This document shows, piece by piece, positions 1 through 64,000 of a stretch of DNA of 64,000 nucleotides. The notes beneath the pieces were generated by a model, which was not told the origin of the DNA, did not search any database, and saw only the letters and a program-made list of their open reading frames with translations. The stretch is from Candidatus Harrisonbacteria bacterium CG10_big_fil_rev_8_21_14_0_10_40_38 (GTDB lineage Bacteria; Patescibacteriota; Minisyncoccia; UBA6257; 1-14-0-10-40-38). The DNA lies in the NCBI GenBank assembly GCA_002773535.1, contig PFAZ01000007.1, forward strand, positions 4,675-68,674, written 5' to 3'. Both the position numbers and the translations under genes were made by a program. Numbering within the stretch: the first letter of the stretch is position 1; each line of letters starts with the position of its first letter.

Positions 1-792
1 GACTCACAAAAAATCAAAACAAAGGAGCTTATTATAAGCTACGCAAATGCAGTAAATTCTTTAAACGGTAAATTCACCACCGGTGAAGACGTTGGTATCA
101 GCGAAGATGATGTTCAGCTCATGTTTAAGCACTCATCTTTTTTTATTGGCAAAAAAGGCGTTGCAGGTGACCCATCTCCTTATGCAGCGCTAAGCACATT
201 TTATTGCATACAAACTGCCCTAAGTGAAAGATTTGGAAGTGATTCACTAAAAGACAAAACAGTATCCGTAAAAGGCGTCGGTAAAGTTGGCGCAGAACTT
301 GTGCGTCTTCTTATAGAATCCGGCGCAAATATTATTGTGGCAGACATAAACAATCAGACGATAGATGAGCTAAAACAAAAATTCCCACAAATCAAAGTTG
401 CAGACGCAAACACAATCCACAAAGAAAAGGCAGATGTGTTCGCCCCATGCGCTATGGGTAAAGAGCTTACAAAAACTACTATCGAAGAAATCATTGCCCC
501 AATCATCTGCGGTAGTGCCAACAACCAACTCGAATCAGATGAAATAGGGGACGCGCTTTATGCAAAAAAAATTATGTATATTCCGGACTACGTCGCAAAT
601 GCAGGGGGTCTTATTGATGTCATAGATGAAAGAGAAGAAGGCGGTTATTCAAAAGAAAGAGTATTGTCTCGCATAGCAAACCTTAAAAATACCCTAAGTG
701 AGATATTCCAAAGAGCCAGAAAAGAAAATATTCCATTTCACCGCGTCGCGAATAAATTGGCTGAAGAGCGGTTTATGAATGCCAGAAAATAA
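1..792 (+). CDS. Leucine/valine dehydrogenase (Glu/Leu/Phe/Val dehydrogenase family), C-terminal NAD-binding part; the frame is open from base 1, so the 5' end lies outside the window
   Basis: GKVGAELVRLLIESGANIIVADIN Rossmann motif; ...DVFAPCAMG...ICGSANNQL...IPDYVANAGGLI... matches the Leu dehydrogenase C-terminal domain almost motif by motif. No stop in frame 1 upstream of 121. Confidence 0.8.
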   Translation, partial: DSQKIKTKELIISYANAVNSLNGKFTTGEDVGISEDDVQLMFKHSSFFIGKKGVAGDPSPYAALSTFYCIQTALSERFGSDSLKDKTVSVKGVGKVGAELVRLLIESGANIIVADINNQTIDELKQKFPQIKVADANTIHKEKADVFAPCAMGKELTKTTIEEIIAPIICGSANNQLESDEIGDALYAKKIMYIPDYVANAGGLIDVIDEREEGGYSKERVLSRIANLKNTLSEIFQRARKENIPFHRVANKLAEERFMNARK

Positions 793-794
793 AT

Positions 795-2312
795 ATGAAT
801 TTCAATCAAGACGACAAAAAAGCCGGTGAAATAACAAAGCTTATACATAGCAAGAAAAGCGCCTACTGGGAAAAAAGGCGTGAAACAAACGCGCTCGCTC
901 TTTTCAAAAAAGCTTCAAAAGAAGTTCCCGCCTATAAAGATTTTCTAAAAAAGAACAAGATAAAAACAGAAAAAATCAAATCATTTAAAGATTTTAATCT
1001 CATACCAACATTCAGCAAAAAAACCTATCTAAAGGATTATCCTCTAGAAAAAGTTGCATGGGACGGAAATTTAAATAAACCCCTCATCTATACGTCGACA
1101 TCGGGATCAACCGGAGAGCCTTTTTATTTTCCAAGAGAAAACAAACTAGATTGGGAATATTCCGTAATGATCGATTGGTTTCTAAAGAACAGTTCATATA
1201 AATCAAACGGACCGGTTTTAGTAATCATAGGTTTTGGCATGGGTGTGTGGATCGGTGGGCTTATCACATACAAAGCATTTGAAATTTCCGCCCAAAGAAG
1301 CAAGATTCCGATTTCGATAATCACCCCGGGAATAAACAAGGGGGAAATATTTAAAGCTTTCCGAAACCTATCACCTCACTACAAGGAGACTATTCTTGTA
1401 ATGTATCCTCCTCTCATGAAAGACGTGCTGGATGAAGCGGCAACACAAGGAATAAATCTCAAAAAATTAAACATCAGGCTTCTGACCGCAGCCGAGACAT
1501 ATACGGAAAAATTCAGAGATTATATAGCAAGAAAAACAGGAATCAAAAATGTCTATCGCGACACGTTAAATATTTATGGCACGGCAGATATTGGCGCCAT
1601 GGCTTGGGAAACGCCGACTTCTATTCTTGTACGCCGCCTAGCCATGCATTCAAACAAACTTTTCAAAGATATTTTCGGCCCAATTGAAAAAACGCCCACT
1701 CTCGCCCAATATAATCCGGAGTTCATAACTTTCGAATCTGTAAACGGAGAAATTGTATTAACTGGAAATAATACAATTCCTCTTATAAGATACGCTGTTG
1801 GCGATCACGGAGGGGTACTTTCATTTAATGAAATAAAAACAAAAATAGAATCACACGGCTTCGACTTTAAAGAAGAAGCGAAAAAAGCCGGCATAGAAGA
1901 TGCGATAACGGAGCTTCCATTTGTATATGTTTATGAAAGAAACGATTTTTCAACCACTCTCTATGGCGCGCAGATTTACCCTGAAATTATCAGAGAAACT
2001 CTTCTTGCAAAACCGATAACAAAATTTCTAACAGGAAAATTTACCCTACTTACAAAATACGACAAAAAACAAAACCAATATCTTGAAATAAATCTCGAGA
2101 CAAAAAAGAATAAAAAAATATCATCCGTTTTTAAGAAAAATGTTTTGATGAGAATTGTAACAGACTTAAGGGCAAAAAATTCAGAATTCAGAGAGCTTAC
2201 AAATCATTTTCATAAGAGAATATACCCAAAACTTGTTTTCTGGTGCTACGAACATCCGCTATACTTCAAACCAGGCATCAAACAAAAATGGGTCAAAAAA
2301 GGAGGAGATTAA
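795..2312 (+). CDS. Adenylate-forming enzyme, phenylacetate-CoA ligase (PaaK) / coenzyme F390 synthetase-like
   Basis: IYTSTSGSTGEPFYFP matches the PaaK/F390-synthetase AMP-binding P-loop (TSGTTGxP). Size ~500 aa. Confidence 0.55.
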   Translation: MNFNQDDKKAGEITKLIHSKKSAYWEKRRETNALALFKKASKEVPAYKDFLKKNKIKTEKIKSFKDFNLIPTFSKKTYLKDYPLEKVAWDGNLNKPLIYTSTSGSTGEPFYFPRENKLDWEYSVMIDWFLKNSSYKSNGPVLVIIGFGMGVWIGGLITYKAFEISAQRSKIPISIITPGINKGEIFKAFRNLSPHYKETILVMYPPLMKDVLDEAATQGINLKKLNIRLLTAAETYTEKFRDYIARKTGIKNVYRDTLNIYGTADIGAMAWETPTSILVRRLAMHSNKLFKDIFGPIEKTPTLAQYNPEFITFESVNGEIVLTGNNTIPLIRYAVGDHGGVLSFNEIKTKIESHGFDFKEEAKKAGIEDAITELPFVYVYERNDFSTTLYGAQIYPEIIRETLLAKPITKFLTGKFTLLTKYDKKQNQYLEINLETKKNKKISSVFKKNVLMRIVTDLRAKNSEFRELTNHFHKRIYPKLVFWCYEHPLYFKPGIKQKWVKKGGD

Positions 2313-2329
2313 GAATATCTACCAAAAAT

Positions 2330-3457
2330 ATGGAAAATATAAAAACCGTTTGGCAACCAGTTAAAGTCAGTAAAAAAGATATAGATAAACTAAAAGAAGA
2401 ACATCCAGAACTTCTAGTTATAGACGAAACAAAAAGAAATCTTGAAGAATTATTTCTATTACGTAACCCAAAATATAAATTCGACAAAAATTATCACGAA
2501 GAATTCGAATCTTTTTATAAAGAATACAACTCAGAAAGTTTTGGAGAATGGTTCCATTTTTCATGGATAAATAGTGTTGTCCGCTTCTTTCCTGAGGACT
2601 TACACCAGGAATTACGTACAGGCAGAAATAAATACCTAATTTCAAAGGATGAGCAAGACAAGTTTTATAACTCCACTGTTGCCTTTTGTGGTATGAGCGT
2701 GGGAAGTCATATCGCGATAGTTACAGCTATGACCGGAGGCGCAAAACATATGAAACTCGCAGATCCAGATGCTCTTTCTGGTGACAATTTAAATCGTGTG
2801 AGGTTGGGCTTTCAAAACGTTGGTATTAACAAAACAATTCTTGTTGCAAGACAAGTATATGAAATAAATCCATATGCAGAAATTGAAATATATACAGACG
2901 GCATAACAGAAGAAAATGCCAATCAGATATTAGAAGACGTAGATATTATCGTAGAAGAAATGGACAGTATGTACTGGAAATTAAAAACCAGAGAACTTGC
3001 GCGTGCTAGAGGAATTTCGGTCATTATGGGTACAGACAACGGAGACGGTGCAATCGTCGACATAGAAAGATATGACATAAACCCAGACCTCCCTATATTA
3101 AATGGACTAGCCAAGGGTTTAAGTGCTGAAAGGTTAAAAAATATGCCAGCAAAAGATTTGCCAAAGGTTGCGGGTAAAATTGCAGGCGCCAACCTAGTTG
3201 TTCCCAAAATGCTTTATTCCGTATCTGAGGTGGGGAAGTCTCTATATTCGTGGCCTCAACTCGGTAGTGCTGCAAACATGTGCGGTTCATTAGGCGCAAT
3301 GCTTATAAGGAGGATCGTAAATAAAGACAAGAATATTAAATCTAAAAGGTATTCAGTAAATCCCGACGCAATTTTTGAATCGGACTACAAACGCAAATGG
3401 TTTTCTCGCAAAATCGAATTTATCAAATTTATCCGCAAAATGATGAAACAGGAATAA
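2330..3457 (+). CDS. ThiF/MoeB-family E1-like adenylyltransferase with ~100-aa N-terminal extension
   Basis: RTGRNKYLI...VAFCGMSVGSHIAIV nucleotide-binding loop typical of ThiF/MoeB/E1, followed by the DPDAL...N..R region. Start moved from the track's 2243 to the ATG at 2330 to avoid a 70-nt overlap with the upstream gene. Confidence 0.5.
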   Translation: MENIKTVWQPVKVSKKDIDKLKEEHPELLVIDETKRNLEELFLLRNPKYKFDKNYHEEFESFYKEYNSESFGEWFHFSWINSVVRFFPEDLHQELRTGRNKYLISKDEQDKFYNSTVAFCGMSVGSHIAIVTAMTGGAKHMKLADPDALSGDNLNRVRLGFQNVGINKTILVARQVYEINPYAEIEIYTDGITEENANQILEDVDIIVEEMDSMYWKLKTRELARARGISVIMGTDNGDGAIVDIERYDINPDLPILNGLAKGLSAERLKNMPAKDLPKVAGKIAGANLVVPKMLYSVSEVGKSLYSWPQLGSAANMCGSLGAMLIRRIVNKDKNIKSKRYSVNPDAIFESDYKRKWFSRKIEFIKFIRKMMKQE

Positions 3458-3503
3458 ATTTTATTGAAGCGGTATAACTTCAAAAATGCTATAATAACTC
3501 AAT

Positions 3504-4571
3504 ATGGAGAATATTCGAGTGAATGTAGAAGAAATTCTAAGAAATTCAATAAATGCACCATCTGGCAGCAACTCTCAGCCATGGAAATTTTTAGTAAAAG
3601 GAAGCGAAATTTACATACTCGCTTTTCCAGAAAATGATCATCCAATATTAAATTATAGATCACGGGGAACGTGGATAGCTCATGGCGCACTTATCGAAAA
3701 CATCATTATCGCTGCATCAAAATATGCTTATAAAGCAACCCCAATGATTTTTCCATATGATCCCAAAACGCATATAATTGCAAAAATTAAACTCGAAAAA
3801 TCAGAAGATATAGCAGTAAATCCGTTATTTGAAATACTTTCGAAGAGAACAACAAATAGAAAAATTTATAAAAAAGAAAAATTAAATGAAGACCAAAAAA
3901 ATGCCATCATTGGTACAATAGGGGGAAATAATAATATTGTATTCAAGCTAATAGAAGATCGGGAAAAAATTAACAAGATTGGCAATGCAGTTAGTGCGAA
4001 CGAAATCGTAACTCTCGAAAATAAGAAACTTCATAAATTATTTTTTAATGAAGTAATTTGGACCGAAAAAGAAAACAAAAAAAATCCAAAAGGTATTTTT
4101 TTGAAAACAATGGAATTTAAACCACCGCAAAAACTCGTTTTTAAATTACTTAGAAATTGGAATGTTATGAAAATTGCAAATAAAATAAAATTTGCCCGTA
4201 TAATTGCAAAAGGAAACGGTAAAGGATATGCATCTTGTGCAGCAATGGGAGTGATTGCGGTTGATAATAATGATAATGATTTTATTGAAGCAGGAAGAAT
4301 TTTAGAGAGAATGTGGTTAGAGGCAACAAAAATGAATTTAAGTTTTCATTTAATAACAGGTATATTTTTCTATTGGCAAGCAATAAAATTAGGCAATTCA
4401 AACATTTTAAATAAAGAACATCAAGAAATTATTGAAAATGCATATAAAGAAACAGAAGAGTCAAGTGGTATAAACGATAAAATTATAACCATAGTCTGCA
4501 GAATAGGAAAAGATGGAGAGCCGACAGGGATATCTACTAAACTCCCTCCAGACATAGAATATATCAGTTAA
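3504..4571 (+). CDS. Nitroreductase-superfamily protein, double-length (SagB/McbC-like dehydrogenase candidate)
   Basis: N-terminal SGSNSQPWKF motif of the nitroreductase fold. A second nitroreductase-like half (GKGYASCAAMGVIAV...ERMWLEATKMNLSFH) follows. 355 aa. Confidence 0.5.
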   Translation: MENIRVNVEEILRNSINAPSGSNSQPWKFLVKGSEIYILAFPENDHPILNYRSRGTWIAHGALIENIIIAASKYAYKATPMIFPYDPKTHIIAKIKLEKSEDIAVNPLFEILSKRTTNRKIYKKEKLNEDQKNAIIGTIGGNNNIVFKLIEDREKINKIGNAVSANEIVTLENKKLHKLFFNEVIWTEKENKKNPKGIFLKTMEFKPPQKLVFKLLRNWNVMKIANKIKFARIIAKGNGKGYASCAAMGVIAVDNNDNDFIEAGRILERMWLEATKMNLSFHLITGIFFYWQAIKLGNSNILNKEHQEIIENAYKETEESSGINDKIITIVCRIGKDGEPTGISTKLPPDIEYIS

Positions 4572-4583
4572 AATAAAAAAGTA

Positions 4584-6257
4584 ATGCAAGTAGTAAGAAA
4601 TTTGGATTTATTTTCGGTTGGGGTGGCAATAGCAGCAATTGCAATACTCGGTTTTGTTGCCTTCCTTAACAACAAAAAAAGCATAACAAATAAAACATTC
4701 TTTGCTTTTTCCATGGTTGCCGTCCTATGGAATGTAGCAAATTATCTTATTTTTCAGTTTGACTCTCCGGAAATAGCTTTATGGATTTTAAGATCAGTGA
4801 TATTTTTTGCGACATGGTATTGCTTTTTTATATTTCAATTATTTTTTGTTGCACCAGAAGAACAATACCAATTTCCCAAAATATACAAATTTGGTCTCAT
4901 ACCTATTGTCATAGCCGTTTCACTTTTAACACTCACCCCGTATGTCTTCAAAGAAGTCACAGCATTTGATGCGGGTAAGATTTCTAGTGTAGAAAATGGA
5001 CCTGGAATATTCATTTTTGGTGCTTTAGTAATAAGTCTTTTAGTGGGTGGAACTTCAATACTAATACACAAGATGAGAAATTCAGAAGGAATCGTAAAAA
5101 CTCATCTAAAATATATATATAGAGGAGCAATCGCAACATTTCTACTATATATTGTATTCAACTTCATATTGCCGGCTTTCTTTAATAATCCGTCAGCTAT
5201 ACCACTTGGAGCACTTTTCACATTCCCAATTGTAATGATGACAACATATGCAATTTTTAAACATCATTTGTTTAATGTAAAAATAATTGCAACTGAGTCA
5301 TTGGCGTTTTTTCTAGCTATTGTAACATTGTATGAAACAGTTTTTGCGGAAAACTTAACAATAATTATTCTCCGATCAGGAGTTTTCTTGCTTGTTTTAG
5401 CATTCAGTATTCTTTTAATTAGGAGTGTTCGACGAGAAGTCGAGCAACGTGAAAAACTTGAAGTGTTAACCCAACAACTCGAGACCACAAACGTAAAACT
5501 CCAAAAACTCGACCAGCTCAAGTCAGCTTTCTTAAGTTTTGCCGCTCATCAAGCAAAGGGTCCAATAAACAACGTAAAAGGTTACGCAAGCCTCATCGAA
5601 GACGGTTCCTTTGGGGAGGTGCCTCAGGAAGTTAAAGAAAAAGCTCTACGAATAAAAACGATTGCAGATGATACATTAATTCTTCTCGGAAATCTCCTCG
5701 ACATGAGAAAAATAGAAGAGGGTACCTTCTTTAAGGAATTTAAATATGAAGAAGTAAACATTGTAGATTTCGTACAAAAACTAATAGAAGAGTACAAAGT
5801 TGGCATGACACTTCGTGGAAAGCCCGATCTCGAACTTTCGTTTGAATCATCCGCTCCAGAAATTAAAATAAAAATAGATCAGCTTAAAATCAGGCAGGTT
5901 GTGCAAAATCTTCTCGATAATGCAATCAAATACACGGATAAAGGGTTTGTGAAAGTGTCCGTAGCTGATGAACAATCGGCAAATCCAATGCAAAAAAACA
6001 CAAATCAATCACCAGTGGCTAATGGCTATGTGCTAATTACTATTCAAGACTCTGGCCGTGGTATATCAAAAGACCTTCAGGAAAAACTTTTCCACGAATT
6101 CGTTCGCGATGAAAAAACATCAAAAGAAATTCAAGGCACTGGCCTTGGTTTGTATCTTGCCAAGCAAATCGTTGACGCACACAAAGGCCAAATAACCGCC
6201 GCCTCAGAAGGCGAAGGCAAAGGAAGTACGTTTACGGTAAAGTTGGGGAAGATATAA
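4584..6257 (+). CDS. Sensor histidine kinase (polytopic membrane N-terminus, HisKA, HATPase_c)
   Basis: About 7 hydrophobic helices, then a coiled-coil, H-box LSFAAHQAKGPIN, N-box NLLDNAIKYT, and G-boxes DSGRGI / GTGLGLYLAK. Confidence 0.8.
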   Translation: MQVVRNLDLFSVGVAIAAIAILGFVAFLNNKKSITNKTFFAFSMVAVLWNVANYLIFQFDSPEIALWILRSVIFFATWYCFFIFQLFFVAPEEQYQFPKIYKFGLIPIVIAVSLLTLTPYVFKEVTAFDAGKISSVENGPGIFIFGALVISLLVGGTSILIHKMRNSEGIVKTHLKYIYRGAIATFLLYIVFNFILPAFFNNPSAIPLGALFTFPIVMMTTYAIFKHHLFNVKIIATESLAFFLAIVTLYETVFAENLTIIILRSGVFLLVLAFSILLIRSVRREVEQREKLEVLTQQLETTNVKLQKLDQLKSAFLSFAAHQAKGPINNVKGYASLIEDGSFGEVPQEVKEKALRIKTIADDTLILLGNLLDMRKIEEGTFFKEFKYEEVNIVDFVQKLIEEYKVGMTLRGKPDLELSFESSAPEIKIKIDQLKIRQVVQNLLDNAIKYTDKGFVKVSVADEQSANPMQKNTNQSPVANGYVLITIQDSGRGISKDLQEKLFHEFVRDEKTSKEIQGTGLGLYLAKQIVDAHKGQITAASEGEGKGSTFTVKLGKI

Positions 6258-6269
6258 AATTATTATTTA

Positions 6270-6297
6270 TTGACAGTGACGTACAAACGATTATAGT
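6270..6297 (+). promoter_or_regulatory. Sigma70-like promoter (TTGACA-16-TATAGT) upstream of ORF 6363
   Basis: ttgaca gtgacgtacaaacgat tatagt. It is followed by a strong SD, AGGAGG, 8 nt before the ATG at 6363. Confidence 0.4.
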
Positions 6298-6362
6298 AAT
6301 GAAGATTGAGTAGTATGGTTCTACTCTATCAAGAACATTGAAAACCCCTAGGAGGTAATACG

Positions 6363-6785
6363 ATGAGAAATACTAACATTACCCTCGCTCCGATTCCGCA
6401 ACTAGTTGTAGAACGATTGGCTAGCAATAGTGGCCTTCAGCCAGAAGACGCAGAAAGGCAAATGATTGAACTCGCCAAATTTCTTTCTGTCTGTGCAGAA
6501 TATCCCGGCGAGAATGCTCCATCTCGAGTAATTGACGATCTCTGGCATGTTTTTGTCTTATTCACCCGAGAATATCAAAGGTACTGCCAAGAAAACTTTG
6601 GTAAATTCATTCACCATACACCTACGGGATATGCTATGAACAATACTTATCAAAAAACACGTGCTCGTGCTCAAGAGATGTTTGGAGAACTTGATCAGGA
6701 CTTATGGCCGGAGAATGCAGGTGGGGCTGCAATCTGTAATGACTGTTGTGACGATAATCCCGGTGGCGAACATCCCCAAGGATGA
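6363..6785 (+). CDS. Hypothetical protein (DDLWHVFVLFTREYQRYC...HHTP motif, Cys-rich acidic C-terminus)
   Basis: ORF with a consensus SD and a higher local GC than its neighbours. Conserved-looking D-x2-W-H-x-F-x-L-x-T-x2-Y-x3-C core. C-terminus CNDCCDDNPGGEHPQG. Confidence 0.4.
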   Translation: MRNTNITLAPIPQLVVERLASNSGLQPEDAERQMIELAKFLSVCAEYPGENAPSRVIDDLWHVFVLFTREYQRYCQENFGKFIHHTPTGYAMNNTYQKTRARAQEMFGELDQDLWPENAGGAAICNDCCDDNPGGEHPQG

Positions 6786-6843
6786 CAAATAATGCAAAAG
6801 CATCAGTAGTTAATCAATTCCCAAGAGGCATAGAAAAATAATT

Positions 6844-7419
6844 CTATGTCTCTTTTTTTACTAAAAAATATTCAGCTACAACGGATAAAGGATTTTCCTT
6901 TGTAGGTTTGTAATATAAATCTATTCCTTTAATTATAAAATATTTAACAAGAATTTCTTCCAACTCATTCTGCTGAACAACTAAAAATGGCTTTTCAGCA
7001 TGCTTTATAATGACCTGTAATATAAACACACCATTCAGTTTAGAGGCTATAGTTGCTAAGTATTTTTCCTTATCCTCTATAAAAACCAAAGTTTTAGAAT
7101 CTATTATTAAATCATAGGCCCTATTTTTAAAGGAATATGTCGCCAACTCTTCAAGATCCCAAACATTAAAAAAAAGACCTGGTAAAGATGGTTGTTTAGA
7201 CGCTATTTTTATAGCTTCCTCGGAAAAATCTATTCCTTCTACCATAAATCCGTGTTGTGCTAACCACCGAGCAACCTCTCCTGTGCCGCAACCTAAATCC
7301 AGCGCAGAACCATTAAAAACACCTGACTTTTCTAGCCAGTTAGACAGGTTAATTTCCCGTCGACGCCACGGATTTTTCCCATCGCGATATGACTTATTCC
7401 ATTTTTCTTTAGATGCCAT
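6844..7419 (-). CDS. Class I SAM-dependent methyltransferase (TehB/TPMT-like size)
   Basis: Motif I LDLGCGTGEVARWL and motif post-I GIDFSEEAI. 191 aa. Confidence 0.65.
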   Translation of the reverse strand: MASKEKWNKSYRDGKNPWRRREINLSNWLEKSGVFNGSALDLGCGTGEVARWLAQHGFMVEGIDFSEEAIKIASKQPSLPGLFFNVWDLEELATYSFKNRAYDLIIDSKTLVFIEDKEKYLATIASKLNGVFILQVIIKHAEKPFLVVQQNELEEILVKYFIIKGIDLYYKPTKENPLSVVAEYFLVKKET

Positions 7420-7452
7420 CGAAAAATCTTAGCACTTAAATAAACTTTCTAT

Positions 7453-7548
7453 CAAGCAAATCGTTGACGCCCACAAAGGCCAAATAACTGCCGCCTCAGA
7501 AGGCGAAGGTAAAGGATCTACGTTCACGGTAACACTGTCAAAGATGTA
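7453..7548 (+). pseudogene. Remnant of a histidine kinase 3' end (HATPase_c G2 box through stop), near-duplicate of 6162-6257
   Basis: About 88% nt identity to the end of the 4584-6257 kinase. It translates as KQIVDAHKGQITAASEGEGKGSTFTVTLSKM* with no upstream kinase sequence. Confidence 0.55.
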
Positions 7549-7597
7549 GTCCAAAAAAACAATTGACACTAACCAACCCAAGTCTATACTAATCAAT

Positions 7598-7906
7598 ATG
7601 GAAATTAATGAGCAAAAAATAAGAAATATCCTCATAGAACAGCGAGAAGAATATCAACGTTTTTTGTCTGTTGTTTCTGAAAATTTTGAATCACAAGTTA
7701 AAATTATCGCTGAAACGCTAAGCAGTACCCAACAACAGTTAGTAAGCATCAGAGATATGGTTGCAAAAAATACTGAAGATATTGAAATAATCAAAATGGA
7801 ATCACAGATTATAAGAAACGATCTCAAAGAAAAAATCAGTCGCGATGAATTTAAAATTCTAGAAACTCGAATTTCTAAGTTAGAAAAATCAATTCATCAA
7901 AAATAA
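7598..7906 (+). CDS. Hypothetical coiled-coil protein
   Basis: ORF with heptad-like composition and no recognisable domain. Confidence 0.35.
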   Translation: MEINEQKIRNILIEQREEYQRFLSVVSENFESQVKIIAETLSSTQQQLVSIRDMVAKNTEDIEIIKMESQIIRNDLKEKISRDEFKILETRISKLEKSIHQK

Positions 7907-7930
7907 CCATTTTTATCCAAATACAAGCAC

Positions 7931-8092
7931 ATGGCAGAATTAACACGTAAAGACATAAAAGAAGTTTTTATCGAATCACTTGAACCTTTCACAAAAGCGG
8001 TTCAGGAAGATTTTAATAAAGTGAATAATCGCCTAGATGGCGTAGAAAACAGGCTAAGCGGCGTAGAAAATCGACTGAGTGTGTTAAATTGA
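7931..8092 (+). CDS. Small hypothetical coiled-coil protein (NRLDGVENRLSGVENRLS repeats)
   Basis: ~53-aa ORF not in the track (<60 aa) with tandem 7-aa ENRLSGV-like repeats. Low confidence. Confidence 0.2.
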   Translation: MAELTRKDIKEVFIESLEPFTKAVQEDFNKVNNRLDGVENRLSGVENRLSVLN

Positions 8093-8327
8093 CGTAAAAT
8101 GGATCAAAGACAACACAAATGAACTATTTGCAAAACTAGATGAAATTTATATCACTTTATAAAAAACAAGAACAAGAGCTTACAATACTTGCAAAGCAAA
8201 TCAAAGAATTAGAAAAAAGAGTTGCGGAACTAGAATCCCGAAAATAGAAAAACATCGCATAAAAAGCGCTGTTTTTTTATAAACGACTCCAGTTGAATTT
8301 TGTCAAAAAAGGTAGGAAAATAAAAAT

Positions 8328-8906
8328 ATGAAAAAAACTATAACTTACGCAATAGTCATCATCCTTTTAATAGCCGGCGGTTGGATCATTAAAAATGCAA
8401 CCAGTGAAAACAGTGATGTTGCCAAAGATTTCCCATTTGAATCAATTAATTCAATAAATGATTTAGAAAATAGTAAGTTGTATACAAGTAAAATATTTAA
8501 TTTTAGGATTAGCTATCCAGAAAATTGGATCGTATCTTCAAACGAAAATGAAGTGGGTTATAATGTTTCATTTTCTAGTATTGAATTAACAGAGCCCAGA
8601 ATCCCAAATAATGAAGCAAAAATCGAAATTAATATTATTGAAAATAAAAATAAAAATAACATTAATGAATGGGTTGAGAATTTTCACAATGAAGACCCAT
8701 TTTTCCAAGGACAAATAAGTGCATCGAAAGAAATTTTGATTGCTGATAAAAGTGCAAAAATAGAAATAATTAACGGAAATCCAATAAATTATAGTGCTGC
8801 ATATATACCACTCGGCAATGATTATATAATGATCATTACCGGACCAGAAATACAAAGTAAATATGGAGAAACATTTCTAAAAATGTTAAAAAGCTTAACT
8901 CTATAA
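8328..8906 (+). CDS. Hypothetical membrane-anchored or secreted protein
   Basis: N-terminal hydrophobic helix (ITYAIVIILLIAGGWII). Its stop lies 1 nt before the start of the giant M23 gene, so the two are likely co-transcribed. Confidence 0.45.
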   Translation: MKKTITYAIVIILLIAGGWIIKNATSENSDVAKDFPFESINSINDLENSKLYTSKIFNFRISYPENWIVSSNENEVGYNVSFSSIELTEPRIPNNEAKIEINIIENKNKNNINEWVENFHNEDPFFQGQISASKEILIADKSAKIEIINGNPINYSAAYIPLGNDYIMIITGPEIQSKYGETFLKMLKSLTL

Positions 8907-8907
8907 A

Positions 8908-11900
8908 GTGGAAAAAACAAAATTACCAATATTTTTTATAATTGTTTTTACTCTATTAAATTTCACAAATTTAACAAAAGCCTCTGGATATCTTTCTAAG
9001 CCATTATCTATTTCAACCGAATACAGCTGGTTTGATCATACATCTCCAAAATATGGCGCAAATCCAGATCAGTACATAAACATCATGACAAGATATGATG
9101 GGCAAGTTTTTACCGATGGAAGTTGTATACCATATGAATCTTGTTACGATGGGCACGAAGGAATTGATTTTGTAGCTCAAGAAGGCACACCAGTTTTTGC
9201 CTCTGAGTCGGGCAATATTTCAATTGGGTATTCAAATTTAGGGGGTAGATGGACAAAAATTTGGCACGCAAGCCAAAATCAAGCAACGTATTATGGCCAC
9301 CTAAAAGAATACGTAATTACCAGTGGTTATGTTTCCAAAGGAGATCTTATTGCATTCTCAGGAAAGACCGGAGTAGTAAGTGGTCCACACCTACACTTTG
9401 GTGTGTATACCGCCCAAAGTAATGGAATCCCTATCGACCCATATGGTTGGTCTGGGCCGAGCCAAGACCCATGGCAATATGATCTAGGATATCTTTGGGA
9501 TGACAATACGCCACCATCTTGGGGTGAAGAACATGTTTCAGGAAATATTACCCAAGACACTACTTGGATTTCAGGAAATACATATGTTGTAGATGGATCT
9601 ATAACTGTAAATGCTGGAGTTACTCTCACGATAAATCCAAACGTTGTTGTAAAATTTGCCCCAAGTAATGGGGTAATTTCTGTTTATGGAACTCTAAATG
9701 CAAACGGAAATGGATTTCAAAAAATCTACTTCACCTCAATAAAAGACGACTCCGTAGGAGGGGATACGAATCATGACGGATCTGCCACAGCCCCAGCTCC
9801 AGGAGATTACGAGGGAATCTATTTCACCGACGGCTCATCTGGTGGTTTTAGTAATTCTGTATTTCGCTACGGTGGTAAATTAAACTACTGGGCCCAAATC
9901 CCATATGGAGCAATGCGTATCTATGGAGGTGATGTCTCGGTATCAAACACAGAATTTAAAAGTAATATCTACGGAATTTATTATTACAACAACAATACCT
10001 CCGGTACACTTTCCATACAAAACTCCCAATTTGATGAAAATGGAGATTATGGTTTCTATGCAAATTCACCAAATGGCAGAACTCTAATTGTTGAAGATTC
10101 TATATTTGGCAATCACAATATCTCAGCAGGTAAAATCTCAGAAAAAATAAATTTTATCAACTCTGGTAACCACCCCATGTCCGGGGTTTCGACAGTATTT
10201 CATATAATGTACGGCAATGCTCCTGTAAACCAAACTTGGAACCCCGGCATACCTTTCTTAATCGAAAGCTATACAATCGATCAAGGAAGAAAAGTAACGA
10301 TAAATCCCGGCACAATAGTTAAATTTAGCCAAGATTCTTCGATTAATGTTTATGGTTCGTTACTCGCTTTAGGAGAAGCAAATAATAGGGTCTACCTTAC
10401 TTCAGCGAAAGACGACTCCGTGGGAGGTGACACAAACCACGACGGATCTATTACTTCTCCGGCAGCAGGAGATTACTACGGCATGTATTTTTACGAAGGG
10501 TCAGTATCCGCTCTGCAAAATACTTCAATTAAATATGGTGGTAAATTCAACTACTGGTCACCAATTCCATATGGAGTAATACGTATTTATGGAGGACATT
10601 TGGTAATTCAACAAAGTGAAATAAACAGCAACAACCACGGAATATATCAAGTTGGAGACACAACTCTATATACCGAGTCATCAATGATTCAAAATAATAT
10701 TGGTCATGGGCTATATATTTTAAACTCAACAGGTATAGCAACCACAACTATCTTAAACAATGCATTTAACAATAATGAAAATAGCGATGCATACATCTCT
10801 GGAAAAACAATATTCGTAAATAGCGGCAATACCGGCGATGACTCAAGTAAGTTTATAATTTCCGGCCAAATAAGCTATGATCAAGTTTGGAATCCGGGTA
10901 TTCCATTTGTACTTAGTTACGTGTCTATTGATCAAAATAAAAAATTAACAATAAACCCTGGCACAATAGTAAAATTCAACCAAAGTTCCGCAATCAATGT
11001 TTATGGTTCCTTATTTGCTCTAGGTGAAGCAAATAATAAGGTCTACTTCACTTCGATAAAAGACGATACAGTCGGTGGAGACACTAACGGTGATGGATCC
11101 GCAACTTCACCGGCTCCAAGCGATTATCAAGGCATTTATTTTTTCGATGGATCCCATGGAGATATTAATTACGCAAACATTAGCTACGGAGGGGAATATA
11201 ACTATTGGTCAATTCATTATGGGGCATTGCGTATTGCAAATAGCGAAGTGTCAGTAAATAACAGTCTTTTCAAGAAGAATAGCTATGGTATATACATGTC
11301 ATATTCTGGATCAGTTTCAGTAAACAGGTCAGAGTTTGAAAGCAATGATTGTGGCGCGTGCATCTATGCGACACCAGCCACAGTTTCTTTTACAAATAAT
11401 GAATTTAATAACCAAAAAACATACGATATATTACTATCCGGCAATATTAATTTTATAAATAGCGGCAATACAGGTATAAACACCAAAGGAATTTTGTTAT
11501 CAAACTTCACGCCAACGGAAAATCAAATTTTAAATCCAGGAGTGCCATATGTCGTTCAATATGTATTAATTTCATCCGGGAAACAGATAGATATAAAACC
11601 AAACACAATTCTAAAATTTGATGGCAACGGCGCAATAATCACATATGGAAATCTTAATATCAAAGGGCTACAAAACGGACCAGTATATTTAACTTCATTA
11701 AAAGACGACTCTCTTGGCGGTGATACGAATGGGGATAAGCTCGGAACATCTCCACGTGAAGGCGATTACCAAGGAATATTTTTCTACTCTGGAGCAACGG
11801 GTATGATTGAAAATGCCGTGATAAAATATGGCGGTAAGTATATTTATGGCGTCAGTCCACCATATGGAGTAATTAGAGTATATGATGGAACTCTAACTAT

Positions 11901-12162
11901 TCGTAAGAGCACCATAACAAAAAACAAATATGGAATCATGCAACAAGGCAATAATTCTCATACAACAATATCGTTAAGTTCGATAACCGATAACTTAGAT
12001 TATGGGTTCTATAGCTATCGTCCCAATACGGTAAACGCCGATCATAACTGGTGGGGTAGTGCAACTGGCCCATATAATCCAAATTCAAATCCAAACGGAC
12101 AAGGAGACAGGGTTTCCGATGACATCCAATACACTCCTTGGTTAACCAGTAATCCAAACTAA
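8908..12162 (+). CDS. Large secreted M23-family metallopeptidase fused to four tandem beta-helix-like repeat modules
   Basis: Signal/anchor MEKTKLPIFFIIVFTLLNF. M23 motifs HEGIDF and HLHFGVY (HxxxD / HxH). Four ~200-aa repeats, each with TINPGTIVKF...VYFTSIKDDSVGGDTN(H/G)DGSATSPAPGDYQGIYF...KYGG..NYW. C-terminal HNWWGSATGPYNP motif. Confidence 0.7.
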   Translation: MEKTKLPIFFIIVFTLLNFTNLTKASGYLSKPLSISTEYSWFDHTSPKYGANPDQYINIMTRYDGQVFTDGSCIPYESCYDGHEGIDFVAQEGTPVFASESGNISIGYSNLGGRWTKIWHASQNQATYYGHLKEYVITSGYVSKGDLIAFSGKTGVVSGPHLHFGVYTAQSNGIPIDPYGWSGPSQDPWQYDLGYLWDDNTPPSWGEEHVSGNITQDTTWISGNTYVVDGSITVNAGVTLTINPNVVVKFAPSNGVISVYGTLNANGNGFQKIYFTSIKDDSVGGDTNHDGSATAPAPGDYEGIYFTDGSSGGFSNSVFRYGGKLNYWAQIPYGAMRIYGGDVSVSNTEFKSNIYGIYYYNNNTSGTLSIQNSQFDENGDYGFYANSPNGRTLIVEDSIFGNHNISAGKISEKINFINSGNHPMSGVSTVFHIMYGNAPVNQTWNPGIPFLIESYTIDQGRKVTINPGTIVKFSQDSSINVYGSLLALGEANNRVYLTSAKDDSVGGDTNHDGSITSPAAGDYYGMYFYEGSVSALQNTSIKYGGKFNYWSPIPYGVIRIYGGHLVIQQSEINSNNHGIYQVGDTTLYTESSMIQNNIGHGLYILNSTGIATTTILNNAFNNNENSDAYISGKTIFVNSGNTGDDSSKFIISGQISYDQVWNPGIPFVLSYVSIDQNKKLTINPGTIVKFNQSSAINVYGSLFALGEANNKVYFTSIKDDTVGGDTNGDGSATSPAPSDYQGIYFFDGSHGDINYANISYGGEYNYWSIHYGALRIANSEVSVNNSLFKKNSYGIYMSYSGSVSVNRSEFESNDCGACIYATPATVSFTNNEFNNQKTYDILLSGNINFINSGNTGINTKGILLSNFTPTENQILNPGVPYVVQYVLISSGKQIDIKPNTILKFDGNGAIITYGNLNIKGLQNGPVYLTSLKDDSLGGDTNGDKLGTSPREGDYQGIFFYSGATGMIENAVIKYGGKYIYGVSPPYGVIRVYDGTLTIRKSTITKNKYGIMQQGNNSHTTISLSSITDNLDYGFYSYRPNTVNADHNWWGSATGPYNPNSNPNGQGDRVSDDIQYTPWLTSNPN
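9540..12000 (+). repeat. Four intragenic tandem repeats (~580 nt / ~195 aa each) inside the M23 gene
   Basis: The amino-acid block KDDSVGGDTNxDGS(A/I)T(A/S)P(A/R)xGDY(E/Q)G(I/M)(Y/F)F recurs at aa ~285, ~495, ~715 and ~935. Confidence 0.5.
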
Positions 12163-12186
12163 AAACCCCGCCAAGCGAGGTTTTCT
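12163..12186. terminator. Bidirectional hairpin terminator between the convergent M23 gene and rpmE
   Basis: aaaacc-c-cgc-caa-gcg-a-ggtttt, with an A-run upstream and a T-run downstream. Confidence 0.4.
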
Positions 12187-12199
12187 TTCCGGCAATTCA

Positions 12200-12469
12200 T
12201 TAAGCAACTTCCTTCTTTGTCTCTTGTTTTTTCATACGAACTTTCTTTGCCTTATTCGGCATTGCAGCGGCTTTTTCCTTTCTTGCCTTAAATTTCTCAA
12301 CTCTTCCTGCTGTATCGATAAGTTTCTCTTTGCCGGTATAAAAAGGATGGCAGTTATAGCAAATTTCAACAGAAATCTCCTTTTTTGTTGAGCCAACCGT
12401 AAACTCATTACCGCATGCACAGCGAACTTTTGCTTCAGGGTAATATGTTGGATGTGCGTCGGTTTTCAT
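12200..12469 (-). CDS. rpmE: 50S ribosomal protein L31 (Zn-ribbon type) with Lys-rich C-terminal tail
   Basis: CACGNEF...[13 protein letters not shown], the hallmark L31 motif. Confidence 0.85.
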
Positions 12470-12603
12470 AGTAAAGCAATTATATTCGATAAATTAATCT
12501 TTGACAAGAGGCATATTATGGGAATAACATACCTCTTATAGACCCGCTCTTTCCCACATCCGTCAAAAGGAGTTGAGAAAATGTAAATAATAAGGAGAGA
12601 AGA

Positions 12604-13203
12604 GTGATGGAAAAAGCATATTTTGCGCTAATAGCTGTATTCAGTGTGTGTAGTTGCACTGTTACTGATCACGAGCGTAAGTTTCCTAAAAGTTGTGAAG
12701 GAGATCTGGATGCGATAAAAGACCGATTTTCTTTAGTGAAAAATGGCGAAACAACAGAAGAAGATCTCAGGGCCCTCGGGTTTGTATTCGAGGATGATAA
12801 CATCAGGACTATCCCAGGCCCCGGAGCTATGAAAACACTCTTCAGTAATGAGGCATTTCAAGGTCTTCTAGGAGGCCTAGGTAAGGCTATAAACTCCGAT
12901 CTTTGGGGTGAATACAGCTCGCTTAGGCTAATTATTATCCCTCACAAGGATATAACAACAACAGAAGACATTATATATATAAATCACAAACTCAGTACCA
13001 GAATAGGCCACAATTTCAGGTTTATTCTAGTATTTAAGGATGATGTTGTGATTTATCATGATTCAGATGGTACTTTTTTCGATGAAAGTAGAGACAAAAG
13101 CGCATTTCTTCTAGGTCTCTGGACTCTTCTTGGAATTACCAGAGATAACTTCGAATGGCCTCCAATTCCTAAACTTTTCGAAGCCGCGCCCCTCCCTCAG
13201 TAA
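12604..13203 (+). CDS. Hypothetical lipoprotein or secreted protein
   Basis: Signal peptide with lipobox-like VCSC. An SD-like AAGGAGAG lies upstream. A hairpin at 13207-13236 follows. Confidence 0.4.
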   Translation: MMEKAYFALIAVFSVCSCTVTDHERKFPKSCEGDLDAIKDRFSLVKNGETTEEDLRALGFVFEDDNIRTIPGPGAMKTLFSNEAFQGLLGGLGKAINSDLWGEYSSLRLIIIPHKDITTTEDIIYINHKLSTRIGHNFRFILVFKDDVVIYHDSDGTFFDESRDKSAFLLGLWTLLGITRDNFEWPPIPKLFEAAPLPQ

Positions 13204-13242
13204 CCCAAAAGCCCCTGTTTCTAATAGGGGCACTTTAATAGC

Positions 13243-13270
13243 TTGACAGTTGAAAACTGCCCTCTATAAT
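13243..13270 (+). promoter_or_regulatory. Consensus sigma70 promoter (TTGACA-16-TATAAT) for the 16S rRNA gene
   Basis: cttgaca gttgaaaactgccctc tataat, about 170 nt upstream of the mature 16S 5' end. Confidence 0.5.
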
Positions 13271-13439
13271 GGGTAATGCTCTGTAAAGATACAAAAAAGC
13301 CAGATTTGACCGACCATTAACAAAAAATGCAGCAAAGTTGAAAGTTATATAGTTGTCCCAATTTATTTTAAGGAGGTATTCAAGAATAATGCACCTGCTT
13401 TCTTTTGAAAGTTTTTGCATTATTAGTGATTACTTTCAT

Positions 13440-15015
<1,576 letters not shown>

Positions 15016-15188
15016 AATTAAGCTAAGTCGAACATACTTTTTTATGTTTAGTGCAGTACTGCAATCTTTTTATAGGTTCAGGGAAGCAAAAAGTGTTGAT
15101 CGAGGAGCTTTAAGTCTCGATTCGTGTATTAGAGAAATCAAATACGCGTAAATTGGGACAACTATATAGACTTCAACAAAAAGCACAA

Positions 15189-15215
15189 GAAGGCGCCGCC
15201 CCGCCTTCATTTTTG
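15189..15215 (+). terminator. Hairpin plus T-run downstream of the 16S gene
   Basis: GAAGGCG-ccgcc-CCGCCTTC followed by atttttg. Confidence 0.4.
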
Positions 15216-15352
15216 TGCCCTCTATTGTTGTCCCCCCGAGAAATAAATAGTCCACTTTTATCATACATATGGTATAATATCCACAAGAGGTGCTGATTTT
15301 TACAAGCACCGGTTTATGGCGTTGTGCTATATGTTCAAATTTTAAAAAAAAC

Positions 15353-15742
15353 ATGGCAAAAATTTTGCTCGTAGAAGATGATCAATTTCTTTCAGCTTTG
15401 TTAAAAACAAGGCTTGAAAAAGAAAAATTTGAAGTCATAGCGGCACACGATGGCCCAGAAGCGCTTCAAGCGCTCCGCAGTGTAAAACCAGATTTAATAC
15501 TTTTAGATATTATATTGCCGGGAAAGTCAGGTTTCGATATTTTAGAAGAAATGAGGAGCGATCCCCAGCTTCAGGATAAAAAAGATGTTCCAGTTATTAT
15601 CATTTCCAACCTCGGGCAGGAAAGTGACATGGAACGCGGTAAAGAACTTGGTGTTGTAGATTATTTTGTCAAAGCAAGAGTCTCGATAGATGAGCTTGTC
15701 AAAAAAGTTAATAGCTTCATAACAACTCCCGCAAAAAACTAA
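15353..15742 (+). CDS. Single-domain response regulator (CheY-like receiver only)
   Basis: MAKILLVEDD...DLILLDIILPGKSGFDIL...K, with phospho-acceptor Asp and Lys signatures and no output domain. Start chosen at the internal ATG 15353 rather than the track's 15290. Confidence 0.75.
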   Translation: MAKILLVEDDQFLSALLKTRLEKEKFEVIAAHDGPEALQALRSVKPDLILLDIILPGKSGFDILEEMRSDPQLQDKKDVPVIIISNLGQESDMERGKELGVVDYFVKARVSIDELVKKVNSFITTPAKN

Positions 15743-15827
15743 ACAAATAAAAAATTGACGCAGAAAAAGCGCCTATTTTTTAATCAAAAACCCAAACATC
15801 ATTTATTAAAACTTTCCCATCTACCTC

Positions 15828-16068
15828 TAAAAACATAGCTTATTTGAAAGCGTCTGGTTGGCACGCATATCTCATCACCCCACTCAAAACAATATTTAAT
15901 AAATTCTTGATCGGATTATGAGACTGTTTTGGCACACATCCTCCAACTCTAATTAAAAACATAGCTTATTTGAAAGCGTCTGGTTGGCATGGGGTCAAAA
16001 ATTTCTCCCCCCGCTATGCGGGGGGGTTATAAAAATAGAGGAGCGCTTTCAAATAAGTCTATGTTTTC
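15828..16068. repeat. Three copies of a ~36-bp element (two direct, one inverted) plus a G/C hairpin
   Basis: taaaaacatagcttatttgaaagcgtctggttggca occurs at 15828-15864 and 15954-15989. An imperfect reverse-complement copy (gcgctttcaaataagtctatgtttt) lies at 16041-16068. The hairpin ccccccgc-tat-gcggggggg at 16007-16026 sits between the last two. Confidence 0.5.
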
Positions 16069-16299
16069 ATATTTTACTTATCCACAATCCGCTCCTTTCA
16101 AGAAAAACCCTGTGGCTCTATAATCAAATTAAATTCATTACAGAAATGGTCGAGAACATCGAAAAGAAAAGCGCGCGAGTAAGGAAACGCGACGTGAATA
16201 TGCGCAACAACGTGTGAGGAACGTTTTTGCGCAAATTCGCAAGTATATCCCTTCTCGCGCGCTTAGTAGTTAAAAAACAAAAAAACAAAAAAAACAAAA

Positions 16300-16902
16300 A
16301 TGAGAAAAGGATTTACACTTATCGAACTTCTTATCGTTATAGGTATTTTGGCAATTTTAGCCACGACAGTAGTACTAGTACTAAACCCGGCACAAATCTT
16401 GCAGGAATCACGCGATACACAACGAGTTTCTGACCTAGGTTCAGTTCAGTCTGCTATTGGTCTTTATCTTGCCACTTCGCCCAGTATTGATATGGATGTT
16501 GCAAACGGAACATGTGCCACAAACTGGTGGTCATCAACAAGCGCAACCGGAGCAGCAAATCAACCATTTGCCAACCCTGCAGTACAAGTTGATTCAGCAA
16601 CGCTGGCAGATTCAAGAGCCGTTGATGGTAACGGATGGGTTGCAGTTAACTTCGGTTTGGTATCAGGAGGATCCCCGCTAGGATCTCTCCCAATAGATCC
16701 AAGCGAAGACGCAACCAATGCTTTAGATGCGGGCGGCCATTTCTATGCGTATTCATGCTCAGCTACCAATACATATGAAATTAATGGAAACATGGAAAGC
16801 GCTAAGTTTGGAAATGGTGGAGGATCAGACGTAGAAAATACAGACGGTGGTAATGAGCCAGATATTTACGAAATTGGCACAGAGCCAGGTCTCGACCTAT
16901 AA
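16300..16902 (+). CDS. Type IV pilin (class III signal peptide, major pilin candidate)
   Basis: MRKGFTLIELLIVIGILAILA: prepilin cleavage/methylation motif G^FTLIE and a hydrophobic alpha1 helix. Confidence 0.8.
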   Translation: MRKGFTLIELLIVIGILAILATTVVLVLNPAQILQESRDTQRVSDLGSVQSAIGLYLATSPSIDMDVANGTCATNWWSSTSATGAANQPFANPAVQVDSATLADSRAVDGNGWVAVNFGLVSGGSPLGSLPIDPSEDATNALDAGGHFYAYSCSATNTYEINGNMESAKFGNGGGSDVENTDGGNEPDIYEIGTEPGLDL

Positions 16903-16914
16903 AAGTTAATCTGT

Positions 16915-16948
16915 AAAAAACAACCCCGCTCTGCGGGGCTGTTTTTTT
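16915..16948 (+). terminator. Rho-independent terminator after the pilin gene
   Basis: aacaaCCCCGCtctGCGGGGctgttttttt. Confidence 0.55.
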
Positions 16949-16985
16949 ATTAACACACTCAAGTTATGCTAAAATAACTTACATA

Positions 16986-17558
16986 ATGCCATACGAAAAC
17001 CTAGCGTTTTACATATCGACGGGTATCTTGTTGTTCGCGCTTTTTATCCAGTCAAAAGAAAAAACAAAAAAATTTATAAAACCTCTCTTTTGGACTACGT
17101 CAGTCCTTGTTTTAGGATACTTGAGCTATATAACTTATCTTCAATACAAAGCTTTTCAAAAGTCATATCTTGATCTCACGATAGGTACACTAGATGGTCT
17201 TAAGTGGTTTGCAGGCTACGTGCAGCTTCACTTCTGGAACACTTATCTTGTTTCATTTGTTGCAGCCCTGTTAATATTCGCTCTCGCTAAATACATAAAT
17301 AAAAAAAGGGGAGAGGTTTTTTTAGAAGGGGAGGAAATATATCTTGGCGGATTAGGTGTTTTATTAGTTGGTTATCCCTCATTTTTCTTTTATATACCGC
17401 TAGTACTTTTACTTGCCATCATCACTTCACTTATAACAAAAAAACAAAAAGAACGGCTCCCGCTTTATTATTTCTGGATGCCTACAGCAATTTTAGTGCT
17501 TTTGGTCATATTTTTTTGGGCAGAACATCAGTCGTGGTGGTTTACATTTAGATTTTAA
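16986..17558 (+). CDS. Polytopic membrane protein, hypothetical (a divergent prepilin peptidase is possible, inference only)
   Basis: 5-6 predicted TM helices and a position between the pilin and pilB genes. LEGEEIYLGGLGVLLVG loosely recalls the GGGDVKL motif of A24 peptidases, but the catalytic Asp is not conserved. Confidence 0.3.
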   Translation: MPYENLAFYISTGILLFALFIQSKEKTKKFIKPLFWTTSVLVLGYLSYITYLQYKAFQKSYLDLTIGTLDGLKWFAGYVQLHFWNTYLVSFVAALLIFALAKYINKKRGEVFLEGEEIYLGGLGVLLVGYPSFFFYIPLVLLLAIITSLITKKQKERLPLYYFWMPTAILVLLVIFFWAEHQSWWFTFRF

Positions 17559-17658
17559 AGAAAATTCAAAAAATATATCAATGAAATCAATAAAACAAAA
17601 TCAAATTAGTTCTAATAAATATTTTTTATCTTTGATATTTAATTTTTGATTTTTTATT

Positions 17659-19374
17659 ATGCTTCACATTCCTGAAAATGAATTTAAGAAAATACTTGTA
17701 GGAGACAAGGTTATAACTGCTGAGCAATTTGATAAGGCTACCAGTGAGGCGAGGCGTATGGGCACAAACGTTGCCAATATTTTACTTGAACAAAATCTAA
17801 TTACTACAGAGTACTATCAGACGCTTCTTTCAAAGTTTTATAATCTTGAACCGGCAAATTTAGGTGAAAAACAGATCAACGAAGAGGTTTTTAAGCTCAT
17901 ACCTGAAAATATTGCCAGGCAAAAAAGAATAATCGTATTTGGCAAAGAGCAGGATGGCACAATAGACGTTGCGATGGAGGATCCCAGTGATCTTATAACT
18001 ATCGAATACCTTACAAATCACCTAAAATCCAAAATCAAACCATTTTTGGCATCTCGTGATGACATGAACCAAGGTCTGGCTATTTATGGCCAGAAAGTTG
18101 CAGAAGATTTTTCAAAAGAAATAGAAAAAAACATTCAGGCATCACTAAAAAACAAGCTTTCAAGTAGAGATGTAAAAGAAGCCGCTACCGATCTCCCGAT
18201 AGTATCCCTAACCGACAACCTTCTTTCATACGCCATGGCTCTGCATACTTCAGATATTCACATTGAGGTTTTAGAAACAGAAGTTCTTGTACGTTTCAGA
18301 ATAGATGGCATTTTACACGAAATTATGAGGATTCCTAAAGAAGTTCACACAGCTCTGGTCGCAAGGTTTAAATTTCTATCAGGCCTCAAGTTAGATGAAC
18401 ACGTAAAACCTCAAGATGGACGTTTTAGGCATAAAGTGGGCATCGATGTTATAGACATTCGTGTTTCTATTATCCCAACTTTTTACGGTGAAAAAGTGGA
18501 AATGCGTCTCCTTTCAGCCACAGAAAGGCCACTTTCATTCGAAGAACTTGGTCTTTTCTCCGATACAATAAATGCCATAAAGAAAAATATCACCAAAACC
18601 TACGGTATGATCCTTGTTACCGGTCCAACGGGATCTGGTAAGACGACAACTCTCTATTCGATTATGGCTGCCCTCAACAAGACAGAAATAAACATCGTAA
18701 CCATCGAGGATCCAATCGAGTACTACATGAAATACGTAAATCAGATTCAGGTAAACTCTCAAGCTGGTATTACTTTTGCGAATGGTTTAAGGGCAATTCT
18801 TCGTCAAGACCCTAACGTCGTTATGGTCGGTGAGATTCGTGACGAAGAAACAGCAGAAATATCAGTTCATGCTGCTCTAACCGGTCACTTAGTCTTGTCA
18901 TCTATTCACACAAACGACGCCCCAACGGCCATTCCTAGGTTTATAGACCTCAAGGTGGCGCCATTCCTTGCCGCAGCAGTAATGAACCTCATTATCGCTC
19001 AACGTCTAGTGAGGCGCCTTTGTATGACTTGTATACAGTCTTACAAAGTAGAGGACGAAATGCAGAAAGCTCTCCAGAAACAAATGAACGATTTAGGACT
19101 TACAACTAATTTTCAGATACCTAAAACAATGTTTAAGGGAAAAGGATGTTCTGCGTGTAATGGAACGGGATATAAAGGACGTATTGGAATTTATGAGGTA
19201 TTAAATATCAGTGAAGATGTGCGAAAATATATAGTAGAGCCTGACTTTAGCCTTGACGGGTTAAAGGAGATAGCAAAAAAAGAAGGTTTTATATCAATGT
19301 TTGAAGATGGACTTCGAAAAGTTGAAAGAGGCGTGACAACATTAGAGGAGATATTAAGAGTAATTAGAGAATAG
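17659..19374 (+). CDS. pilB: Type IV pilus assembly ATPase PilB (GspE family)
   Basis: Walker A GPTGSGKTT, Asp box, Walker B MVGEIRD, His box and a tetracysteine motif (CMTC...CSACNGTG). Confidence 0.9.
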   Translation: MLHIPENEFKKILVGDKVITAEQFDKATSEARRMGTNVANILLEQNLITTEYYQTLLSKFYNLEPANLGEKQINEEVFKLIPENIARQKRIIVFGKEQDGTIDVAMEDPSDLITIEYLTNHLKSKIKPFLASRDDMNQGLAIYGQKVAEDFSKEIEKNIQASLKNKLSSRDVKEAATDLPIVSLTDNLLSYAMALHTSDIHIEVLETEVLVRFRIDGILHEIMRIPKEVHTALVARFKFLSGLKLDEHVKPQDGRFRHKVGIDVIDIRVSIIPTFYGEKVEMRLLSATERPLSFEELGLFSDTINAIKKNITKTYGMILVTGPTGSGKTTTLYSIMAALNKTEINIVTIEDPIEYYMKYVNQIQVNSQAGITFANGLRAILRQDPNVVMVGEIRDEETAEISVHAALTGHLVLSSIHTNDAPTAIPRFIDLKVAPFLAAAVMNLIIAQRLVRRLCMTCIQSYKVEDEMQKALQKQMNDLGLTTNFQIPKTMFKGKGCSACNGTGYKGRIGIYEVLNISEDVRKYIVEPDFSLDGLKEIAKKEGFISMFEDGLRKVERGVTTLEEILRVIRE

Positions 19375-19377
19375 AAA

Positions 19378-20589
19378 ATGAGGTTTCACTATTTGGCGTC
19401 CGGTCCGGACGGAAAAATTGTAGAGGGAAATCTTGAAGCAAAGGATCAAGCTCAGGCTTTGTTATTTTTATCCGAAAAAGGGCTAAAACCGGTAACTGTA
19501 AAGCCACTAGATGGAAGCAGTTCAAAGATAAAAAAAGGAGGTCGCCAAAAAATAACCATCAACGATAAACTATTTTTTACAAAATATCTTAGCCTCATGT
19601 TGAAATCAGGCATAGATCTATTCAAAGCAGTAGATATTCTTATCGCTGATTTCGATAAACCGGTTATGAAAAAACTCCTCACCGAGATAAGAGGAGCTCT
19701 AGAAAAAGGTGATCCATTTCACAAAACCTTTATGAATTATCCAAAGTATTTTTCTCCTGTATTCATAAACATGATTAAGGCAGGTGAATCATCCGGCACC
19801 CTAGATGTTGTATTTGCCGACTTAAACAGGTCCATAGAAAAAGAAAATGATCTCAGAACAAAAATAAGATCAGCTCTAGTATACCCAACTATGCTTATGG
19901 GCATGGCAACAGCAATTTTATTATTTCTTGTTACATTCGCCCTCCCAAAAATCGCCGAAGTATTCAGTGGAGGTGGTTTCAATCCACCGATTTTTTCAAA
20001 AATTGTATTTGCAGTCGGCTTGTTTCTTAATAAATATATATTTTTTGTCATTGGCTTTATCTTCTCGTTTCTTTTCATGGTGTTTTTTGTCTTAAGGAAA
20101 ACCAGATTTGGCAAAATGATTATTGCAAAAACTCTCTCAGTTGCGCCGCTTGTAAGAACGGTTACCAAAGAAATCGCTCTACAGAGATTCGCTTCAACTT
20201 TTAGTTCGCTTATGAGATCAGGTCTCCCGATCATAGAAGCTCTGGATATCACAGCTAGCGCAGTTGGAAACGCCAACATAGAAGCAAGTTTAAGGAGGGT
20301 AGCCCACGAAGGCATTATTAAAGGTCTCACAATGGGAGATGCTTTTAAAAAAGAAACAGTTTTTCCAAAAAGCGTAACCAATCTCGTTGCAATTTCAGAA
20401 AAAGCAGGTCATTTGGATGAAATTCTCCAGACATTATCAGACTTTTACGAAACGGAAATAGACAATTCCCTCAAAACACTTATCTCGTTTCTAGAACCTA
20501 TGCTTCTCATCGGTATTGGTATAATTGTCGCCGTCATCGCCCTCGCTATTATTGTCCCCATTTATCAACTTGTCGGACAATTCTCTTAA
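19378..20589 (+). CDS. pilC: Type IV pilus platform protein PilC (GspF family)
   Basis: Two T2SS-F repeats and 3 TM helices. Immediately downstream of pilB. Confidence 0.85.
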   Translation: MRFHYLASGPDGKIVEGNLEAKDQAQALLFLSEKGLKPVTVKPLDGSSSKIKKGGRQKITINDKLFFTKYLSLMLKSGIDLFKAVDILIADFDKPVMKKLLTEIRGALEKGDPFHKTFMNYPKYFSPVFINMIKAGESSGTLDVVFADLNRSIEKENDLRTKIRSALVYPTMLMGMATAILLFLVTFALPKIAEVFSGGGFNPPIFSKIVFAVGLFLNKYIFFVIGFIFSFLFMVFFVLRKTRFGKMIIAKTLSVAPLVRTVTKEIALQRFASTFSSLMRSGLPIIEALDITASAVGNANIEASLRRVAHEGIIKGLTMGDAFKKETVFPKSVTNLVAISEKAGHLDEILQTLSDFYETEIDNSLKTLISFLEPMLLIGIGIIVAVIALAIIVPIYQLVGQFS

Positions 20590-20594
20590 AGAAA

Positions 20595-21062
20595 ATGAAA
20601 AAATGGAGTACACCCAAAAACGGCTTTTCACTGATAGAAATAATGATAGTAATGGCAATTATTATCGTTTTAGGAACTATTACGTCTTTAAATCTTTTTA
20701 ACGAAAGAACCAGAAAGGAACTTGATGTCACTGAAAAATCAATCGTAGCAGTGCTTCGTGAGGCTCAACAAAAATCAATTACACAGGAAGATGAATCAGA
20801 ATGGGGAGTCGCCTTTGTGGATGATACCAGCGACTATTATGAACTGACAAAAGATAGCACATCTTATGGAAAACAAAATATAATCAAGAGCTCTCTTGAA
20901 TTTGAATCGGTAACAGATGTCTCTTTTGCCAAAATTACAGGCGAGCCGTCTGTTAATGGTGATATAGTGATTATAAAAATATCTGGAACAGATTGTCTTT
21001 TAGAGGCTGAAAAATGTAAAACCATTACTATAAACAGCAATGGCACAATCACTTATGATTGA
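20595..21062 (+). CDS. Minor pilin / pseudopilin (prepilin-type N-terminus)
   Basis: KNGFSLIEIMIVMAIIIVLG class III signal motif. Confidence 0.65.
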   Translation: MKKWSTPKNGFSLIEIMIVMAIIIVLGTITSLNLFNERTRKELDVTEKSIVAVLREAQQKSITQEDESEWGVAFVDDTSDYYELTKDSTSYGKQNIIKSSLEFESVTDVSFAKITGEPSVNGDIVIIKISGTDCLLEAEKCKTITINSNGTITYD

Positions 21063-21774
21063 TAAAAAAAAGCTCTTTGAAATATTCTTGTCAAAACAGG
21101 GTCAGTCTCTTGCTGAGATACTTGTTGCGGTTACCGTTGCCTTGGTTTTGATAGGGTCATCAGTGCTTTTAATAGGCGTAGCCCTCCGTTCAAGCACAGA
21201 AACAAAATATCAGCAGGAAGCTTCGCTCTTGGGTCATAACCTTTTAAATCTCGTCACTGTTTATGCCGAAGGTCTTTGGAATTGCGATGGGGCAACGTGC
21301 GCTACCAGCAGAGGCATCTACAACCTTGCAAAAGGCTCAGGGGCAATATATTATATTGCCACAACAACACCTTTAACACACGGATCAGAGGGCAGTCCTG
21401 AAGACATAACGCTAAACAATGCAACCTATTCAAGGTATTTTTACGTTCAAAATATGTGTCGCAATGGTGGAACAATCTCCGGCCTCTCTGACAATAGTGG
21501 CGTAGACACTACTTGCGTAACTTCTGGTGGTTCCGAAGACCCGTCAACTCAAAAAATCACCGCCGTTGTCACATGGACAGAAAACGGCACTCAAACACTA
21601 ACTATCGAAAAAATCCTCACACATCACTCAAATAATGTTTTTGTGCAAACCGACTGGTCAGGGGGTGAGGTAAATAGCGGTGGCAACCCCGTCGTCATTA
21701 CAGAACCAGATAGTTATTATTTTACAGATGATAGTGTAAACACAGGCACAGCCGGAGAAATAAAAATCCAGTAA
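21040..21774 (+). CDS. Minor pilin-like protein (prepilin-type N-terminal helix)
   Basis: GQSLAEILVAVTVALVLIG with Glu at +5. Cys pairs in the globular domain. Confidence 0.55.
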   Translation: MAQSLMIDKKKLFEIFLSKQGQSLAEILVAVTVALVLIGSSVLLIGVALRSSTETKYQQEASLLGHNLLNLVTVYAEGLWNCDGATCATSRGIYNLAKGSGAIYYIATTTPLTHGSEGSPEDITLNNATYSRYFYVQNMCRNGGTISGLSDNSGVDTTCVTSGGSEDPSTQKITAVVTWTENGTQTLTIEKILTHHSNNVFVQTDWSGGEVNSGGNPVVITEPDSYYFTDDSVNTGTAGEIKIQ

Positions 21775-21775
21775 A

Positions 21776-22669
21776 ATGAAAACTTCATTTAAAAAAGTAA
21801 TATTTTTTATACCAGTCCTTTCAATTGGAATTTTATTTATGAGTCACGCAAAGGCAGTCAGTGATAACACAAGCGGATATGCGTGGAACGATGTAGTCGG
21901 CTGGGTTAGTTTTGAAAGCAATGTTGAGGTCACGGACTCGAAAATTACTGGGTACGCAGACATAGCTCAAGTTAGTGAAAACTTAGGCCTAGATTGTAAT
22001 ACAGTCCCAAATTCTCCTGACTGCGGTACTGCCGGGAATTGGTTTGTATCGAATGACTCCAATGGAAACCTCGCCGGTTGGGGTTGGAATAAAAAAATTG
22101 GTTGGGTGAGTTTCTGTGGTAATACTTCAGGCGGGTCAACACACAATGGCACTACTTGGGAGTGTCCCAGTTCGCCGACTTATGAAGTCACGATAGATGG
22201 CGTAACAGGAGATTTCAGTGGTTGGGCATGGAACGACGTTGTCGGCTGGATTAGTTTTAGCTGCAGCAATACCGGAACATGCGCTACATCTGATTATGTA
22301 GTAAATACTGGCTGGCGATCAAACGCCACCACCGATGGAAGTCTCGAATCAAGCACCATAGACACCTGTCCGTCGGAAAGCAACTGTAGCGCAAATCTAA
22401 ACACAATCATGTGGCAGGGAGATGCAAATGGAGCAACTGTTTCATTTCAGATAGCGTCATCAAACAACTCTACCGGCCCATGGACGTTTTATGGCCCAAA
22501 TGGCGACACTGGCACCTATTACAGCCCAAGCGGCCCGAATGAGCCATCTATAAAAATTACAAGAGAACACGCAAATAAAAGATATATTCGTTATAAAGTA
22601 TTTTTCAATAGAATATCCGGAAGTCCTAGTCCGGTTGTGCGCGATGTTATACTAAACATAAGTCCATGA
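21776..22669 (+). CDS. Secreted protein with three Trp-rich repeats (G-W/Y-A-W-N-x-x-V-G-W-V-S-F)
   Basis: Signal peptide. The motifs are GYAWNDVVGWVSF, AGWGWNKKIGWVSF and SGWAWNDVVGWISF. Confidence 0.45.
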   Translation: MKTSFKKVIFFIPVLSIGILFMSHAKAVSDNTSGYAWNDVVGWVSFESNVEVTDSKITGYADIAQVSENLGLDCNTVPNSPDCGTAGNWFVSNDSNGNLAGWGWNKKIGWVSFCGNTSGGSTHNGTTWECPSSPTYEVTIDGVTGDFSGWAWNDVVGWISFSCSNTGTCATSDYVVNTGWRSNATTDGSLESSTIDTCPSESNCSANLNTIMWQGDANGATVSFQIASSNNSTGPWTFYGPNGDTGTYYSPSGPNEPSIKITREHANKRYIRYKVFFNRISGSPSPVVRDVILNISP

Positions 22670-23181
22670 GAAAAAAATCCCAAAAAAATCCCAAAAAAAT
22701 CCCAAAATTTGGAATTTTTACGCCCGCAGGTGGATTGGAATTTGGAATTTCTAACAAGGGAATAATTTCACTTGGCATCACACTCCTTTTAGGGGGTATT
22801 ATTATAGAGATAGGCGTTGGTATTGCGCTTATTACTTATCTTCTAAACCAAAATAATTTTGGTATAAAACAATCAAACGAAAGCTATGTTGCCGCAGAAT
22901 CAGGCATAGAAGACGCTATTCTCCGAGTTATAAACGACAATTTTACCACGGGTTCCATAGTTACTATTGACCTTACCAATGCCTCGGCGGATGTTCGTAT
23001 ATGCGAAGATACTATAGGAGGTTCTGAAAACGGTTGCGGTGCGACAGCTGCCCCTGGCAAAACCGAAATCATAAGCGTTGGGACGTCACAACTTAGAAAA
23101 AGAAAAATAGTAGCAGTTTTAAATATAGATAGCGAAACAAAAAAAGTATCCCTAGAGTCAATTTCTGAAACATCTTTCTAA
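22666..23181 (+). CDS. Hypothetical membrane-anchored protein in the pilus locus
   Basis: Hydrophobic helix GIISLGITLLLGGIIIEIGVGIALI. The N-terminus is encoded by an 11-nt tandem repeat. Confidence 0.4.
   Translation: MRKKSQKNPKKIPKFGIFTPAGGLEFGISNKGIISLGITLLLGGIIIEIGVGIALITYLLNQNNFGIKQSNESYVAAESGIEDAILRVINDNFTTGSIVTIDLTNASADVRICEDTIGGSENGCGATAAPGKTEIISVGTSQLRKRKIVAVLNIDSETKKVSLESISETSF
22671..22703 (+). repeat. Tandem repeat (aaaaaaatccc) x3, 11-nt unit, inside the 5' coding region of the 22666 gene
   Basis: aaaaaaatccc aaaaaaatccc aaaaaaatccc, read directly from the sequence. Confidence 0.6.
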
Positions 23182-23182
23182 T

Positions 23183-24721
23183 ATGAAAAAAAAACCCGCA
23201 AAAAATAAAGAACCAATCGCAAAAAAGCTAAACAAGTACCTTAAAATTTTAAACCCATCCCCTCCGATCGGTGGTCTTTCGATAACAGATGACGCCATAA
23301 GATTCGTCTTAATTCACGAAGACAGAAAAATATCATCAGCTTCATTAAGATTGCCGCCGGGAATAATATCCGGAGGCGTCATCAAAGATGCGGCAAATCT
23401 CAAGGCAGCATTCAAAAAACTTCACGAAGAAATAAAAGTTGGAAAAAACCATGAAATGCATATTGTGGTTGTCTTGCCATCACCAGTTGTCTCTGCGCAG
23501 TCTTTTTACGTTCCATTTATCGAAGAAAACCGCCTTGATGAAACAGCAAAGCTTAATATGCAAATGGTCTCACCTATAGACTGGAATACCGCATATTCCA
23601 GTTGGCAAAAAATAGGCGAACAGTTTTCTGAAGGAGGACAAATAGAGCTTCTTGGAGCTTTTGCAGAAAAAAAACTGGTTGACGAATACACTTCCACCCT
23701 TGAAGAATCAGGATTTTCCATTTCAGCCGTAGAATTTCCAGCCCTTTCGCTTTTAAGGCTTATAAATCATGAAAATATATTAACTTCAGACGGTGTCTAC
23801 TTAATTGTTGAAGTTATGGTTGAAGGCGTAGGCCTCATGCTCATAAAAGAAAAAAACCTCCGATTTAACCACTTTCATACTTGGCAATCCGTTAGTGAAG
23901 AGATAGGCGGCAAGCAAATCACAAAAGAAGAGCTAAAAAAATTCCTCGAAACAGAAATACAAAAGCTTATTAACTTCAATACAAGTAAATGGGGAGGGGT
24001 AATTGTCTCCGGTGTAGTCATTTCACCAGGAACAGAATCAGACATAGAGAGCATATTTAAAGATTCATTTAGTCTTCCAATAATAAAATTTCCAAAAACC
24101 TCGCAGGGTTCATCAATCGAAGCCCCTTGGTTTACTGCAGCCGGAGCCGCTCTTAGAGGTATGATAGACCGTGAAAAAGATATGCTCATTAGTCTTGCAA
24201 ATACATCTGTTCAAGAAAAATACTGGGAAACGAGAAAACTTCATTTTGCAATTTTCTGGAGAAAGATAAGTTTTGTAATAGTCATCTTTTTACTTCTACT
24301 CACTGCCGGCTTTGATTTTTATATAGCGCTTCGTCAGAAATCAATAAAAAACAGCACAAATATTGTTTCTGCTTCCGAGTCTGACATAGCAAATGTTAAA
24401 TCTCTTGAGGCTAAAGCAAAAGAATTTAACAAGCAGATCTCTAAAATTGAGCAAGCTGGAAAAAATACAAACAAAATTGCTTCGCTATTCAAGAAAGTGG
24501 AGAGTCTCCAAAAAGACTCACTTATAATCAAATTTCTAAAAACAGAGGGTAAAACAATTCTGATATCCGGTCACGCCAACACCGAGAGCGAGGTTATCGC
24601 TTTTAAAGATAGCTTAGAAAAAGAAGAGGAGTTTAAAGATGTTCAATTGCCTTTATCAAATCTTCACGTAAATCCATCCGGGGGAACAGATTTTAGTCTT
24701 ACTTTTTCTCTTGCAGAGTAG
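23183..24721 (+). CDS. PilM-like actin-fold protein fused to a TM segment and PilN/PilO-like C-terminal part
   Basis: N-terminal GLSITDDAIRFVLI block (PilM/FtsA-like), a TM helix around aa 360 (FVIVIFLLLLTAGF), then a coiled-coil. Position is at the 3' end of the pilus operon. Confidence 0.4.
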   Translation: MKKKPAKNKEPIAKKLNKYLKILNPSPPIGGLSITDDAIRFVLIHEDRKISSASLRLPPGIISGGVIKDAANLKAAFKKLHEEIKVGKNHEMHIVVVLPSPVVSAQSFYVPFIEENRLDETAKLNMQMVSPIDWNTAYSSWQKIGEQFSEGGQIELLGAFAEKKLVDEYTSTLEESGFSISAVEFPALSLLRLINHENILTSDGVYLIVEVMVEGVGLMLIKEKNLRFNHFHTWQSVSEEIGGKQITKEELKKFLETEIQKLINFNTSKWGGVIVSGVVISPGTESDIESIFKDSFSLPIIKFPKTSQGSSIEAPWFTAAGAALRGMIDREKDMLISLANTSVQEKYWETRKLHFAIFWRKISFVIVIFLLLLTAGFDFYIALRQKSIKNSTNIVSASESDIANVKSLEAKAKEFNKQISKIEQAGKNTNKIASLFKKVESLQKDSLIIKFLKTEGKTILISGHANTESEVIAFKDSLEKEEEFKDVQLPLSNLHVNPSGGTDFSLTFSLAE

Positions 24722-25202
24722 GTATTGCCATCACTGCTTCAGAAAAAACCTTTCCCAAAACTTTCATATGAGTTGCCGAAATTTTCTTTAAAACGAAAGA
24801 TCCGGCTTTTTGCCGTGGCTTGTTTTCTTCATTTGGCCTGATTCCTATTCTAAGTCGCCAAAATGCGTCTGTCCCCAAACTTTTTTGGATACTTCTAACC
24901 CCATTTTGTCCGGCAGATCCTCTATTGAAAGAAAATTTATATTTTCCTAACAAAACATCACTCTCATCGTGAACTATTAAAAGTTCTTCAGGTTTTACGG
25001 ATATTTTTGAAAGCTGTGAAAGCACAAATTTTCCAGAAATATTCATTGAAACATCCGTCTTTAAAACTCTTACTTTTGGGATGAGATTCATTAAATCCTC
25101 ATTTTGAGAAACATAATCAACAAAAATATGACCTGCATTGTGATAAGTTTTTTGAAAACCCGCTTCAGGATTTCCTAATCCAATAATCAATTTTATAGCC
25201 AT
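24699..25202 (-). CDS. pth: Peptidyl-tRNA hydrolase
   Basis: LIIGLGNPEAGFQKTYHNAGH N-terminal signature. Confidence 0.8.
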   Translation of the reverse strand: MAIKLIIGLGNPEAGFQKTYHNAGHIFVDYVSQNEDLMNLIPKVRVLKTDVSMNISGKFVLSQLSKISVKPEELLIVHDESDVLLGKYKFSFNRGSAGQNGVRSIQKSLGTDAFWRLRIGIRPNEENKPRQKAGSFVLKKISATHMKVLGKVFSEAVMAIPTLQEKK

Positions 25203-25330
25203 AAATCAATACCTATTCATTCTAACGGCTTCGCAACACAAGCGGCAAGGAGACTAAAAACAAAACATTGCGATTTTTACTCGAGAATAGTATAATTATT
25301 TGCATTGCAGGCGCTAAAAATGAGCGCTTT

Positions 25331-25900
25331 ATGAAAAGATTGATGAAAAAACCGGAAATAAAACAGTTTCTATTTGGCATCTGGGAAATAGTCGAAATTG
25401 TGGTTGTTGCCTTAGCAACAGTGTTTTTAATACGGACTTTTCTCTTTCAGCCGTTTTTGGTATCAGGCGCCTCAATGGAACCGACTTTTTCTGATGGCAA
25501 TTACATCATTATCGATGAGATAACCTATAGATTTAGGGACCCCATTCGTGGTGAGGTTATTGTTTTCAGATATCCACTAGATAAATCAAGTTTTTTCATT
25601 AAACGGGTAGTTGGTTTACCGGGTGAAAGAATTGTATCCAGAGATGGAGATGTAAAAATATACAAAGGGGAAGAAGTGCTAACCTTGGATGAAACTTATC
25701 TTCCGGAAAATACAAAAATAACCGAAAACATAGACACAACCCTAAAAGAAGACGAATATTTTGTTATGGGAGATAATAGATACCACAGTTATGACTCTAG
25801 AAATTGGGGTGCTGTTAAGAAGGAGGATATCATTGGCATAGCAAGATTGAGAGTGTTCCCGATTGAAAATGTAAAAATTTTCAATCCACCAGCCTATTAG
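25331..25900 (+). CDS. lepB: Signal peptidase I
   Basis: SGASMEPTF (catalytic Ser box), KRVVGLPGE (Lys box) and GDNRYHSYDSRNWG. Start chosen at MKRLMKK (25331) rather than the track's 25268. Confidence 0.8.
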   Translation: MKRLMKKPEIKQFLFGIWEIVEIVVVALATVFLIRTFLFQPFLVSGASMEPTFSDGNYIIIDEITYRFRDPIRGEVIVFRYPLDKSSFFIKRVVGLPGERIVSRDGDVKIYKGEEVLTLDETYLPENTKITENIDTTLKEDEYFVMGDNRYHSYDSRNWGAVKKEDIIGIARLRVFPIENVKIFNPPAY

Positions 25901-25903
25901 AAT

Positions 25904-27190
25904 ATGCCTAAAGAATCAAAAAAAAAGAAAGCAGCTCAAATTCAGAGAGTAAAAGGAATGCACGATATTCTCCCTGACGACCAATGGCTTTGGGACCAGG
26001 TTCGTTCTGCTACAAAAAAGATTGCTGAATATTATAACTTTGTTCGACTTGATACACCCGTACTTGAACAAGCGTCGCTTTTTGAACGCACTGTTGGAGA
26101 AGCAACAGACATTGTTGAAAAACAAATGTTTATTGTTCAAACAAAGGGAAAAGAACGACTTGTTATGCGTCCAGAATGGACCGCAGGAGCAGCGCGAGCA
26201 TACATCGAAAACAGCCTGAGCCAGAGAGGTTTTCCTGTAAAACTTTACACAGATCTTTCTCTTTTCAGATACGAACAGCCACAAGAGGGGAGATTTAGGG
26301 AATTTCACCAGCTCGATTTAGAAATAATCAGCAGCGAGAACGATCCGATATACGATGTTCAGATTATGCTTGTTCTGACTCGTATTATTGAATCACTTAA
26401 AATCAAAGGTTTTTCAATTTCGGTAAACAGTATCGGGTGTAAATCGTGTAGACCACCTTACAAAAAAGAACTTCAAAACTACTACAAGGGTGTAAAGAGT
26501 CAGCTTTGTGCTGATTGCGCAAGAAGGCTCGAGGCCAATCCATTACGTCTTTTGGATTGCAAGGAAGAAAAATGTGTTGAGCTCAAAAAAAATGCCCCAA
26601 TAATCATCGATCACCTTTGCAACACCTGTCACAACCACTTCAAACAAGTCTTAGAATACCTTGATGAAGTTCAGTTGCCATACGCGCTTGACCACCACTT
26701 GGTTCGTGGACTCGATTATTACACAAAAACAGTATTTGAAATTAATTGTGAAGGAGTTGATTTTGCTATTGCCGGGGGAGGTAGATACGATTATCTTATA
26801 GAATTACTTGGCGGAAAAAACACTCCAGCTGTAGGCGCAGCCGCAGGAATAGAGAGGCTTATTAAAGTCATGAAAATGCAAAACCCGGAAAAAAAGCCAA
26901 AGGAAAAACAAAAAATCTTTCTTGTTCATATCGGAGAACTTGCAAAAAAGAAGAGCCTTTCGCTCATTGAGGAACTTAGAAAGGCAAATATCGAAATCAC
27001 AGAATCACTAGGTAAAGAATCTCTAAAAGCCCAATTAAGAGTTGCCGACAAAGAGGGTTGCCCATACGCCCTTATTTTCGGCCAACGGGAGGCTTTTGAG
27101 GACAACATCATTTTAAGAGATTTAAAGACCGGAACACAGGAAACAGTTATGCTAAGAAAGCTCGCAGAAACTCTTAAAAAGAGAAGTTAG
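25904..27190 (+). CDS. hisS: Histidyl-tRNA synthetase, with a Cys-rich insertion
   Basis: GMHDILPDD, motif 2 FRYEQPQEGRFREFHQLD, motif 3 GGGRYDYL, and a C-terminal anticodon-binding domain. The insertion is CKSC...CADC...CKEEKC...CNTCH. Confidence 0.85.
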   Translation: MPKESKKKKAAQIQRVKGMHDILPDDQWLWDQVRSATKKIAEYYNFVRLDTPVLEQASLFERTVGEATDIVEKQMFIVQTKGKERLVMRPEWTAGAARAYIENSLSQRGFPVKLYTDLSLFRYEQPQEGRFREFHQLDLEIISSENDPIYDVQIMLVLTRIIESLKIKGFSISVNSIGCKSCRPPYKKELQNYYKGVKSQLCADCARRLEANPLRLLDCKEEKCVELKKNAPIIIDHLCNTCHNHFKQVLEYLDEVQLPYALDHHLVRGLDYYTKTVFEINCEGVDFAIAGGGRYDYLIELLGGKNTPAVGAAAGIERLIKVMKMQNPEKKPKEKQKIFLVHIGELAKKKSLSLIEELRKANIEITESLGKESLKAQLRVADKEGCPYALIFGQREAFEDNIILRDLKTGTQETVMLRKLAETLKKRS

Positions 27191-27198
27191 TTGATTTT

Positions 27199-27609
27199 AT
27201 GGATTGCTTGTTTTGTAAAATTGCTGAAAAGGAAATACCCTCAGAAATTATATACGAAGACGAAAACACTGTTTCCTTTTTAGATATCCACCCAAGGTCC
27301 CTGGGTCACACCGTCGTTATATCAAAATCTCATTCAGAAAACATAATAGATTTACCTGAAAATATGGTAGGTCCGCTTTTTAGATCCGTAAAAAAAGTCA
27401 CAAGTCTCATAAAAAAGACGCTAGACCCAAAGGGCTTTACTATTGGCATAAATCACGGTAAAATTAGCGACCAGGTTATTGATCACCTGCATGTGCACAT
27501 TATTCCCAGATATGACGGGGATAAAGGCAGCTCTATACACAGTGTCGTAAATAACCCGCCAAATGAACCGATTAACGAGACTGTGAATCGTATTAAAAAT
27601 GGTTTATAA
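27199..27609 (+). CDS. HIT-family (histidine triad) protein
   Basis: DHLHVHIIPR histidine triad. N-terminal CLFCKI. Confidence 0.8.
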   Translation: MDCLFCKIAEKEIPSEIIYEDENTVSFLDIHPRSLGHTVVISKSHSENIIDLPENMVGPLFRSVKKVTSLIKKTLDPKGFTIGINHGKISDQVIDHLHVHIIPRYDGDKGSSIHSVVNNPPNEPINETVNRIKNGL

Positions 27610-27640
27610 AAAAGTCGATATATAAATAAAATCCAAAAAA

Positions 27641-27859
27641 ATGAAATCAGTAGACGTAAGAAGAAAAGAAGGTGAAACATCAAATGCTCTTATTTATCGC
27701 TTCCTCAAAAAAACACAACAAAGTGGTGTTTTAAAAGAGGCAAAAAAGAGAAGATTTCACTCACGCCCTGAAAGCAAGATAAAAAGAAGGCAATCAGCTA
27801 TTCACCGTTCAAAAAAACGCGTCGAATACGAAAAGGCAAAAAAGATGGGTATATCCTAA
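27641..27859 (+). CDS. rpsU: 30S ribosomal protein S21
   Basis: MKSVDVRRKEGE...ALIYRFLKK...RRFHSRPESKIKRRQ, a typical S21. Confidence 0.8.
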   Translation: MKSVDVRRKEGETSNALIYRFLKKTQQSGVLKEAKKRRFHSRPESKIKRRQSAIHRSKKRVEYEKAKKMGIS

Positions 27860-27864
27860 GCAAA

Positions 27865-28317
27865 ATGACAAAGACCGAAGAATTGATATCAAGTAATCTT
27901 AAAGATGCCATGAGGTCAGGCGATAGTCTTACCGTAAATGTTTTGCGCCTTGTTCAAACAGCTATAAAAAACCGGCAAATAGAAAAAAGAACAAAGGGTG
28001 AAGTAGATGAATTAACTGAAGATGAAATCCAGGCAATACTTCGCTCTGAGGCAAAAAAGAGAAAAGAGGCTTCAGATATGTACGAAAAGGCTGGTCATAA
28101 AGACCGAATGGAAAGCGAGCAAAAGGAACTAGCAGTCTTAAAAAACTACCTCCCAAAACAAATTGAGGGAGAAGAGCTTGAGAAAATGATATCTGGAATA
28201 ATCGAAAAGGAAAACCTTACGACATTTAATGATGCTATCAAAAAAGTTATGTCTGAATTGCGTGGTAGAGCTGATGAAAAACGCATAGTAGAGATCATAA
28301 AAAATATTTTAGGATAG
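27865..28317 (+). CDS. GatB/YqeY domain protein
   Basis: LKDAMRSGDSLTVNVLRLV...AIKNRQIEK. The classic rpsU-yqeY neighbourhood. Confidence 0.7.
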   Translation: MTKTEELISSNLKDAMRSGDSLTVNVLRLVQTAIKNRQIEKRTKGEVDELTEDEIQAILRSEAKKRKEASDMYEKAGHKDRMESEQKELAVLKNYLPKQIEGEELEKMISGIIEKENLTTFNDAIKKVMSELRGRADEKRIVEIIKNILG

Positions 28318-28321
28318 AATC

Positions 28322-28732
28322 ATGAAATATGGTTCAGTTATAGTAACCGAAAAAAAACTAGAAGCGTATAAAAAAGAGACTGCGGCGTTAGTGCGCCGTT
28401 TTTTGCGTTTAATGGGAGAAAACGATGGTTATGTTGAGATTTATCTTGTAGGAAATAAATTTATGGAGAAAAATGTACTCTCGTTTCCAGCCCCAAATGA
28501 CGTCCCAAGACCCGATATAAAAGGAAAAATGCTAGGAGAGGTTTATTTAAACCCGATTTATATAAAAAGCAAGAAAGAAAATTTTAAATACATGCTTATT
28601 CATGGTCTTTTACACTTATTGGGCTATGATCACAAGCGCAAAACTGATAGAATAGTCATGGAGCAAAAGGAGAATGAACTGCTTGTGCTTCTTTTAGATA
28701 GGCAACACCCCAAAAAAGGAAAACGAACATGA
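28322..28732 (+). CDS. ybeY: Endoribonuclease YbeY (rRNA maturation factor)
   Basis: HGLLHLLGYDH metal-binding H3 motif. Confidence 0.8.
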   Translation: MKYGSVIVTEKKLEAYKKETAALVRRFLRLMGENDGYVEIYLVGNKFMEKNVLSFPAPNDVPRPDIKGKMLGEVYLNPIYIKSKKENFKYMLIHGLLHLLGYDHKRKTDRIVMEQKENELLVLLLDRQHPKKGKRT

Positions 28733-29955
28733 GTCAATTTATTATTGGTCTTGATATAGGGTCACGAACAATAAAAGCAGCAATAGGAGAAATACGAAGA
28801 GATCGAGAATTAGTACTTTTTGATATTATAACCGCGCCATCAAACGGAATGAGAAAAGGCGTGGTAAGCGAACTTAGCGATCTCACACAATCCATCTCAC
28901 CCGTAATTGGCGAGATACGAAATCTTGGGAAAAAAGCGCTTTCAAATATTTATGTTGGTCTAGGATCCAGTGATCTTAAAGTGCACTCATCAATTGGAGT
29001 CGTAGCAGTATCACGCGCAGACTATGAAATATATCAAGATGACGTTAACAGAGCCGCTCAAAGCGCCCAAGCTATCAATATTGCGCCAAATAGAATGGTC
29101 CTTCACGCCGTGGTAAAGGAGTATATTGTTGATGGCGTAAAAGATATTCGGGATCCACTCGGAATGGTTGGCAACCGTCTAGAAGTTTCCAGTATTATTA
29201 TCGATGCATTCGCACCAGCAATAAAAAGTGTTACAAAATGCGTTGAGGTTTTAGGTGGTAGCATAAGCGGTCTCATTCTTTCACCACTTGCCGACGCAAG
29301 AACAGTTCTTACAAAAAATCAAAAAGAACTCGGTGTGGTTCTTATCAATATCGGATTTGGAAAAACCAGCATGTGTGTTTATGAAGAGGGCAAACTCATG
29401 CATGCCTCAATCTTTCCAGTAGGATCGGGCAATATTACAAACGACTTAGCTATCGGGCTAAAAATTCCAGTAGACACAGCTGAGACAATCAAACTTTCTT
29501 TCGGAAATGCACTTGCTCGTGAGGTATCAGCAAGAGATACAATCGAATTATCAAAAATTGACTCATCCGCAAAGGGCACAGTGCCCAGAAGATTCATTTC
29601 TGAGATTATAGAAGTACGGCTTGCAGAAATACTCGAGCTTGTGAATAATGAACTGAGGCGTATAGGTAAAGAACAGCTTCCAGGAGGGGTTGTTTTAACC
29701 GGGGGAGGGGTGAAACTTCCCGGAATAGCCGATCTTGTACGACAGGAGCTTAAAATGTCAACCCAGATTGGGGTGCCGCATATAGAAGATCTTGAGATTG
29801 TAGGTGATGACCTTCACTCAAAAATAGAGGATCCTGAATACATAACAGCTCTTGGTCTTTTACTTTGGGGTAAGGATAAACACTTAGAATCCAAAAATAT
29901 AAACATCCCAATGAGTGGATTCCTAAAAAAGGCCATTCGGTATTTTACGCCTTAA
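28729..29955 (+). CDS. ftsA: Cell division protein FtsA
   Basis: Actin-fold phosphate-1 motif IIGLDIGSRTIKAAIGE. Directly upstream of ftsZ. Confidence 0.8.
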   Translation: MSQFIIGLDIGSRTIKAAIGEIRRDRELVLFDIITAPSNGMRKGVVSELSDLTQSISPVIGEIRNLGKKALSNIYVGLGSSDLKVHSSIGVVAVSRADYEIYQDDVNRAAQSAQAINIAPNRMVLHAVVKEYIVDGVKDIRDPLGMVGNRLEVSSIIIDAFAPAIKSVTKCVEVLGGSISGLILSPLADARTVLTKNQKELGVVLINIGFGKTSMCVYEEGKLMHASIFPVGSGNITNDLAIGLKIPVDTAETIKLSFGNALAREVSARDTIELSKIDSSAKGTVPRRFISEIIEVRLAEILELVNNELRRIGKEQLPGGVVLTGGGVKLPGIADLVRQELKMSTQIGVPHIEDLEIVGDDLHSKIEDPEYITALGLLLWGKDKHLESKNINIPMSGFLKKAIRYFTP

Positions 29956-29970
29956 TAATTTTTAAAATAA

Positions 29971-31431
29971 ATGGCAAAAACTGATAAAAACCGCCGAGGA
30001 GGCAGGCAGAAAAAAGCCACCAATAATACTCGCCCAAAACCGAGGAAAGTTAATGCCGTCAAAAAGGCCCACAAACCAAAAAAAGCGAAAGCTCAAAAAA
30101 AGAAAAGTGGTGAAAAAATTTTAATAAAAAAAATAGAAAGCCTTGTACCCCCTAAAAAAGAACCGGTAAAAAAAGTTCAACCTAAAAAAAAGAAATCAAA
30201 ACCCAAAAAAGCCAAACAAAATTTTTCTCTTGGCCCACCGCTCTACACTGCAAAAATTAAAGTTATAGGCGCCGGCGGAGGCGGCGGCAATGTAGTAACA
30301 AGACTCGCAGAAAAAATATCCGCACGTGGAGCAGAATTAATCGCAGTAAATACAGATGCTCAAGATTTAGAATATTGCATCGCCAAGAAAAAAATCTTAA
30401 TTGGCAAAAATGTAACACGCGGACTCGGTACCGGTATGAATCCGGATATCGGCAGGCAAGCCGCTGAAGAGAGTAGAGCAGAGCTCATGGAGGCCTTAAA
30501 AGGCGCAGACCTCCTCTTTTTGACTGCGTGTTTTGGAGGAGGAACCGGTTCAAGTGTTCTGCCGTTTCTCGCCGAAATGGCAAGAGAAACAGGAGCTCTC
30601 ACGGTTGCCGTTGTTACAAAACCATTTGTTTTTGAAGGTGTTCAAAGAATGCGTATAGCAGAAGAGGCGATCGCAAAACTTAAAGACAAGGTTGATACTC
30701 TTATTGTTATCCCCAACGACAAAATATTTTCAATTATTAAAAAGGATACTCCGCTCGTAAAGGCATTTGAGTATATAGATGAAGTTTTGAGATCCTCCGT
30801 TCAGGGCATCGCAGAACTTATCGCTATGCCAGGAATCATAAACCTAGATTTTTCTGATGTAAGAGCAATTATGGATAATGCCGGACCCGCTCTCATCGGT
30901 GTTGGTATAGGGACCGGTCAGGAAAGAGGCGTCAATGCCGTGAAAGAAATCTTAAATTCTCCACTACTCGAAGCCTCAATAGACGGTGCGCGCGGGATTT
31001 TGTTTGGCGTCGCATGTAATCGTGATTTAAAAATGACAGAAATCAACGAAATCGCGAAACAAATATCAACATCGGTTGATCCATCTGCCAAAATAATTTT
31101 TGGAGCATACCATGATAGAAAGCTTCGACCAGGGCAATTAAAAGTAACCCTTGTAGCCACAGGTTTCCACAGCCCAATAGTAAGAAACTCTGTCGATGCG
31201 GGACCAACACCAGCGCTTTTTGAATTCAATAAAAATGGAGATGGGGGTATGAAATTTGCGCAACAAAAACCATCTACTGAATGGCCAAAAGCTCAGCCAG
31301 TGCCTCAAAAAGACGAAAAGGGAAATAATGATTCAGCAATAAACATATCAAAAAAAGAAGCGCCAAAAGAAGAAAAACCAAATGATGACATGTGGGAAAT
31401 CCCCGCATTTATGAGAAAAAAGAAAAAGTAA
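29971..31431 (+). CDS. ftsZ: Cell division GTPase FtsZ with ~95-aa Lys-rich N-terminal extension
   Basis: IKVIGAGGGGGN, tubulin signature GGGTGSS and T7 loop NLDFSDV. No in-frame Met lies between the annotated start and the GTPase core. Confidence 0.9.
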   Translation: MAKTDKNRRGGRQKKATNNTRPKPRKVNAVKKAHKPKKAKAQKKKSGEKILIKKIESLVPPKKEPVKKVQPKKKKSKPKKAKQNFSLGPPLYTAKIKVIGAGGGGGNVVTRLAEKISARGAELIAVNTDAQDLEYCIAKKKILIGKNVTRGLGTGMNPDIGRQAAEESRAELMEALKGADLLFLTACFGGGTGSSVLPFLAEMARETGALTVAVVTKPFVFEGVQRMRIAEEAIAKLKDKVDTLIVIPNDKIFSIIKKDTPLVKAFEYIDEVLRSSVQGIAELIAMPGIINLDFSDVRAIMDNAGPALIGVGIGTGQERGVNAVKEILNSPLLEASIDGARGILFGVACNRDLKMTEINEIAKQISTSVDPSAKIIFGAYHDRKLRPGQLKVTLVATGFHSPIVRNSVDAGPTPALFEFNKNGDGGMKFAQQKPSTEWPKAQPVPQKDEKGNNDSAINISKKEAPKEEKPNDDMWEIPAFMRKKKK

Positions 31432-31467
31432 GCAAGAAATTATTCTATGATATACTAAAAGCAAATA

Positions 31468-31656
31468 ATGGAGTTAATTGCTTACTTAGTTGTTCAGCTC
31501 TTCGGGAGTGTTATGTATCTTATAGTAAGATACCACTTCAATAATTTTAGCCTTGAGGGTGATAGAAAGCCGGCGGTTATTTTGAGCTTCATGGGTACGG
31601 GAATCATTTTGTGCGCTGCAGTAGCAGGCGTATTTTTATATCAAGCAATAAAATAA
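31468..31656 (+). CDS. Small hydrophobic protein, hypothetical
   Basis: 62-aa ORF with two TM-like segments. Weak. Confidence 0.25.
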   Translation: MELIAYLVVQLFGSVMYLIVRYHFNNFSLEGDRKPAVILSFMGTGIILCAAVAGVFLYQAIK

Positions 31657-31658
31657 CT

Positions 31659-32183
31659 ATGTTTGATTTAGATAATGGCGAAAAAATAATTTATGTATGC
31701 CGTAGACATTGGCTTATATTCCTTTCTGTAATTTTTCAGATTATATTGCCGATGATTATCATTGTCATCGCTCCAATTTTTCTCAATATTTTTTTTGGGG
31801 AAATAACTGGCAATTATAAAATGCTCATTTTCATGGGCGCAGCTCTCATATTTGAAGCTCTATGGGTTGTACTTTTCGCAGTCATTATGGATTACTATCT
31901 GGACATCTGGCTCATAACAAACCAAAGACTCGTTTTTATTGAAGTCAAAGGAATGTTTAACAGAACCGTCTCGTCTGTAAGCTTTGAAAATATTCAGGAC
32001 GTCTCAACAGAGGTAAAAGGTATAATCGCTACACTGTTTGGTTATGGCAATGTTCGTATTCAAAGCGCAGGCACCACAGGTCTTTTTGTCTTTAAACAAG
32101 TCCCATTACCTTATCGAGTAAAAGATCTTATTATTCACGCCAAAGAATCCTCATCTGCATCAGGTAAAAAAAGAGACTCATAA
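31659..32183 (+). CDS. Membrane protein with bacterial PH (bPH_2/YdbT-like) domain
   Basis: Two TM helices followed by WLITNQRLVFIEVKGMF...SVSFENIQDVS. Start chosen at the internal ATG. Confidence 0.5.
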   Translation: MFDLDNGEKIIYVCRRHWLIFLSVIFQIILPMIIIVIAPIFLNIFFGEITGNYKMLIFMGAALIFEALWVVLFAVIMDYYLDIWLITNQRLVFIEVKGMFNRTVSSVSFENIQDVSTEVKGIIATLFGYGNVRIQSAGTTGLFVFKQVPLPYRVKDLIIHAKESSSASGKKRDS

Positions 32184-32185
32184 AC

Positions 32186-34828
32186 TTAAACTGTTTTTAT
32201 TCGCTGTCTCAAAAATATTTTTCTAATCTCCTCTGCAAAAAGAACAATTGACCCAACAGAAATAATTTGAACCCACTGCTCCCAAGAAAGCGGTTTTATT
32301 TTTAACACCGAATTAAAGAATGGATTATTTACGGCAAAAACATGAAGAGTTATAACACCAAGCATAGTCATCGTAAGAAATTTATTTGAGAAAGGATTCA
32401 TTGAAAAAACCGATTTTGTCTCTGATCTGCAATTTAAGGCATTAAACCACTGTGCAACCACAATAGCTGTCAGAGCAAAAGTCCTTGCCAGAACTTCGTC
32501 ATGGGTTTGTTTTTCAAAAAGCCAGAAAGCCTCAGCTGCAATTATGGGCCCTATAAAGACAAGCCTGTAACCAATAGTTTTGTCAAAAAGCTGTTTTGAA
32601 AATTTAAACCCTTTTTTCATTAGGGATGGATCCTTTGGCTCGAGAGCTAAAGATATATCAAAAAAAGTATCAGTCACAACATTTAACCATATAAGTTGAG
32701 CGGCAAGTAGGGGAATGGGGTAACCCAAAAGCAGAGATATAATAATTAAAAGTATCTCACCGATATTTGATGAAAAAAGATATGTTATCGCCCTTCTAAG
32801 GCCTTGTCTCATATTTCTACCTTCTTCAACTGCAGAAAGAATATCTGAAAAATTATCATCCAAAAGGACAATATCAGCCGCCTCTTTTGCCACCTCTGTG
32901 CCGATTTTACCCATTGCGATCCCGAGGTCAGCCGCAACAAGCGGAGGGGCATCATTAACACCGTCACCGGTCATCGCAATCACTTCACCTCTTGCTCTAT
33001 ATGCCTCTATGATCCTCATTTTATGATCTGGCGTAACTCTTGCAAAAACTGTTGTGTTGTCAAGTTTTTCTGCGAGCTGTTCCACTGACATTGAATCTAG
33101 TTCCGCTCCAGTCATGACATTATCTCCCGGCTTATAAATCCCAGCCTGTTCAGCTATTGTTTTTGCAGTAACAGCATGGTCACCGGTTATCATGAGCGTA
33201 TCTATTCCAAGATTACGTGCCTTCTCTATACTTTCGCTGATATTTGGTCTCAATGAATCTCTTATTGCAAACAAGCCCCCAAATATAAGAGGCGGCAGAG
33301 AATCAACAGATACTGATTCTGGAGGATTTACTTCATAAGCAAAGGCAATTACTCGATAGCCTAGTTCCGAAAAGCGAATAAATGTTTGCGAAAAATGCTC
33401 ACGAGAAGACTCTTTCATTTGCAATTCCTCTCCGTTTTTTAAATACCTATCAGACATTTCCAAAATCACCTCTGGCGCGCCTGTTATGGCAAATCTTCGC
33501 GAGTCATTTTTTTTATAAATTGCCAAATGAAATTTCCTTTCATAATCAAATGGCCAGTCCTCAACAAGCTCATAATCTTTATCATTCTTGGACACACCAA
33601 CTTTTGATGCAAAAACGCTAAGAGAACCCTCCGTTGGATCTCCAATTAGTTTATATTCAGATTTTTGAACAGTTACCACATGAGCATTTGAACAGAATGC
33701 TGCTACTTCACCAGCTATTAAAAGATCTTTCGAAGGGTTTTCAATAAGAGGCAATGGTTCATATCCGTTACCATTTACCTCATTATCGTTACCATTTACA
33801 AAAACTCTCTCAACAACAAGTTCATTTTTTGTAATAGTGCCAGTTTTATCGACTGCGATTTTATGAGCTTGACCAAGTGCCTCTACTGCCTGAAGCTTCT
33901 TTACGAGCACGCGTCGCTTTGCCATTCTCCATACCCCCGCTGCAAGAGTTATTGTAAGAACAAGCGGCAGTCCCTCGGGTACCGCTGCAACTGAAATTGC
34001 TACAGAAGCGGCAAACATTTCGGCAACATCTCTTCCCTCCAAAACGCCCAAGGCAAAAATGCCAACAGTAAGCCCAAGAACAATATATACAACAACGCGT
34101 GCAATATGGGTCAGGTTTTTTGCGAGTGGTATATCTGTGTTAACTACAGCAATTCTTGAGCTTATTCCACCGATTACGGTAGAAAGGCCCGTGGCAACAA
34201 CAACTGCCTTAGCTGTTCCCGTTGCAATTACAGTGCCTTTAAAAACCATATTTGTCTGGTCTGTTGTAGAAAGATTCTTCCCTGAAATAATGCTTTCTTT
34301 TTTCCGTACAGGTCTCGATTCTCCGGTTAGAGCCGCCTCATCAATGGTTAAATTTCTTACCTCTAAAAGCCTCGCATCTGCAGGAACCTTGCCTCCTTCC
34401 TGTAAAGTTATGATATCTCCCGGAACTATATCAATATCAGAGACATCCGTCTCCTTGCCACCTCTCACAACTTCAGCTCTTGTTTCAGTAAATTTTGATA
34501 GAGCAGCTAAAGTATTTTGAGCTCTACCTTCTTGAACTGTTCCTAAGATCGCATTAAAAAGCAATATAAAAAAAATCAGAATTCCATCAGTGTACTCATT
34601 TAAGAAAAAAACAAGAATATCCGCTCCAATAAGAACATAAATAAGCGGGCTCTTAAACTGTTCGAGAAAAATTAAAAACAGGCTCTTCTGTTTTGCATCC
34701 GGTAATCTATTCGGGCCATATTTCTGAAGTCTCTCTTTTGCCTCTTCGTCGGCCAGTCCATTTTTTGAAGAATGAAGCGTCTTAAGGACATCTTCCTTTT
34801 CTGTTGCATACCAAGGTGCTGCAGTCAT
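32186..34828 (-). CDS. P-type cation-transporting ATPase (type IIA-like, Ca2+/Mg2+-type)
   Basis: DKTGTITKN phosphorylation site, TGES, MITGDH, GDGVNDAPPL. 880 aa with about 10 TM helices. Confidence 0.85.
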   Translation of the reverse strand: MTAAPWYATEKEDVLKTLHSSKNGLADEEAKERLQKYGPNRLPDAKQKSLFLIFLEQFKSPLIYVLIGADILVFFLNEYTDGILIFFILLFNAILGTVQEGRAQNTLAALSKFTETRAEVVRGGKETDVSDIDIVPGDIITLQEGGKVPADARLLEVRNLTIDEAALTGESRPVRKKESIISGKNLSTTDQTNMVFKGTVIATGTAKAVVVATGLSTVIGGISSRIAVVNTDIPLAKNLTHIARVVVYIVLGLTVGIFALGVLEGRDVAEMFAASVAISVAAVPEGLPLVLTITLAAGVWRMAKRRVLVKKLQAVEALGQAHKIAVDKTGTITKNELVVERVFVNGNDNEVNGNGYEPLPLIENPSKDLLIAGEVAAFCSNAHVVTVQKSEYKLIGDPTEGSLSVFASKVGVSKNDKDYELVEDWPFDYERKFHLAIYKKNDSRRFAITGAPEVILEMSDRYLKNGEELQMKESSREHFSQTFIRFSELGYRVIAFAYEVNPPESVSVDSLPPLIFGGLFAIRDSLRPNISESIEKARNLGIDTLMITGDHAVTAKTIAEQAGIYKPGDNVMTGAELDSMSVEQLAEKLDNTTVFARVTPDHKMRIIEAYRARGEVIAMTGDGVNDAPPLVAADLGIAMGKIGTEVAKEAADIVLLDDNFSDILSAVEEGRNMRQGLRRAITYLFSSNIGEILLIIISLLLGYPIPLLAAQLIWLNVVTDTFFDISLALEPKDPSLMKKGFKFSKQLFDKTIGYRLVFIGPIIAAEAFWLFEKQTHDEVLARTFALTAIVVAQWFNALNCRSETKSVFSMNPFSNKFLTMTMLGVITLHVFAVNNPFFNSVLKIKPLSWEQWVQIISVGSIVLFAEEIRKIFLRQRIKTV

Positions 34829-34941
34829 TTAATTTTCCTTAAATTAGTAAAAAAACGCTGGCGCTAGTGAAAGCACAAACGTAAGTATTATTACAGCAAT
34901 AAGTATTATCGAAAATGTTTTTTTTATTTTTTTCATATCTT

Positions 34942-35979
34942 TTATGAGATTCTTTCCATTACTTTCTCATGTTTAAGGTAAACTTTCAAAATCGCCAAAA
35001 ACATAGCTGCGATAAGTGGACCATAAATTATTCCCATAAGCCCAAAAGCTTCAATGCCTCCAAGTATAGTGAGAAGAACTAATAGGGGATGAATGCTAAT
35101 CTTATCACCAATCAAAATTGGTTTTATAAAATTATCAATAGTGGAAACTATAAATATATTATATATTAAGAATATAATTCCCATTGTGAGCGAGCCAGTC
35201 GCAAAAAGATAAACACCAGCAGGTAAGAATATGATATACGGCCCAAGAAATGGTATAAGCGCCAAAAAACCCATCACAGCGCCCCATAAAACTGGAGACG
35301 GTATTCCAAAGATTGCAAAACCTATTCCACCCAAAAGACCCTGTACCATTGCCGCCACAAAGTTGCCTACAAAAATCGCCTTACCCGCGTCATGGAAGGT
35401 TTTGTATAGGTTAAGCTCCTCTCTTGTCTTAAGAGGGCTAAGATCGATAAGAAACTTTGAAAACTTCTCGCCATCTCTAAGCAGATAAAAAAGAGTCATA
35501 GCCATCACAAAAAAGTTCAATATAAGAGAAACTGCGTTTGAGATTATCCCACCAACTTCTTTAGATAAAGTGAGTCCCAAATTTTTTAAAGTCGGCTCAA
35601 GTTCTGTATCAATAAAATTTCTAATATCAAAATGAAACTGAGTGGCAATAGGTTGCACCGTGGTTATAAACGGGTCAAATAATTTTGAAAGCTGGCTAGT
35701 GTCAGAAAGAAGTGATAACGCTTCATTCCCTAAAAGTATCAAAAGTCCAAACAGGGGAAGAATTATAAGCAAAAGAACGAGCAATACCGTAACAAGAGCG
35801 CTTATATTTTTCCCCTCATGAAATTTTCTAAGCAAAAACTGGTAGAAGGGGTATGTTAGAGCCGCAAGAATCGTGCCTATTATAAACGGCGCAAAAAAGC
35901 CGCTTATAACAAAAAACAGAAGCACAAAAAATATTGTGACCAGACCAATTAGAAAATATCTTGATTCCCGTGTTGGCAT
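34942..35979 (-). CDS. AI-2E family transporter (PerM/UPF0118)
   Basis: Polytopic membrane protein with the family's typical length and topology. Confidence 0.6.
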   Translation of the reverse strand: MPTRESRYFLIGLVTIFFVLLFFVISGFFAPFIIGTILAALTYPFYQFLLRKFHEGKNISALVTVLLVLLLIILPLFGLLILLGNEALSLLSDTSQLSKLFDPFITTVQPIATQFHFDIRNFIDTELEPTLKNLGLTLSKEVGGIISNAVSLILNFFVMAMTLFYLLRDGEKFSKFLIDLSPLKTREELNLYKTFHDAGKAIFVGNFVAAMVQGLLGGIGFAIFGIPSPVLWGAVMGFLALIPFLGPYIIFLPAGVYLFATGSLTMGIIFLIYNIFIVSTIDNFIKPILIGDKISIHPLLVLLTILGGIEAFGLMGIIYGPLIAAMFLAILKVYLKHEKVMERIS

Positions 35980-36051
35980 TACATAAAGTATAACACGGAA
36001 GAATTATTAGTCATTACTCTAAAAACCTTTAAAACTCGTTTTTTCGTTTAG

Positions 36052-37197
36052 CTAAAATTTTCCAAGGGCAATTTTTCTCCTTATACCCTCAACATACTTT
36101 TCTAAAAACCAAAGGTTGTGAATAGTGAGAAGTCGTCCACCGAGCGGTTCTTTTGCTTTAAACAAAAAGTGCACATGAGCTAATGCGTAAACCCTGCACG
36201 TTGGACAGGCGCAGGCAGCCGATATCGGTCTAAAGGCATTTTTATATACGCCACGTTTTACATCTATGTAACCCCTGCTTGTAAATGCTGTTCCATGCCT
36301 CGCAACACGCGTAGGTAAAGCGCAGTCAAAAAGATCAATTCCTAATTTTATGATTTCCGGAATTGATTTTAAATCCCCAATTCCCAAAAGATGATGAGGT
36401 CTTCCCCAGTCAATTTTTTCATTAACAAATGAGATTATCTTAAACATCTCCCTTTGGCTTTTTCCTAACGCTCCACCGATCGCTATTCCAAAGACAGGCA
36501 ACTCATTTAAAGATTCAACAGATTTTTGCCTCAAATCCTTAAATAATCCGCCTTGAACAATCCCAAAGGTTTTTTGTTTTTTTGATTTATGGACTTTCAA
36601 ATATCTCTCATACCATCTATTTGTCCTCTCCAGATCACGAAGCGATGCATTTTTGTCATCAACCACAGCTCCGCATATATCAAGTAAGTACGCAAAATCA
36701 GCACCAAGTTGCATTTGCGCTTTCGCTGAAGACTCCGGAGTTAGCATTATTTCCCTGCCATCTCTCGGCGATCGGAACCTTACCCCTTCCTCAAAAATTT
36801 TAACAAGTCCCTGTGATCTCTGTTTTAGATCTGATTTTTCTCCGGGAAAAATTGAACCCACCTTCCCTATGCCGAAAGCAGTCCCTTTTCCAAGGCTAAA
36901 AACCTGAAATCCTCCCGAATCTGTAAATATTGGGTGCTCAATATTAAAAAATTTATGAAGTCCTCCTTGTTTTCCAACACGCGCCGTCGCATCAAGATCA
37001 ATAAAATGAAATGTATTTGTAATCTGACACTGCACACCCGCAGATTTAAGATCGTCTGAATCAAGCGCGCCTTTTATAACACCAAGCGTTGCAACGGGAA
37101 TAAAAGCAGGAGTTTTTATTACACCATGAGGCGTCTTAAGTGTGCCGACTCTCGCTTTACTCTTTTTTGATTTTTTCTGAACTTCAAAAGAAAACAT
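36052..37197 (-). CDS. tgt: Queuine tRNA-ribosyltransferase (tRNA-guanine transglycosylase)
   Basis: TPHGVIKTPAFIPVAT, DSGGFQ, and the zinc site CACPTC...H. Confidence 0.85.
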   Translation of the reverse strand: MFSFEVQKKSKKSKARVGTLKTPHGVIKTPAFIPVATLGVIKGALDSDDLKSAGVQCQITNTFHFIDLDATARVGKQGGLHKFFNIEHPIFTDSGGFQVFSLGKGTAFGIGKVGSIFPGEKSDLKQRSQGLVKIFEEGVRFRSPRDGREIMLTPESSAKAQMQLGADFAYLLDICGAVVDDKNASLRDLERTNRWYERYLKVHKSKKQKTFGIVQGGLFKDLRQKSVESLNELPVFGIAIGGALGKSQREMFKIISFVNEKIDWGRPHHLLGIGDLKSIPEIIKLGIDLFDCALPTRVARHGTAFTSRGYIDVKRGVYKNAFRPISAACACPTCRVYALAHVHFLFKAKEPLGGRLLTIHNLWFLEKYVEGIRRKIALGKF

Positions 37198-37201
37198 AGA
37201 T

Positions 37202-38182
37202 CTAATAAAATCTTGAAATTGTTCGATGATGCGGGACTTTAGGATTCATTTCTTTTGAATAAACCCACAAACGATAATCCAAATCAGGGTACGATATGCC
37301 GGTCGATTCTGCAATTTTTGAAGCGCATATAATCGCTCCTGCCCTCAGTGCCGCCTCTTCCTCTGAACCATATCCCAAAACTTCTTTATCTTTAAGTTTT
37401 TGCAATAAATCAGAACGGGGGATAAGCATACCATAATTTATAAAAAGCTGAGGAAGTTTATGATCTGGGTAAATCAATAAATCTTCCCGGTCCTTTAAAT
37501 TCATTCCACAAAATGCTTCAAGGTCCGAAATAAGAAGTCGCAATTTTTTGCAAAACGGCATCATTACGCCATTAAAATTTACAATATCAGAAAAAACATA
37601 AGGCAATTTTTCTAGCATAAAATTGGCAAAATCATTTACGCTTTTGCCATTAAATTCCGTAACCAGTTTTTCAAAATCAGTTTCTTTAAGAAAAATTCCT
37701 ATATCACCCAAAATGCGTACACGCTCTTCTACTAACTGCATTTGACCAGTTGTCCCCAAAAGGAGTTCCTTCATAAAACCCGATGGATCATTTGAAAGTT
37801 TATCTGCAAGATCAGGATATTTTTTTATAACTTCCTTTATCTTCATACCCAGCGCAATGGATCCCTTCAGCTCTCCATATCTAAAAGTTTTCGATTCGTC
37901 AGCATTCCAAAAGCAAAAATTTAATGAATCAATAAGAAGAAAAAATACCGGCGATAAACCCTCGAACTGAACTAGTGGTTCACTATCCGGTTCAGTTAAT
38001 AGTTTTATTTTTAATTCTTCAGGTATATTTTCAGATATTTTTACAAAATTGGTTTCTCTGAGAAATTTTTCTGAAAGAGGAAGTAAGTTCTCAAGTCTCG
38101 TCATGTTTATTTTTAATATATTCCCTAAGCGGACATACATCGTGTTTGCATCGAGCTGTGCAATATTTTCTGCCGTAATCAA
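37202..38182 (-). CDS. Hypothetical protein adjacent to tgt
   Basis: 326-aa ORF with no motif I can name. The true start is probably an internal Met (~38104), which would reduce the overlap with nth. Confidence 0.4.
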   Translation of the reverse strand: MITAENIAQLDANTMYVRLGNILKINMTRLENLLPLSEKFLRETNFVKISENIPEELKIKLLTEPDSEPLVQFEGLSPVFFLLIDSLNFCFWNADESKTFRYGELKGSIALGMKIKEVIKKYPDLADKLSNDPSGFMKELLLGTTGQMQLVEERVRILGDIGIFLKETDFEKLVTEFNGKSVNDFANFMLEKLPYVFSDIVNFNGVMMPFCKKLRLLISDLEAFCGMNLKDREDLLIYPDHKLPQLFINYGMLIPRSDLLQKLKDKEVLGYGSEEEAALRAGAIICASKIAESTGISYPDLDYRLWVYSKEMNPKVPHHRTISRFY

Positions 38183-38732
38183 TCATTCTGTACGTAAAAT
38201 TAAACCACTCTTTTTTGGGGAGTATCTCCATTAAATCTTTTTCAATTTTCACAGCATCTTTGTGTTTGGTTAGGCCAAATAGCCTTGAGAGTCTTACCAC
38301 GTGAGTATCAACAGCAATGCCATCAACAATCCCATACGCATTTCCCAAAATCACATTAGCAGTTTTTCTGCCAATGCCGGGAAGGGCAACAAGCTCTTTT
38401 ATTGTTTTTGGTATTACTCCATTGTATTGGTCCTTGATAATTTTTGCTGTAGATAGAATATTTTTTGCCTTTGCTCTATAAAGACCGATTTCCTTTATAT
38501 CTTTCTGAAATTCAGAAATATCGGCTTTCGCGTAGCTATCAAGTTTTGGATATTTTTTAAAAAGCCTTTTGGTTACTTCGTTTACTTTTTTGTCAGTTGT
38601 TTGAGCCGATAAAATAACCGCAACAACAAGCTCCCAGTTATTTGAATAATCTAAGGCTATTTTTGTTTTGGGGAAAAGTTTTTTCAGTATCTTTATTATT
38701 TTTTCCGCTCTCTTTGCATTATCGCTATCCAT
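38091..38732 (-). CDS. nth: Endonuclease III
   Basis: HhH-GPD LVALPGIGRKTANVIL and a 4Fe-4S loop C-x6-C-x2-C-x5-C (CTARCKHDVCPLREYI). Confidence 0.85.
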   Translation of the reverse strand: MDSDNAKRAEKIIKILKKLFPKTKIALDYSNNWELVVAVILSAQTTDKKVNEVTKRLFKKYPKLDSYAKADISEFQKDIKEIGLYRAKAKNILSTAKIIKDQYNGVIPKTIKELVALPGIGRKTANVILGNAYGIVDGIAVDTHVVRLSRLFGLTKHKDAVKIEKDLMEILPKKEWFNFTYRMIDYGRKYCTARCKHDVCPLREYIKNKHDET

Positions 38733-38779
38733 AATAATTCAATTGTATGCGAGAAAGGTAAAAAATTAAAAGCTCCTAT

Positions 38780-40318
38780 TTATTCTGGAAGCGCTATCTT
38801 ATCAAATTCAGCAAGTCCGGAGAGAACCTCCACAGATCCGTTACTACCTTTTATTCCTAGTTTTACAGGTGTAAGCGATGGGCTCCCGTTTATGATTTTT
38901 CTTACAAAGGTGTCTCCATCTTCTTCAACGATAGAAAACCTCGGGATTGAAATTGCATCCTCTCTTATAGATGTTACGATTGAAAGATCAGCGCTAAGGC
39001 CGCTCTTTAATCTGCTATCAGGTTTAATAAGAGCTATTGTCGCTCTATAGTTAGGAACTCCGTCTATGAGTTTTGCTTCCGGTTCTATGGAAAAAATTTC
39101 AGCTTCAAATGTTTCTGCTAAAAAAGCATCAAAATTTACATTGACCTTATTTTTAATCGCAACATCTCCGATATCAATTTCTGGTATATATGCCTTTATC
39201 ACCAAATCGTTCGGATTGATAAGAGATATTAATTTTACTCCAGGCTGCGCTATTTCGCCGATCTCTGCGTCAAAAACTGTAATTACTCCGTCTATAGGTG
39301 CTCTGACATACGACTTTGCAATTTGAGACGATATCCTTTCAACCCTTGCTCTTGAGGCATTAACTGATGCTCTCTGGGCGGCTACCTGTTCGCCTGTAGC
39401 AGGGGATTTTGCAAGAGAAAGTTCGCTAAGCGCGATATTCACATCATCGTTTGCAGATTCTATCTTCTCGTAAGCTGAAGACAAGGATGCGATAGCTACT
39501 GATATTGAATTTCTCGCCGCAGACACGGAAACCCTCCACTCAGAAAGCGTAGCTTCAGAAAGTCCGCTCACTGGAGACGCATTATTTACCGCCCTCGATA
39601 GCAAGTCGAAGAACAATACCAGATCACGGAGATTATCACCCGCAATTCTATCAGCCTCTCTTATATCCAAAGAAGTGTCTTGTATTGAATCAAGCCAAGT
39701 TTCCAAACTATCGCCAATTTTTACCCTTGAAAAATTTAAATTAATTGTAATCTGTTGATCAGCGCTCAATTTTGTTGTAAGACTCGGATTAGAGCTTCTT
39801 GGGCTACTAAAAAGTTGATCAGCCACACGATATAATGCGTCATCGCTGGTTACATAAATACTTCTAAAAGTATTCCAAAAATCACTATAAGCTCTTTCTT
39901 TTGCTCCCTCAGCTCTATTTAGCCTCGACTCGTATAAAGCTATTTCCTCGCTTTTTGCACCTTTGAGAGTTTCACCGAGTCTTGCTTCCTGTAACTCCAA
40001 ATCAGCCTGTGCCTCATGAAGGCTTGCAATAAGATCACTTGTATCAATAGACGCAAGAATAGCTCCTTGTTTAACACTCTGACCAATTCGCGCATAAACA
40101 GACTGTATTCTACCGCCCTGTTCAAATGCTAGGTCCGCGCTGTTTTTTGGTTCGGTTGCTCCACTTATTAAAATTTCTTTTGATACGGTTTTCCTTTCCG
40201 CCGAGACAACCTCAAAGTTTTTAGAGTCCCTACCGTCCGATAGATAAAAAGCAAAAATACTTGCTATAAAAACCAATGGAATAACGGCAACAACTCTCTT
40301 CTTTGGCAAAAATTGCAT
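38780..40318 (-). CDS. HlyD-family periplasmic adaptor (membrane fusion protein)
   Basis: N-terminal TM helix, a biotinyl/lipoyl-like GAILASIDTSDL, a long coiled-coil, then a beta-barrel region YVRAPIDGVIT. Confidence 0.6.
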   Translation of the reverse strand: MQFLPKKRVVAVIPLVFIASIFAFYLSDGRDSKNFEVVSAERKTVSKEILISGATEPKNSADLAFEQGGRIQSVYARIGQSVKQGAILASIDTSDLIASLHEAQADLELQEARLGETLKGAKSEEIALYESRLNRAEGAKERAYSDFWNTFRSIYVTSDDALYRVADQLFSSPRSSNPSLTTKLSADQQITINLNFSRVKIGDSLETWLDSIQDTSLDIREADRIAGDNLRDLVLFFDLLSRAVNNASPVSGLSEATLSEWRVSVSAARNSISVAIASLSSAYEKIESANDDVNIALSELSLAKSPATGEQVAAQRASVNASRARVERISSQIAKSYVRAPIDGVITVFDAEIGEIAQPGVKLISLINPNDLVIKAYIPEIDIGDVAIKNKVNVNFDAFLAETFEAEIFSIEPEAKLIDGVPNYRATIALIKPDSRLKSGLSADLSIVTSIREDAISIPRFSIVEEDGDTFVRKIINGSPSLTPVKLGIKGSNGSVEVLSGLAEFDKIALPE

Positions 40319-40390
40319 AAAATTTAAACTAATTTAATTTATATTTAAGAGACTGCATTGTAACACATTTACTTCTTAAGCGCAAGTATC

Positions 40391-40421
40391 AAAAAACCAC
40401 CCCGTATGCGAGGTGGTTTTT
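40391..40421 (-). terminator. Rho-independent terminator (CCACC-ccgtatgcga-GGTGG, T-run on minus strand)
   Basis: aaaaaaCCACCccgtatgcgaGGTGGttttt. Downstream of the DoxX gene on the minus strand. Confidence 0.5.
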
Positions 40422-40437
40422 AAAAGCAACTATTTTT

Positions 40438-40908
40438 TTATGAGAAAAACATCTTTCCAAACGATGTCTTCATAAATCTGGAACTTCTAAATTTTTCTTC
40501 AAGTCCCCAAGTCTTTCCTGCTTTAAATGCGCAAAGCACGATGAGCGCTGCGGAATATACTATGTGTTCATCAACGATAAGTGAGTGGGCATTCGGATAA
40601 GGAAATCCAAGCGGCAAATAGTAGAGGATCATCATTGTTACGCCAAATGTTGCAGCCAGTCTTATGCTGATACCCAAAATTAGCGCAACGCCAATAAGCG
40701 TAAGACCCCACTGGTTCAGAAAATCAATCATAGGGAGAACTGACGGAGATGCAAAAAAGGCATAAAGTCCTTTAAACGCCTTAGCTCCTTTGAGATATCC
40801 TCCGGCGCTCCATTCAGGATCCATCACTTTGGTTATTCCGGCGTAGAAATACAACCACCCCAAAACAATACGTAGAAGAAAAAGAGAAGTTTTTTGTAGT
40901 TTTGGCAT
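40438..40908 (-). CDS. DoxX-family membrane protein
   Basis: LRIVLGWLYFYAGITKV and a 4-TM architecture. Confidence 0.55.
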   Translation of the reverse strand: MPKLQKTSLFLLRIVLGWLYFYAGITKVMDPEWSAGGYLKGAKAFKGLYAFFASPSVLPMIDFLNQWGLTLIGVALILGISIRLAATFGVTMMILYYLPLGFPYPNAHSLIVDEHIVYSAALIVLCAFKAGKTWGLEEKFRSSRFMKTSFGKMFFS

Positions 40909-40914
40909 AAATTT

Positions 40915-41832
40915 TTAATTAATAAATATCGACTGATTAATAAATAAATTTGGCTCGAAAATTCTTTTAACTTTTTTTCCTTTTTTCACAGATTTATTTA
41001 TCGCGGAAAAAATTTTCGGCGGATCTATTTTTTTCTTTTTTAACATATAAGCTAACCCACCAAGAGACGACCCTCCTTCAGTTTCTTTTAAAAAAGGCTT
41101 ATCTCTTGCAAGAGCAAATCCAAAACTTCTGTTAGATGAGTACTTACTAAGCCCGGTAGCCATTAAGTCCCCAAGACCAGCAGGACCTAATGCTGTTTTT
41201 TGTTTTCCTCCAAATACCTGAACTAATTTTTCAAACTCAACAAAAGAAGCAGAAAAAAGCGAAGCGATGGTATTCGAGTCATATGAAAGACCAGCAGCTA
41301 TACCCATTCCTATTGCATAAACATTTTTTAAAACTCCGGAAACCGCAACGCCTTTAACGTCATCTGATTCAATAATAGAAAGGTGTGTTTTATAAAACAA
41401 TTCAATAATAAATTTTCTAAGAACAGAGGAGTGCGATGCTATAACTCCGACAGTGTGTGATTTTTTAGATAGCTCCTCGGCAAGCATCGGGCCTCCTAAT
41501 ATTCCCCATTTTACACCTCGTGGCGCATATTTTGGAAAAATGCCGTCAGAAAAAATCATTAAATCCGGATCAATGCCTTTAGATAGAGAAACTAAATATG
41601 TGGTTGAGGAAATATATTCGTCAATTTGATCAATTGCATCAGCAAGACATTGTGTGGGAACGCATAAGAAAATTATATTAGCGATTGGCACTATTTCAGA
41701 AAGTTTCTCTTCCGCGAGGCATTTCTTAGGGTTAATATCCCATACATGTATCTTGATATCTGATTTGGATTCCAAAATTTTTGAAATAGCAGTTCCTATT
41801 TCCCCAGCGCCGATTATTAAAACCTTTTTCAT
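40915..41832 (-). CDS. gpsA: NAD(P)H-dependent glycerol-3-phosphate dehydrogenase
   Basis: KVLIIGAGEIGTAI Rossmann motif, GPMLAEEL and KNVYAIGMGIAAGL. Start trimmed to MKKVLIIG. Confidence 0.8.
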   Translation of the reverse strand: MKKVLIIGAGEIGTAISKILESKSDIKIHVWDINPKKCLAEEKLSEIVPIANIIFLCVPTQCLADAIDQIDEYISSTTYLVSLSKGIDPDLMIFSDGIFPKYAPRGVKWGILGGPMLAEELSKKSHTVGVIASHSSVLRKFIIELFYKTHLSIIESDDVKGVAVSGVLKNVYAIGMGIAAGLSYDSNTIASLFSASFVEFEKLVQVFGGKQKTALGPAGLGDLMATGLSKYSSNRSFGFALARDKPFLKETEGGSSLGGLAYMLKKKKIDPPKIFSAINKSVKKGKKVKRIFEPNLFINQSIFIN

Positions 41833-41833
41833 A

Positions 41834-42337
41834 TCAAAAATTATTAACCAACTGACCAACAATTGTTCCTACAAAAATCGCAACCCCTCCAAGAAGAAGC
41901 ATTCTAAAACCACTCCTCCATATATTTGAATGAGAAAATCTTGCGCTCACAAAACCAAGCAAGAAAAGAGAAATCAGGGAAAACGCTATAGACATTCCAA
42001 AAGCAAACTTTGTTTCAAAAAAGAAATATGGAGATAGCGGTATAAATCCTGCAATGAAATAAGAAAAGAACATAATCACGCCTCCAATTCTAGGACTGTT
42101 TGTGCTGCCTTCGGATTTTCTTAAAAAATCTTCAGCGGAGTGTTCAGATAAAAAACTGCCAACTGCCATAGAAAACGCCTCAACAAAAATCAAAACAATG
42201 CCTGTTAAAACTATCGTCTGGCGGGGAACTTCGGCTATGGCTATCCCAGAAAGAAGACCAACTGTCGAAACTAGGCTGTCTTCTACCCCAAAAATGAAAT
42301 TTCGCAGATATGACGCAGAAATATATTTTGACTGCAT
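41834..42337 (-). CDS. VIT1/CCC1-family (vacuolar iron transporter-like) membrane protein
   Basis: FGVEDSLVSTVGLLSGIAIA N-terminal block characteristic of VIT/nodulin-21 proteins. Confidence 0.5.
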   Translation of the reverse strand: MQSKYISASYLRNFIFGVEDSLVSTVGLLSGIAIAEVPRQTIVLTGIVLIFVEAFSMAVGSFLSEHSAEDFLRKSEGSTNSPRIGGVIMFFSYFIAGFIPLSPYFFFETKFAFGMSIAFSLISLFLLGFVSARFSHSNIWRSGFRMLLLGGVAIFVGTIVGQLVNNF

Positions 42338-42450
42338 ATATACCTATATTGTACTGCTGACAGAAAATAAACGCTCGTTTTTCTGTGGAAAATAAAAACT
42401 GCCCACCAGTCCGCTATAAGCAGAAGGGGCAGCTTTTATTTACGTGAAAA

Positions 42451-43164
42451 TTATTTGGAAATCTCCAAATCGCGAACTATTCTTGCTGAAATAGTATTGC
42501 CTTCAAGCTTTCCAAATACACGTACTTTATCTCCACTATTCATATCTCCAAAGGATATCTTCTGGGAATTTTTCCCAAGAATTGCGGTTATGTCAGTCAA
42601 TTGGATTGTATAAGTTTTTCCATTTTCAGTCGTAAATAAGAACGATTTCTCATTAACCGACATGGTTCCGAGAGTACCCGGATAACTTCTTCCAAATGGC
42701 TGCACTGTAGGAGTTGTTTTTTCTGGCTTCTCGTCTTTCTTGTCATCTCTGCCTACTGTAGTCCACACCTTAACACTCTTTGCTTCTATTGATAGGTCAG
42801 AAGTTGTTGAAACAACACCTCGGATCTCAAGAAGATCATTCGAGTTAAGTTTTGTTATATCAAAACCTTCACCAATGAATTTTGTGTCAGAAGACACGGA
42901 GACAGTCCACTTTCCACCAAAGGCATTCAAAACGAAAGAATTTGATGTTGGATGAACCTCTGTAACCTGTCCGCGAAGCATCGCATACACCTCACCGTTT
43001 GCGAACCACGCCTGACCGATTGCAGTAGCGCTGATTTTTCTTGAAAAGAAAGATAGTGTGTCCTCTAGAAGTGGCTGGTTTTTTGCTGAAGCAGCAAAAG
43101 TTCCAAAAGCAATTCCTGATGCAAGAATAACGCCAAAAAGACTCCCGATTATATATTTTTTCAT
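42451..43164 (-). CDS. Hypothetical secreted protein
   Basis: Signal peptide, then a beta-rich sequence. Confidence 0.4.
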   Translation of the reverse strand: MKKYIIGSLFGVILASGIAFGTFAASAKNQPLLEDTLSFFSRKISATAIGQAWFANGEVYAMLRGQVTEVHPTSNSFVLNAFGGKWTVSVSSDTKFIGEGFDITKLNSNDLLEIRGVVSTTSDLSIEAKSVKVWTTVGRDDKKDEKPEKTTPTVQPFGRSYPGTLGTMSVNEKSFLFTTENGKTYTIQLTDITAILGKNSQKISFGDMNSGDKVRVFGKLEGNTISARIVRDLEISK

Positions 43165-43253
43165 GTCTTTTTAAGCACGATAAAAGCGACCTTGTCGCTA
43201 CTTGGGATACAAAGATAACAACCTATATTGGTATATGTGACAGCTATAAGAAG

Positions 43254-43985
43254 CTATTTTTTAAGACTCTCTGCTATTACAGAAGCATCTTGCTTTGCTA
43301 TAGAAATACTTGAATAAACAGCTCTCAGGGCTTCATGTGCTTTTTTCAGTTTTCCTCTCGCTGTTAAAAAGGATTTCTCATCAACGGGTACGGGCAAATC
43401 ATTTGAAAAAGCTTTCGCCATTTCCAGATTTTTGTTTGCATCTTTAATTTCGCTATTTAAATCATCAAGAGCGGACAATAAATCAGAATTATTTGAAATC
43501 TCAGCTATTCTCAAACCAAGTTTATTCGATAAAGCTTCAATATCATGTGTTACCGCTCCGGCTCTGGAAAGCGCTACCTCAAAGAGTGCAACCGAAGAAG
43601 TTATTGAGTAAGATCGATACGTACCGGAAATATTCTTTGCATAATTTTGAAATTCCGGGGTTTCTATGCTCGTATCAGATTGTTTTTGTAACTGTATAAG
43701 GTCAGATAATTGCTCTCTTGCAACATTTATTAACTTTGACCGTAGTTCGATCGGCATTCTCGATGAGTTTTCAAGTCTGTCAATTACAAAGCGTAAACTG
43801 TTTATCCTCCTCATTATTTCATCCTCACCACGTCTTTCAGTCTGAAGGGCCTTCTCTTTGGGTAAATCAGATCCCGTCAAAGATTGAATACCCCTACTTT
43901 GGCTAGTAGTTCTTATTTGGGCATGAGATACAAAAGGAGAAAAGACAAAGGAAAATAAAATAAAAAACTTGAAAATATTTTTCAT
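43254..43985 (-). CDS. Hypothetical secreted coiled-coil protein
   Basis: Signal peptide MKNIFKFFILFSFVFSPFVSHA. Confidence 0.4.
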   Translation of the reverse strand: MKNIFKFFILFSFVFSPFVSHAQIRTTSQSRGIQSLTGSDLPKEKALQTERRGEDEIMRRINSLRFVIDRLENSSRMPIELRSKLINVAREQLSDLIQLQKQSDTSIETPEFQNYAKNISGTYRSYSITSSVALFEVALSRAGAVTHDIEALSNKLGLRIAEISNNSDLLSALDDLNSEIKDANKNLEMAKAFSNDLPVPVDEKSFLTARGKLKKAHEALRAVYSSISIAKQDASVIAESLKK

Positions 43986-44272
43986 GGTTCAATTAACGGC
44001 TCTTCATACAAGCTTTCATCAAAAGACTGAAGATCAGAAGGAAGCTGCTCTAAATTTAATTTTATATCCCGTAGGTCTTTCTCAATTTGCGCATCAGATG
44101 TATTGTTTCCAATCGATTCCAAATCTACGTTATCGCTGACTTGAGAAGGGGATATAGAGTCTGAAAATCTCTCAAAATTCGCCAAAACATAAAGACCAAA
44201 CCCAATCAAAAGAATAACAGCAAACGATATTAGATGTGGCGCATTCTTTGGCTCTTCAATTTTCTTTTTCAT
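43982..44272 (-). CDS. Hypothetical membrane-anchored acidic protein
   Basis: One TM helix. A 4-nt overlap with the downstream gene suggests co-translation. Confidence 0.3.
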   Translation of the reverse strand: MKKKIEEPKNAPHLISFAVILLIGFGLYVLANFERFSDSISPSQVSDNVDLESIGNNTSDAQIEKDLRDIKLNLEQLPSDLQSFDESLYEEPLIEP

Positions 44273-44341
44273 AGCAAGTCTCCTAAATCATTACAAATCT
44301 AAGAGTAACATTAAAGACATTGATGTGGAAAACTATATATT

Positions 44342-45985
44342 TTAATGTTTTAAAAGATGTTCATGTGCGTAATCCAAAGACGCATCAACTTTTTTTCCAG
44401 GATTAAATATAAGACTTGGATCAAAAATTTTCTTTGTTTCAGTAAAAAGCTTGTAAATTTCAGGTCCGTACATCATAGAAAGATATGGCCCGCGTATAAG
44501 TCCATCATTATGCTCTCCTGTCATTGAGCCTTCAAACGAAAATACTAGGCTATAAACTTCGTGTGACAGGTTTTTAATCGTATCTGATAGTTTAGGGTCA
44601 GTCGGATCAACAAGGGGAATTATATGAAAATTTCCATCTCCAACATGACCCGCAACCGTATAGATAATGTCATAACGGGACAAAATCTCATTCAGTCTCG
44701 GCAAGAATTGAGCTAGCTTTTCCGGTCTCACAACAAAATCATCAATAAAAGGAGCTGTTCTTAGATTTTTCAACCTCTGGCGAAGAAGGTTAAAGCTTTC
44801 GCGCCTTATTGCCCAGTATTTTTTTGATTCGGAGTCTTTCTTCGTAAGTTTTGTGGTTATCTTCATTGCCTCAAGTTCCTTTTGAGCCTCTTTTGCTCTT
44901 CTCGAAACCTCCTCTTCGTTATCTCCAGTAAACTCTGCAAGGAGTACAAGTTTTGGTATTCCACCAGTTACAACCATAAAAATTTCCGGCAAAAAACTAA
45001 ATCCAAGCTTGAATAAATTACCGCCAAGTCTTTTTGAAAATTGTGGGAAAAACTTTACAGCAAGTTTAAATGTGTGATCATCATATGATTCAAAACTTTC
45101 CGGTTTATGTTTTAAAACCGCAGAAATGATGTCGCCGAGGCTATCTAGAGAATACAAAAACGAAACAAGTAGTCTTGCATGCTGTTTGGGTTTTATTAAT
45201 CTCAATTTTGCTTCAGTTATGATTCCAAGTGTTCCCTGTGACCCAACGATAACTTTTGTTAAATCAAAAGTTCCTTTATGGTGATCCATAACATTCCACA
45301 GGAAATACCCGGCAGAATTTTTTGAAACATTCGGTTTTGCTGATTGTATAAGCTCATAATTATCATCAATCAGCTTGGACATTGATCTATATATTGATCC
45401 CTCAAAAGATTTAAGGCGTTTTTTTGCCCCAAGCTCTTTTTTATTAAGCGCCCTAAACTCATATTCTTTTCCGTCAGCGCAGACCATTTTAACCGATTCA
45501 ACATAGTCTTCGGTTTTTCCATAAGTAAGGGTTTTTTCACCACCAGAATTATTTGCCACTATGCCTCCCATAGCGCAAATTTCACGGGAAGCCGGATAAC
45601 TTGGAAATAAATATCCCTTTGCAAGCGTTTCTTTTTCAAAATCACGATAATAAACTCCAGGCTCTGTTACTGCATACCCTTCGCCAACTTCTTTGATCTT
45701 ATTAAAATACTTTGTAAAATCGAGAGAAATAGATTCGGTAAGCGGCCCACCGGTCATATCCGTCCCTCCAGCTCTAGGAACTATGGATACGTTGTCACCA
45801 TTCTTTTTTTCTTCTGTCGCATAGTTAACCAACGAAGAAATATCTTCGACGTCTTTTGGGTATGCTACAAGTTCAGGTTTTATCTCAAAAAGACTCGCAT
45901 CGTGACTATGTGTCTTTAATGTCTCTGCGTCCTCAGTTAAATCTCCATGAAAAAATTTTTGTATTGGCTCTAAATGTTTTCGCAT
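44342..45985 (-). CDS. FAD-linked oxidase (GlcD/D-lactate dehydrogenase-like, PCMH FAD-binding fold)
   Basis: VPRAGGTDMTGG FAD-binding motif. 547 aa. Confidence 0.7.
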   Translation of the reverse strand: MRKHLEPIQKFFHGDLTEDAETLKTHSHDASLFEIKPELVAYPKDVEDISSLVNYATEEKKNGDNVSIVPRAGGTDMTGGPLTESISLDFTKYFNKIKEVGEGYAVTEPGVYYRDFEKETLAKGYLFPSYPASREICAMGGIVANNSGGEKTLTYGKTEDYVESVKMVCADGKEYEFRALNKKELGAKKRLKSFEGSIYRSMSKLIDDNYELIQSAKPNVSKNSAGYFLWNVMDHHKGTFDLTKVIVGSQGTLGIITEAKLRLIKPKQHARLLVSFLYSLDSLGDIISAVLKHKPESFESYDDHTFKLAVKFFPQFSKRLGGNLFKLGFSFLPEIFMVVTGGIPKLVLLAEFTGDNEEEVSRRAKEAQKELEAMKITTKLTKKDSESKKYWAIRRESFNLLRQRLKNLRTAPFIDDFVVRPEKLAQFLPRLNEILSRYDIIYTVAGHVGDGNFHIIPLVDPTDPKLSDTIKNLSHEVYSLVFSFEGSMTGEHNDGLIRGPYLSMMYGPEIYKLFTETKKIFDPSLIFNPGKKVDASLDYAHEHLLKH

Positions 45986-46029
45986 ACACCAAGTATACGA
46001 AATAAACTGTAAACCGCCCTGGGGAAAAC

Positions 46030-46566
46030 TTATTTTTTCCTCCTAAAATTCAAAAACTTCCTATTAAGCAATTTACTTGCAGTTTCAGACGTGAGTCTAG
46101 TCCCTGTGTTAATAGTCGAATTCCAAGCTTTTTTTGCGATATCCAACGGATGAAATTTAAGATAATTTCCGCTTATAACAGCAACTAATTTGTTTTTAGC
46201 ATCTTTAGGTAGAGAAGATCTCACTATTGGAGCAAGGTGTGATGGGACAAACAGAAAAACTTTATTTAAATATTTATAAGAATTAATCAGCTTTTTTGAA
46301 CGATCTGCAAAACTATTCACAAATCTGGACAGCAACTCGTTTGAATTCTCAACCTTAACAGAACCGGAACCAAATCTTTTACCTCCTCCGCTCCTTACAA
46401 AAAACCCCTCATTATCAGAATATTTTGGTTTATCAATAAAAAACGAATCAACTTCTGTAAGTCCAGTAGGGGATACTACAAAAAACCTAGCTCCCGACGT
46501 TCCTGCTACAAGAAGCAGTGATGGTGTTGATGAAAATGATTTTAATGTTTCAGGTATTTTGATCAT
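46030..46566 (-). CDS. Hypothetical protein
   Basis: ORF only. Confidence 0.3.
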   Translation of the reverse strand: MIKIPETLKSFSSTPSLLLVAGTSGARFFVVSPTGLTEVDSFFIDKPKYSDNEGFFVRSGGGKRFGSGSVKVENSNELLSRFVNSFADRSKKLINSYKYLNKVFLFVPSHLAPIVRSSLPKDAKNKLVAVISGNYLKFHPLDIAKKAWNSTINTGTRLTSETASKLLNRKFLNFRRKK

Positions 46567-46667
46567 ATCAATTAAAACAAGTTAGGAGTGCGTTGTGTTA
46601 CACAAAAAAGAATTTAACAGTTAAAAAACGCAAAAAAATTTTTATATATGATAAAATTAAATAGAAA

Positions 46668-46961
46668 ATGAACTTTGTAACGCAAACCAATTGGTTTTCG
46701 ATATTTGTAGGAAGCTCAATAGCGCTCGCCTCACTTACTTTTGTTGCAATTGCCGTATTTATTTTATTAATTCTTTTTGAAATACAAAAAATTATAAGAA
46801 CTATCAGAAAAGAAATAACCGAAACCGCTGACAGAGTTCGCATACTGCAGGAAAAAATCGAAAATCCTGAATTTATTTCAGAAAAAATAGGACGTATATT
46901 TAGCGTATTGTTTGAGAAGTGGAAACCAAGCATTAAAAAACGTCGCAAATCAAAAAAATAA
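46668..46961 (+). CDS. Hypothetical small membrane protein
   Basis: One TM helix, then a basic tail. Confidence 0.3.
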   Translation: MNFVTQTNWFSIFVGSSIALASLTFVAIAVFILLILFEIQKIIRTIRKEITETADRVRILQEKIENPEFISEKIGRIFSVLFEKWKPSIKKRRKSKK

Positions 46962-46962
46962 A

Positions 46963-47352
46963 ATGAAAAAAACATCCAAGAAAAAGAAAAACGGCAACGG
47001 ATGGCTTGTTGGAGGTGTCTTTTTACTAGCGCTTATGGGTAGTGTCGCATCTTACTTTTTAGGAGGTGACAAAAACAAAAATAACCGCGCAAAAGCAAAA
47101 GCGTGGATGACAAAAGCTAGAGACGAAGTAATGAGAGACCTAAAAAGAGTTGGTAGAGTTAGCGAAAAAGAGTTCGAACGCATTATTACAAAGGTTCAGA
47201 ACCGATATGCCGGACTAAAAAGCGTAGATAACCGCGAACTAAAAGCTTTCATTTCAGACATGCGCAAGCACTGGAAAGAGGTTGTTCGTGAAGTAAAAAA
47301 GGGGACAAAGAAAGCGGCGAAAACTAGAGCTAAGGTAAAAAAGAAGAAATAG
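46963..47352 (+). CDS. Hypothetical TM-anchored Lys-rich protein
   Basis: MKKTSKKKKNGNGWLVGGVFLLALMG. Start chosen at the internal Met. Confidence 0.3.
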   Translation: MKKTSKKKKNGNGWLVGGVFLLALMGSVASYFLGGDKNKNNRAKAKAWMTKARDEVMRDLKRVGRVSEKEFERIITKVQNRYAGLKSVDNRELKAFISDMRKHWKEVVREVKKGTKKAAKTRAKVKKKK

Positions 47353-47353
47353 T

Positions 47354-48253
47354 TTACGATTTTTCCGAATGCACAACGAGCTGGGGGAATGGAATTTCTA
47401 TTCCCTCTTTTTCGAATTCAATTTTTAGTCTTCTCCTTAACTCTCCAGCCACATCCCATTGTTTCATTGGCTCTGTGTCACCCAAGACTTTAAAAACAAT
47501 AGCCGAGTCCGCAAAGTCATTAATTCTTACAAATTCAGGTGCTTTCTTTATAAATTCTCTCCACTCAGGGTCTTCTGCGAGATCTTTCCCGACCCTATTA
47601 ACGGTTTTTTTCAAATGATCTATATCCGTTTTATAAGAAACCCCAATATCAAGATTAACTCTTGAAAATTGCTTGGATAAATTAGATGTCTTTTTCACTT
47701 CACCGTTTGGTAAATGATGTACTGTTCCATCAAGGTCGCGCAGGGTTGTCATTCTAAGAGTTATACCCTCGACAAGTCCGCATGTACCATCTATACACAC
47801 CACGTCACCAACTCTAAACTGGTTTTCAAGAAGTATAAAAAGGCCGGAAATAATATCTCTTATCAAATACTGGCCGCCAAACCCAAGAGCCAATCCTGCA
47901 ACTCCTGCTGTAGCAAGTAGCGGCTTAATATCAATCCCGGATTCCGAAAGTATCATCGCGCCTGCAACTATCCATATTACAACCCTCACTGTTCCTGCAA
48001 AAACCCCTACAAGCGTATCCTCGCGCTTTTTAACCGCAGTTGTAGACAGTTGTTTATCTTCTGTAAGAGTAAGTGTTCTATGAACAACTTTTTTAATAAA
48101 AAACTTGGAAAACCTTCTAACAACCCACGCGCCAAAAATTATCGCGACAATCGCAATCCCATGGCTCATAGCCCATGATTTTGTACTCATTAAAACATCT
48201 AAAATATATTCATTCATATAATTGCAGTATAGAAACCTGAGTGACAAGGTCAA
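47354..48253 (-). CDS. Mechanosensitive channel, MscS family
   Basis: GVAGLALGFGGQYLIRDIISGLFILLENQFRVGDVV, a TM3 plus beta-domain signature. Confidence 0.8.
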   Translation of the reverse strand: MTLSLRFLYCNYMNEYILDVLMSTKSWAMSHGIAIVAIIFGAWVVRRFSKFFIKKVVHRTLTLTEDKQLSTTAVKKREDTLVGVFAGTVRVVIWIVAGAMILSESGIDIKPLLATAGVAGLALGFGGQYLIRDIISGLFILLENQFRVGDVVCIDGTCGLVEGITLRMTTLRDLDGTVHHLPNGEVKKTSNLSKQFSRVNLDIGVSYKTDIDHLKKTVNRVGKDLAEDPEWREFIKKAPEFVRINDFADSAIVFKVLGDTEPMKQWDVAGELRRRLKIEFEKEGIEIPFPQLVVHSEKS

Positions 48254-48323
48254 CCCATCTTAAAAACGAAACGCCCGATCATCGCCCTGAAAAAATCAGG
48301 ACAAAAACCGGGCAGGCGCCTCA

Positions 48324-48629
48324 CTAAGAGGCAAACTGGGCGGGATCATCTGGGCCGCCACCGTTGATGTCATCCATTGCGAAACTTTCGAGGTTTGTAC
48401 CAGTCGCTTTTTCAAGAATATCGCTAACTTGTTCCGCGGCTTTCCTCTCCGAAGCATCGTCTGAAGATAGCTTTGCACTGATTACCCTGTACGCATCACC
48501 GGGAAAGCATCTAACAGAACATTTTCTGTTCAAAAGTTTCCGAAGCTCTATTCCTTCCTCGGAAAGAGTTTCTTCTTCGAGTCTCACAAAAAACTGCTGC
48601 ATAACAGAACCAGAGGCGACTCGACTCAC
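48324..48629 (-). CDS. Hypothetical protein in a GC-richer island
   Basis: 101-aa ORF whose local GC is visibly higher than the flanks. Confidence 0.3.
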   Translation of the reverse strand: MSRVASGSVMQQFFVRLEEETLSEEGIELRKLLNRKCSVRCFPGDAYRVISAKLSSDDASERKAAEQVSDILEKATGTNLESFAMDDINGGGPDDPAQFAS

Positions 48630-48694
48630 GTCTCTTCTCCTTTTTGGACGACAAAAGGAACCAATAAAAACAATAAACTAAATTTTTTTTTAAA

Positions 48695-49921
48695 TCAAGA
48701 TTCATCCGGCGCGCATATTGCGCATGTTTCGCAAAGCGTTTTTCCTTTTGTAAAAACTCTAAGAGCTTTTGAAAGCGGGAGTATAGAAAAAAAATATCGC
48801 AAATCAGCCGCTCTCCGGAGCCACCAACCCAAAATGCCATAAAAATGCATACCCATCCATATTGTCGCCGCCCATCCGGTCCCAACCGGTATTGCAAAGT
48901 CAGTTGGGCGGGGGATGAATTCAACTCCCTCTTGATTCTTTAGTTTCACCGATATCATTGAACCGACATATTCTCCATGGCGTATAGCTGTTTGCGCCAT
49001 TCCCGCATACATTACAGATGCCGCGTCTCCTATCACAAAAACATTATCAACATTTACCGCCTGTAGATATTCATCAACAACCACGCGTCCTTTTTTATCA
49101 AGCTGAAAGCCTTTTACATCACGATAAAGCCTGTTTGGCATAGCACCCGCAGTCCAGATAACTGTTTTTGTTTTAACGTTCATATCTTTCAGATAAAGGG
49201 TTTCAACGTCTTCTTTTATTACAGTCCTGTTACACATCACGTTCACACCCAATCTTCGAAGTCTTTGCGTGACGACTTTTGAAACAGATTCAGGAAGTAT
49301 TGGTAAAATGCGTGGCGCCTCCTCGATTAAATCAATTGTTATAAGGCTTGGGTCGAGTTTATGTTTTTTTGCAAGTATTTTTGTATATTGTGCCAGTTCA
49401 GCAGCAAGTTCTGTGCCGCTTGCTCCGCCTCCTACAAGCACTATATGTGCTGCGCACACCTTTTTATCACTTTCCTGTTTTTCACATGACTCAAACGCTT
49501 CGTGTAGATGCTGTTTTAACCGGAGCGCTTCTGTAATCGATTTAAAACCAAATGCAGATTTTTCAAGACCCGGAATATTAAAATACGCCGTCTCACTCCC
49601 TAAAGCTAAAACAAGATAGTCATACAAATACCTCGATCCAGAAGCTCCTTTTAAAGCGCTTGTAGAAAGGTGAACTTCAGAAATCTTATCAATCACAACC
49701 TCAACAGAAGTCCCGTCAAAAATATCGCGTAGCGGTATACAAACCTCAAGAGGGGATTTTCCTGTAACCACCCTGTATAAGCCCGCATAATATTCAAAAT
49801 GCGGCTTATCCGTCACAAGGGTTATTGAAGCATTAACTTTAAGCTTTGAAAGCTTAAGAGCGGTACTGACTCCTCCAAACCCGCCTCCCACGATAACAAT
49901 TCGTTTCTTTGTATCGTTCAT
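48695..49921 (-). CDS. ndh: Type II NADH dehydrogenase (NDH-2) / pyridine nucleotide-disulfide oxidoreductase
   Basis: Two GxGxxG dinucleotide folds: IVIVGGGFGGV and IVLVGGGASGTE. Confidence 0.8.
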   Translation of the reverse strand: MNDTKKRIVIVGGGFGGVSTALKLSKLKVNASITLVTDKPHFEYYAGLYRVVTGKSPLEVCIPLRDIFDGTSVEVVIDKISEVHLSTSALKGASGSRYLYDYLVLALGSETAYFNIPGLEKSAFGFKSITEALRLKQHLHEAFESCEKQESDKKVCAAHIVLVGGGASGTELAAELAQYTKILAKKHKLDPSLITIDLIEEAPRILPILPESVSKVVTQRLRRLGVNVMCNRTVIKEDVETLYLKDMNVKTKTVIWTAGAMPNRLYRDVKGFQLDKKGRVVVDEYLQAVNVDNVFVIGDAASVMYAGMAQTAIRHGEYVGSMISVKLKNQEGVEFIPRPTDFAIPVGTGWAATIWMGMHFYGILGWWLRRAADLRYFFSILPLSKALRVFTKGKTLCETCAICAPDES

Positions 49922-49933
49922 AAAATCTTTCCT

Positions 49934-50650
49934 CTAAACAATCCAACTATAAGCAAAAACCGTTCCGATAACAAACAACGCAAGAAGAATTATTCTCGAA
50001 AAAATATTTTTTGGTATCCTATCAACAAGTTTTTTTGCAACTGCCACCCCTATAAACGCGACAAAAAATAAAAATATTATGAGGGGATAATATTCAGAGC
50101 TCAAAAACCCTTGGCTCAAATACGCCGGTATTCTTATCATATCCACACCTATTCCTATCGCTGCAGCCGTAGTAATATATCTGCTCTTGGAAAGATTATA
50201 TCCATTTAAAAACGCTCCGCGAAGTGCTCCGCCTGTTCCAATTAAACCTGCTAAAAATCCCGAAACGGATCCTCCGATAACAGATGCGGTGTTTGTTGGA
50301 TGATATTTTTTATTTGAAAACAAAGACCATACGCTCCAGAAAACAAGAAAAATCCCCAAAATTACCTTAAGCATCTCTTGAGATACCGAAGACACAAATG
50401 ACGCGCCAACATAACTCATAATGACACTCGGCAGACCAAAAACAAAAACTATTTTCCAGTCGAGTCCATGCCTAAAAAAACCTATTCGCGTTATTCCCCC
50501 GAAAACATGAAATATCGCAACAAGAGTAAGAGCTAGGGGAAAATTAAAATAAATTAATGCAAAAGGTAAAAGTATCGTCGATGATCCAAATCCCGCTATC
50601 GTTCCGATCACCTCGGCGAAGAAAGCCGAAAGAAGAAAATAAAATGTCAT
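49934..50650 (-). CDS. TauE/SafE-family sulfite/anion exporter
   Basis: GTIAGFGSSTILLP plus a repeated 4-TM architecture. Confidence 0.65.
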   Translation of the reverse strand: MTFYFLLSAFFAEVIGTIAGFGSSTILLPFALIYFNFPLALTLVAIFHVFGGITRIGFFRHGLDWKIVFVFGLPSVIMSYVGASFVSSVSQEMLKVILGIFLVFWSVWSLFSNKKYHPTNTASVIGGSVSGFLAGLIGTGGALRGAFLNGYNLSKSRYITTAAAIGIGVDMIRIPAYLSQGFLSSEYYPLIIFLFFVAFIGVAVAKKLVDRIPKNIFSRIILLALFVIGTVFAYSWIV

Positions 50651-50672
50651 AATGCTTTTTCAAGTATACCCC

Positions 50673-50711
50673 AAAAAAAAGTGCCCGTGCGCGCAAATGC
50701 GCGCGACGGGC
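50673..50711 (-). terminator. Strong rho-independent terminator on the minus strand
   Basis: Minus strand reads GCCCGTCGCGCGC-attt-GCGCGCACGGGC followed by a T8 run. Confidence 0.55.
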
Positions 50712-50854
50712 TGTGTCTGTCCGAAGTTGATGCTTCAGTATCAACTCGGTGGCGTCATTCAACACTCCTTTGGGTTGGAGTTATCAGAAAACACCCATAA
50801 GACACTGAAAAGATCATAATCTTTTCAGTAAAACTTTGCAATACCCAAAACAAC

Positions 50855-51246
50855 CTACAGTGCAGCCTCCATCACCGGTCCCATAAATCCTATATAAAAC
50901 AAATATATTCCAACTGCTAAAGTAATCAAAAGAAGGGGATATACCACAACCGGCTTCCTAAACGGCTTTATAAATTTTTGCGGAAACTCCGGAAAGAAGA
51001 TCCGAATAGCCCCCTTTAAAAAAGTCATCCAACCAAGAATAGTTATAATCACTCTCCAGTCACCGGGCCACCCTGGGTGAATTAATACAAAAAATGTGCC
51101 TAACCCCACGAGCACTGCACCTGAGATATAAACAAAAGCTTTATTCTTAACAGAATCAAAAAGCAAATCAATATTTTTTGGCCTAAGTAAAAGCGAAAGC
51201 GCTATCGATGTAAGATACACCCCCCATATCTTTGCCAAAAAAAATG
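50855..51246 (-). CDS. Hypothetical membrane protein
   Basis: Trimmed to MAVSFFLAKIW. The track's longer 50855-51496 form overlaps the next gene by about 195 nt. Confidence 0.35.
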
Positions 51247-51301
51247 AAACAGCCATTAAAGAAATTATAACACAAAAAAAGTTGACACAAGTGCAAATCT
51301 C

Positions 51302-51775
51302 TTGATAAATTGCCAAAAAGCCCCGAACCTTCCAAAAACACAAAAGGACAAGAAAGTGAACGACATTAGATTTTTTGAAGTAGACGTAGAAGCCAACCGG
51401 ACCCCATTTTTTTTCAGTCACCAAATCAGTCTCAATGATATTTCCGAAAGGTTTTCTCATGTGATATCCGTAAACCCGAAAAAAGAGGCAGTTCAAGCAA
51501 AAATCTATTTTGGAAATTTTATTGAAATAGAAAGCGCGAGAGATGAAATAGTTATTGTATACGGGAATCCAAATCGTACATTATTCAAAATGAGATACAA
51601 AAAAAGAGGGAAGATAGAATATCCTTCAAAGCATCTCAAAAATGGATATATTTTTTTTGCGCCAAAAGAGTTTGTGTATGCGCTAAGACCCTTAACTCCT
51701 CAATGTCACGCAATTATTTTTACGGAATCAAATTTATTCGTACCCAGATTTAGTAAGAGACTCGAGGATTTCTAA
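51302..51775 (+). CDS. Hypothetical protein
   Basis: ORF only. Its stop overlaps the start of the next gene. Confidence 0.3.
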   Translation: MINCQKAPNLPKTQKDKKVNDIRFFEVDVEANRTPFFFSHQISLNDISERFSHVISVNPKKEAVQAKIYFGNFIEIESARDEIVIVYGNPNRTLFKMRYKKRGKIEYPSKHLKNGYIFFAPKEFVYALRPLTPQCHAIIFTESNLFVPRFSKRLEDF

Positions 51776-52209
51776 TGATTGCGGGCATGACAAAAAAGCC
51801 CTCCGCAAATGTGTGGAGGGTATTTTCTTTTACCTGTGATAAAATTAAACACATGATCAAATCCCCAAAAGTTAAAAAATCAGTTTTCTGGATTACACAA
51901 GGCATCGTCATCGCTGTCTTTCTCATGGAGGGGATAACAAAAATTTTTGGACTGGATTTTCAAATACAAAACTTTATTCGTTGGGGCTATCCATCTTGGT
52001 TTGTTTATATAATAGGGTTTATCGAAACTCTTTCCGCAATTTTGCTTCTAACAAAATATAGAAACATTGCCGTAACATCACTTCTGACAGTTATGGCAGG
52101 CGCAATCTTCACTCATGTTTCAAATGGTGAACCTCAAATGATGGGCCTCGCTATACTCATGATACTTTTTCTAATAATAAGTTCTCGCATCAAGAGAGCC
52201 GCTCAATAA
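51775..52209 (+). CDS. DoxX-like membrane protein
   Basis: 4 TM helices, with a WGYPSWFVYIIGFIE block. Confidence 0.45.
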   Translation: MIAGMTKKPSANVWRVFSFTCDKIKHMIKSPKVKKSVFWITQGIVIAVFLMEGITKIFGLDFQIQNFIRWGYPSWFVYIIGFIETLSAILLLTKYRNIAVTSLLTVMAGAIFTHVSNGEPQMMGLAILMILFLIISSRIKRAAQ

Positions 52210-52215
52210 AAAGTT

Positions 52216-53393
52216 TTAAGAAGCAATAGCAGGTTTCCACCGCTTTGCCAGAAAACTCAAAAGCAAAGGCACAAAGAATTTAAATATCACAGAAGTTCCT
52301 ATGAGTAGGGAATAGAGTTCAATCGGAACCAGATTCGCATCATGAAGAAGTTTTAATATAACAATGCTTGTAGAAAATCTTACTCCAAGAGCCACTCCCA
52401 TAAAAATCGATTTCTTCGTTCCTAAAACTTTCGATCCTACAAAATAACTTGCAGCAACCTTCGCAATCTTCGCCGCAATAATAAACAAAAGAACCAAAAA
52501 GATATGAGACAAGAGATATTTTGAATTTGTCTCAAAACCGACATCAAAAAAGAAAATTGGCGCAAAAAAGCTATAAGTTATTGCCTGCACATGTTGGCCT
52601 ATTATAGGCGTTCTTGCAGCCGGTAAAACCGCTCTTACTAAAACCCCTGCCGCTATAGCGCCAATAACAGCTATATCGAGAGAACTATGAAGTCCAAAAC
52701 TTATAAAAACAAAGAAAACTCCAAAAATGAGCGCAAGAATACTTGTCCTGTGCGGTTCATGCGCCGAAGTTGTAGCTCGAAATTTTTTCAAAATAACCAA
52801 AAGCAATGCAACTATACCCCCAAATATTCCAAGTCTCACAACGTCAAATAAATCTGCAGAAATATTTACAGAACCCAAAGTTGGGATTATCGTCACCACT
52901 GCAAAAACCACAAAAAGTTCGATTATGTCATCAAATGTCGCAATACCCAATATTATCTGCCCAAACTTTTTTTAGTAAGACGAAACTCCTCAAGTATCGG
53001 CAGGAGGATTGCCTCACCAACAGTTGCAAACGAAAGCGCAACAAGTATAGAAATCAAAATCGGTATCTTAAAAATAAAGTAGATTAAACTTCCTATCACC
53101 AGAACTTCAGCGATCTCTATTATTAAAGTCGCTTTAACAATGAATTTTCCAGAAGATTTAATCTTCCCCAAGTCCAGAGAAAATCCAATTATAAAAAGAA
53201 GCAGATACAGGCCTATCGTTTTCAAAAAATCAAACGTATCAGTATTTACAATTTGGGCCAAAAAAGAATTCCCCGATAAAAATAAGCCGATCAAAAGAGA
53301 TGCAAAAAGCCACGGCACTCTAAATGTTTCAAGCGCTAATCCAAGAATAAAAGTTCCAATAAATAAAAAACCTAAAAAAAGGGGAATAGACAT
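52216..53393 (-). pseudogene. Cation:proton antiporter (CPA/NhaP-Kef-like) split into two ORFs by a -1 frameshift at an A7 homopolymer
   Basis: ORF 52953-53393 encodes the N-terminal 4 TM helices and ends ...EEFRLTKKSLGR*. ORF 52216-52950 continues 2 nt later with LGIATFDDIIELF. Adding one A to the aaaaaaa tract gives the continuous reading ...RLTKKKFGQIILGIATFDD.... Confidence 0.5.
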
Positions 53394-53421
53394 ATAGCTT
53401 ACAAAAACTTAAACGCGCTCT

Positions 53422-53631
53422 TTAAAGCGCGTTTAAGTCTTCGTCAATTGCCTGAAATTCGATGTCTAAATCAGCTCCAAGATCAACAGAATCGAGTTCG
53501 TTCATTATTTCGTCCTCCTGTGTTGAATCTGGTTGAGTGTCATTATTATCTGCCGGTGAAGACAGCAATATCCATGCTCCCAAAATAACAGCAATAACGA
53601 TTATTAGAATTAAGAATGATTTGCTTTTCAT
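53422..53631 (-). CDS. Small secreted acidic protein, hypothetical
   Basis: Signal/anchor helix, then a DE-rich tail. Confidence 0.3.
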   Translation of the reverse strand: MKSKSFLILIIVIAVILGAWILLSSPADNNDTQPDSTQEDEIMNELDSVDLGADLDIEFQAIDEDLNAL

Positions 53632-53643
53632 GGAATAGAGTTA

Positions 53644-54279
53644 TTAATTATCTGATTCCATCTCCGAAGATGGTCGTGGTAATTGAGCCAGCGTCACGGC
53701 AGCTGTTCTTACCGCCTGCATCGCTGCCCTTACTTGATCGCGCACCGCCTGTAAATCGGTTCGCAATTTATTGCGCGCGACCCCAACATCAGAACGAAGA
53801 TTTGCCTCTGTTGTTATAGCAAATTCATACGTTTTACCAGCTTGTGTGACAACAGAAGTTCTAGCCGTCTCAATTGCGGTTTTTGCCGCGTCTACCTGAG
53901 AAGTAACTGACGACACATCAACTCCGCTATCAGAAACTTTTTGAGCTCTCTCTGTTACACGATCGAGTATGAGGGAGATATTATCCAAAACATCAAGATA
54001 ATGTTTTGTGAGTCTCTCATTAAGCTGGTTTATACTGTCATAAACCCTATCAAGTATCTCCTTCTTTTTAGTATCTCTAATCACAGCTACATCCTTTTTC
54101 AATTCTGCCTGTTTCGCCTGAAACCTTTCTCTTGCTCCCACTTTTGCCTCTTCAAACCTCTTTCTCGCAGCTTCCATGGCTTCTTTTGTTGGTTGTGATG
54201 CCTGCATCGGTGCTTCCGTTTGAGCAAAGGCAGGAAAAGCGATAAATAAAGTCAAAAGCGCAATTAACAAAATTCTCAT
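53644..54279 (-). CDS. Hypothetical secreted coiled-coil protein
   Basis: Signal peptide MRILLIALLTLFIAFPAFA. Confidence 0.4.
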   Translation of the reverse strand: MRILLIALLTLFIAFPAFAQTEAPMQASQPTKEAMEAARKRFEEAKVGARERFQAKQAELKKDVAVIRDTKKKEILDRVYDSINQLNERLTKHYLDVLDNISLILDRVTERAQKVSDSGVDVSSVTSQVDAAKTAIETARTSVVTQAGKTYEFAITTEANLRSDVGVARNKLRTDLQAVRDQVRAAMQAVRTAAVTLAQLPRPSSEMESDN

Positions 54280-54708
54280 AAATTTCTCAATGCTATTAGT
54301 TTTTAATTTAAAAGACCTTTACCTAAGACTATAACATAATAAGAAAAGTTAAAGTCGTCATTTTGCACAATTTACACAATGAAAAAGCGCGGCCACCATA
54401 GCCGCGCAACACATCAAAACACTCATCTTCTATTATTTCTTACATTGATTATGGAAACATCGTCAATCGGCACGCAAATAACCTTCTTTCTTTTATCTCC
54501 ATCTTTCCGTATAGGCATACACCCACTTGGAACCTTATTTCGTTCACGTGCCAATACAATAGCCAGATTCCCCTTACAAAAGACATAATCACCCGCCTTA
54601 AAAAATCCCCACTCCGAAACCTTCTTGTCGGAGCTCATTATACATGCCTCCAAATCTAAAAAGAACAGAAATTTCTAGATAAATAATAACTCTCTAAAAA
54701 ATGATCGG

Positions 54709-55113
54709 TCAAGAAAAGGGGATTATGGTTCCAGAAAAAACCGATCCATCAAAAAAAGATTGATCAAACCCACCGGTAAATCCTCCAAATAATACGAAAA
54801 GAAAAAGAGCCAACACAAATATCATTATAAGAAAACCTATTAAATTTCCAAGAAACCCTCTTCCGGAAAACATCGACAGCCCTGCAACTATTATCAAAAA
54901 CGGCCAAAGATCTCCGATTTCAACCGAAAAATCATTTGGCAAGAATCCAAAATTACGCCCCAAGAGCAAAAGCCCGATCGTTACAATCGCAAGTCCTAAA
55001 AAAATCTTTCCAAAATTCGTACTATCTTTACTGTAATGATGATGGATCTCCTTTACTATCTTTTCCTCGTGGTTATGACCGGCGTTATTTTTTTCCTCTG
55101 TTTCGTGGTTCAT
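54709..55113 (-). CDS. Hypothetical membrane protein with His-rich N-terminus
   Basis: HNHEEKIVKEIHHHY, then 3 TM helices. Overlaps the PspC gene by 4 nt. Confidence 0.35.
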   Translation of the reverse strand: MNHETEEKNNAGHNHEEKIVKEIHHHYSKDSTNFGKIFLGLAIVTIGLLLLGRNFGFLPNDFSVEIGDLWPFLIIVAGLSMFSGRGFLGNLIGFLIMIFVLALFLFVLFGGFTGGFDQSFFDGSVFSGTIIPFS

Positions 55114-55553
55114 TTATTTTTTTTAAAAATTAACCAGATTCCAAATATGATTACGAGAGATGGAAATATTACATCAAATTTAAACCAGTGCAAATCAAAC
55201 GCATCCCTAAAGAGTAGAAGAATCCCAATAATCACAAAAACAAGACCGATGGTATTCCGTCTCTCGATTTTTGGGTTTAGAGCTTCTTTTATATCAGACG
55301 CAAATTCACTCGCATGCCCCTTTGCGTCGTGTTCTCCGGTGGTCTCAGTAAGTTTTTCGCTAGGCATAATTATCGCGAGTATGAGGTAAAGCAAAACCCC
55401 AACTCCATCCAAAATTGCCAAAAGAACAAAAGCGGCTCTTATCAAAACCGGATCAATATCAAAATATTCGGCGACCCCCCCTGCCACTCCAAAAATTATC
55501 TTTTTATCTCGTGATCTGCAAAGTTTCTTTTGCTTATTTTCCATACGCCGCAA
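55110..55553 (-). CDS. PspC-domain membrane protein
   Basis: LCRSRDKKIIFGVAGGVAEYFDIDPVLIRAAFVLLAIL, the PspC signature. Confidence 0.6.
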   Translation of the reverse strand: MRRMENKQKKLCRSRDKKIIFGVAGGVAEYFDIDPVLIRAAFVLLAILDGVGVLLYLILAIIMPSEKLTETTGEHDAKGHASEFASDIKEALNPKIERRNTIGLVFVIIGILLLFRDAFDLHWFKFDVIFPSLVIIFGIWLIFKKNK

Positions 55554-55580
55554 CTATACGCCGACAAATAAAAATAGTCA

Positions 55581-55608
55581 AAAAAGCAACCCCGCTTTGC
55601 GGGGTTGG
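55581..55608 (-). terminator. Hairpin terminator (aaCCCCGC-ttt-GCGGGGtt) after the lipoprotein gene
   Basis: On the minus strand the stem is followed by ttttttgac. Confidence 0.45.
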
Positions 55609-55621
55609 TATGTGTTGCTCC

Positions 55622-56245
55622 TCATTCGTACCATTTTTCATCACCATATGGCCCAATATAGCTAGAGTATTCATCTCCTTCAAGGTATTCATCAAATCCA
55701 TGACGACTAACCTCCATCATACTCAACTTGCCTTCGGTATCAAAATTGACAAGAAGGTTGTCGGTGCACCAAAAATCCATATCGTCCTGAGGCTGTGGGT
55801 TATTCTTGTGTATAGTATTTACTAGATGTCTTGCTTCAGGATATGCATCTAGAAAATCATTAAGTAAGTCTCCGAGCATGATTCCCGTATCAGTCATTCC
55901 CATCCACGGCTTTCGAACCGCTATTGTGAAAAGATTGCCAAATCCCACTGCCCAAACACTATCATTACAACCAATATACTGGAACGTATCTCCCCAACCA
56001 CCAACATGACCTTCGTAAAAGTATGTCCCAAATCTCTCATCGGGATTTGCTTTTCTTGCGCAAAGTTGAACTTCGGCCAGACCAAGCTCGCATCCATCAT
56101 CACCAAGTGTAAGTAGTGTAGTGTCATTTTCACATCTAAAGTAAATTCCCCCCTTATGACTCGTCCTCCATTGCTCTGGCGGCCGATCGCATCCCAGAAA
56201 AAAACCAACAGAAAACAAAAACACAAAAAGCTTGCTGTGTTTCAT
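55622..56245 (-). CDS. Hypothetical lipoprotein
   Basis: MKHSKLFVFLFSVGFFLGC lipobox. Start trimmed from the track's 56272. Confidence 0.4.
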   Translation of the reverse strand: MKHSKLFVFLFSVGFFLGCDRPPEQWRTSHKGGIYFRCENDTTLLTLGDDGCELGLAEVQLCARKANPDERFGTYFYEGHVGGWGDTFQYIGCNDSVWAVGFGNLFTIAVRKPWMGMTDTGIMLGDLLNDFLDAYPEARHLVNTIHKNNPQPQDDMDFWCTDNLLVNFDTEGKLSMMEVSRHGFDEYLEGDEYSSYIGPYGDEKWYE

Positions 56246-56322
56246 GGCTTGTCTCCAAAAAAGTTGTGTCAAAGATCCTACTTTTAATAAAACAAACCTA
56301 TATTAAAAAAGTTTCAAAAAAA

Positions 56323-56350
56323 ACAACCCCGCAGAGCGGGGTTGTTTTTT
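56323..56350. terminator. Bidirectional hairpin terminator (aacaaCCCCGC-aga-GCGGGGttgtttttt)
   Basis: Perfect 8-bp G/C stem flanked by an A-run and a T-run. Confidence 0.5.
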
Positions 56351-56355
56351 AAAGA

Positions 56356-56532
56356 CTACATTGAGCCTGTTGGTGCGCCACCCGTGTTTTGATCCGGAGC
56401 CGCTGGTTGCTGAGGTGCTTCCGGCTGCTGCGGTTCTCCTGTTGGAGGAGTCGACGGTGTTTGTGGCATCTGACCTGGCATTCCTGGCTGTGTGCCTTCC
56501 TGACCAGGCATTGGTGTTGTTGGATTATCCAT
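56356..56532 (-). CDS. Putative Pro/Gln-rich low-complexity microprotein
   Basis: MDNPTTPMPGQEGTQPGMPGQMPQTPSTPPTGEPQQPEAPQQP... in a locally GC-rich stretch. Could be non-coding. Confidence 0.2.
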   Translation of the reverse strand: MDNPTTPMPGQEGTQPGMPGQMPQTPSTPPTGEPQQPEAPQQPAAPDQNTGGAPTGSM

Positions 56533-56724
56533 AAAATGTAAATACAAAATTCTGTTGCACCGACCTTTTAACTATTTTCAATTCTTCAGGTTATCAATTA
56601 TTGATTGGCAGATTTCCTCACTCAAAAAAGAAGTTGAGTCCACTACCTATTGGAAAGTTCTGGCCGCCCCGGAGAATATCCAACACGACCGTATAAAGAT
56701 AATATAGGATTAAATCACAAAAGT

Positions 56725-57486
56725 CTACCCCTCATTATCTTTTTTGTGTGTAAATCCAGCAAAAGACTTTATTATTTCAAGCGGAACAGTAAATACGATT
56801 GTATTTGATTGATCCGAGGAAATATCATTTATCGACTGAAGAGTTCTCAAGTGAAGAGCTCCATCAGAAGAAGAAAGGATTTTTGCGGCTTCTGCCATAT
56901 TTTGGGCTGCTGCTAATTCTCCTTCAGAAGTGATTATAACCGCTCGTTTTTCCCGTTCAGCCTCTGCTTGCTTCGCAATTGTTCGTTCCATGTTTTCAGG
57001 CAACCGAATGTCTTTCAATTCTACATTTTGTACCTTGAGTCCCCACGCATCAGTTTCTTTATCCACAATTTCTCGTATGCGTTCTGCTATAGTCTCACGA
57101 CCACTCAAAAGTTCATCAAGCGTCACTTCTCCAACGATGTTCCTCATCGTTGTTTGAGCATATTGAGATATTGCATAAAAGAAATTTTCAACTTCTATAA
57201 TCGCTTTTTCGGCAGACGATACCTTGTAGTAAATTACGGCATTCACCGTTACTGAAACATTGTCTTTAGTGATTGCATTCTGATCAGGAACATCAACAGC
57301 CTTTACTCTCATATCGACTTTTTTATAAGTCTGAAAAACAGGAATCACCAGTCGCCACCCGGGATTCATGATTCCTGTGTACTTTCCTAACGTAAATCTG
57401 ACACCGCGCTCATATTGATTAATCTGTCTTATACTCACGATAATCAATAAGAAAAGAGCTATTAAAATATAATTAAGTGTACCCAT
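56725..57486 (-). CDS. SPFH/band-7 (stomatin/prohibitin-like) membrane protein
   Basis: N-terminal TM helix, then INQYERGVRFTLGKYTGIMNPGWRLVIPVFQ and an EAERE coiled-coil. Confidence 0.75.
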   Translation of the reverse strand: MGTLNYILIALFLLIIVSIRQINQYERGVRFTLGKYTGIMNPGWRLVIPVFQTYKKVDMRVKAVDVPDQNAITKDNVSVTVNAVIYYKVSSAEKAIIEVENFFYAISQYAQTTMRNIVGEVTLDELLSGRETIAERIREIVDKETDAWGLKVQNVELKDIRLPENMERTIAKQAEAEREKRAVIITSEGELAAAQNMAEAAKILSSSDGALHLRTLQSINDISSDQSNTIVFTVPLEIIKSFAGFTHKKDNEG

Positions 57487-57550
57487 AATTTTATTTATAA
57501 AAGCGGTGACTAGGCGCTATACTTATAGAGTATAGAACAAATAAAAACTC

Positions 57551-57733
57551 ATGCCAGCGAAATCAAAAATTCAACAAATGGCAGCAGGCGCCGCGCTTTC
57601 AGCTAAAAGGGAAGAGATAGACCCTAAAAAACTCAAGGGCGCTTCGAAAGAAATGTATAAATCAATGAGTGAGAGCAAACTCCGTGAATTCGCCGCGACA
57701 AAAAGAAGGAAACTCCCGAAAAAGAAAAAGTAA
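57551..57733 (+). CDS. Small basic conserved-looking protein (60 aa)
   Basis: MPAKSKIQQMAAGAALSAKRE...KGASKEMYKSMSESKLREFAATKRRK. Confidence 0.3.
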   Translation: MPAKSKIQQMAAGAALSAKREEIDPKKLKGASKEMYKSMSESKLREFAATKRRKLPKKKK

Positions 57734-57765
57734 ATCGTCAGTCGTCAGTCGTAAGTTTTCAGTTG

Positions 57766-58452
57766 TTAGTTATTAGTCGTCAATCGTTTGTCCTCCGTAA
57801 CCTGTCCGTCAAAAAGTGTGACTATTCTATCCGTCTGTTCGGCATAATCCAACTCGTGCGTAACCATAACTATTGTTTGTCCAGCTCTATGCAATTCATG
57901 AAATGCGTCTAAAATTGCCAGTGAAGTTTCGTGGTCAAGGTTTGCGGTCGGCTCATCCGCAAAAAGAATTTTTGGGTTGTGAGCAATAGCGCGCGCAATA
58001 CTCACTCTCTGTTGTTCTCCACCCGAAAGCTGATTTGGTAAATTATTTACTCGTGATGGCAAACCGACTCTATGCAATGCCTGCACCGCTTTTGTTTTAG
58101 CTTCATGTCTAGACATCCCCTGCATAAGAAGGGGAGCCATCACATTTTCAATAGCAGAAAGTTCCGGTACAAGCGCATAATCCTGAAAAACATATCCAAA
58201 CTCAGATAATCTCATCGCCGTCCTTTCCTGTTCAGTGAGCGAAGTTACATCAAATGAATCAATAAAAATCTTTCCCGATGTCGGTCGATCAAGAAGCCCA
58301 AGCTGATAAAGTAGGGTAGTTTTTCCAGATCCTGATCGCCCTATTATAGAAACAAACTCACCTTTTCTAACTTCAAAAGAAATGCCACGCAAAATAGTAA
58401 CGCGTGTGTCTCCGCTCTTAAATGATTTAATTATTTGTTCTGCTTTTATCAT
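57766..58452 (-). CDS. ABC transporter ATP-binding protein (MacB/LolD/FtsE-like)
   Basis: Walker A GRSGSGKTT, signature LSGGEQQRVSIARA, Walker B ILFADEPT. Confidence 0.85.
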   Translation of the reverse strand: MIKAEQIIKSFKSGDTRVTILRGISFEVRKGEFVSIIGRSGSGKTTLLYQLGLLDRPTSGKIFIDSFDVTSLTEQERTAMRLSEFGYVFQDYALVPELSAIENVMAPLLMQGMSRHEAKTKAVQALHRVGLPSRVNNLPNQLSGGEQQRVSIARAIAHNPKILFADEPTANLDHETSLAILDAFHELHRAGQTIVMVTHELDYAEQTDRIVTLFDGQVTEDKRLTTNN

Positions 58453-58470
58453 ATTCCTAGTATCTAGTGG

Positions 58471-59754
58471 CTATCTGTTGAGAATTGCATCCACGGTATT
58501 CTGTCTTGTAATAATCTTCGCAGGCAGAAAACCTGCAACAAGTGTTACCACGAGAAGAATTGCAATGCGTAATATTGTTGATCCAAGCGGCACCACAAGA
58601 ATTCCATCGCTAAATGGAAAATTTATTGGGTGAGCGCTGATATATGGTTCCAAAAACCCAAAAACAATAACCGACCCAATAAGTGTTCCAAAAAACACAT
58701 AAAAGAGCGCTTGAAGTACATAAGCGCATTCAATAGCCAGCGGGTTAATCCCAATTCCTTTAAGTATGCCGATGAACTTTCTTCTCGTAATAGCGTTTAT
58801 AAAAAAAATGATAAAGATAGTTATTGCCGCTACAAACACACCAATCGAACTGATCATGCTCCCGAGCAGGTTAAACGTCTTTTTTATATCCTGTAAAAAT
58901 TTTGGTTCAGCTTCAGTCTGCGTCTGTATTCTTGCGTAGTCTCCAAAACCTTGTGCAAGAAACGCATTTTTGATTGCAACCTGATCTGTTTCTGGTTCAA
59001 GTCGTATAGCAATCTCGTCAACGTTAAAATCATTTCTCCCTATCATGCTCCTAAACTGTTTTTCGGGGAAAAATATTCTCCTATCAAGTTCATCAACTTT
59101 GCTTTTGATAATTCCCTTTACAATCACCTCGCGTGTATTCCCAGCTACAGTTACTCTTATTTTCGATCCAACACCAACATCTTCAAGCGCAGGGAAGGCA
59201 GCAGAATCAAATTCAAGATACTGCCTCAAAAGAAGCGCGCCCACTAAAACCTGATCAAAATCATCAGGTTCAAGATAGCTTCCTTCTATAAGCAGCGATG
59301 AAAGCCCAGTTGCTTCGTCTTCTGCTATGGGGTCTATTCCGCTTATAAGTGTTCCTGCTTCTTCGCGCAGTTCACCGCTCTTTTTTGCTTTTTTGTAATT
59401 TGATTGCGCAACCCCACCCTCGACATATCTTGGCGCAACAACTCTCACAGAAGGAAGACTTTCTGCAAAGCTTATAATATTCGTACTCCTTTCGATATAC
59501 GGCTTGTCTTTCAGATTTGTTATAAAAATTTCCCCGATGTAATGCTCCTGCACAGCTCGAACAGCTCCTTGTATGAGACCCACAAGCACACCGCTTACAA
59601 CCACAAGGTTAAGAAATGTAAGAGTCATGATTGCGATAACAAGGATATTCATCCACAAACTGCTTCTTCTGACCTGTCTCACAGCAAGGAAAAAGCCCAC
59701 CCTTAGAGCGGCAAAGAAATTAGATATTCGATAAGAAAGTTTTTTGGCAGACAT
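58471..59754 (-). CDS. ABC transporter permease, FtsX/MacB/LolC family
   Basis: TM1, a large extracytoplasmic domain, then 3 C-terminal TM helices. Immediately upstream of the ATPase. Confidence 0.7.
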   Translation of the reverse strand: MSAKKLSYRISNFFAALRVGFFLAVRQVRRSSLWMNILVIAIMTLTFLNLVVVSGVLVGLIQGAVRAVQEHYIGEIFITNLKDKPYIERSTNIISFAESLPSVRVVAPRYVEGGVAQSNYKKAKKSGELREEAGTLISGIDPIAEDEATGLSSLLIEGSYLEPDDFDQVLVGALLLRQYLEFDSAAFPALEDVGVGSKIRVTVAGNTREVIVKGIIKSKVDELDRRIFFPEKQFRSMIGRNDFNVDEIAIRLEPETDQVAIKNAFLAQGFGDYARIQTQTEAEPKFLQDIKKTFNLLGSMISSIGVFVAAITIFIIFFINAITRRKFIGILKGIGINPLAIECAYVLQALFYVFFGTLIGSVIVFGFLEPYISAHPINFPFSDGILVVPLGSTILRIAILLVVTLVAGFLPAKIITRQNTVDAILNR

Positions 59755-59903
59755 AAATTACTTGAAGCCAAATAATAGCAAAAAAACCAATTTTTGTAAA
59801 GTCTCAATAAACTCTCTACATAAAAATCTAACTGTTGTATAATAGAATCCAATAAAAATATAAGAATTTTCGGTCGAAAAATAAGTAAAATAATCAAAAA
59901 ATT

Positions 59904-60728
59904 ATGAAAAAAATCTATCTAACGTCACTATTAGCAATTATGGTAATGTTTGCCGCAAGTCCGGCATCAGCACAAACAGCCACACAACAAAGTCAGATAA
60001 ACGCTCTTTTAGAGCAGTTAAAAACTCTTCAAGCGCAGATAACCTCTCTTAGAGCTCAACAGCAAACAGTAGTTCAACAAAAACAAGAAGTTGTAGCAGA
60101 GCTAAAACGAACATTGGGTATTGGCGATAGGGGAGACGATGTCAAAGTTCTCCAAGCCTTACTCGCAGCAGATCCCGAAGTTTATCCCGAAGCAATTATT
60201 TCAGGATATTTTGGTCCGCTAACAGACGCAGCGGTAAAAAGATATCAGAAAAAACACGGAATAGTTAGTTCCGGTTCTGCAGAAGCAACAGGTTGGGGTC
60301 GTCTTGGTCCAAGAACTCTCACCAAAGCCAAAGGAGACCTCGAAGATATGCCACTCGTCATAAAAGAAGACGACGATGATGAAGACGGAGACGGCGACAG
60401 GAGCGAAAAAAGAATTTGCGCAAAAGTTCCTCCGGGCCACCTTATCGCCCCAGGTTGGTTGAGGCATCACAATAATGAGAGGCCGATAGTTCCAGAGTGC
60501 CAAACCCTCCCACCAGGAATTGACAGGGTGATAAACAAATCACCATCTCCTTCCCCCACACCTACACCAACCGCAACACCTTCCGCAACTCCTACACCTT
60601 CCACCACGCCAACTCCTAGCCCAACTGCAACTCCATCTCCTTCCGCTACCCCAACCCCTACACCAACCGCTACCCCAACCCCAACCCCTACACCTTCAGA
60701 ATCTCCATCTCCGACACCAACTCCATAA
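59904..60728 (+). CDS. Secreted protein with peptidoglycan-binding (PG_binding_1-like) domain and Thr/Pro-rich C-terminal tail
   Basis: Signal peptide, a Q-rich coiled-coil, then GDRGDDVKVLQALLAADPEV...GYFGPLTDAAVKRYQKKHGI, ending in about 60 aa of (S/T)P repeats. Confidence 0.55.
   Translation: MKKIYLTSLLAIMVMFAASPASAQTATQQSQINALLEQLKTLQAQITSLRAQQQTVVQQKQEVVAELKRTLGIGDRGDDVKVLQALLAADPEVYPEAIISGYFGPLTDAAVKRYQKKHGIVSSGSAEATGWGRLGPRTLTKAKGDLEDMPLVIKEDDDDEDGDGDRSEKRICAKVPPGHLIAPGWLRHHNNERPIVPECQTLPPGIDRVINKSPSPSPTPTPTATPSATPTPSTTPTPSPTATPSPSATPTPTPTATPTPTPTPSESPSPTPTP
60540..60725 (+). repeat. Low-complexity TP/SP-encoding nucleotide repeat at the gene's 3' end
   Basis: ccaac(c/t)cctacacc-type units encoding PTPTPTATPSATPTPS.... 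Confidence 0.5.
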
Positions 60729-60747
60729 AGGGTTTAGGGTATAAAAA

Positions 60748-60789
60748 AACACCCCCTCTGCCAATCGGCGGATTGCGGGGTGTTTTTTA
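60748..60789. terminator. Bidirectional terminator between the convergent PG-binding gene and obg
   Basis: CACCCC...GGGGTG stem with an inner stem, then tttttt. Confidence 0.45.
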
Positions 60790-61773
60790 TTTAGCCTCTA
60801 CCGAGTTCACGGTAAATTTTTTCTCAATTTCATCTAGTACCTTACGCACATCATGCATTTCGTCAGGATCATAAATAGACACAGGAAATACTTTCTCTCC
60901 TTTTCCGGAAAAAGTTTTAAGTATTTTAGAAAGTCTCTCCTCGCTCACTGCATCCGACTTCGAAATCAAAATATATTCCGGTTTCGTTACCAAAAGTGGA
61001 TTATGTTTTTTAAGCTCATTTCTTATAGCCTCGTATTTTGCCATTGGGTCTTCATCAGTCGCTTCGATAAAATGAAACAATATTCTGGTTCTCTCAATGT
61101 GTCTTAAAAATTTTGTCCCAAGTCCTTTTCCTGAAGATGCCCCCTCAATAAGTCCGGGTATATCAGCAAGGATAAGCGTGTGATAAACCCCAAGATTTGG
61201 CTCAAGAGTAGTGAACGGATAGTTTGCAATCTTGCTTTGAGCATTTGTAACCTCATTTAAGAGACTCGATTTACCCGCATTTGGAAAACCCACAAACCCG
61301 ATATCCGCAATCAACTTAAGCTCGAGCTCAAGAGTTTTCTTTTCGCCATCTATGCCTTTTTCAAATTGTTTAGGAGATGTATTAGTAGATGATCGAAAAT
61401 GAAAATTTCCCCTTCCTCCCTTTCCGCCTTTCGCCACAAGGACTCTCTCGCCTGAAGCAATAAGTTCCGTAGTAGACCCAGATTCCTTTATATGGACAAC
61501 CGTTCCGCGGGGAACCTTGAGTACAAGATCTTCTCCACGCCTACCGTCCCTAAACGCAGACCTGCCATCCATACCATCTTCTGCGGAAAATTTTTTCTTT
61601 GATCTAAAGTGTCTCAAGGCTCCAATATCAGCCACAGCCTCCAAATATACATTCCCGCCATTTCCCCCAGAAGCTCCGGTTGGCCCAAGAGCCATTTTTA
61701 TATGATTAAAAGCAACGGCCCCATCGCCGCCATCACCTGCAGAAACATTAATCGTAACGTTATCTATTAACAT
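60787..61773 (-). CDS. obg: GTPase Obg/CgtA
   Basis: Gly-rich Obg fold (GDGGDGAVAF, GGNGGNV), G1 GFPNAGKSSLLN, G3 DIPGLIEGA. Confidence 0.85.
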   Translation of the reverse strand: MLIDNVTINVSAGDGGDGAVAFNHIKMALGPTGASGGNGGNVYLEAVADIGALRHFRSKKKFSAEDGMDGRSAFRDGRRGEDLVLKVPRGTVVHIKESGSTTELIASGERVLVAKGGKGGRGNFHFRSSTNTSPKQFEKGIDGEKKTLELELKLIADIGFVGFPNAGKSSLLNEVTNAQSKIANYPFTTLEPNLGVYHTLILADIPGLIEGASSGKGLGTKFLRHIERTRILFHFIEATDEDPMAKYEAIRNELKKHNPLLVTKPEYILISKSDAVSEERLSKILKTFSGKGEKVFPVSIYDPDEMHDVRKVLDEIEKKFTVNSVEAK

Positions 61774-61776
61774 AAT

Positions 61777-62262
61777 TTATATTTGAGGCTCTTCGTGCGG
61801 AGTCTCATACGAACGCTTTAAAAAGATTGCAGATACAAAGAGCGTGGTAGACGTTATCGCTGAGAAAAGACAATAAAGACACAACGCTGAAATCACAAAA
61901 ACCTGCAGATAGACAAAAAACAACGTAGCAACAAATCCTAAAATCGAAATCCCAAAAATCAATTTAAGAAGAAGCGCAGATTTTGTTTCTCGATAAAAAA
62001 TCAAAAACAGAAAAACAGTCAGATAAAAAACTGCCCCGATAAGCGCAAGCGGTATTCCCAAAAAGGGAGTCGCATACGGGCTGGTAAGCACAGTCTCGCA
62101 ACCATTAACAATCGTGCACGGCGGTATTGCCTGCAGAAAATGTTCAGCAGTTAAATAAGTTGCATCGCAAAACCCCAAGATTGCTGCAACGAAGAGAGCT
62201 ACAAGAGCTACCTTATGAGTTTTTTTCGATTTCGGAATTAATGAGTGCTCTAAATTCGTCAT
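61777..62262 (-). CDS. Vitamin K epoxide reductase (VKOR)-like membrane protein, candidate DsbB analogue
   Basis: Loop Cys pair (PPCTIVNGC) and a CxxC (CLYC) in the last TM helix. 50-nt overlap with the upstream DsbA-like gene. Confidence 0.6.
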   Translation of the reverse strand: MTNLEHSLIPKSKKTHKVALVALFVAAILGFCDATYLTAEHFLQAIPPCTIVNGCETVLTSPYATPFLGIPLALIGAVFYLTVFLFLIFYRETKSALLLKLIFGISILGFVATLFFVYLQVFVISALCLYCLFSAITSTTLFVSAIFLKRSYETPHEEPQI

Positions 62263-62943
62263 AGCTTCGTGGGTTTTGTATTTGCACTCCGTCCAAGAAA
62301 AATGTCGGCGTTCCGGGTATTCTCATGCTGTTTCCACTCTCCATATCTCTTCGTACCCGCGCCTTTACGTCACTTGAGTCGATGTCTTCAAGAAATTTTG
62401 CCTTATCAAGTCCAAGTTCCTCTGCATAAGAAGCAAATATTGTCTCCGCATCTCTTGAGTCCGACCAATCTCTCTGGTGCTCAAAAAGCATATCGTGCAT
62501 CTCCCAAAACTTTCCTTGTATCTCAGCCGCCTCCGATGCTCGAGCAGCAAGTTCCGCATTAGGGTGGATCTGCGCTAAAGGAAAATGTCTATATGCAAAA
62601 GTTATTTTATCTCCAAATTCATCGGTTATCTGGTGAACTAGTGGATAGTATGCTCCGCAGGCAGGGCACTGAAAGTCGCTGTATTCAACAAGCACGACAG
62701 GGGATTCCAAATTTCCTTTTGTGTGGTCATCGGCTACAACAGCGTCTACTAGTAGCGCAGTGCCGGAACCACTTCCTCCACCATCATATTTTGCTAATGC
62801 AAAAATCCCTCCACCTACAACTCCCAAAACCACAAGGGATATAAACGTGGTCTTAAAAGCTCTTTTCATCTGCATCGACTTGCGTGCTTTGTCTTTCTCT
62901 GCCTGCTTTTGTTCCTGTATTTGTTTGTATGTTTCTTGATCCA
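62213..62943 (-). CDS. DsbA-family thiol:disulfide oxidoreductase with N-terminal membrane anchor
   Basis: Thioredoxin-fold CxxC in DFQCPACGAY. Start trimmed to MDQETYK. Confidence 0.7.
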
Positions 62944-63002
62944 TAAAATTATTTACCAAAAGAATACAAGAAAAAACCAAAAAAAGCAACCAGCCAAAAA
63001 AC

Positions 63003-63377
63003 TTAACCTTTCTTCGTCACAGATTTTTTAAGAAAGTATAAAGTCGCTCCATAAGTTACGATTGCCGATAAAAACGCATACCCTAAAGCAATCGGGGCAA
63101 TTCTAAACAATCCGCCCCAAAAAACATTACTACTAAAAAGTAAAGCAAAAAAAATAGTACCAAACTGTAATAATAGATTCAAAAAAAATATCCATATAGC
63201 AGCTTTTAACGAAATTTTATTAAATTTTTCGGAAGATATCATTGCACGCTTCCTTGCGTAGCTTACACCGAGAAAAGCTCCTAATACATAAAATACCAAT
63301 GGCAATACAAAAATAAATACCGAATTTATAAAACCAGGGTAATGCAACAAATCTTTTCCAGGCAAAAAATCATACAA
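63003..63377 (-). CDS. Hypothetical membrane protein
   Basis: 4 hydrophobic helices. Confidence 0.3.
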   Translation of the reverse strand: MYDFLPGKDLLHYPGFINSVFIFVLPLVFYVLGAFLGVSYARKRAMISSEKFNKISLKAAIWIFFLNLLLQFGTIFFALLFSSNVFWGGLFRIAPIALGYAFLSAIVTYGATLYFLKKSVTKKG

Positions 63378-63521
63378 AAACGAAACAATAATCGTCGTCG
63401 CAGCAATAGTTGATGAAATCCAAAACTCACTCTTGGGCTTAGATTAATGTTTGTGACTTTAAATTTTGATCCATGAATTTTCAAATTAAACTTTACCCGA
63501 CTTATCAATAATAAATTTTTT

Positions 63522-64000
63522 TCAATTAAGCATCCATATAGAATAGTTGAGATACGCCGCGAAAGTTACCCACAAAAGATAGGGGATTAACAACGATGAA
63601 GCCGCTCTCGAAATCCGATAAAAGTTCACGACTACATATACTATAGAAATCCAAAGCGCGACAATCACAAAAAATCCCAAAACAGGCGACTCGAGTCCAA
63701 AAAACGCATAAGACCAAAATATATTCAAAATATATTGAACGAGAAATACAGATACAGCATTCATTTTTTGAAGATCGCCGCTCCACAATCTTTCAGACAC
63801 GGGGTTCCACGCCTTCTTTCGACTCTGAAAAATTCGTTTAGAAACTTTCCATTTTTTTTCGGACACAATAAAAAGCGAAACACCCATCAAAAAAAAGAGT
63901 GTAGTCCACACAGGACCAAACACCCACGAAGGGGGATTGAGTGAGGGCTTTACCAAGACCGTATACCAAGTAGTAACAGAGGATGCGGTAAATACAGAAC
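63522..64000 (-). CDS. TspO/MBR family (tryptophan-rich sensory protein), N-terminus beyond window end
   Basis: KPSLNPPSWVFGPVWT, WSYAFF and LLWVTFAAYLN. The frame stays open to position 64000 (upstream ...TTWYTVLVKPS). Confidence 0.7.
   Translation of the reverse strand, partial: SVFTASSVTTWYTVLVKPSLNPPSWVFGPVWTTLFFLMGVSLFIVSEKKWKVSKRIFQSRKKAWNPVSERLWSGDLQKMNAVSVFLVQYILNIFWSYAFFGLESPVLGFFVIVALWISIVYVVVNFYRISRAASSLLIPYLLWVTFAAYLNYSIWMLN

Follow-up and report, generated by a model that had tools for sequence, protein, structure and literature searches.

A conserved Patescibacteria operon combining a PaaK-fold ligase with a predicted split oxazolone synthetase

Three tightly packed genes on one strand of Candidatus Harrisonbacteria DNA (795-2312, 2330-3457 and 3504-4571, + strand) raise the question of what an adenylate-forming enzyme, a ThiF/E1-like protein and a nitroreductase-fold flavoprotein might produce together. 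The first-pass annotation of the window, the 64,000-nucleotide stretch of DNA analysed here, framed them as a TOMM-like system. The three same-strand open reading frames that it reported were confirmed at these coordinates, except that the start of the second gene had to be corrected: within the enclosing ORF 2243-3457, it is ATG 2330 (375 aa) and not GTG 2243, as supported by the 100% identical database protein P0121, also of 375 aa, and by the first Met, which is invariant among 24 homologues. The cassette, referred to below as g1 to g3, and its neighbours are as follows.

1..792, + strand: 3' part of a Leu/Val/Phe/Trp-type amino-acid dehydrogenase gene (Pfam ELFV_dehydrog, E 7e-19)
795..2312, + strand: g1, divergent PaaK-fold adenylate-forming ligase, 505 aa (AF2/Foldseek, conserved motifs)
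2330..3457, + strand: g2, predicted ThiF-like ATP-dependent cyclase half of a split oxazolone synthetase, 375 aa (NF005901, Pfam ThiF)
3504..4571, + strand: g3, predicted flavin-dependent oxidase (FDO) half, Acg-like, 355 aa (NF005901, NF011424, NF047509)
4584..6257, + strand: sensor histidine kinase with an N-terminal 7TM sensor region, 557 aa (HisKA_7TM, HisKA, HATPase_c)

A five-gene operon in Patescibacteria

With gaps of 2 nt between dehydrogenase and g1, 17 nt between g1 and g2, 46 nt between g2 and g3 and 12 nt between g3 and kinase, the genes are packed like an operon; a conserved operon of five genes, with the cassette at its core, is found across Patescibacteria (CPR). We inspected the neighbourhood of g1 over +/-10 kb in 80 Patescibacteria loci. 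A Leu-type amino-acid dehydrogenase or an aminotransferase comes first in these loci, followed by the PaaK-fold ligase, ThiF, the FDO and the 7TM histidine kinase. Among the 44 related loci with sufficient flanking DNA, ThiF was found in 41, FDO in 40 and the kinase, downstream of the FDO, in 40; a g2 relative was detected by tblastn in 77 of all 80. Reciprocal look-ups starting from g2 homologues led to the same operon and agreed on the position of the kinase. ThiF and FDO genes adjoin each other in the order ThiF-FDO in 34 loci and FDO-ThiF in 11, and the median intergenic gaps across loci range from -4 to +16 bp, most junctions being 4-6 bp. The gene association is far beyond chance, and the idea that the triad is conserved in other genomes was borne out by these counts.

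The dehydrogenase gene begins upstream of the window and encodes 373 aa in the source contig. Its full-length orthologue at L001:8895-9968 is closest to leucine dehydrogenases (3VPX, E 3e-84; 6ACF, E 1e-83) and also matches a Trp dehydrogenase (5B37, E 2e-75). The dehydrogenase lies directly upstream of g1 in 33 of the 80 loci; in seven others its place is taken by an aminotransferase of the IlvE or HisC type, which is a non-orthologous displacement of the amino-acid/2-oxo-acid step. Natural fusions join the dehydrogenase to g1 (identical in four assemblies), g1 to ThiF, ThiF to g1, and dehydrogenase, g1 and ThiF in a single chain (two assemblies); P0369 and P0496 are proteins in which the dehydrogenase is fused to g1. 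These fusions indicate that the dehydrogenase, ligase and ThiF genes belong to one pathway. The kinase contains HisKA_7TM (E 2e-10), HisKA and HATPase_c domains according to Pfam, and its sequence, TM region included, is typically 34-52% identical between loci across almost the entire length (tblastn). Receiver-only response regulators occur in 30 of the 80 loci. Both neighbours pointed out at first sight, the Leu dehydrogenase upstream and the histidine kinase downstream, thus proved to be conserved, and the dehydrogenase is even found fused to g1.

Public annotations of the cassette proteins include 'phenylacetate-CoA ligase', 'molybdopterin/thiamine biosynthesis adenylyltransferase' and 'tRNA threonylcarbamoyladenosine dehydratase', names that would suit unrelated housekeeping neighbours, that is, a MoeB/ThiF protein activating a sulfur carrier, a detoxifying nitroreductase and a catabolic pair of PaaK and Leu dehydrogenase. 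However, synteny conserved across many CPR lineages, together with the gene fusions, points to one pathway, and the fusions already contradict the housekeeping reading. The MoeB, ThiF and TcdA equivalog models all scored g2 far below their cut-offs; g2 has only two Cys residues (C120 and C318) and no CxxC zinc motifs, as read from the sequence; and the cluster contains no ThiS/MoaD-like gene for a small ubiquitin-like protein. On these grounds, a sulfur-carrier-activating E1 was rejected for g2. Likewise, g3 has no NfsA/NfsB-type match (best E 0.06). We therefore consider unrelated housekeeping functions highly improbable.

The ThiF-like protein and the flavin-dependent oxidase

The Pfam ThiF domain covers residues 103-259 of g2 (E 2.7e-18), so the N-terminal extension of about 100 aa noted previously is real. 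A longer match, of residues 15-350 to profile positions 24-340, was obtained with the NCBIfam Rv1355c family NF005901 (E 3.5e-78), which gave 263.6 bits versus 75.7 bits for the next ThiF model. LADxD, NLNR, K168 and D212 are invariant positions of g2, and the ATP/adenylation residues are kept. D212 aligns with D212 of a Rhodococcus Rv1355c-family protein, to which g2 is 33% identical. It is taken to be the counterpart of TrzS Asp217, of which the Ala variant is inactive (PMC12856293), by motif position alone, the M. smegmatis sequence being outside the alignment. By these features, g2 is a ThiF-like protein of the Rv1355c/TrzS family with intact adenylation residues.

The same family model matched g3 at positions 377-706 of 722 (E 7e-50), next to NF011424 (E 5e-52) and Acg NF047509 (E 2e-34), with 170-177 bits for the ThiF-fused FDO families of TrzS type versus 119 bits for Acg. 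Compared with the C-terminal half of the Rhodococcus protein, g3 is 22% identical (E 2e-20), and the FMN motif APSGxNxQPW is invariant across the CPR, Rhodococcus and D. vulgaris proteins. The protein g3 has an Acg-like monomeric double nitroreductase fold and is predicted to act as a C-alpha/C-beta desaturase; encoded 46 nt downstream of g2, it represents the Acg-like flavin-dependent oxidase (FDO-A) that is fused or adjacent to ThiF. The two-lobed nitroreductase fold described in the first-pass annotation is thereby upheld, but not its likeness to SagB/McbC, because g3 is of the Acg/FDO type and no SagB-type model was among its NCBIfam matches at E<=10. With identities of 33% and 22%, and each protein alone being below the full-length cut-off of NF005901 (476 bits), the substrate class of g2 and g3 could differ.

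In a TOMM-like RiPP pathway, the E1-like protein would dock a ribosomal peptide, the ligase would replace YcaO for backbone activation, and the flavoprotein would oxidise azolines. This reading draws on a superficial domain analogy, namely an E1-like protein next to a nitroreductase-fold FMN enzyme and the extension of about 100 aa on g2. However, no TOMM cyclodehydratase or docking model matched g2 or g3 even at E<=10, and YcaO is absent from the cluster genes (Pfam/NCBIfam), from the Pfam labels of the source contig and from the recurrent neighbour families. There is no intergenic small ORF for a precursor peptide, all small ORFs in 600-4700 being inside large genes, and the short median gaps leave no room for a peptide gene. 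The extension, which had been likened in size to a peptide-clamp/RRE domain, is part of the Rv1355c-family profile match and not an add-on. Its secondary-structure order, beta-alpha-beta-alpha-alpha-beta-beta-alpha, lacks the canonical RRE topology, as judged by topology and not by a domain-level fold search, and it lies outside the structural alignments with MccB and PaaA. The TOMM peptide system was thus rejected and is largely refuted, with only a minute chance of being correct. What survives of the initial proposal is that a precursor peptide is lacking and that the substrate may be a small molecule. The initial remark that no described system of this composition was known is out of date as regards the E1-like protein and the FMN dehydrogenase, a pairing already present in OxzB, TyzB-TyzC and TrzS (10.1101/2020.06.11.147165; PMC10404671; PMC12856293).

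The PaaK-fold ligase and a proposed pathway

The Pfam scan gave nothing above cut-off for g1, and PaaK/F390 NCBIfam models matched weakly, far below cut-off (45.5 bits against 646.3 for the PaaK equivalog TIGR02155). No paa genes of a catabolic context are near g1. The AF2 model (pLDDT 85) was most similar in Foldseek to PaaK1 (2Y27; E 4e-20, TM 0.67/0.78), and further top matches were BT_0428, NatL2 (E 2e-15), ClxA (E 1.5e-14) and HCL, with 14-18% identity for NatL2 and ClxA. A profile alignment to PaaK1, PaaK2 and BT_0428 spans the P-loop and A8. The P-loop TSGSTGEP is invariant or nearly so among 21 homologues, and the invariant positions of the family include TSGST..P, YG.A..G, R332-Y333..G336-D337, E381-R382.D384 and K496. 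As modelled, g1 is a two-domain PaaK-type fold of the ANL superfamily with the P-loop, A5/A7/A8-like motifs and the C-terminal catalytic Lys, in agreement with the original description as a PaaK-like adenylating enzyme. Relatives of g1 form 485 clusters (50% identity) at E<=1e-30. Relatives from Actinomycetota (31% identity) occur without ThiF/FDO, indicating that the g1 family is not intrinsically bound to ThiF/FDO chemistry.

In all described systems, an N-acyl amino acid synthase is adjacent or fused (PMC12856293, PMC12479983). A pDV protein of Nitratidesulfovibrio vulgaris (L081:5159-8128) is a triple fusion of FeeM, an N-acyl amino acid synthase, with ThiF and nitroreductase, showing that N-acylation precedes the ThiF step. 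Six-frame translations of the window and the 80 loci were searched by phmmer against the FeeM domain of D. vulgaris and an unannotated 252-aa Rhodococcus protein, presumed to be TrzA-like, that adjoins an Rv1355c-family gene; within the limited sensitivity of this search, no FeeM/TrzA-like ORF was found at E<=1. The N-acyl amino acid synthase family is also absent among the recurrent neighbour families of the 80 loci, whereas g1 is the gene always present. A synthase could be encoded beyond the +/-10 kb examined.

We propose that g2 and g3 each contribute one half of a split oxazolone synthetase of the OxzB / TyzB-TyzC / TrzS kind, that g1 most likely makes the N-acyl amino acid and that the dehydrogenase or aminotransferase supplies a g1 substrate, a reading for and against which we see about equal chances. 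What the data show are homology, catalytic motif conservation, synteny and gene fusions, from which we infer each step of the chemistry, the identity of the substrates and whatever the kinase may do. In this pathway, g1 would adenylate a carboxylic acid and use it to acylate the amino group of an amino acid directly, with ATP and probably no CoA, a step modelled on ester or amide formation by NatL2 and ClxA. Against such a step, the PaaK-type ligases known to catalyse condensations take aromatic amino/hydroxy acids as substrates and not alpha-amino acids. The dehydrogenase, or the aminotransferase in other genomes, would supply one of the g1 substrates. In the prevailing view, CPR organisms take up amino acids from outside, which favours a 2-oxo acid as the supplied acyl donor, although an amino acid is also possible. 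[quoted passage not shown] Speaking against this course of reactions, the natural oxazolones known so far come from aromatic amino acids, whereas the dehydrogenase and IlvE at these loci suggest branched-chain substrates; also, characterised FDOs use O2, whereas many CPR bacteria come from anoxic groundwater.

Alternatively, g1 could be an ordinary acyl-CoA ligase for aryl-acetates or fatty acids, feeding an N-acyl amino acid synthase encoded elsewhere, with g2 and g3 acting as in known systems. Indeed, the closest solved relatives of g1 (PaaK1, BT_0428 and HCL) are true CoA ligases, and inspection was confined to +/-10 kb around g1. The 80 loci contain no candidate for the synthase that is adjacent or fused in all described systems (PMC12856293, PMC12479983), and the g1-ThiF and dehydrogenase-g1 fusions are more readily explained by successive reactions than by a route via a free CoA thioester and an unlinked enzyme, making this alternative rather unlikely. 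Less likely still is a route to a dehydro-diketopiperazine or another cyclodipeptide. Here g1 would couple an amino acid to a second one or to a 2-oxo acid, activation of the C-terminal carboxylate by the ThiF-like protein would let the N-terminal amine attack it, and the flavoprotein would act like AlbA, the cyclic dipeptide oxidase. The linked amino-acid-metabolising enzymes suit such an all-amino-acid product, and AlbA-type C-alpha/C-beta dehydrogenation belongs to the same superfamily (10.1101/2020.06.11.147165). However, g3 scores best with the ThiF-fused FDO families of TrzS type and not with other nitroreductase models. A ThiF-like diketopiperazine cyclase is, to our knowledge, without precedent.

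An extension of the oxazolone pathway, which we regard as rather unlikely, would make the locus a self-contained CPR signalling module. A novel CoA-independent ligase would join a 2-oxo (or other) acid to an amino acid, the ThiF/FDO pair would convert the conjugate into a lipophilic, reactive alkylidene-oxazolone, and the 7TM kinase and receiver-only regulators would sense the product. If true, this would give the ultra-small CPR episymbionts their first dedicated pathway for a small-molecule signal or a host-directed effector.

Comparison with known systems

TrzS, OxzB and TyzB/TyzC were shown biochemically in 2021-2025 to cyclise (ATP) and desaturate (FMN/O2) N-acyl Trp, Tyr or Phe to oxazolones (PMC12856293, PMC10404671, 10.1101/2020.06.11.147165). 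Rv1355c is TrzS, a fusion of a ThiF cyclase and a flavin oxidase (PMC12856293), and one of the closest known systems is the TrzA/TrzS system (Rv1356c/Rv1355c) for N-acyl tryptazolone in M. tuberculosis, M. smegmatis and Rhodococcus, in which ThiF and an Acg-like FDO fall within NF005901 as here (PMC12856293). TrzS shares with g2 and g3 the unusual G-x-SVGS loop, NLNR, the catalytic Asp, the FMN motif and an N-terminal extension before the ThiF core. In contrast, both domains are fused in TrzS (about 720 aa) and encoded by two genes here, the partner is the acyl-CoA-dependent N-acyltransferase TrzA instead of a PaaK-fold ligase, and the neighbours are c-di-GMP genes instead of an amino-acid dehydrogenase and a 7TM histidine kinase.

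Split genes with very short gaps and a small-molecule substrate are found, as here, in the TyzA/TyzB/TyzC tyrazolone operon of M. tuberculosis (PMC10404671) and in the clusters of NasY, ThiF and nitroreductase for stieleriacines, thalassotalic acids and kyonggic acids (PMC12479983). N-acyl-dehydrotyrosines in three phyla arise from split ThiF, nitroreductase and NAS clusters (PMC12479983). Occasional methyltransferase tailoring genes are common to the Tyz/NasY clusters and the present loci. TyzB, with 318 aa, is without the long N-terminal extension of g2, and the Tyz and NasY clusters all hold an N-acyl amino acid synthase, of which none was found here. OxzA/OxzB of Pseudoalteromonas rubra (10.1101/2020.06.11.147165) and the N. 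vulgaris triple fusion also pair ThiF with a nitroreductase, but the OxzA/FeeM side has a FeeM/GNAT-like fold and an acyl-CoA or acyl-ACP donor, whereas the partner here is adenylate-forming, conserved and sometimes fused.

For g1, close precedents come from the nataxazole and closoxazole pathways, whose PaaK-type ligases NatL2 and ClxA, respectively, join two acids in a CoA-independent condensation before a heterocyclase acts (PMC7204872, PMC9400959). They share with g1 the PaaK fold and the proposed logic in which an ester or amide is first formed by an adenylating ligase and then cyclised by the following enzyme to an oxazole-type ring, but they use aminohydroxybenzoate substrates, their cyclase is an amidohydrolase and not ThiF-like, and the CoA independence of g1 is a prediction. 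[quoted passage not shown]

Rv1355c-family genes in a five-gene cluster

The three genes at 795-4571, which the first-pass annotation had interpreted as a TOMM-like system without YcaO, are present on the plus strand as it described and form part of a row of five genes separated by gaps of 2, 17, 46 and 12 nt, in this order. The start given for the second gene had to be revised because the database protein has the same length as the 375-aa product from ATG 2330, and M1 is invariant across 24 homologues.

Genes of the cluster
1-792, +, amino-acid dehydrogenase gene, 3' part
795-2312, +, g1, PaaK-fold adenylate-forming ligase, 505 aa
2330-3457, +, g2, ThiF-like cyclase, 375 aa (best start, ATG 2330)
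3504-4571, +, g3, flavin-dependent oxidase (FDO), 355 aa
4584-6257, +, histidine kinase

The window belongs to a genome of Candidatus Harrisonbacteria (Patescibacteria/CPR), and its g1 product is 100% identical to the NCBI entry 'hypothetical protein COU07_02550'. The sole strong terminator-like hairpin in the operon stretch, with a 13-bp stem, lies past the kinase gene at 6823-6854. A 140-aa ORF 3' of the kinase gene (6363-6785, +) has a Cys/Asp-rich C-terminus and the precomputed label UCP032817-like (PF27765); it is not kept beside the operon elsewhere, with only weak matches in two related loci (L026 and L053).

We rejected the TOMM/RiPP reading of the cassette. Even with the threshold relaxed to E ≤ 10, neither g2 nor g3 was matched by a SagB-type, TOMM docking or cyclodehydratase model, YcaO was found neither in profile scans of the cluster genes nor among the Pfam labels of the source contig, and there is no free-standing precursor-peptide ORF, all 20-80-aa ORFs in 600-4700 falling within the large genes. 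The median gaps between cluster genes in related loci are -4 to +16 bp. The N-terminal extension of g2 had been likened in size to a peptide-docking domain (RRE), but its topology in the AF2 model (pLDDT 85), beta-alpha-beta-alpha-alpha-beta-beta-alpha, differs from the beta3-alpha3 winged helix of RREs. This extension of ~100 residues lies inside the match to the Rv1355c profile and is therefore a family trait.

g2 and g3 correspond to positions 24-340 (E 3.5e-78) and 377-706 (E 7e-50) of the 722-position 'Rv1355c family' NCBIfam model, with scores far above those of any MoeB, ThiF, TcdA or NfsA/B model, and g3 has a further match in the Acg family of FMN oxidoreductases. Identities to the Rhodococcus qingshengii 'Rv1355c family protein' are 33% for g2 (E 1e-46) and 22% for g3 (E 2e-20). 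A plain MoeB/ThiF or TcdA was discarded for g2, whose scores are far below the respective cut-offs and whose two cysteines, the only ones in the protein, form no CxxC pair; the NCBIfam comparison likewise ruled out an ordinary NfsA/B nitroreductase for g3. We aligned g2/g3 pairs from Patescibacteria (CPR) with the Rhodococcus protein and a fusion protein from D. vulgaris. Invariant in the ThiF part are the family-specific G-x-SVGS loop, LADxD, NLNR, a Lys and Asp212, and in the FDO part APSGxNxQPW. In the Rhodococcus protein, the residue aligned with Asp212 of g2 is likewise Asp212; we take the g2 residue to be the presumed counterpart of Asp217 in the oxazolone synthetase TrzS.

Elsewhere in the window, a complete bacterial 16S rRNA gene (13438-15024, +; 1375 bits) matches model positions 1-1533 over 1587 nt, so that its insertions add up to about 50 nt. 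No 23S rRNA, 5S rRNA or tRNA genes were detected in the 64-kb window, and the rRNA arrangement is unlinked. A 1084-aa protein (8908-12162, +), in which precomputed Pfam labels mark an N-terminal M23 peptidase domain and then several repeated beta-helix/NosD-like modules, could be a lytic protein that sits on the cell surface or attacks host cells.

The PaaK-fold ligase g1

No Pfam family matched g1 above its cut-off, and the PaaK/F390 matches are weak (45.5 bits against a cut-off of 646 bits). Nevertheless, its AF2 model (pLDDT 85) superposes on PaaK-type enzymes in Foldseek, with PaaK1 (E 4e-20, TM 0.67/0.78), NatL2 (E 2e-15) and ClxA (E 1.5e-14) among the matches (further: BT_0428, 2-hydroxyisobutyryl-CoA ligase), and the adenylation motifs are invariant across the g1 family. 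Both NatL2 and ClxA, themselves PaaK-type ligases, join two acids in a CoA-independent condensation, and the enzyme that follows them closes a ring in the product (PMC7204872, PMC9400959); there is therefore a precedent in the PaaK fold for a CoA-independent condensing role. An exhaustive phmmer search with g1 against 1.84 billion representatives gave 485 clusters (50% identity) at E ≤ 1e-30, which make up a large PaaK-family branch of uncharacterised enzymes. The public annotations MoeB/ThiF, TcdA and phenylacetate-CoA ligase are misleading and are corrected by the present assignment.

A large, uncharacterised sister family of ~453 aa with 31% identity to g1 occurs in Actinomycetota (Streptosporangiales and others), annotated as 'phenylacetate-CoA ligase family'. 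In the five actinobacterial loci inspected (L084:8971-10434, L085, L086, L089 and L090), there is no ThiF or FDO gene nearby. Two of the five have an FAD_binding_3 monooxygenase together with a TetR- or PadR-type regulator, three have histidine kinases and response regulators, and the contexts are otherwise variable, too much so to give a clue to function.

Conservation of the operon and natural fusions

Scanning one genome per species yielded 269 g1 relatives, and the best 80 of these loci, which we examined, all come from Patescibacteria MAGs by title or content. By tblastn and ORF clustering, the recurring order is receiver-only response regulators, amino-acid dehydrogenase, g1, ThiF, FDO and 7TM histidine kinase. 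FDO at times precedes ThiF, and now and then unrelated genes are inserted; those between g2 and g3 are housekeeping genes such as a nucleotidyltransferase or NUDIX hydrolase. Among the 44 loci with enough flank, ThiF is found in 41, FDO and the histidine kinase in 40 each, an amino-acid/2-oxo-acid enzyme in 27 and a response regulator in 19. Reciprocal look-ups from distant g2 homologues led to the same operon, which is kept across Paceibacteria, Wolfe-, Lipton-, Magasanik-, Roizman- and Woesebacteria.

Directly 5' of g1, a dehydrogenase is encoded in 33/80 loci and an aminotransferase instead in 7/80, either IlvE-type branched-chain (366 bits against a cut-off of 279) or HisC-like. The dehydrogenase is nearest to leucine dehydrogenases (3VPX, E 3e-84), with tryptophan dehydrogenase (5B37) also close; in NCBIfam it scores best, though below cut-off, with the Trp dehydrogenase ScyB. 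In L001 and L003, the gene directly 5' of the dehydrogenase encodes a tryptophanyl-tRNA synthetase (TIGR00233, 276 bits, above cut-off); in L007 such a gene lies two genes 5' of the dehydrogenase, and in L051 just past the kinase. This neighbour and the ScyB match may point to the amino acid that the pathway uses, or they may be coincidental.

Methyltransferase-like genes occur sporadically in or beside the operon (L045:13713-14627, L048, L070, L073, a reciprocal look-up locus and the window). They include an unassigned ~305-aa protein between FDO and kinase and a CMAS-like methyltransferase between dehydrogenase and g1. In the window, a TPMT-like methyltransferase is encoded just past the cluster, on the other strand (6844-7419, -). 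A 4785-bp contig with 60.5% G+C binned as 'Myxococcales bacterium' (L083, JBLNFG010000771.1) encodes the C-terminal part of g1, ThiF and FDO, which share 43-54% identity with their counterparts in the window; either this is CPR DNA that was binned wrongly, or the operon also exists outside CPR.

The exhaustive phmmer search also revealed four natural fusions in other Patescibacteria.

Natural fusion proteins
P0369, 847 aa, dehydrogenase + g1, identical sequence in four assemblies
P0379, 863 aa, g1 + ThiF, one contig
P0471, 880 aa, ThiF + g1, one contig
P0496, 1242 aa, dehydrogenase + g1 + ThiF, two assemblies

Two of the four (P0369 and P0496) are thus found as identical sequences in independent assemblies. 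Segments of P0496 share 40% identity with the window dehydrogenase and 35% with g2, the latter match taking in the N-terminal extension. These fusions place the dehydrogenase, g1 and ThiF in one pathway, following the operon order, and are ready-made constructs for biochemistry.

A putative pathway and its relation to oxazolone synthetases

In the pathway we propose, the dehydrogenase or aminotransferase would convert a hydrophobic amino acid and the corresponding 2-oxo acid into each other, g1 would adenylate a carboxylic acid and attach it to an amino acid at the amino group, g2 would adenylate the carboxylate of this product and close the oxazolone ring, and g3 would introduce the C-alpha/C-beta desaturation. 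Patescibacteria are expected to import amino acids rather than make them, so that the conserved deaminating enzyme is best read as the source of something otherwise unavailable; for this reason, we infer, and favour, a 2-oxo acid as the acyl donor. The conserved 7TM sensor of the kinase would suit a lipophilic ligand, and the kinase may either sense the product or only regulate the operon.

Several points weigh against this model. The identity to characterised enzymes is low, CoA exclusion by g1 is an assumption, and the actinobacterial g1 relatives lack ThiF/FDO neighbours. Many CPR habitats are anoxic, yet the FDOs characterised so far require O2. The gene for an N-acyl amino acid synthase could also lie elsewhere in the genome. 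No FeeM/TrzA-like synthase was found in the window or the 80 loci by phmmer of six-frame translations at E ≤ 1, a search of limited sensitivity, nor was there a candidate among the recurrent neighbour families of the 80 loci.

CPR bacteria are generally held to have almost no biosynthetic capacity and to live on other cells. An intact small-molecule pathway across CPR lineages, tied to a sensor kinase, is unexpected given such minimal metabolism and suggests that its product is important for the CPR lifestyle. The papers defining oxazolone systems mention neither CPR bacteria nor ligase partners, and full-text literature searches turned up no account of an oxazolone or ThiF-nitroreductase operon in CPR. 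We classify the ThiF-FDO chemistry as the known part, and the different, putative ATP-dependent entry enzyme, the linked amino-acid/2-oxo-acid enzyme and the dedicated sensor kinase as new.

The chemistry of TrzS, which is Rv1355c, has also been shown for the fused OxzB of Pseudoalteromonas rubra (10.1101/2020.06.11.147165) and the split TyzB/TyzC of M. tuberculosis (PMC10404671), and split clusters of ThiF, nitroreductase and synthase produce N-acyl-dehydrotyrosines in three phyla (PMC12479983). The D. vulgaris protein in our alignment combines FeeM, ThiF and nitroreductase in 989 aa. It is encoded on plasmid pDV of Nitratidesulfovibrio vulgaris Hildenborough (L081:5159-8128) beside PEP-CTERM/XrtA exosortase-system genes, and is annotated just as 'ThiF family adenylyltransferase'; its make-up suggests that in this sulfate reducer a single protein covers the whole oxazolone pathway. 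A methyltransferase gene is common to the known stieleriacine clusters and, sporadically, the CPR operon. The oxazolone and N-acyl-dehydroamino-acid systems described so far all have an N-acyl amino acid synthase that adjoins or is fused to ThiF/FDO, whereas the entry enzyme of the CPR operon would be an ATP-dependent ligase, a natural alternative entry to this chemistry that may bypass acyl-CoA.

Follow-up and report, generated by a model that had tools for sequence, protein, structure and literature searches.

Probable recombination of a two-gene block into a sensor-kinase 3' end of an uncultured groundwater bacterium, and a related genome with three similar scars

Bacteria of the CPR (Candidate Phyla Radiation, or Patescibacteria) have tiny genomes with few recognisable mobile elements and cannot be grown alone, so their gain of accessory genes is known almost only from scars left in the sequence. 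In the genome studied here, two genes separate an intact histidine-kinase gene from a second, detached copy of that gene's 3' end. How did the gene come to have two ends, and how did the two genes come to lie between them? We addressed this question in a 64-kb window (the whole stretch of DNA that was analysed) and in related loci. The reading that we favour, and consider probable, is that the resident 3' end was displaced by recombination with a laterally acquired kinase allele and its cargo, in a manner resembling that of rhs genes and involving no integrase.

Two ends of one kinase gene

The kinase gene (4584 to 6257, forward strand) encodes a 557-aa HisKA_7TM histidine kinase and is the last gene of a conserved PaaK-like/ThiF/nitroreductase/kinase block, as judged by Pfam and synteny. 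Its Pfam matches are HisKA_7TM, HisKA and HATPase_c, the last of which reaches residue 554 of 557. A repeat search of the window returned a 96-nt direct repeat (6161 to 6256 and 7453 to 7548) with 86% identity (83/96) and a spacing of 1292 nt; the 64 kb contain no other long repeat that is both dispersed and non-internal. The left copy (6161 to 6257, forward strand) aligns as codons 527 to 557 of the present kinase plus TAA. The right copy (7453 to 7549, forward strand) consists of 31 codons plus TAG and translates to KQIVDAHKGQITAASEGEGKGSTFTVTLSKM followed by the stop. Its similarity to the kinase ends abruptly at 7453, an in-frame TAG stands upstream at 7430 to 7432, and ATG, GTG and TTG are absent between this TAG and the copy; as read from the sequence, it is an untranslatable orphan. 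The copies share no identical run longer than 20 nt, and the first mismatches come 18 nt into the repeat. Thus, the direct repeats of ~96 bp reported by the initial annotation are real, at a measured identity of 86% versus its estimate of 88%, and it was right both in taking the left copy for the kinase terminus and in calling the right copy an orphan with no kinase sequence upstream.

Independent contigs from other samples are 100% identical and two of them, 18 kb long, cover both copies, so the arrangement is not an assembly artefact. Four assemblies end within 6272-6459. We searched the window for more degenerate remnants of the kinase end and found none, and the interval from 6258 to 7452 holds no trace of a second kinase body. 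A near-consensus promoter lies 13 or 14 nt past the stop of both copies, and the left boundary of the cargo is accordingly ambiguous, at ~6258 or ~6310. Outside the promoter hexamers, identity past the stop codon is 19/42 by hand count, which is not significant. The promoter behind the right copy (TTGACA-16-TATACT, 11/12, 7563 to 7590, forward strand) lies just as far from the kinase stop as the one behind the left copy, at 6270, and its -10 element is followed after 7 nt by the ATG of ORF102, a leaderless arrangement. ORF102 (7598 to 7906, forward strand) encodes a coiled-coil protein with a partial homolog in locus L106 and opens the older downstream region. At a distance of 9 kb from the locus there is a type IV pilus cluster.

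The cargo between the repeats

The 1.2 kb between the repeats contains a PF27765 gene and a convergent gene for a TPMT/TehB-like SAM methyltransferase. A promoter scan placed a sigma70-like promoter (TTGACA-16-TATAGT, 11/12) at 6270 to 6297 on the forward strand, one of only five sites in the window scoring 11/12 or better. It is followed by a 65-nt leader (6298 to 6362, forward strand) with AGGAGG at 6350 to 6355, 7 nt ahead of the ATG at 6363, in agreement with the near-consensus promoter and perfect Shine-Dalgarno (SD) sequence that had been ascribed to this ORF. The accompanying claim that most genes of the window lack an SD roughly holds, with an SD-like core in ~17% of 64 long ORFs and many ORFs that look leaderless. 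In L014 and L016, PF27765 homologs have leaders of 59-71 nt and the SD GGAGGT. A riboswitch or structured leader was rejected, since the fold z-scores of three homologous leaders were -1.3, -0.9 and 0.0; Rfam gave no match in the leader (best E = 0.72, on the wrong strand).

The first cargo gene (6363 to 6785, forward strand) has a predicted product of 140 aa (ORF140), which we assign to PF27765 (UCP032817-like, "glycine-rich domain-containing") from a precomputed Pfam match and a family alignment; a separate Pfam search gave no match. It contains the family core D..WH.F.LFT..Y..FC...GRFIHH.P, in which D58, W61, H62, F64, T68, Y71, H85 and P87 are invariant in an alignment of 54 sequences. The protein has an all-helical core and a Cys-rich C-terminal tail, and its AF2 model is confident (pLDDT 86.8). 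The model had no fold match in the PDB at E <= 0.001, the sequence matched nothing in NCBIfam, PADLOC or the PDB, and a literature search found no paper mentioning UCP032817. A hairpin with a 13-bp stem (6823 to 6854) between the convergent genes is probably their shared bidirectional terminator. The second gene (6844 to 7419, reverse strand) encodes a predicted class I SAM-dependent methyltransferase of 191 aa. Its Pfam matches include Methyltransf_31/25/23/11/12, and its scores for TPMT (36.8 bits, cut-off 26) and TehB (28.7, cut-off 20.4) bear out the TPMT/TehB-like assignment of the initial annotation; no NCBIfam equivalog cut-off was reached. A weak promoter-like site (TTGATA-18-TAAGAT, 9/12, 7426 to 7455, reverse strand) straddles the junction of cargo and orphan, its -10 element 6 nt ahead of the methyltransferase ATG, as in leaderless genes.

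The first cargo gene had been described as GC-richer than its surroundings, which is so for total GC (0.444 versus 0.385 +/- 0.039 for window genes) and not for GC at third codon positions (0.340, with 0.271 for the methyltransferase, versus 0.323 +/- 0.050). As the latter is within about 1 SD of window genes for both, we rejected composition as evidence of a foreign origin, and the view that base composition marks the insert as horizontally acquired did not stand.

Pfam searches of the cargo, of the bracketing window genes examined (121 to 22669) and of the called genes of L023, a related locus described below, detected neither integrase nor transposase domains. At the ends of the insert, only weak AT-rich inverted matches were found in place of terminal inverted repeats. 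No relative of the cargo or the kinase end turned up on viral contigs, and carriage of either by phage was rejected. The locus does not qualify as a transposon or insertion sequence, having no transposase, only the weak AT-rich inverted matches, and a repeat that is 96 nt long and diverged. Nor does it resemble an integron cassette, as an integrase is absent, both cargo genes have their own promoter-like sites, and the repeats are coding remnants. An integrase-mediated element at a gene 3' end would have a tyrosine or serine recombinase gene, a fixed crossover site and an identical att core, none of which was present.

Related loci and the divergence of the gene ends

The block that ends with the kinase is conserved in ~16 orthologous loci (L020-L023 and L105-L108 among them), and kinase orthologs with the same upstream synteny are 45-57% identical to the window kinase. 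The gene that follows the kinase differs per genome: a class II tRNA-synthetase-like gene, fn3, GreA, TrmB, L25, a 397-aa ORF, HIT or SIR2. Gene order thus marks the kinase end as a synteny break, with a conserved upstream block and a downstream content that is different in each lineage. L107 shares the upstream block as well as the PsbP-like and M23 genes downstream and contains neither cargo gene; relative to the ancestral gene order the two genes are thus an insertion, one of the possibilities that the initial annotation had raised. L109 has the distal L31/rRNA/response-regulator synteny in common, with only a SIR2-like gene in between. The cargo pair is not confined to this site: a PF27765 gene and a convergent methyltransferase gene (63% and 57% identity) also occur together in L016-L019, in an unrelated context and without flanking repeats. 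By this distribution, the cargo pair travels as a unit.

The initial annotation had proposed looking in relatives for a full-length second kinase at the position of the orphan; none of the ~16 orthologous loci examined (36-57% identity) has one. All contigs returned by exact-protein look-ups were 100% identical, came from the same population and carried the insert, and a scan of genome collections for the kinase returned distant kinases only. The nearest homolog among 5.8 billion proteins is ~55-57% identical, and a degenerate DNA pattern for HKGQITAASEGEGKG had no match in metagenome contigs. Among the relatives searched, whose kinases are at most 57% identical, we saw no empty site, no intact kinase ending in ...TLSKM-stop and no donor arrangement. 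Orphan kinase ends are present in 2 of ~17 orthologous loci, so any notion of a "hot spot" rests on two lineages.

The differences between the two copies have a distinctive pattern. Over the first 26 codons, 6 nucleotide differences fall in 5 codons and all are synonymous, including one AGT/TCT serine switch; under neutrality, 5-6 random substitutions would spare the peptide with a probability of 2e-4 to 7e-4. Both ends were accordingly once working gene ends in separate lineages, and the two termini are functional alleles that have diverged, as opposed to a new duplicate altered by drift. The earlier proposal that the event duplicated the kinase terminus is contradicted by this result. Because the repeat is short (26 informative codons), the test in the window has limited power alone. 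The last 5 codons and the sequence past the stop are much more diverged than the first 78 nt, which is compatible with neutral divergence at dS ~0.3-0.4. Furthermore, both copies carry the unusual motif QITAASEGEGKGSTFTV where orthologs have IWAES.GEGKGS.F, so both alleles come from one narrow clade.

L023, whose kinase is 53% identical to that of the window, contains three nested orphan kinase ends (~160, 80 and 30 nt) downstream of the intact gene. Each extends exactly to a stop codon and forms the right-hand border of a block of unrelated genes. The first (11783-11943) spans 52 codons, of which 21 differ synonymously and 4 non-synonymously; so low a number of non-synonymous codons did not arise in any of 20000 neutral simulations. 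The second (about 12538-12617) has an in-frame 9-codon deletion. The third (16633-16662) encodes RFYVRLSKR and a stop, the same amino acids as the resident end with 6 nucleotide differences; an orphan of 30 nt offers too little homology for crossover to be efficient, so this event, at the least, calls for an illegitimate junction or for subsequent erosion. In the window and L023 alike, displaced and attached ends derive from related, distinct functional genes and not from local duplication, and the four orphans begin at four different codons. The cargo of L023 includes toxin-antitoxin modules. A HIT gene that directly follows the kinase in L108, the closest relative of L023, lies 6.5 kb downstream in L023. 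The process would thus have run at least three times in this second lineage.

Displacement and its alternatives

From these observations we infer which way the DNA moved, by what molecular route, and how it was taken up. The setting is a 7TM kinase that ends a block conserved across Parcubacteria, with lineage-specific gene content downstream. DNA from a closely related lineage would have entered the cell, bearing the end of its own kinase allele and that lineage's downstream cargo, here the PF27765 gene, complete with its promoter, leader and SD, together with the methyltransferase gene convergent to it. It would have recombined through the homologous kinase sequence, so that the incoming end (...TFTVKLGKI-stop) now completes the kinase. 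The resident end (...TFTVTLSKM-stop) would not have been deleted but shunted 1292 bp downstream, where it now lies untranslated before the old downstream promoter and ORF102. The junction could have arisen by a single RecA crossover with a small circle bearing a kinase 3' fragment and the cargo, as in the rhs model, or by homology-facilitated illegitimate recombination (HFIR), in which the kinase would anchor a linear fragment whose other junction, at resident codon 527, would be illegitimate. Once formed, the direct repeats should permit RecA to excise the cargo in a circle of 1292 bp, after which the kinase end would be a hybrid, though still intact.

The same anatomy could be reached by decay of a paralog, as the initial annotation had also suggested: an ancestor would have had two tandem 7TM kinases, and the cargo would have replaced the body of the second, leaving its last 31 codons. 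Divergence confined to synonymous sites suits equally a paralog that was once functional and another lineage's allele, and a distant relative (L056, 31% identity) does have full-length 7TM kinases in tandem. We nevertheless regard this history as unlikely. An adjacent second kinase occurs in 0 of the ~16 orthologous loci at 36-57% identity, its body has left no trace between 6258 and 7452, and the scenario requires duplication, deletion and insertion, versus one recombination event for displacement. It is further weakened by L023, which would need three extra paralogs, each cut back to an exact 3' end (~160, 80 and 30 nt) with its stop.

Direct repeats of the 3' end of a conserved gene that is restored by the incoming element are also the classical signature of site-specific integration. 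The insert could then be the remnant of an integrative element with attB in the kinase 3' end and the replacement end in attP, its integrase since lost or acting in trans, and arrays would form by tandem accretion, as at tRNA genes or in tycheposons. L023 does resemble tandem accretion, and its toxin-antitoxin cargo is island-like. This origin seems to us quite unlikely, given that no integrase or recombinase domain occurs in the 1.2-kb insert, the L023 blocks or the window genes examined (121 to 22669), that four orphans start at four codons and not at a single crossover site, that the window copies mismatch from 18 nt onward with no identical run above 20 nt, and that viral contigs hold no relatives of the cargo or kinase end. 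In-situ duplication, in which an insertion copied ~96 bp of its target (by a long target-site duplication, template switching or slippage) and the copy then drifted, predicts the geometry of an insert flanked by direct target repeats. However, a dead copy should gain mostly non-synonymous changes, and such changes affect 0 of 5 changed codons in the window (P ~2-7e-4) and 4 of 25 in L023 (0/20000 simulations); transposase and terminal inverted repeats are absent as well. In-situ duplication is strongly disfavoured, and we hold it to be extremely improbable.

Displacement of a gene end by an allele from outside has precedents. In rhs genes, dissociated 3' fragments are shunted downstream by laterally acquired replacements via circular intermediates (Jackson et al. 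2009, BMC Genomics 10:584; PMC2935791). As in rhs-CT arrays and orphan cdiA-CT/cdiI (PMC2935791), the kinase locus has an intact gene followed by 3' fragments that retain a piece of the conserved region (one in the window, three in L023), and no integrase or other recombinase is involved. The route proposed for rhs, homologous recombination with a circle carrying a core fragment of variable length and downstream genes, would apply here likewise, with exchange confined to closely related core sequences. Unlike in rhs/CDI/T6SS-type systems, there are no non-homologous toxin tips with immunity genes: both kinase ends encode the same HATPase_c terminus, and the variable part is unrelated cargo past the stop codon. 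The host gene also differs, being a signalling kinase of a CPR bacterium and not a toxin gene of Proteobacteria. In Vibrio cholerae, T6SS effector genes are displaced one after another by HFIR (Kirchberger et al. 2017, Sci Rep 7:45133; PMC5361080). That system (PMC5361080) shares with the kinase locus a conserved upstream anchor, behind which new genes arrive and older ones are pushed downstream into arrays, and an integrase-free mechanism tied to natural transformation. The Vibrio orphans are immunity genes under selection, whereas the orphan here is a non-functional gene end with no evident selective reason for retention. Genomic islands at the 3' ends of tRNA or protein genes are similar in their direct repeats of the target end, intact target, possible tandem arrays and accessory cargo; the kinase locus differs from them in lacking an integrase, in a junction whose position changes per event, in repeats that are diverged alleles without an identical core, and in an insert of only 1.2 kb. 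The minimal mobile elements of Neisseria are cassettes swapped between two conserved flanking genes via transformation and homologous recombination. They resemble the kinase locus as small integrase-free cassettes at a fixed chromosomal site with conserved flanks in a naturally transformable host, and differ in that double-crossover replacement leaves no duplicated gene end.

If displacement is the right reading, the locus offers a concrete, datable case in which a conserved gene acts as homology anchor, cargo arrives with the end of a foreign allele, and the old end stays behind as a marker. Orphan gene ends with synonymous-only divergence could then be used more generally to search metagenome-assembled genomes for hot spots of integrase-free insertion. 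A wider proposal, which we consider doubtful, is that the kinase 3' end of Parcubacteria is a portable, integrase-free attachment site for small cassettes, each with a kinase-end fragment. The cassettes would be toxin-antitoxin pairs, methyltransferases and SIR2-type defence genes; circles excised by RecA recombination between the repeats would be taken up through natural transformation, and a single crossover would put them back into the chromosome, building integron-like arrays without an integrase in organisms otherwise poor in mobile elements.

Two points concern annotation. A small ORF called antisense to the orphan (7429-7635) is probably spurious: it was rejected as a source of the constraint since it has 2 amino-acid differences versus 0 in the kinase frame, its frame is not open at the left copy, and L016 has no counterpart. 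The kinase itself is intact.

Kinase 3' ends flanking the insert

A repeat search and pairwise alignment located one 96-nt direct repeat (6161-6256 and 7453-7548; 86% identity, spacing 1,292 nt) in this low-GC (38.5%) CPR bacterium and no second comparable dispersed repeat in the window, confirming the initial annotation of a two-gene insert flanked by sequence derived from a kinase 3' end. The left copy closes an intact kinase gene (4584-6257; 557 aa; Pfam HisKA_7TM, HisKA and complete HATPase_c domains) and comprises its final 31 codons and the TAA stop. The right copy, an orphan end lacking the gene body, encodes KQIVDAHKGQITAASEGEGKGSTFTVTLSKM followed by a stop codon, has no start codon and is preceded by an in-frame stop 21 nt upstream; left of 7453, similarity to the kinase is gone entirely. 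Three other assemblies from the same population are 100% identical, and since two of them cover both copies, the locus is not a chimera. Four independent short same-population assemblies (L003, L004, L007 and L008) start or stop within 6272-6459, about 190 nt at the left edge of the insert, perhaps because coverage drops there or because the population varies at the left junction.

We then compared the two copies codon by codon. Across codons 1 to 26 there are 6 nucleotide differences, spread over 5 codons and all synonymous, including an AGT/TCT serine switch, and the raw synonymous difference is ∼0.2 to 0.3. Five to six randomly placed substitutions would leave the peptide unchanged with a P of 2e-4 to 7e-4. 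Three amino acid changes fall in the last five codons, a tail in which orthologs vary as well. The antisense frame, which has its third positions in common with the kinase frame, shows 2 amino acid changes; as a source of constraint it fits worse, and the left copy does not keep it open. Both ends were under selection as kinase ends while diverging, and this synonymous-only divergence shows the copies to be diverged functional alleles. The terminus had initially been described as duplicated, but a duplicate made at insertion and then drifting would look different, and we replace that description with the displacement of an allele end. Both copies share the motif QITAAS...STFTV (∼120 homologs have IWAES...S.F), which points to an origin of both ends in one narrow clade.

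Insert genes and their orthologous site

The insert carries a promoter-like site (TTGACA-16-TATAGT, 11/12, 6270-6297) and a 65-nt leader with AGGAGG at 6350-6355; the leader matches no Rfam family and does not fold unusually. The 140-aa ORF that follows (6363-6785) belongs to PF27765 (UCP032817-like). Behind it lie a hairpin with a 13-bp stem (6823-6854) and, in convergent orientation, the gene for a class I SAM methyltransferase (7419-6844; 191 aa) that scores above cut-off against TPMT and TehB. The start signals, the scarcity of Shine-Dalgarno sequences in the window (SD-like core in only ∼17% of ORFs) and the TehB/TPMT assignment are all as first annotated. Many genes look leaderless, with a −10 element 6 to 7 nt before the ATG, among them the methyltransferase gene and ORF102, the coiled-coil gene (7598-7906) that follows the right copy. 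The ORF is GC-richer, as noted earlier, in total GC (0.444 versus 0.385 ± 0.039 for 64 long window ORFs), but the excess is confined to codon positions 1 and 2. GC3 is ordinary for both the ORF (0.340) and the methyltransferase gene (0.271) against 0.323 ± 0.050, so that composition, proposed as a check, does not single the insert out as foreign.

Only five sigma70 sites of at least 11/12 occur in the 64 kb, and one follows each of the two kinase stops, at 13 and 14 nt (6270-6297 and 7563-7590); both have a 16-nt spacer, and AATGAAGATTGAG and AATCAATATGGAA come next. The repeat may thus reach ∼6310/7603, in which case the ORF102 promoter would have been copied and the insert would start behind that copy. 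However, identity beyond the hexamers is only 19/42, and homologs of the PF27765 ORF bear their own promoters at similar distances. A 68-aa ORF (7429-7635, minus strand) runs antisense to the orphan and the ORF102 promoter, where JGI calls a 50-aa gene; nothing corresponds to it ahead of the methyltransferase gene in related locus L016, and it is probably spurious.

PF27765 is spread broadly (Actinobacteria, Flavobacteriales, Planctomycetota and others), its members being sometimes labelled "glycine-rich domain-containing protein" by NCBI, with an invariant core, D..WH.F.LFT..Y...HH.P, and a Cys/Gly-rich tail. The AlphaFold model of the 140-aa protein is confident (pLDDT 86.8) and predicts five helices, in a fold with no PDB match. 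The C terminus, LWPENAGGAAICNDCC(D/E)DNPGGEHPQG, is nearly invariant in three genomes (the window, L014 and L016; ∼63% overall identity), two of which pair the ORF with the convergent methyltransferase; its partner in L014 is a GNAT acetyltransferase. The pair recurs in L016 to L019 in another context (ORF 63%, methyltransferase 57% identical), with the convergent layout, its own promoter, leader and GGAGGT, and no flanking repeats.

The closest kinase homologs are only 45 to 57% identical, too distant to provide a strict empty site. The upstream order of PaaK-like ligase, ThiF, Rv1355c-type nitroreductase and kinase is kept, and the gene next after the kinase differs in each orthologous genome. 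L107 has the flanks of the window, with the kinase followed by a PsbP-like gene and a 1,176-aa M23/beta-helix protein (35% full-length identity with the one at 8908-12162), and a 397-aa ORF where the window has the insert. These same flanks without the insert, and the pair elsewhere, support the insertion reading. L109 keeps the distal order L31(−)/rRNA/response regulator, and its kinase is followed by a SIR2-like gene alone. This gene (2803-3933; PADLOC SIR2 matches) lies directly behind the kinase, a placement that fits an accessory or defence islet at the kinase end.

Recurrence and proposed displacement of allele ends

A tblastn search with window proteins against the fetched loci revealed a second case, L023. 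Its kinase (8001-9647; 53% identical to that of the window) is followed by three nested orphan ends, each ending exactly at a stop codon and closing a block of unrelated genes. Copy 2 (11783-11943; 52 codons) has 29 nucleotide differences, with 21 synonymous and 4 nonsynonymous codon changes; 0 of 20,000 neutral simulations gave so few nonsynonymous codons. Copy 3 (∼12538-12617) is in the kinase frame and lacks 9 codons through an in-frame deletion. Copy 4 (16633-16662) encodes RFYVRLSKR and a stop, the same amino acids as the resident end, with 6 nucleotide differences including TCA/AGT and CGG/AGA. The orphan-separated region spans 9648-16662, and its blocks contain no integrase. They comprise a GreA-like gene, a RelE/ParE-type pair (assigned by eye, no family match) and DUF2283; a gene pair ending in a weak ParE_toxin match; and a membrane protein, a CBM96 protein, a possible toxin-antitoxin pair (no family match) and HIT. 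The HIT gene lies 6.5 kb from the kinase in L023, whereas in L108, its nearest relative (kinase 69% identical), the HIT gene comes 35 nt past the kinase. The HIT stop codon in L023 is created at the junction with the 30-nt orphan.

The locus is most simply explained by 3'-end displacement. Incoming DNA of a related lineage would bring the terminus of that lineage's kinase allele together with the sequence behind it, and would recombine through kinase homology; the new end would complete the gene and the resident end would be shunted downstream, arrays being built by repetition. The route could be either a single crossover with a circle or homology-facilitated illegitimate recombination of linear DNA. 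This geometry is that proposed for rhs loci, with homologous recombination of circular intermediates that bear core fragments "of varying lengths" and intervening genes (Jackson et al., PMC2935791), and for type VI secretion effector arrays, built by homology-facilitated illegitimate recombination (Kirchberger et al., PMC5361080). The 30-nt L023 orphan argues that at least some junctions were illegitimate or later eroded.

The four orphans of the window and L023 begin at four different codons, no recombinase was found in the insert or the examined bracketing genes (121-22669), and the insert has no terminal inverted repeats, which together argue against a site-specific element or transposon. 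The orphan could instead be the remnant of a second, decayed paralogous kinase, as also suggested initially. Tandem 7TM kinases occur only in the distant L056 (31% identity; two full-length copies at 10001-13154 and a third 6 kb upstream), and none of ∼16 orthologous loci has an adjacent second kinase. Paralog decay is unparsimonious given L023, and we consider it unlikely. Under allele-end displacement, the locus would be a clean, recurrent, integrase-free scar of gene gain in CPR bacteria.

Neighboring features

The block at 121-6257 (glutamate dehydrogenase-like protein, 505-aa PaaK-like adenylate-forming enzyme, ThiF E1-like protein, Rv1355c-type nitroreductase and HisKA_7TM kinase) is syntenic across Parcubacteria (L020, L021, L023 and L105 to L108; kinase identity 45 to 57%). 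It is broken by ATP-grasp (MvdD-like) and TPR genes in L020 and by an M16 peptidase gene in L107, and looks like an uncharacterized modification or signalling pathway. Downstream, ORF53, ORF35 and the stretch between them (7931-8247) read like one coiled-coil gene with two frameshifts, decaying in the old downstream region. The 1,084-aa M23 peptidase/beta-helix protein (8908-12162) has four internal repeats of ∼650 nt (65 to 75% identical). The 16S rRNA gene (13438-15024) is preceded by the sole perfect 12/12 promoter of the window (region 13243-15024) and followed by a response regulator gene, not 23S/5S; ARAGORN found no tRNA genes in the 64 kb. A type IV pilus cluster (16300-22669; two N-methyl pilins, a PilB-like T2SSE ATPase and PilC-like T2SSF) is, judging from what is generally known of CPR genomes, compatible with DNA uptake. 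Finally, the window has two copies of a 42-nt GC-stem terminator-like hairpin sequence (16907-16948 and 56317-56358), inverted relative to each other, 39 kb apart and 93% complementary.
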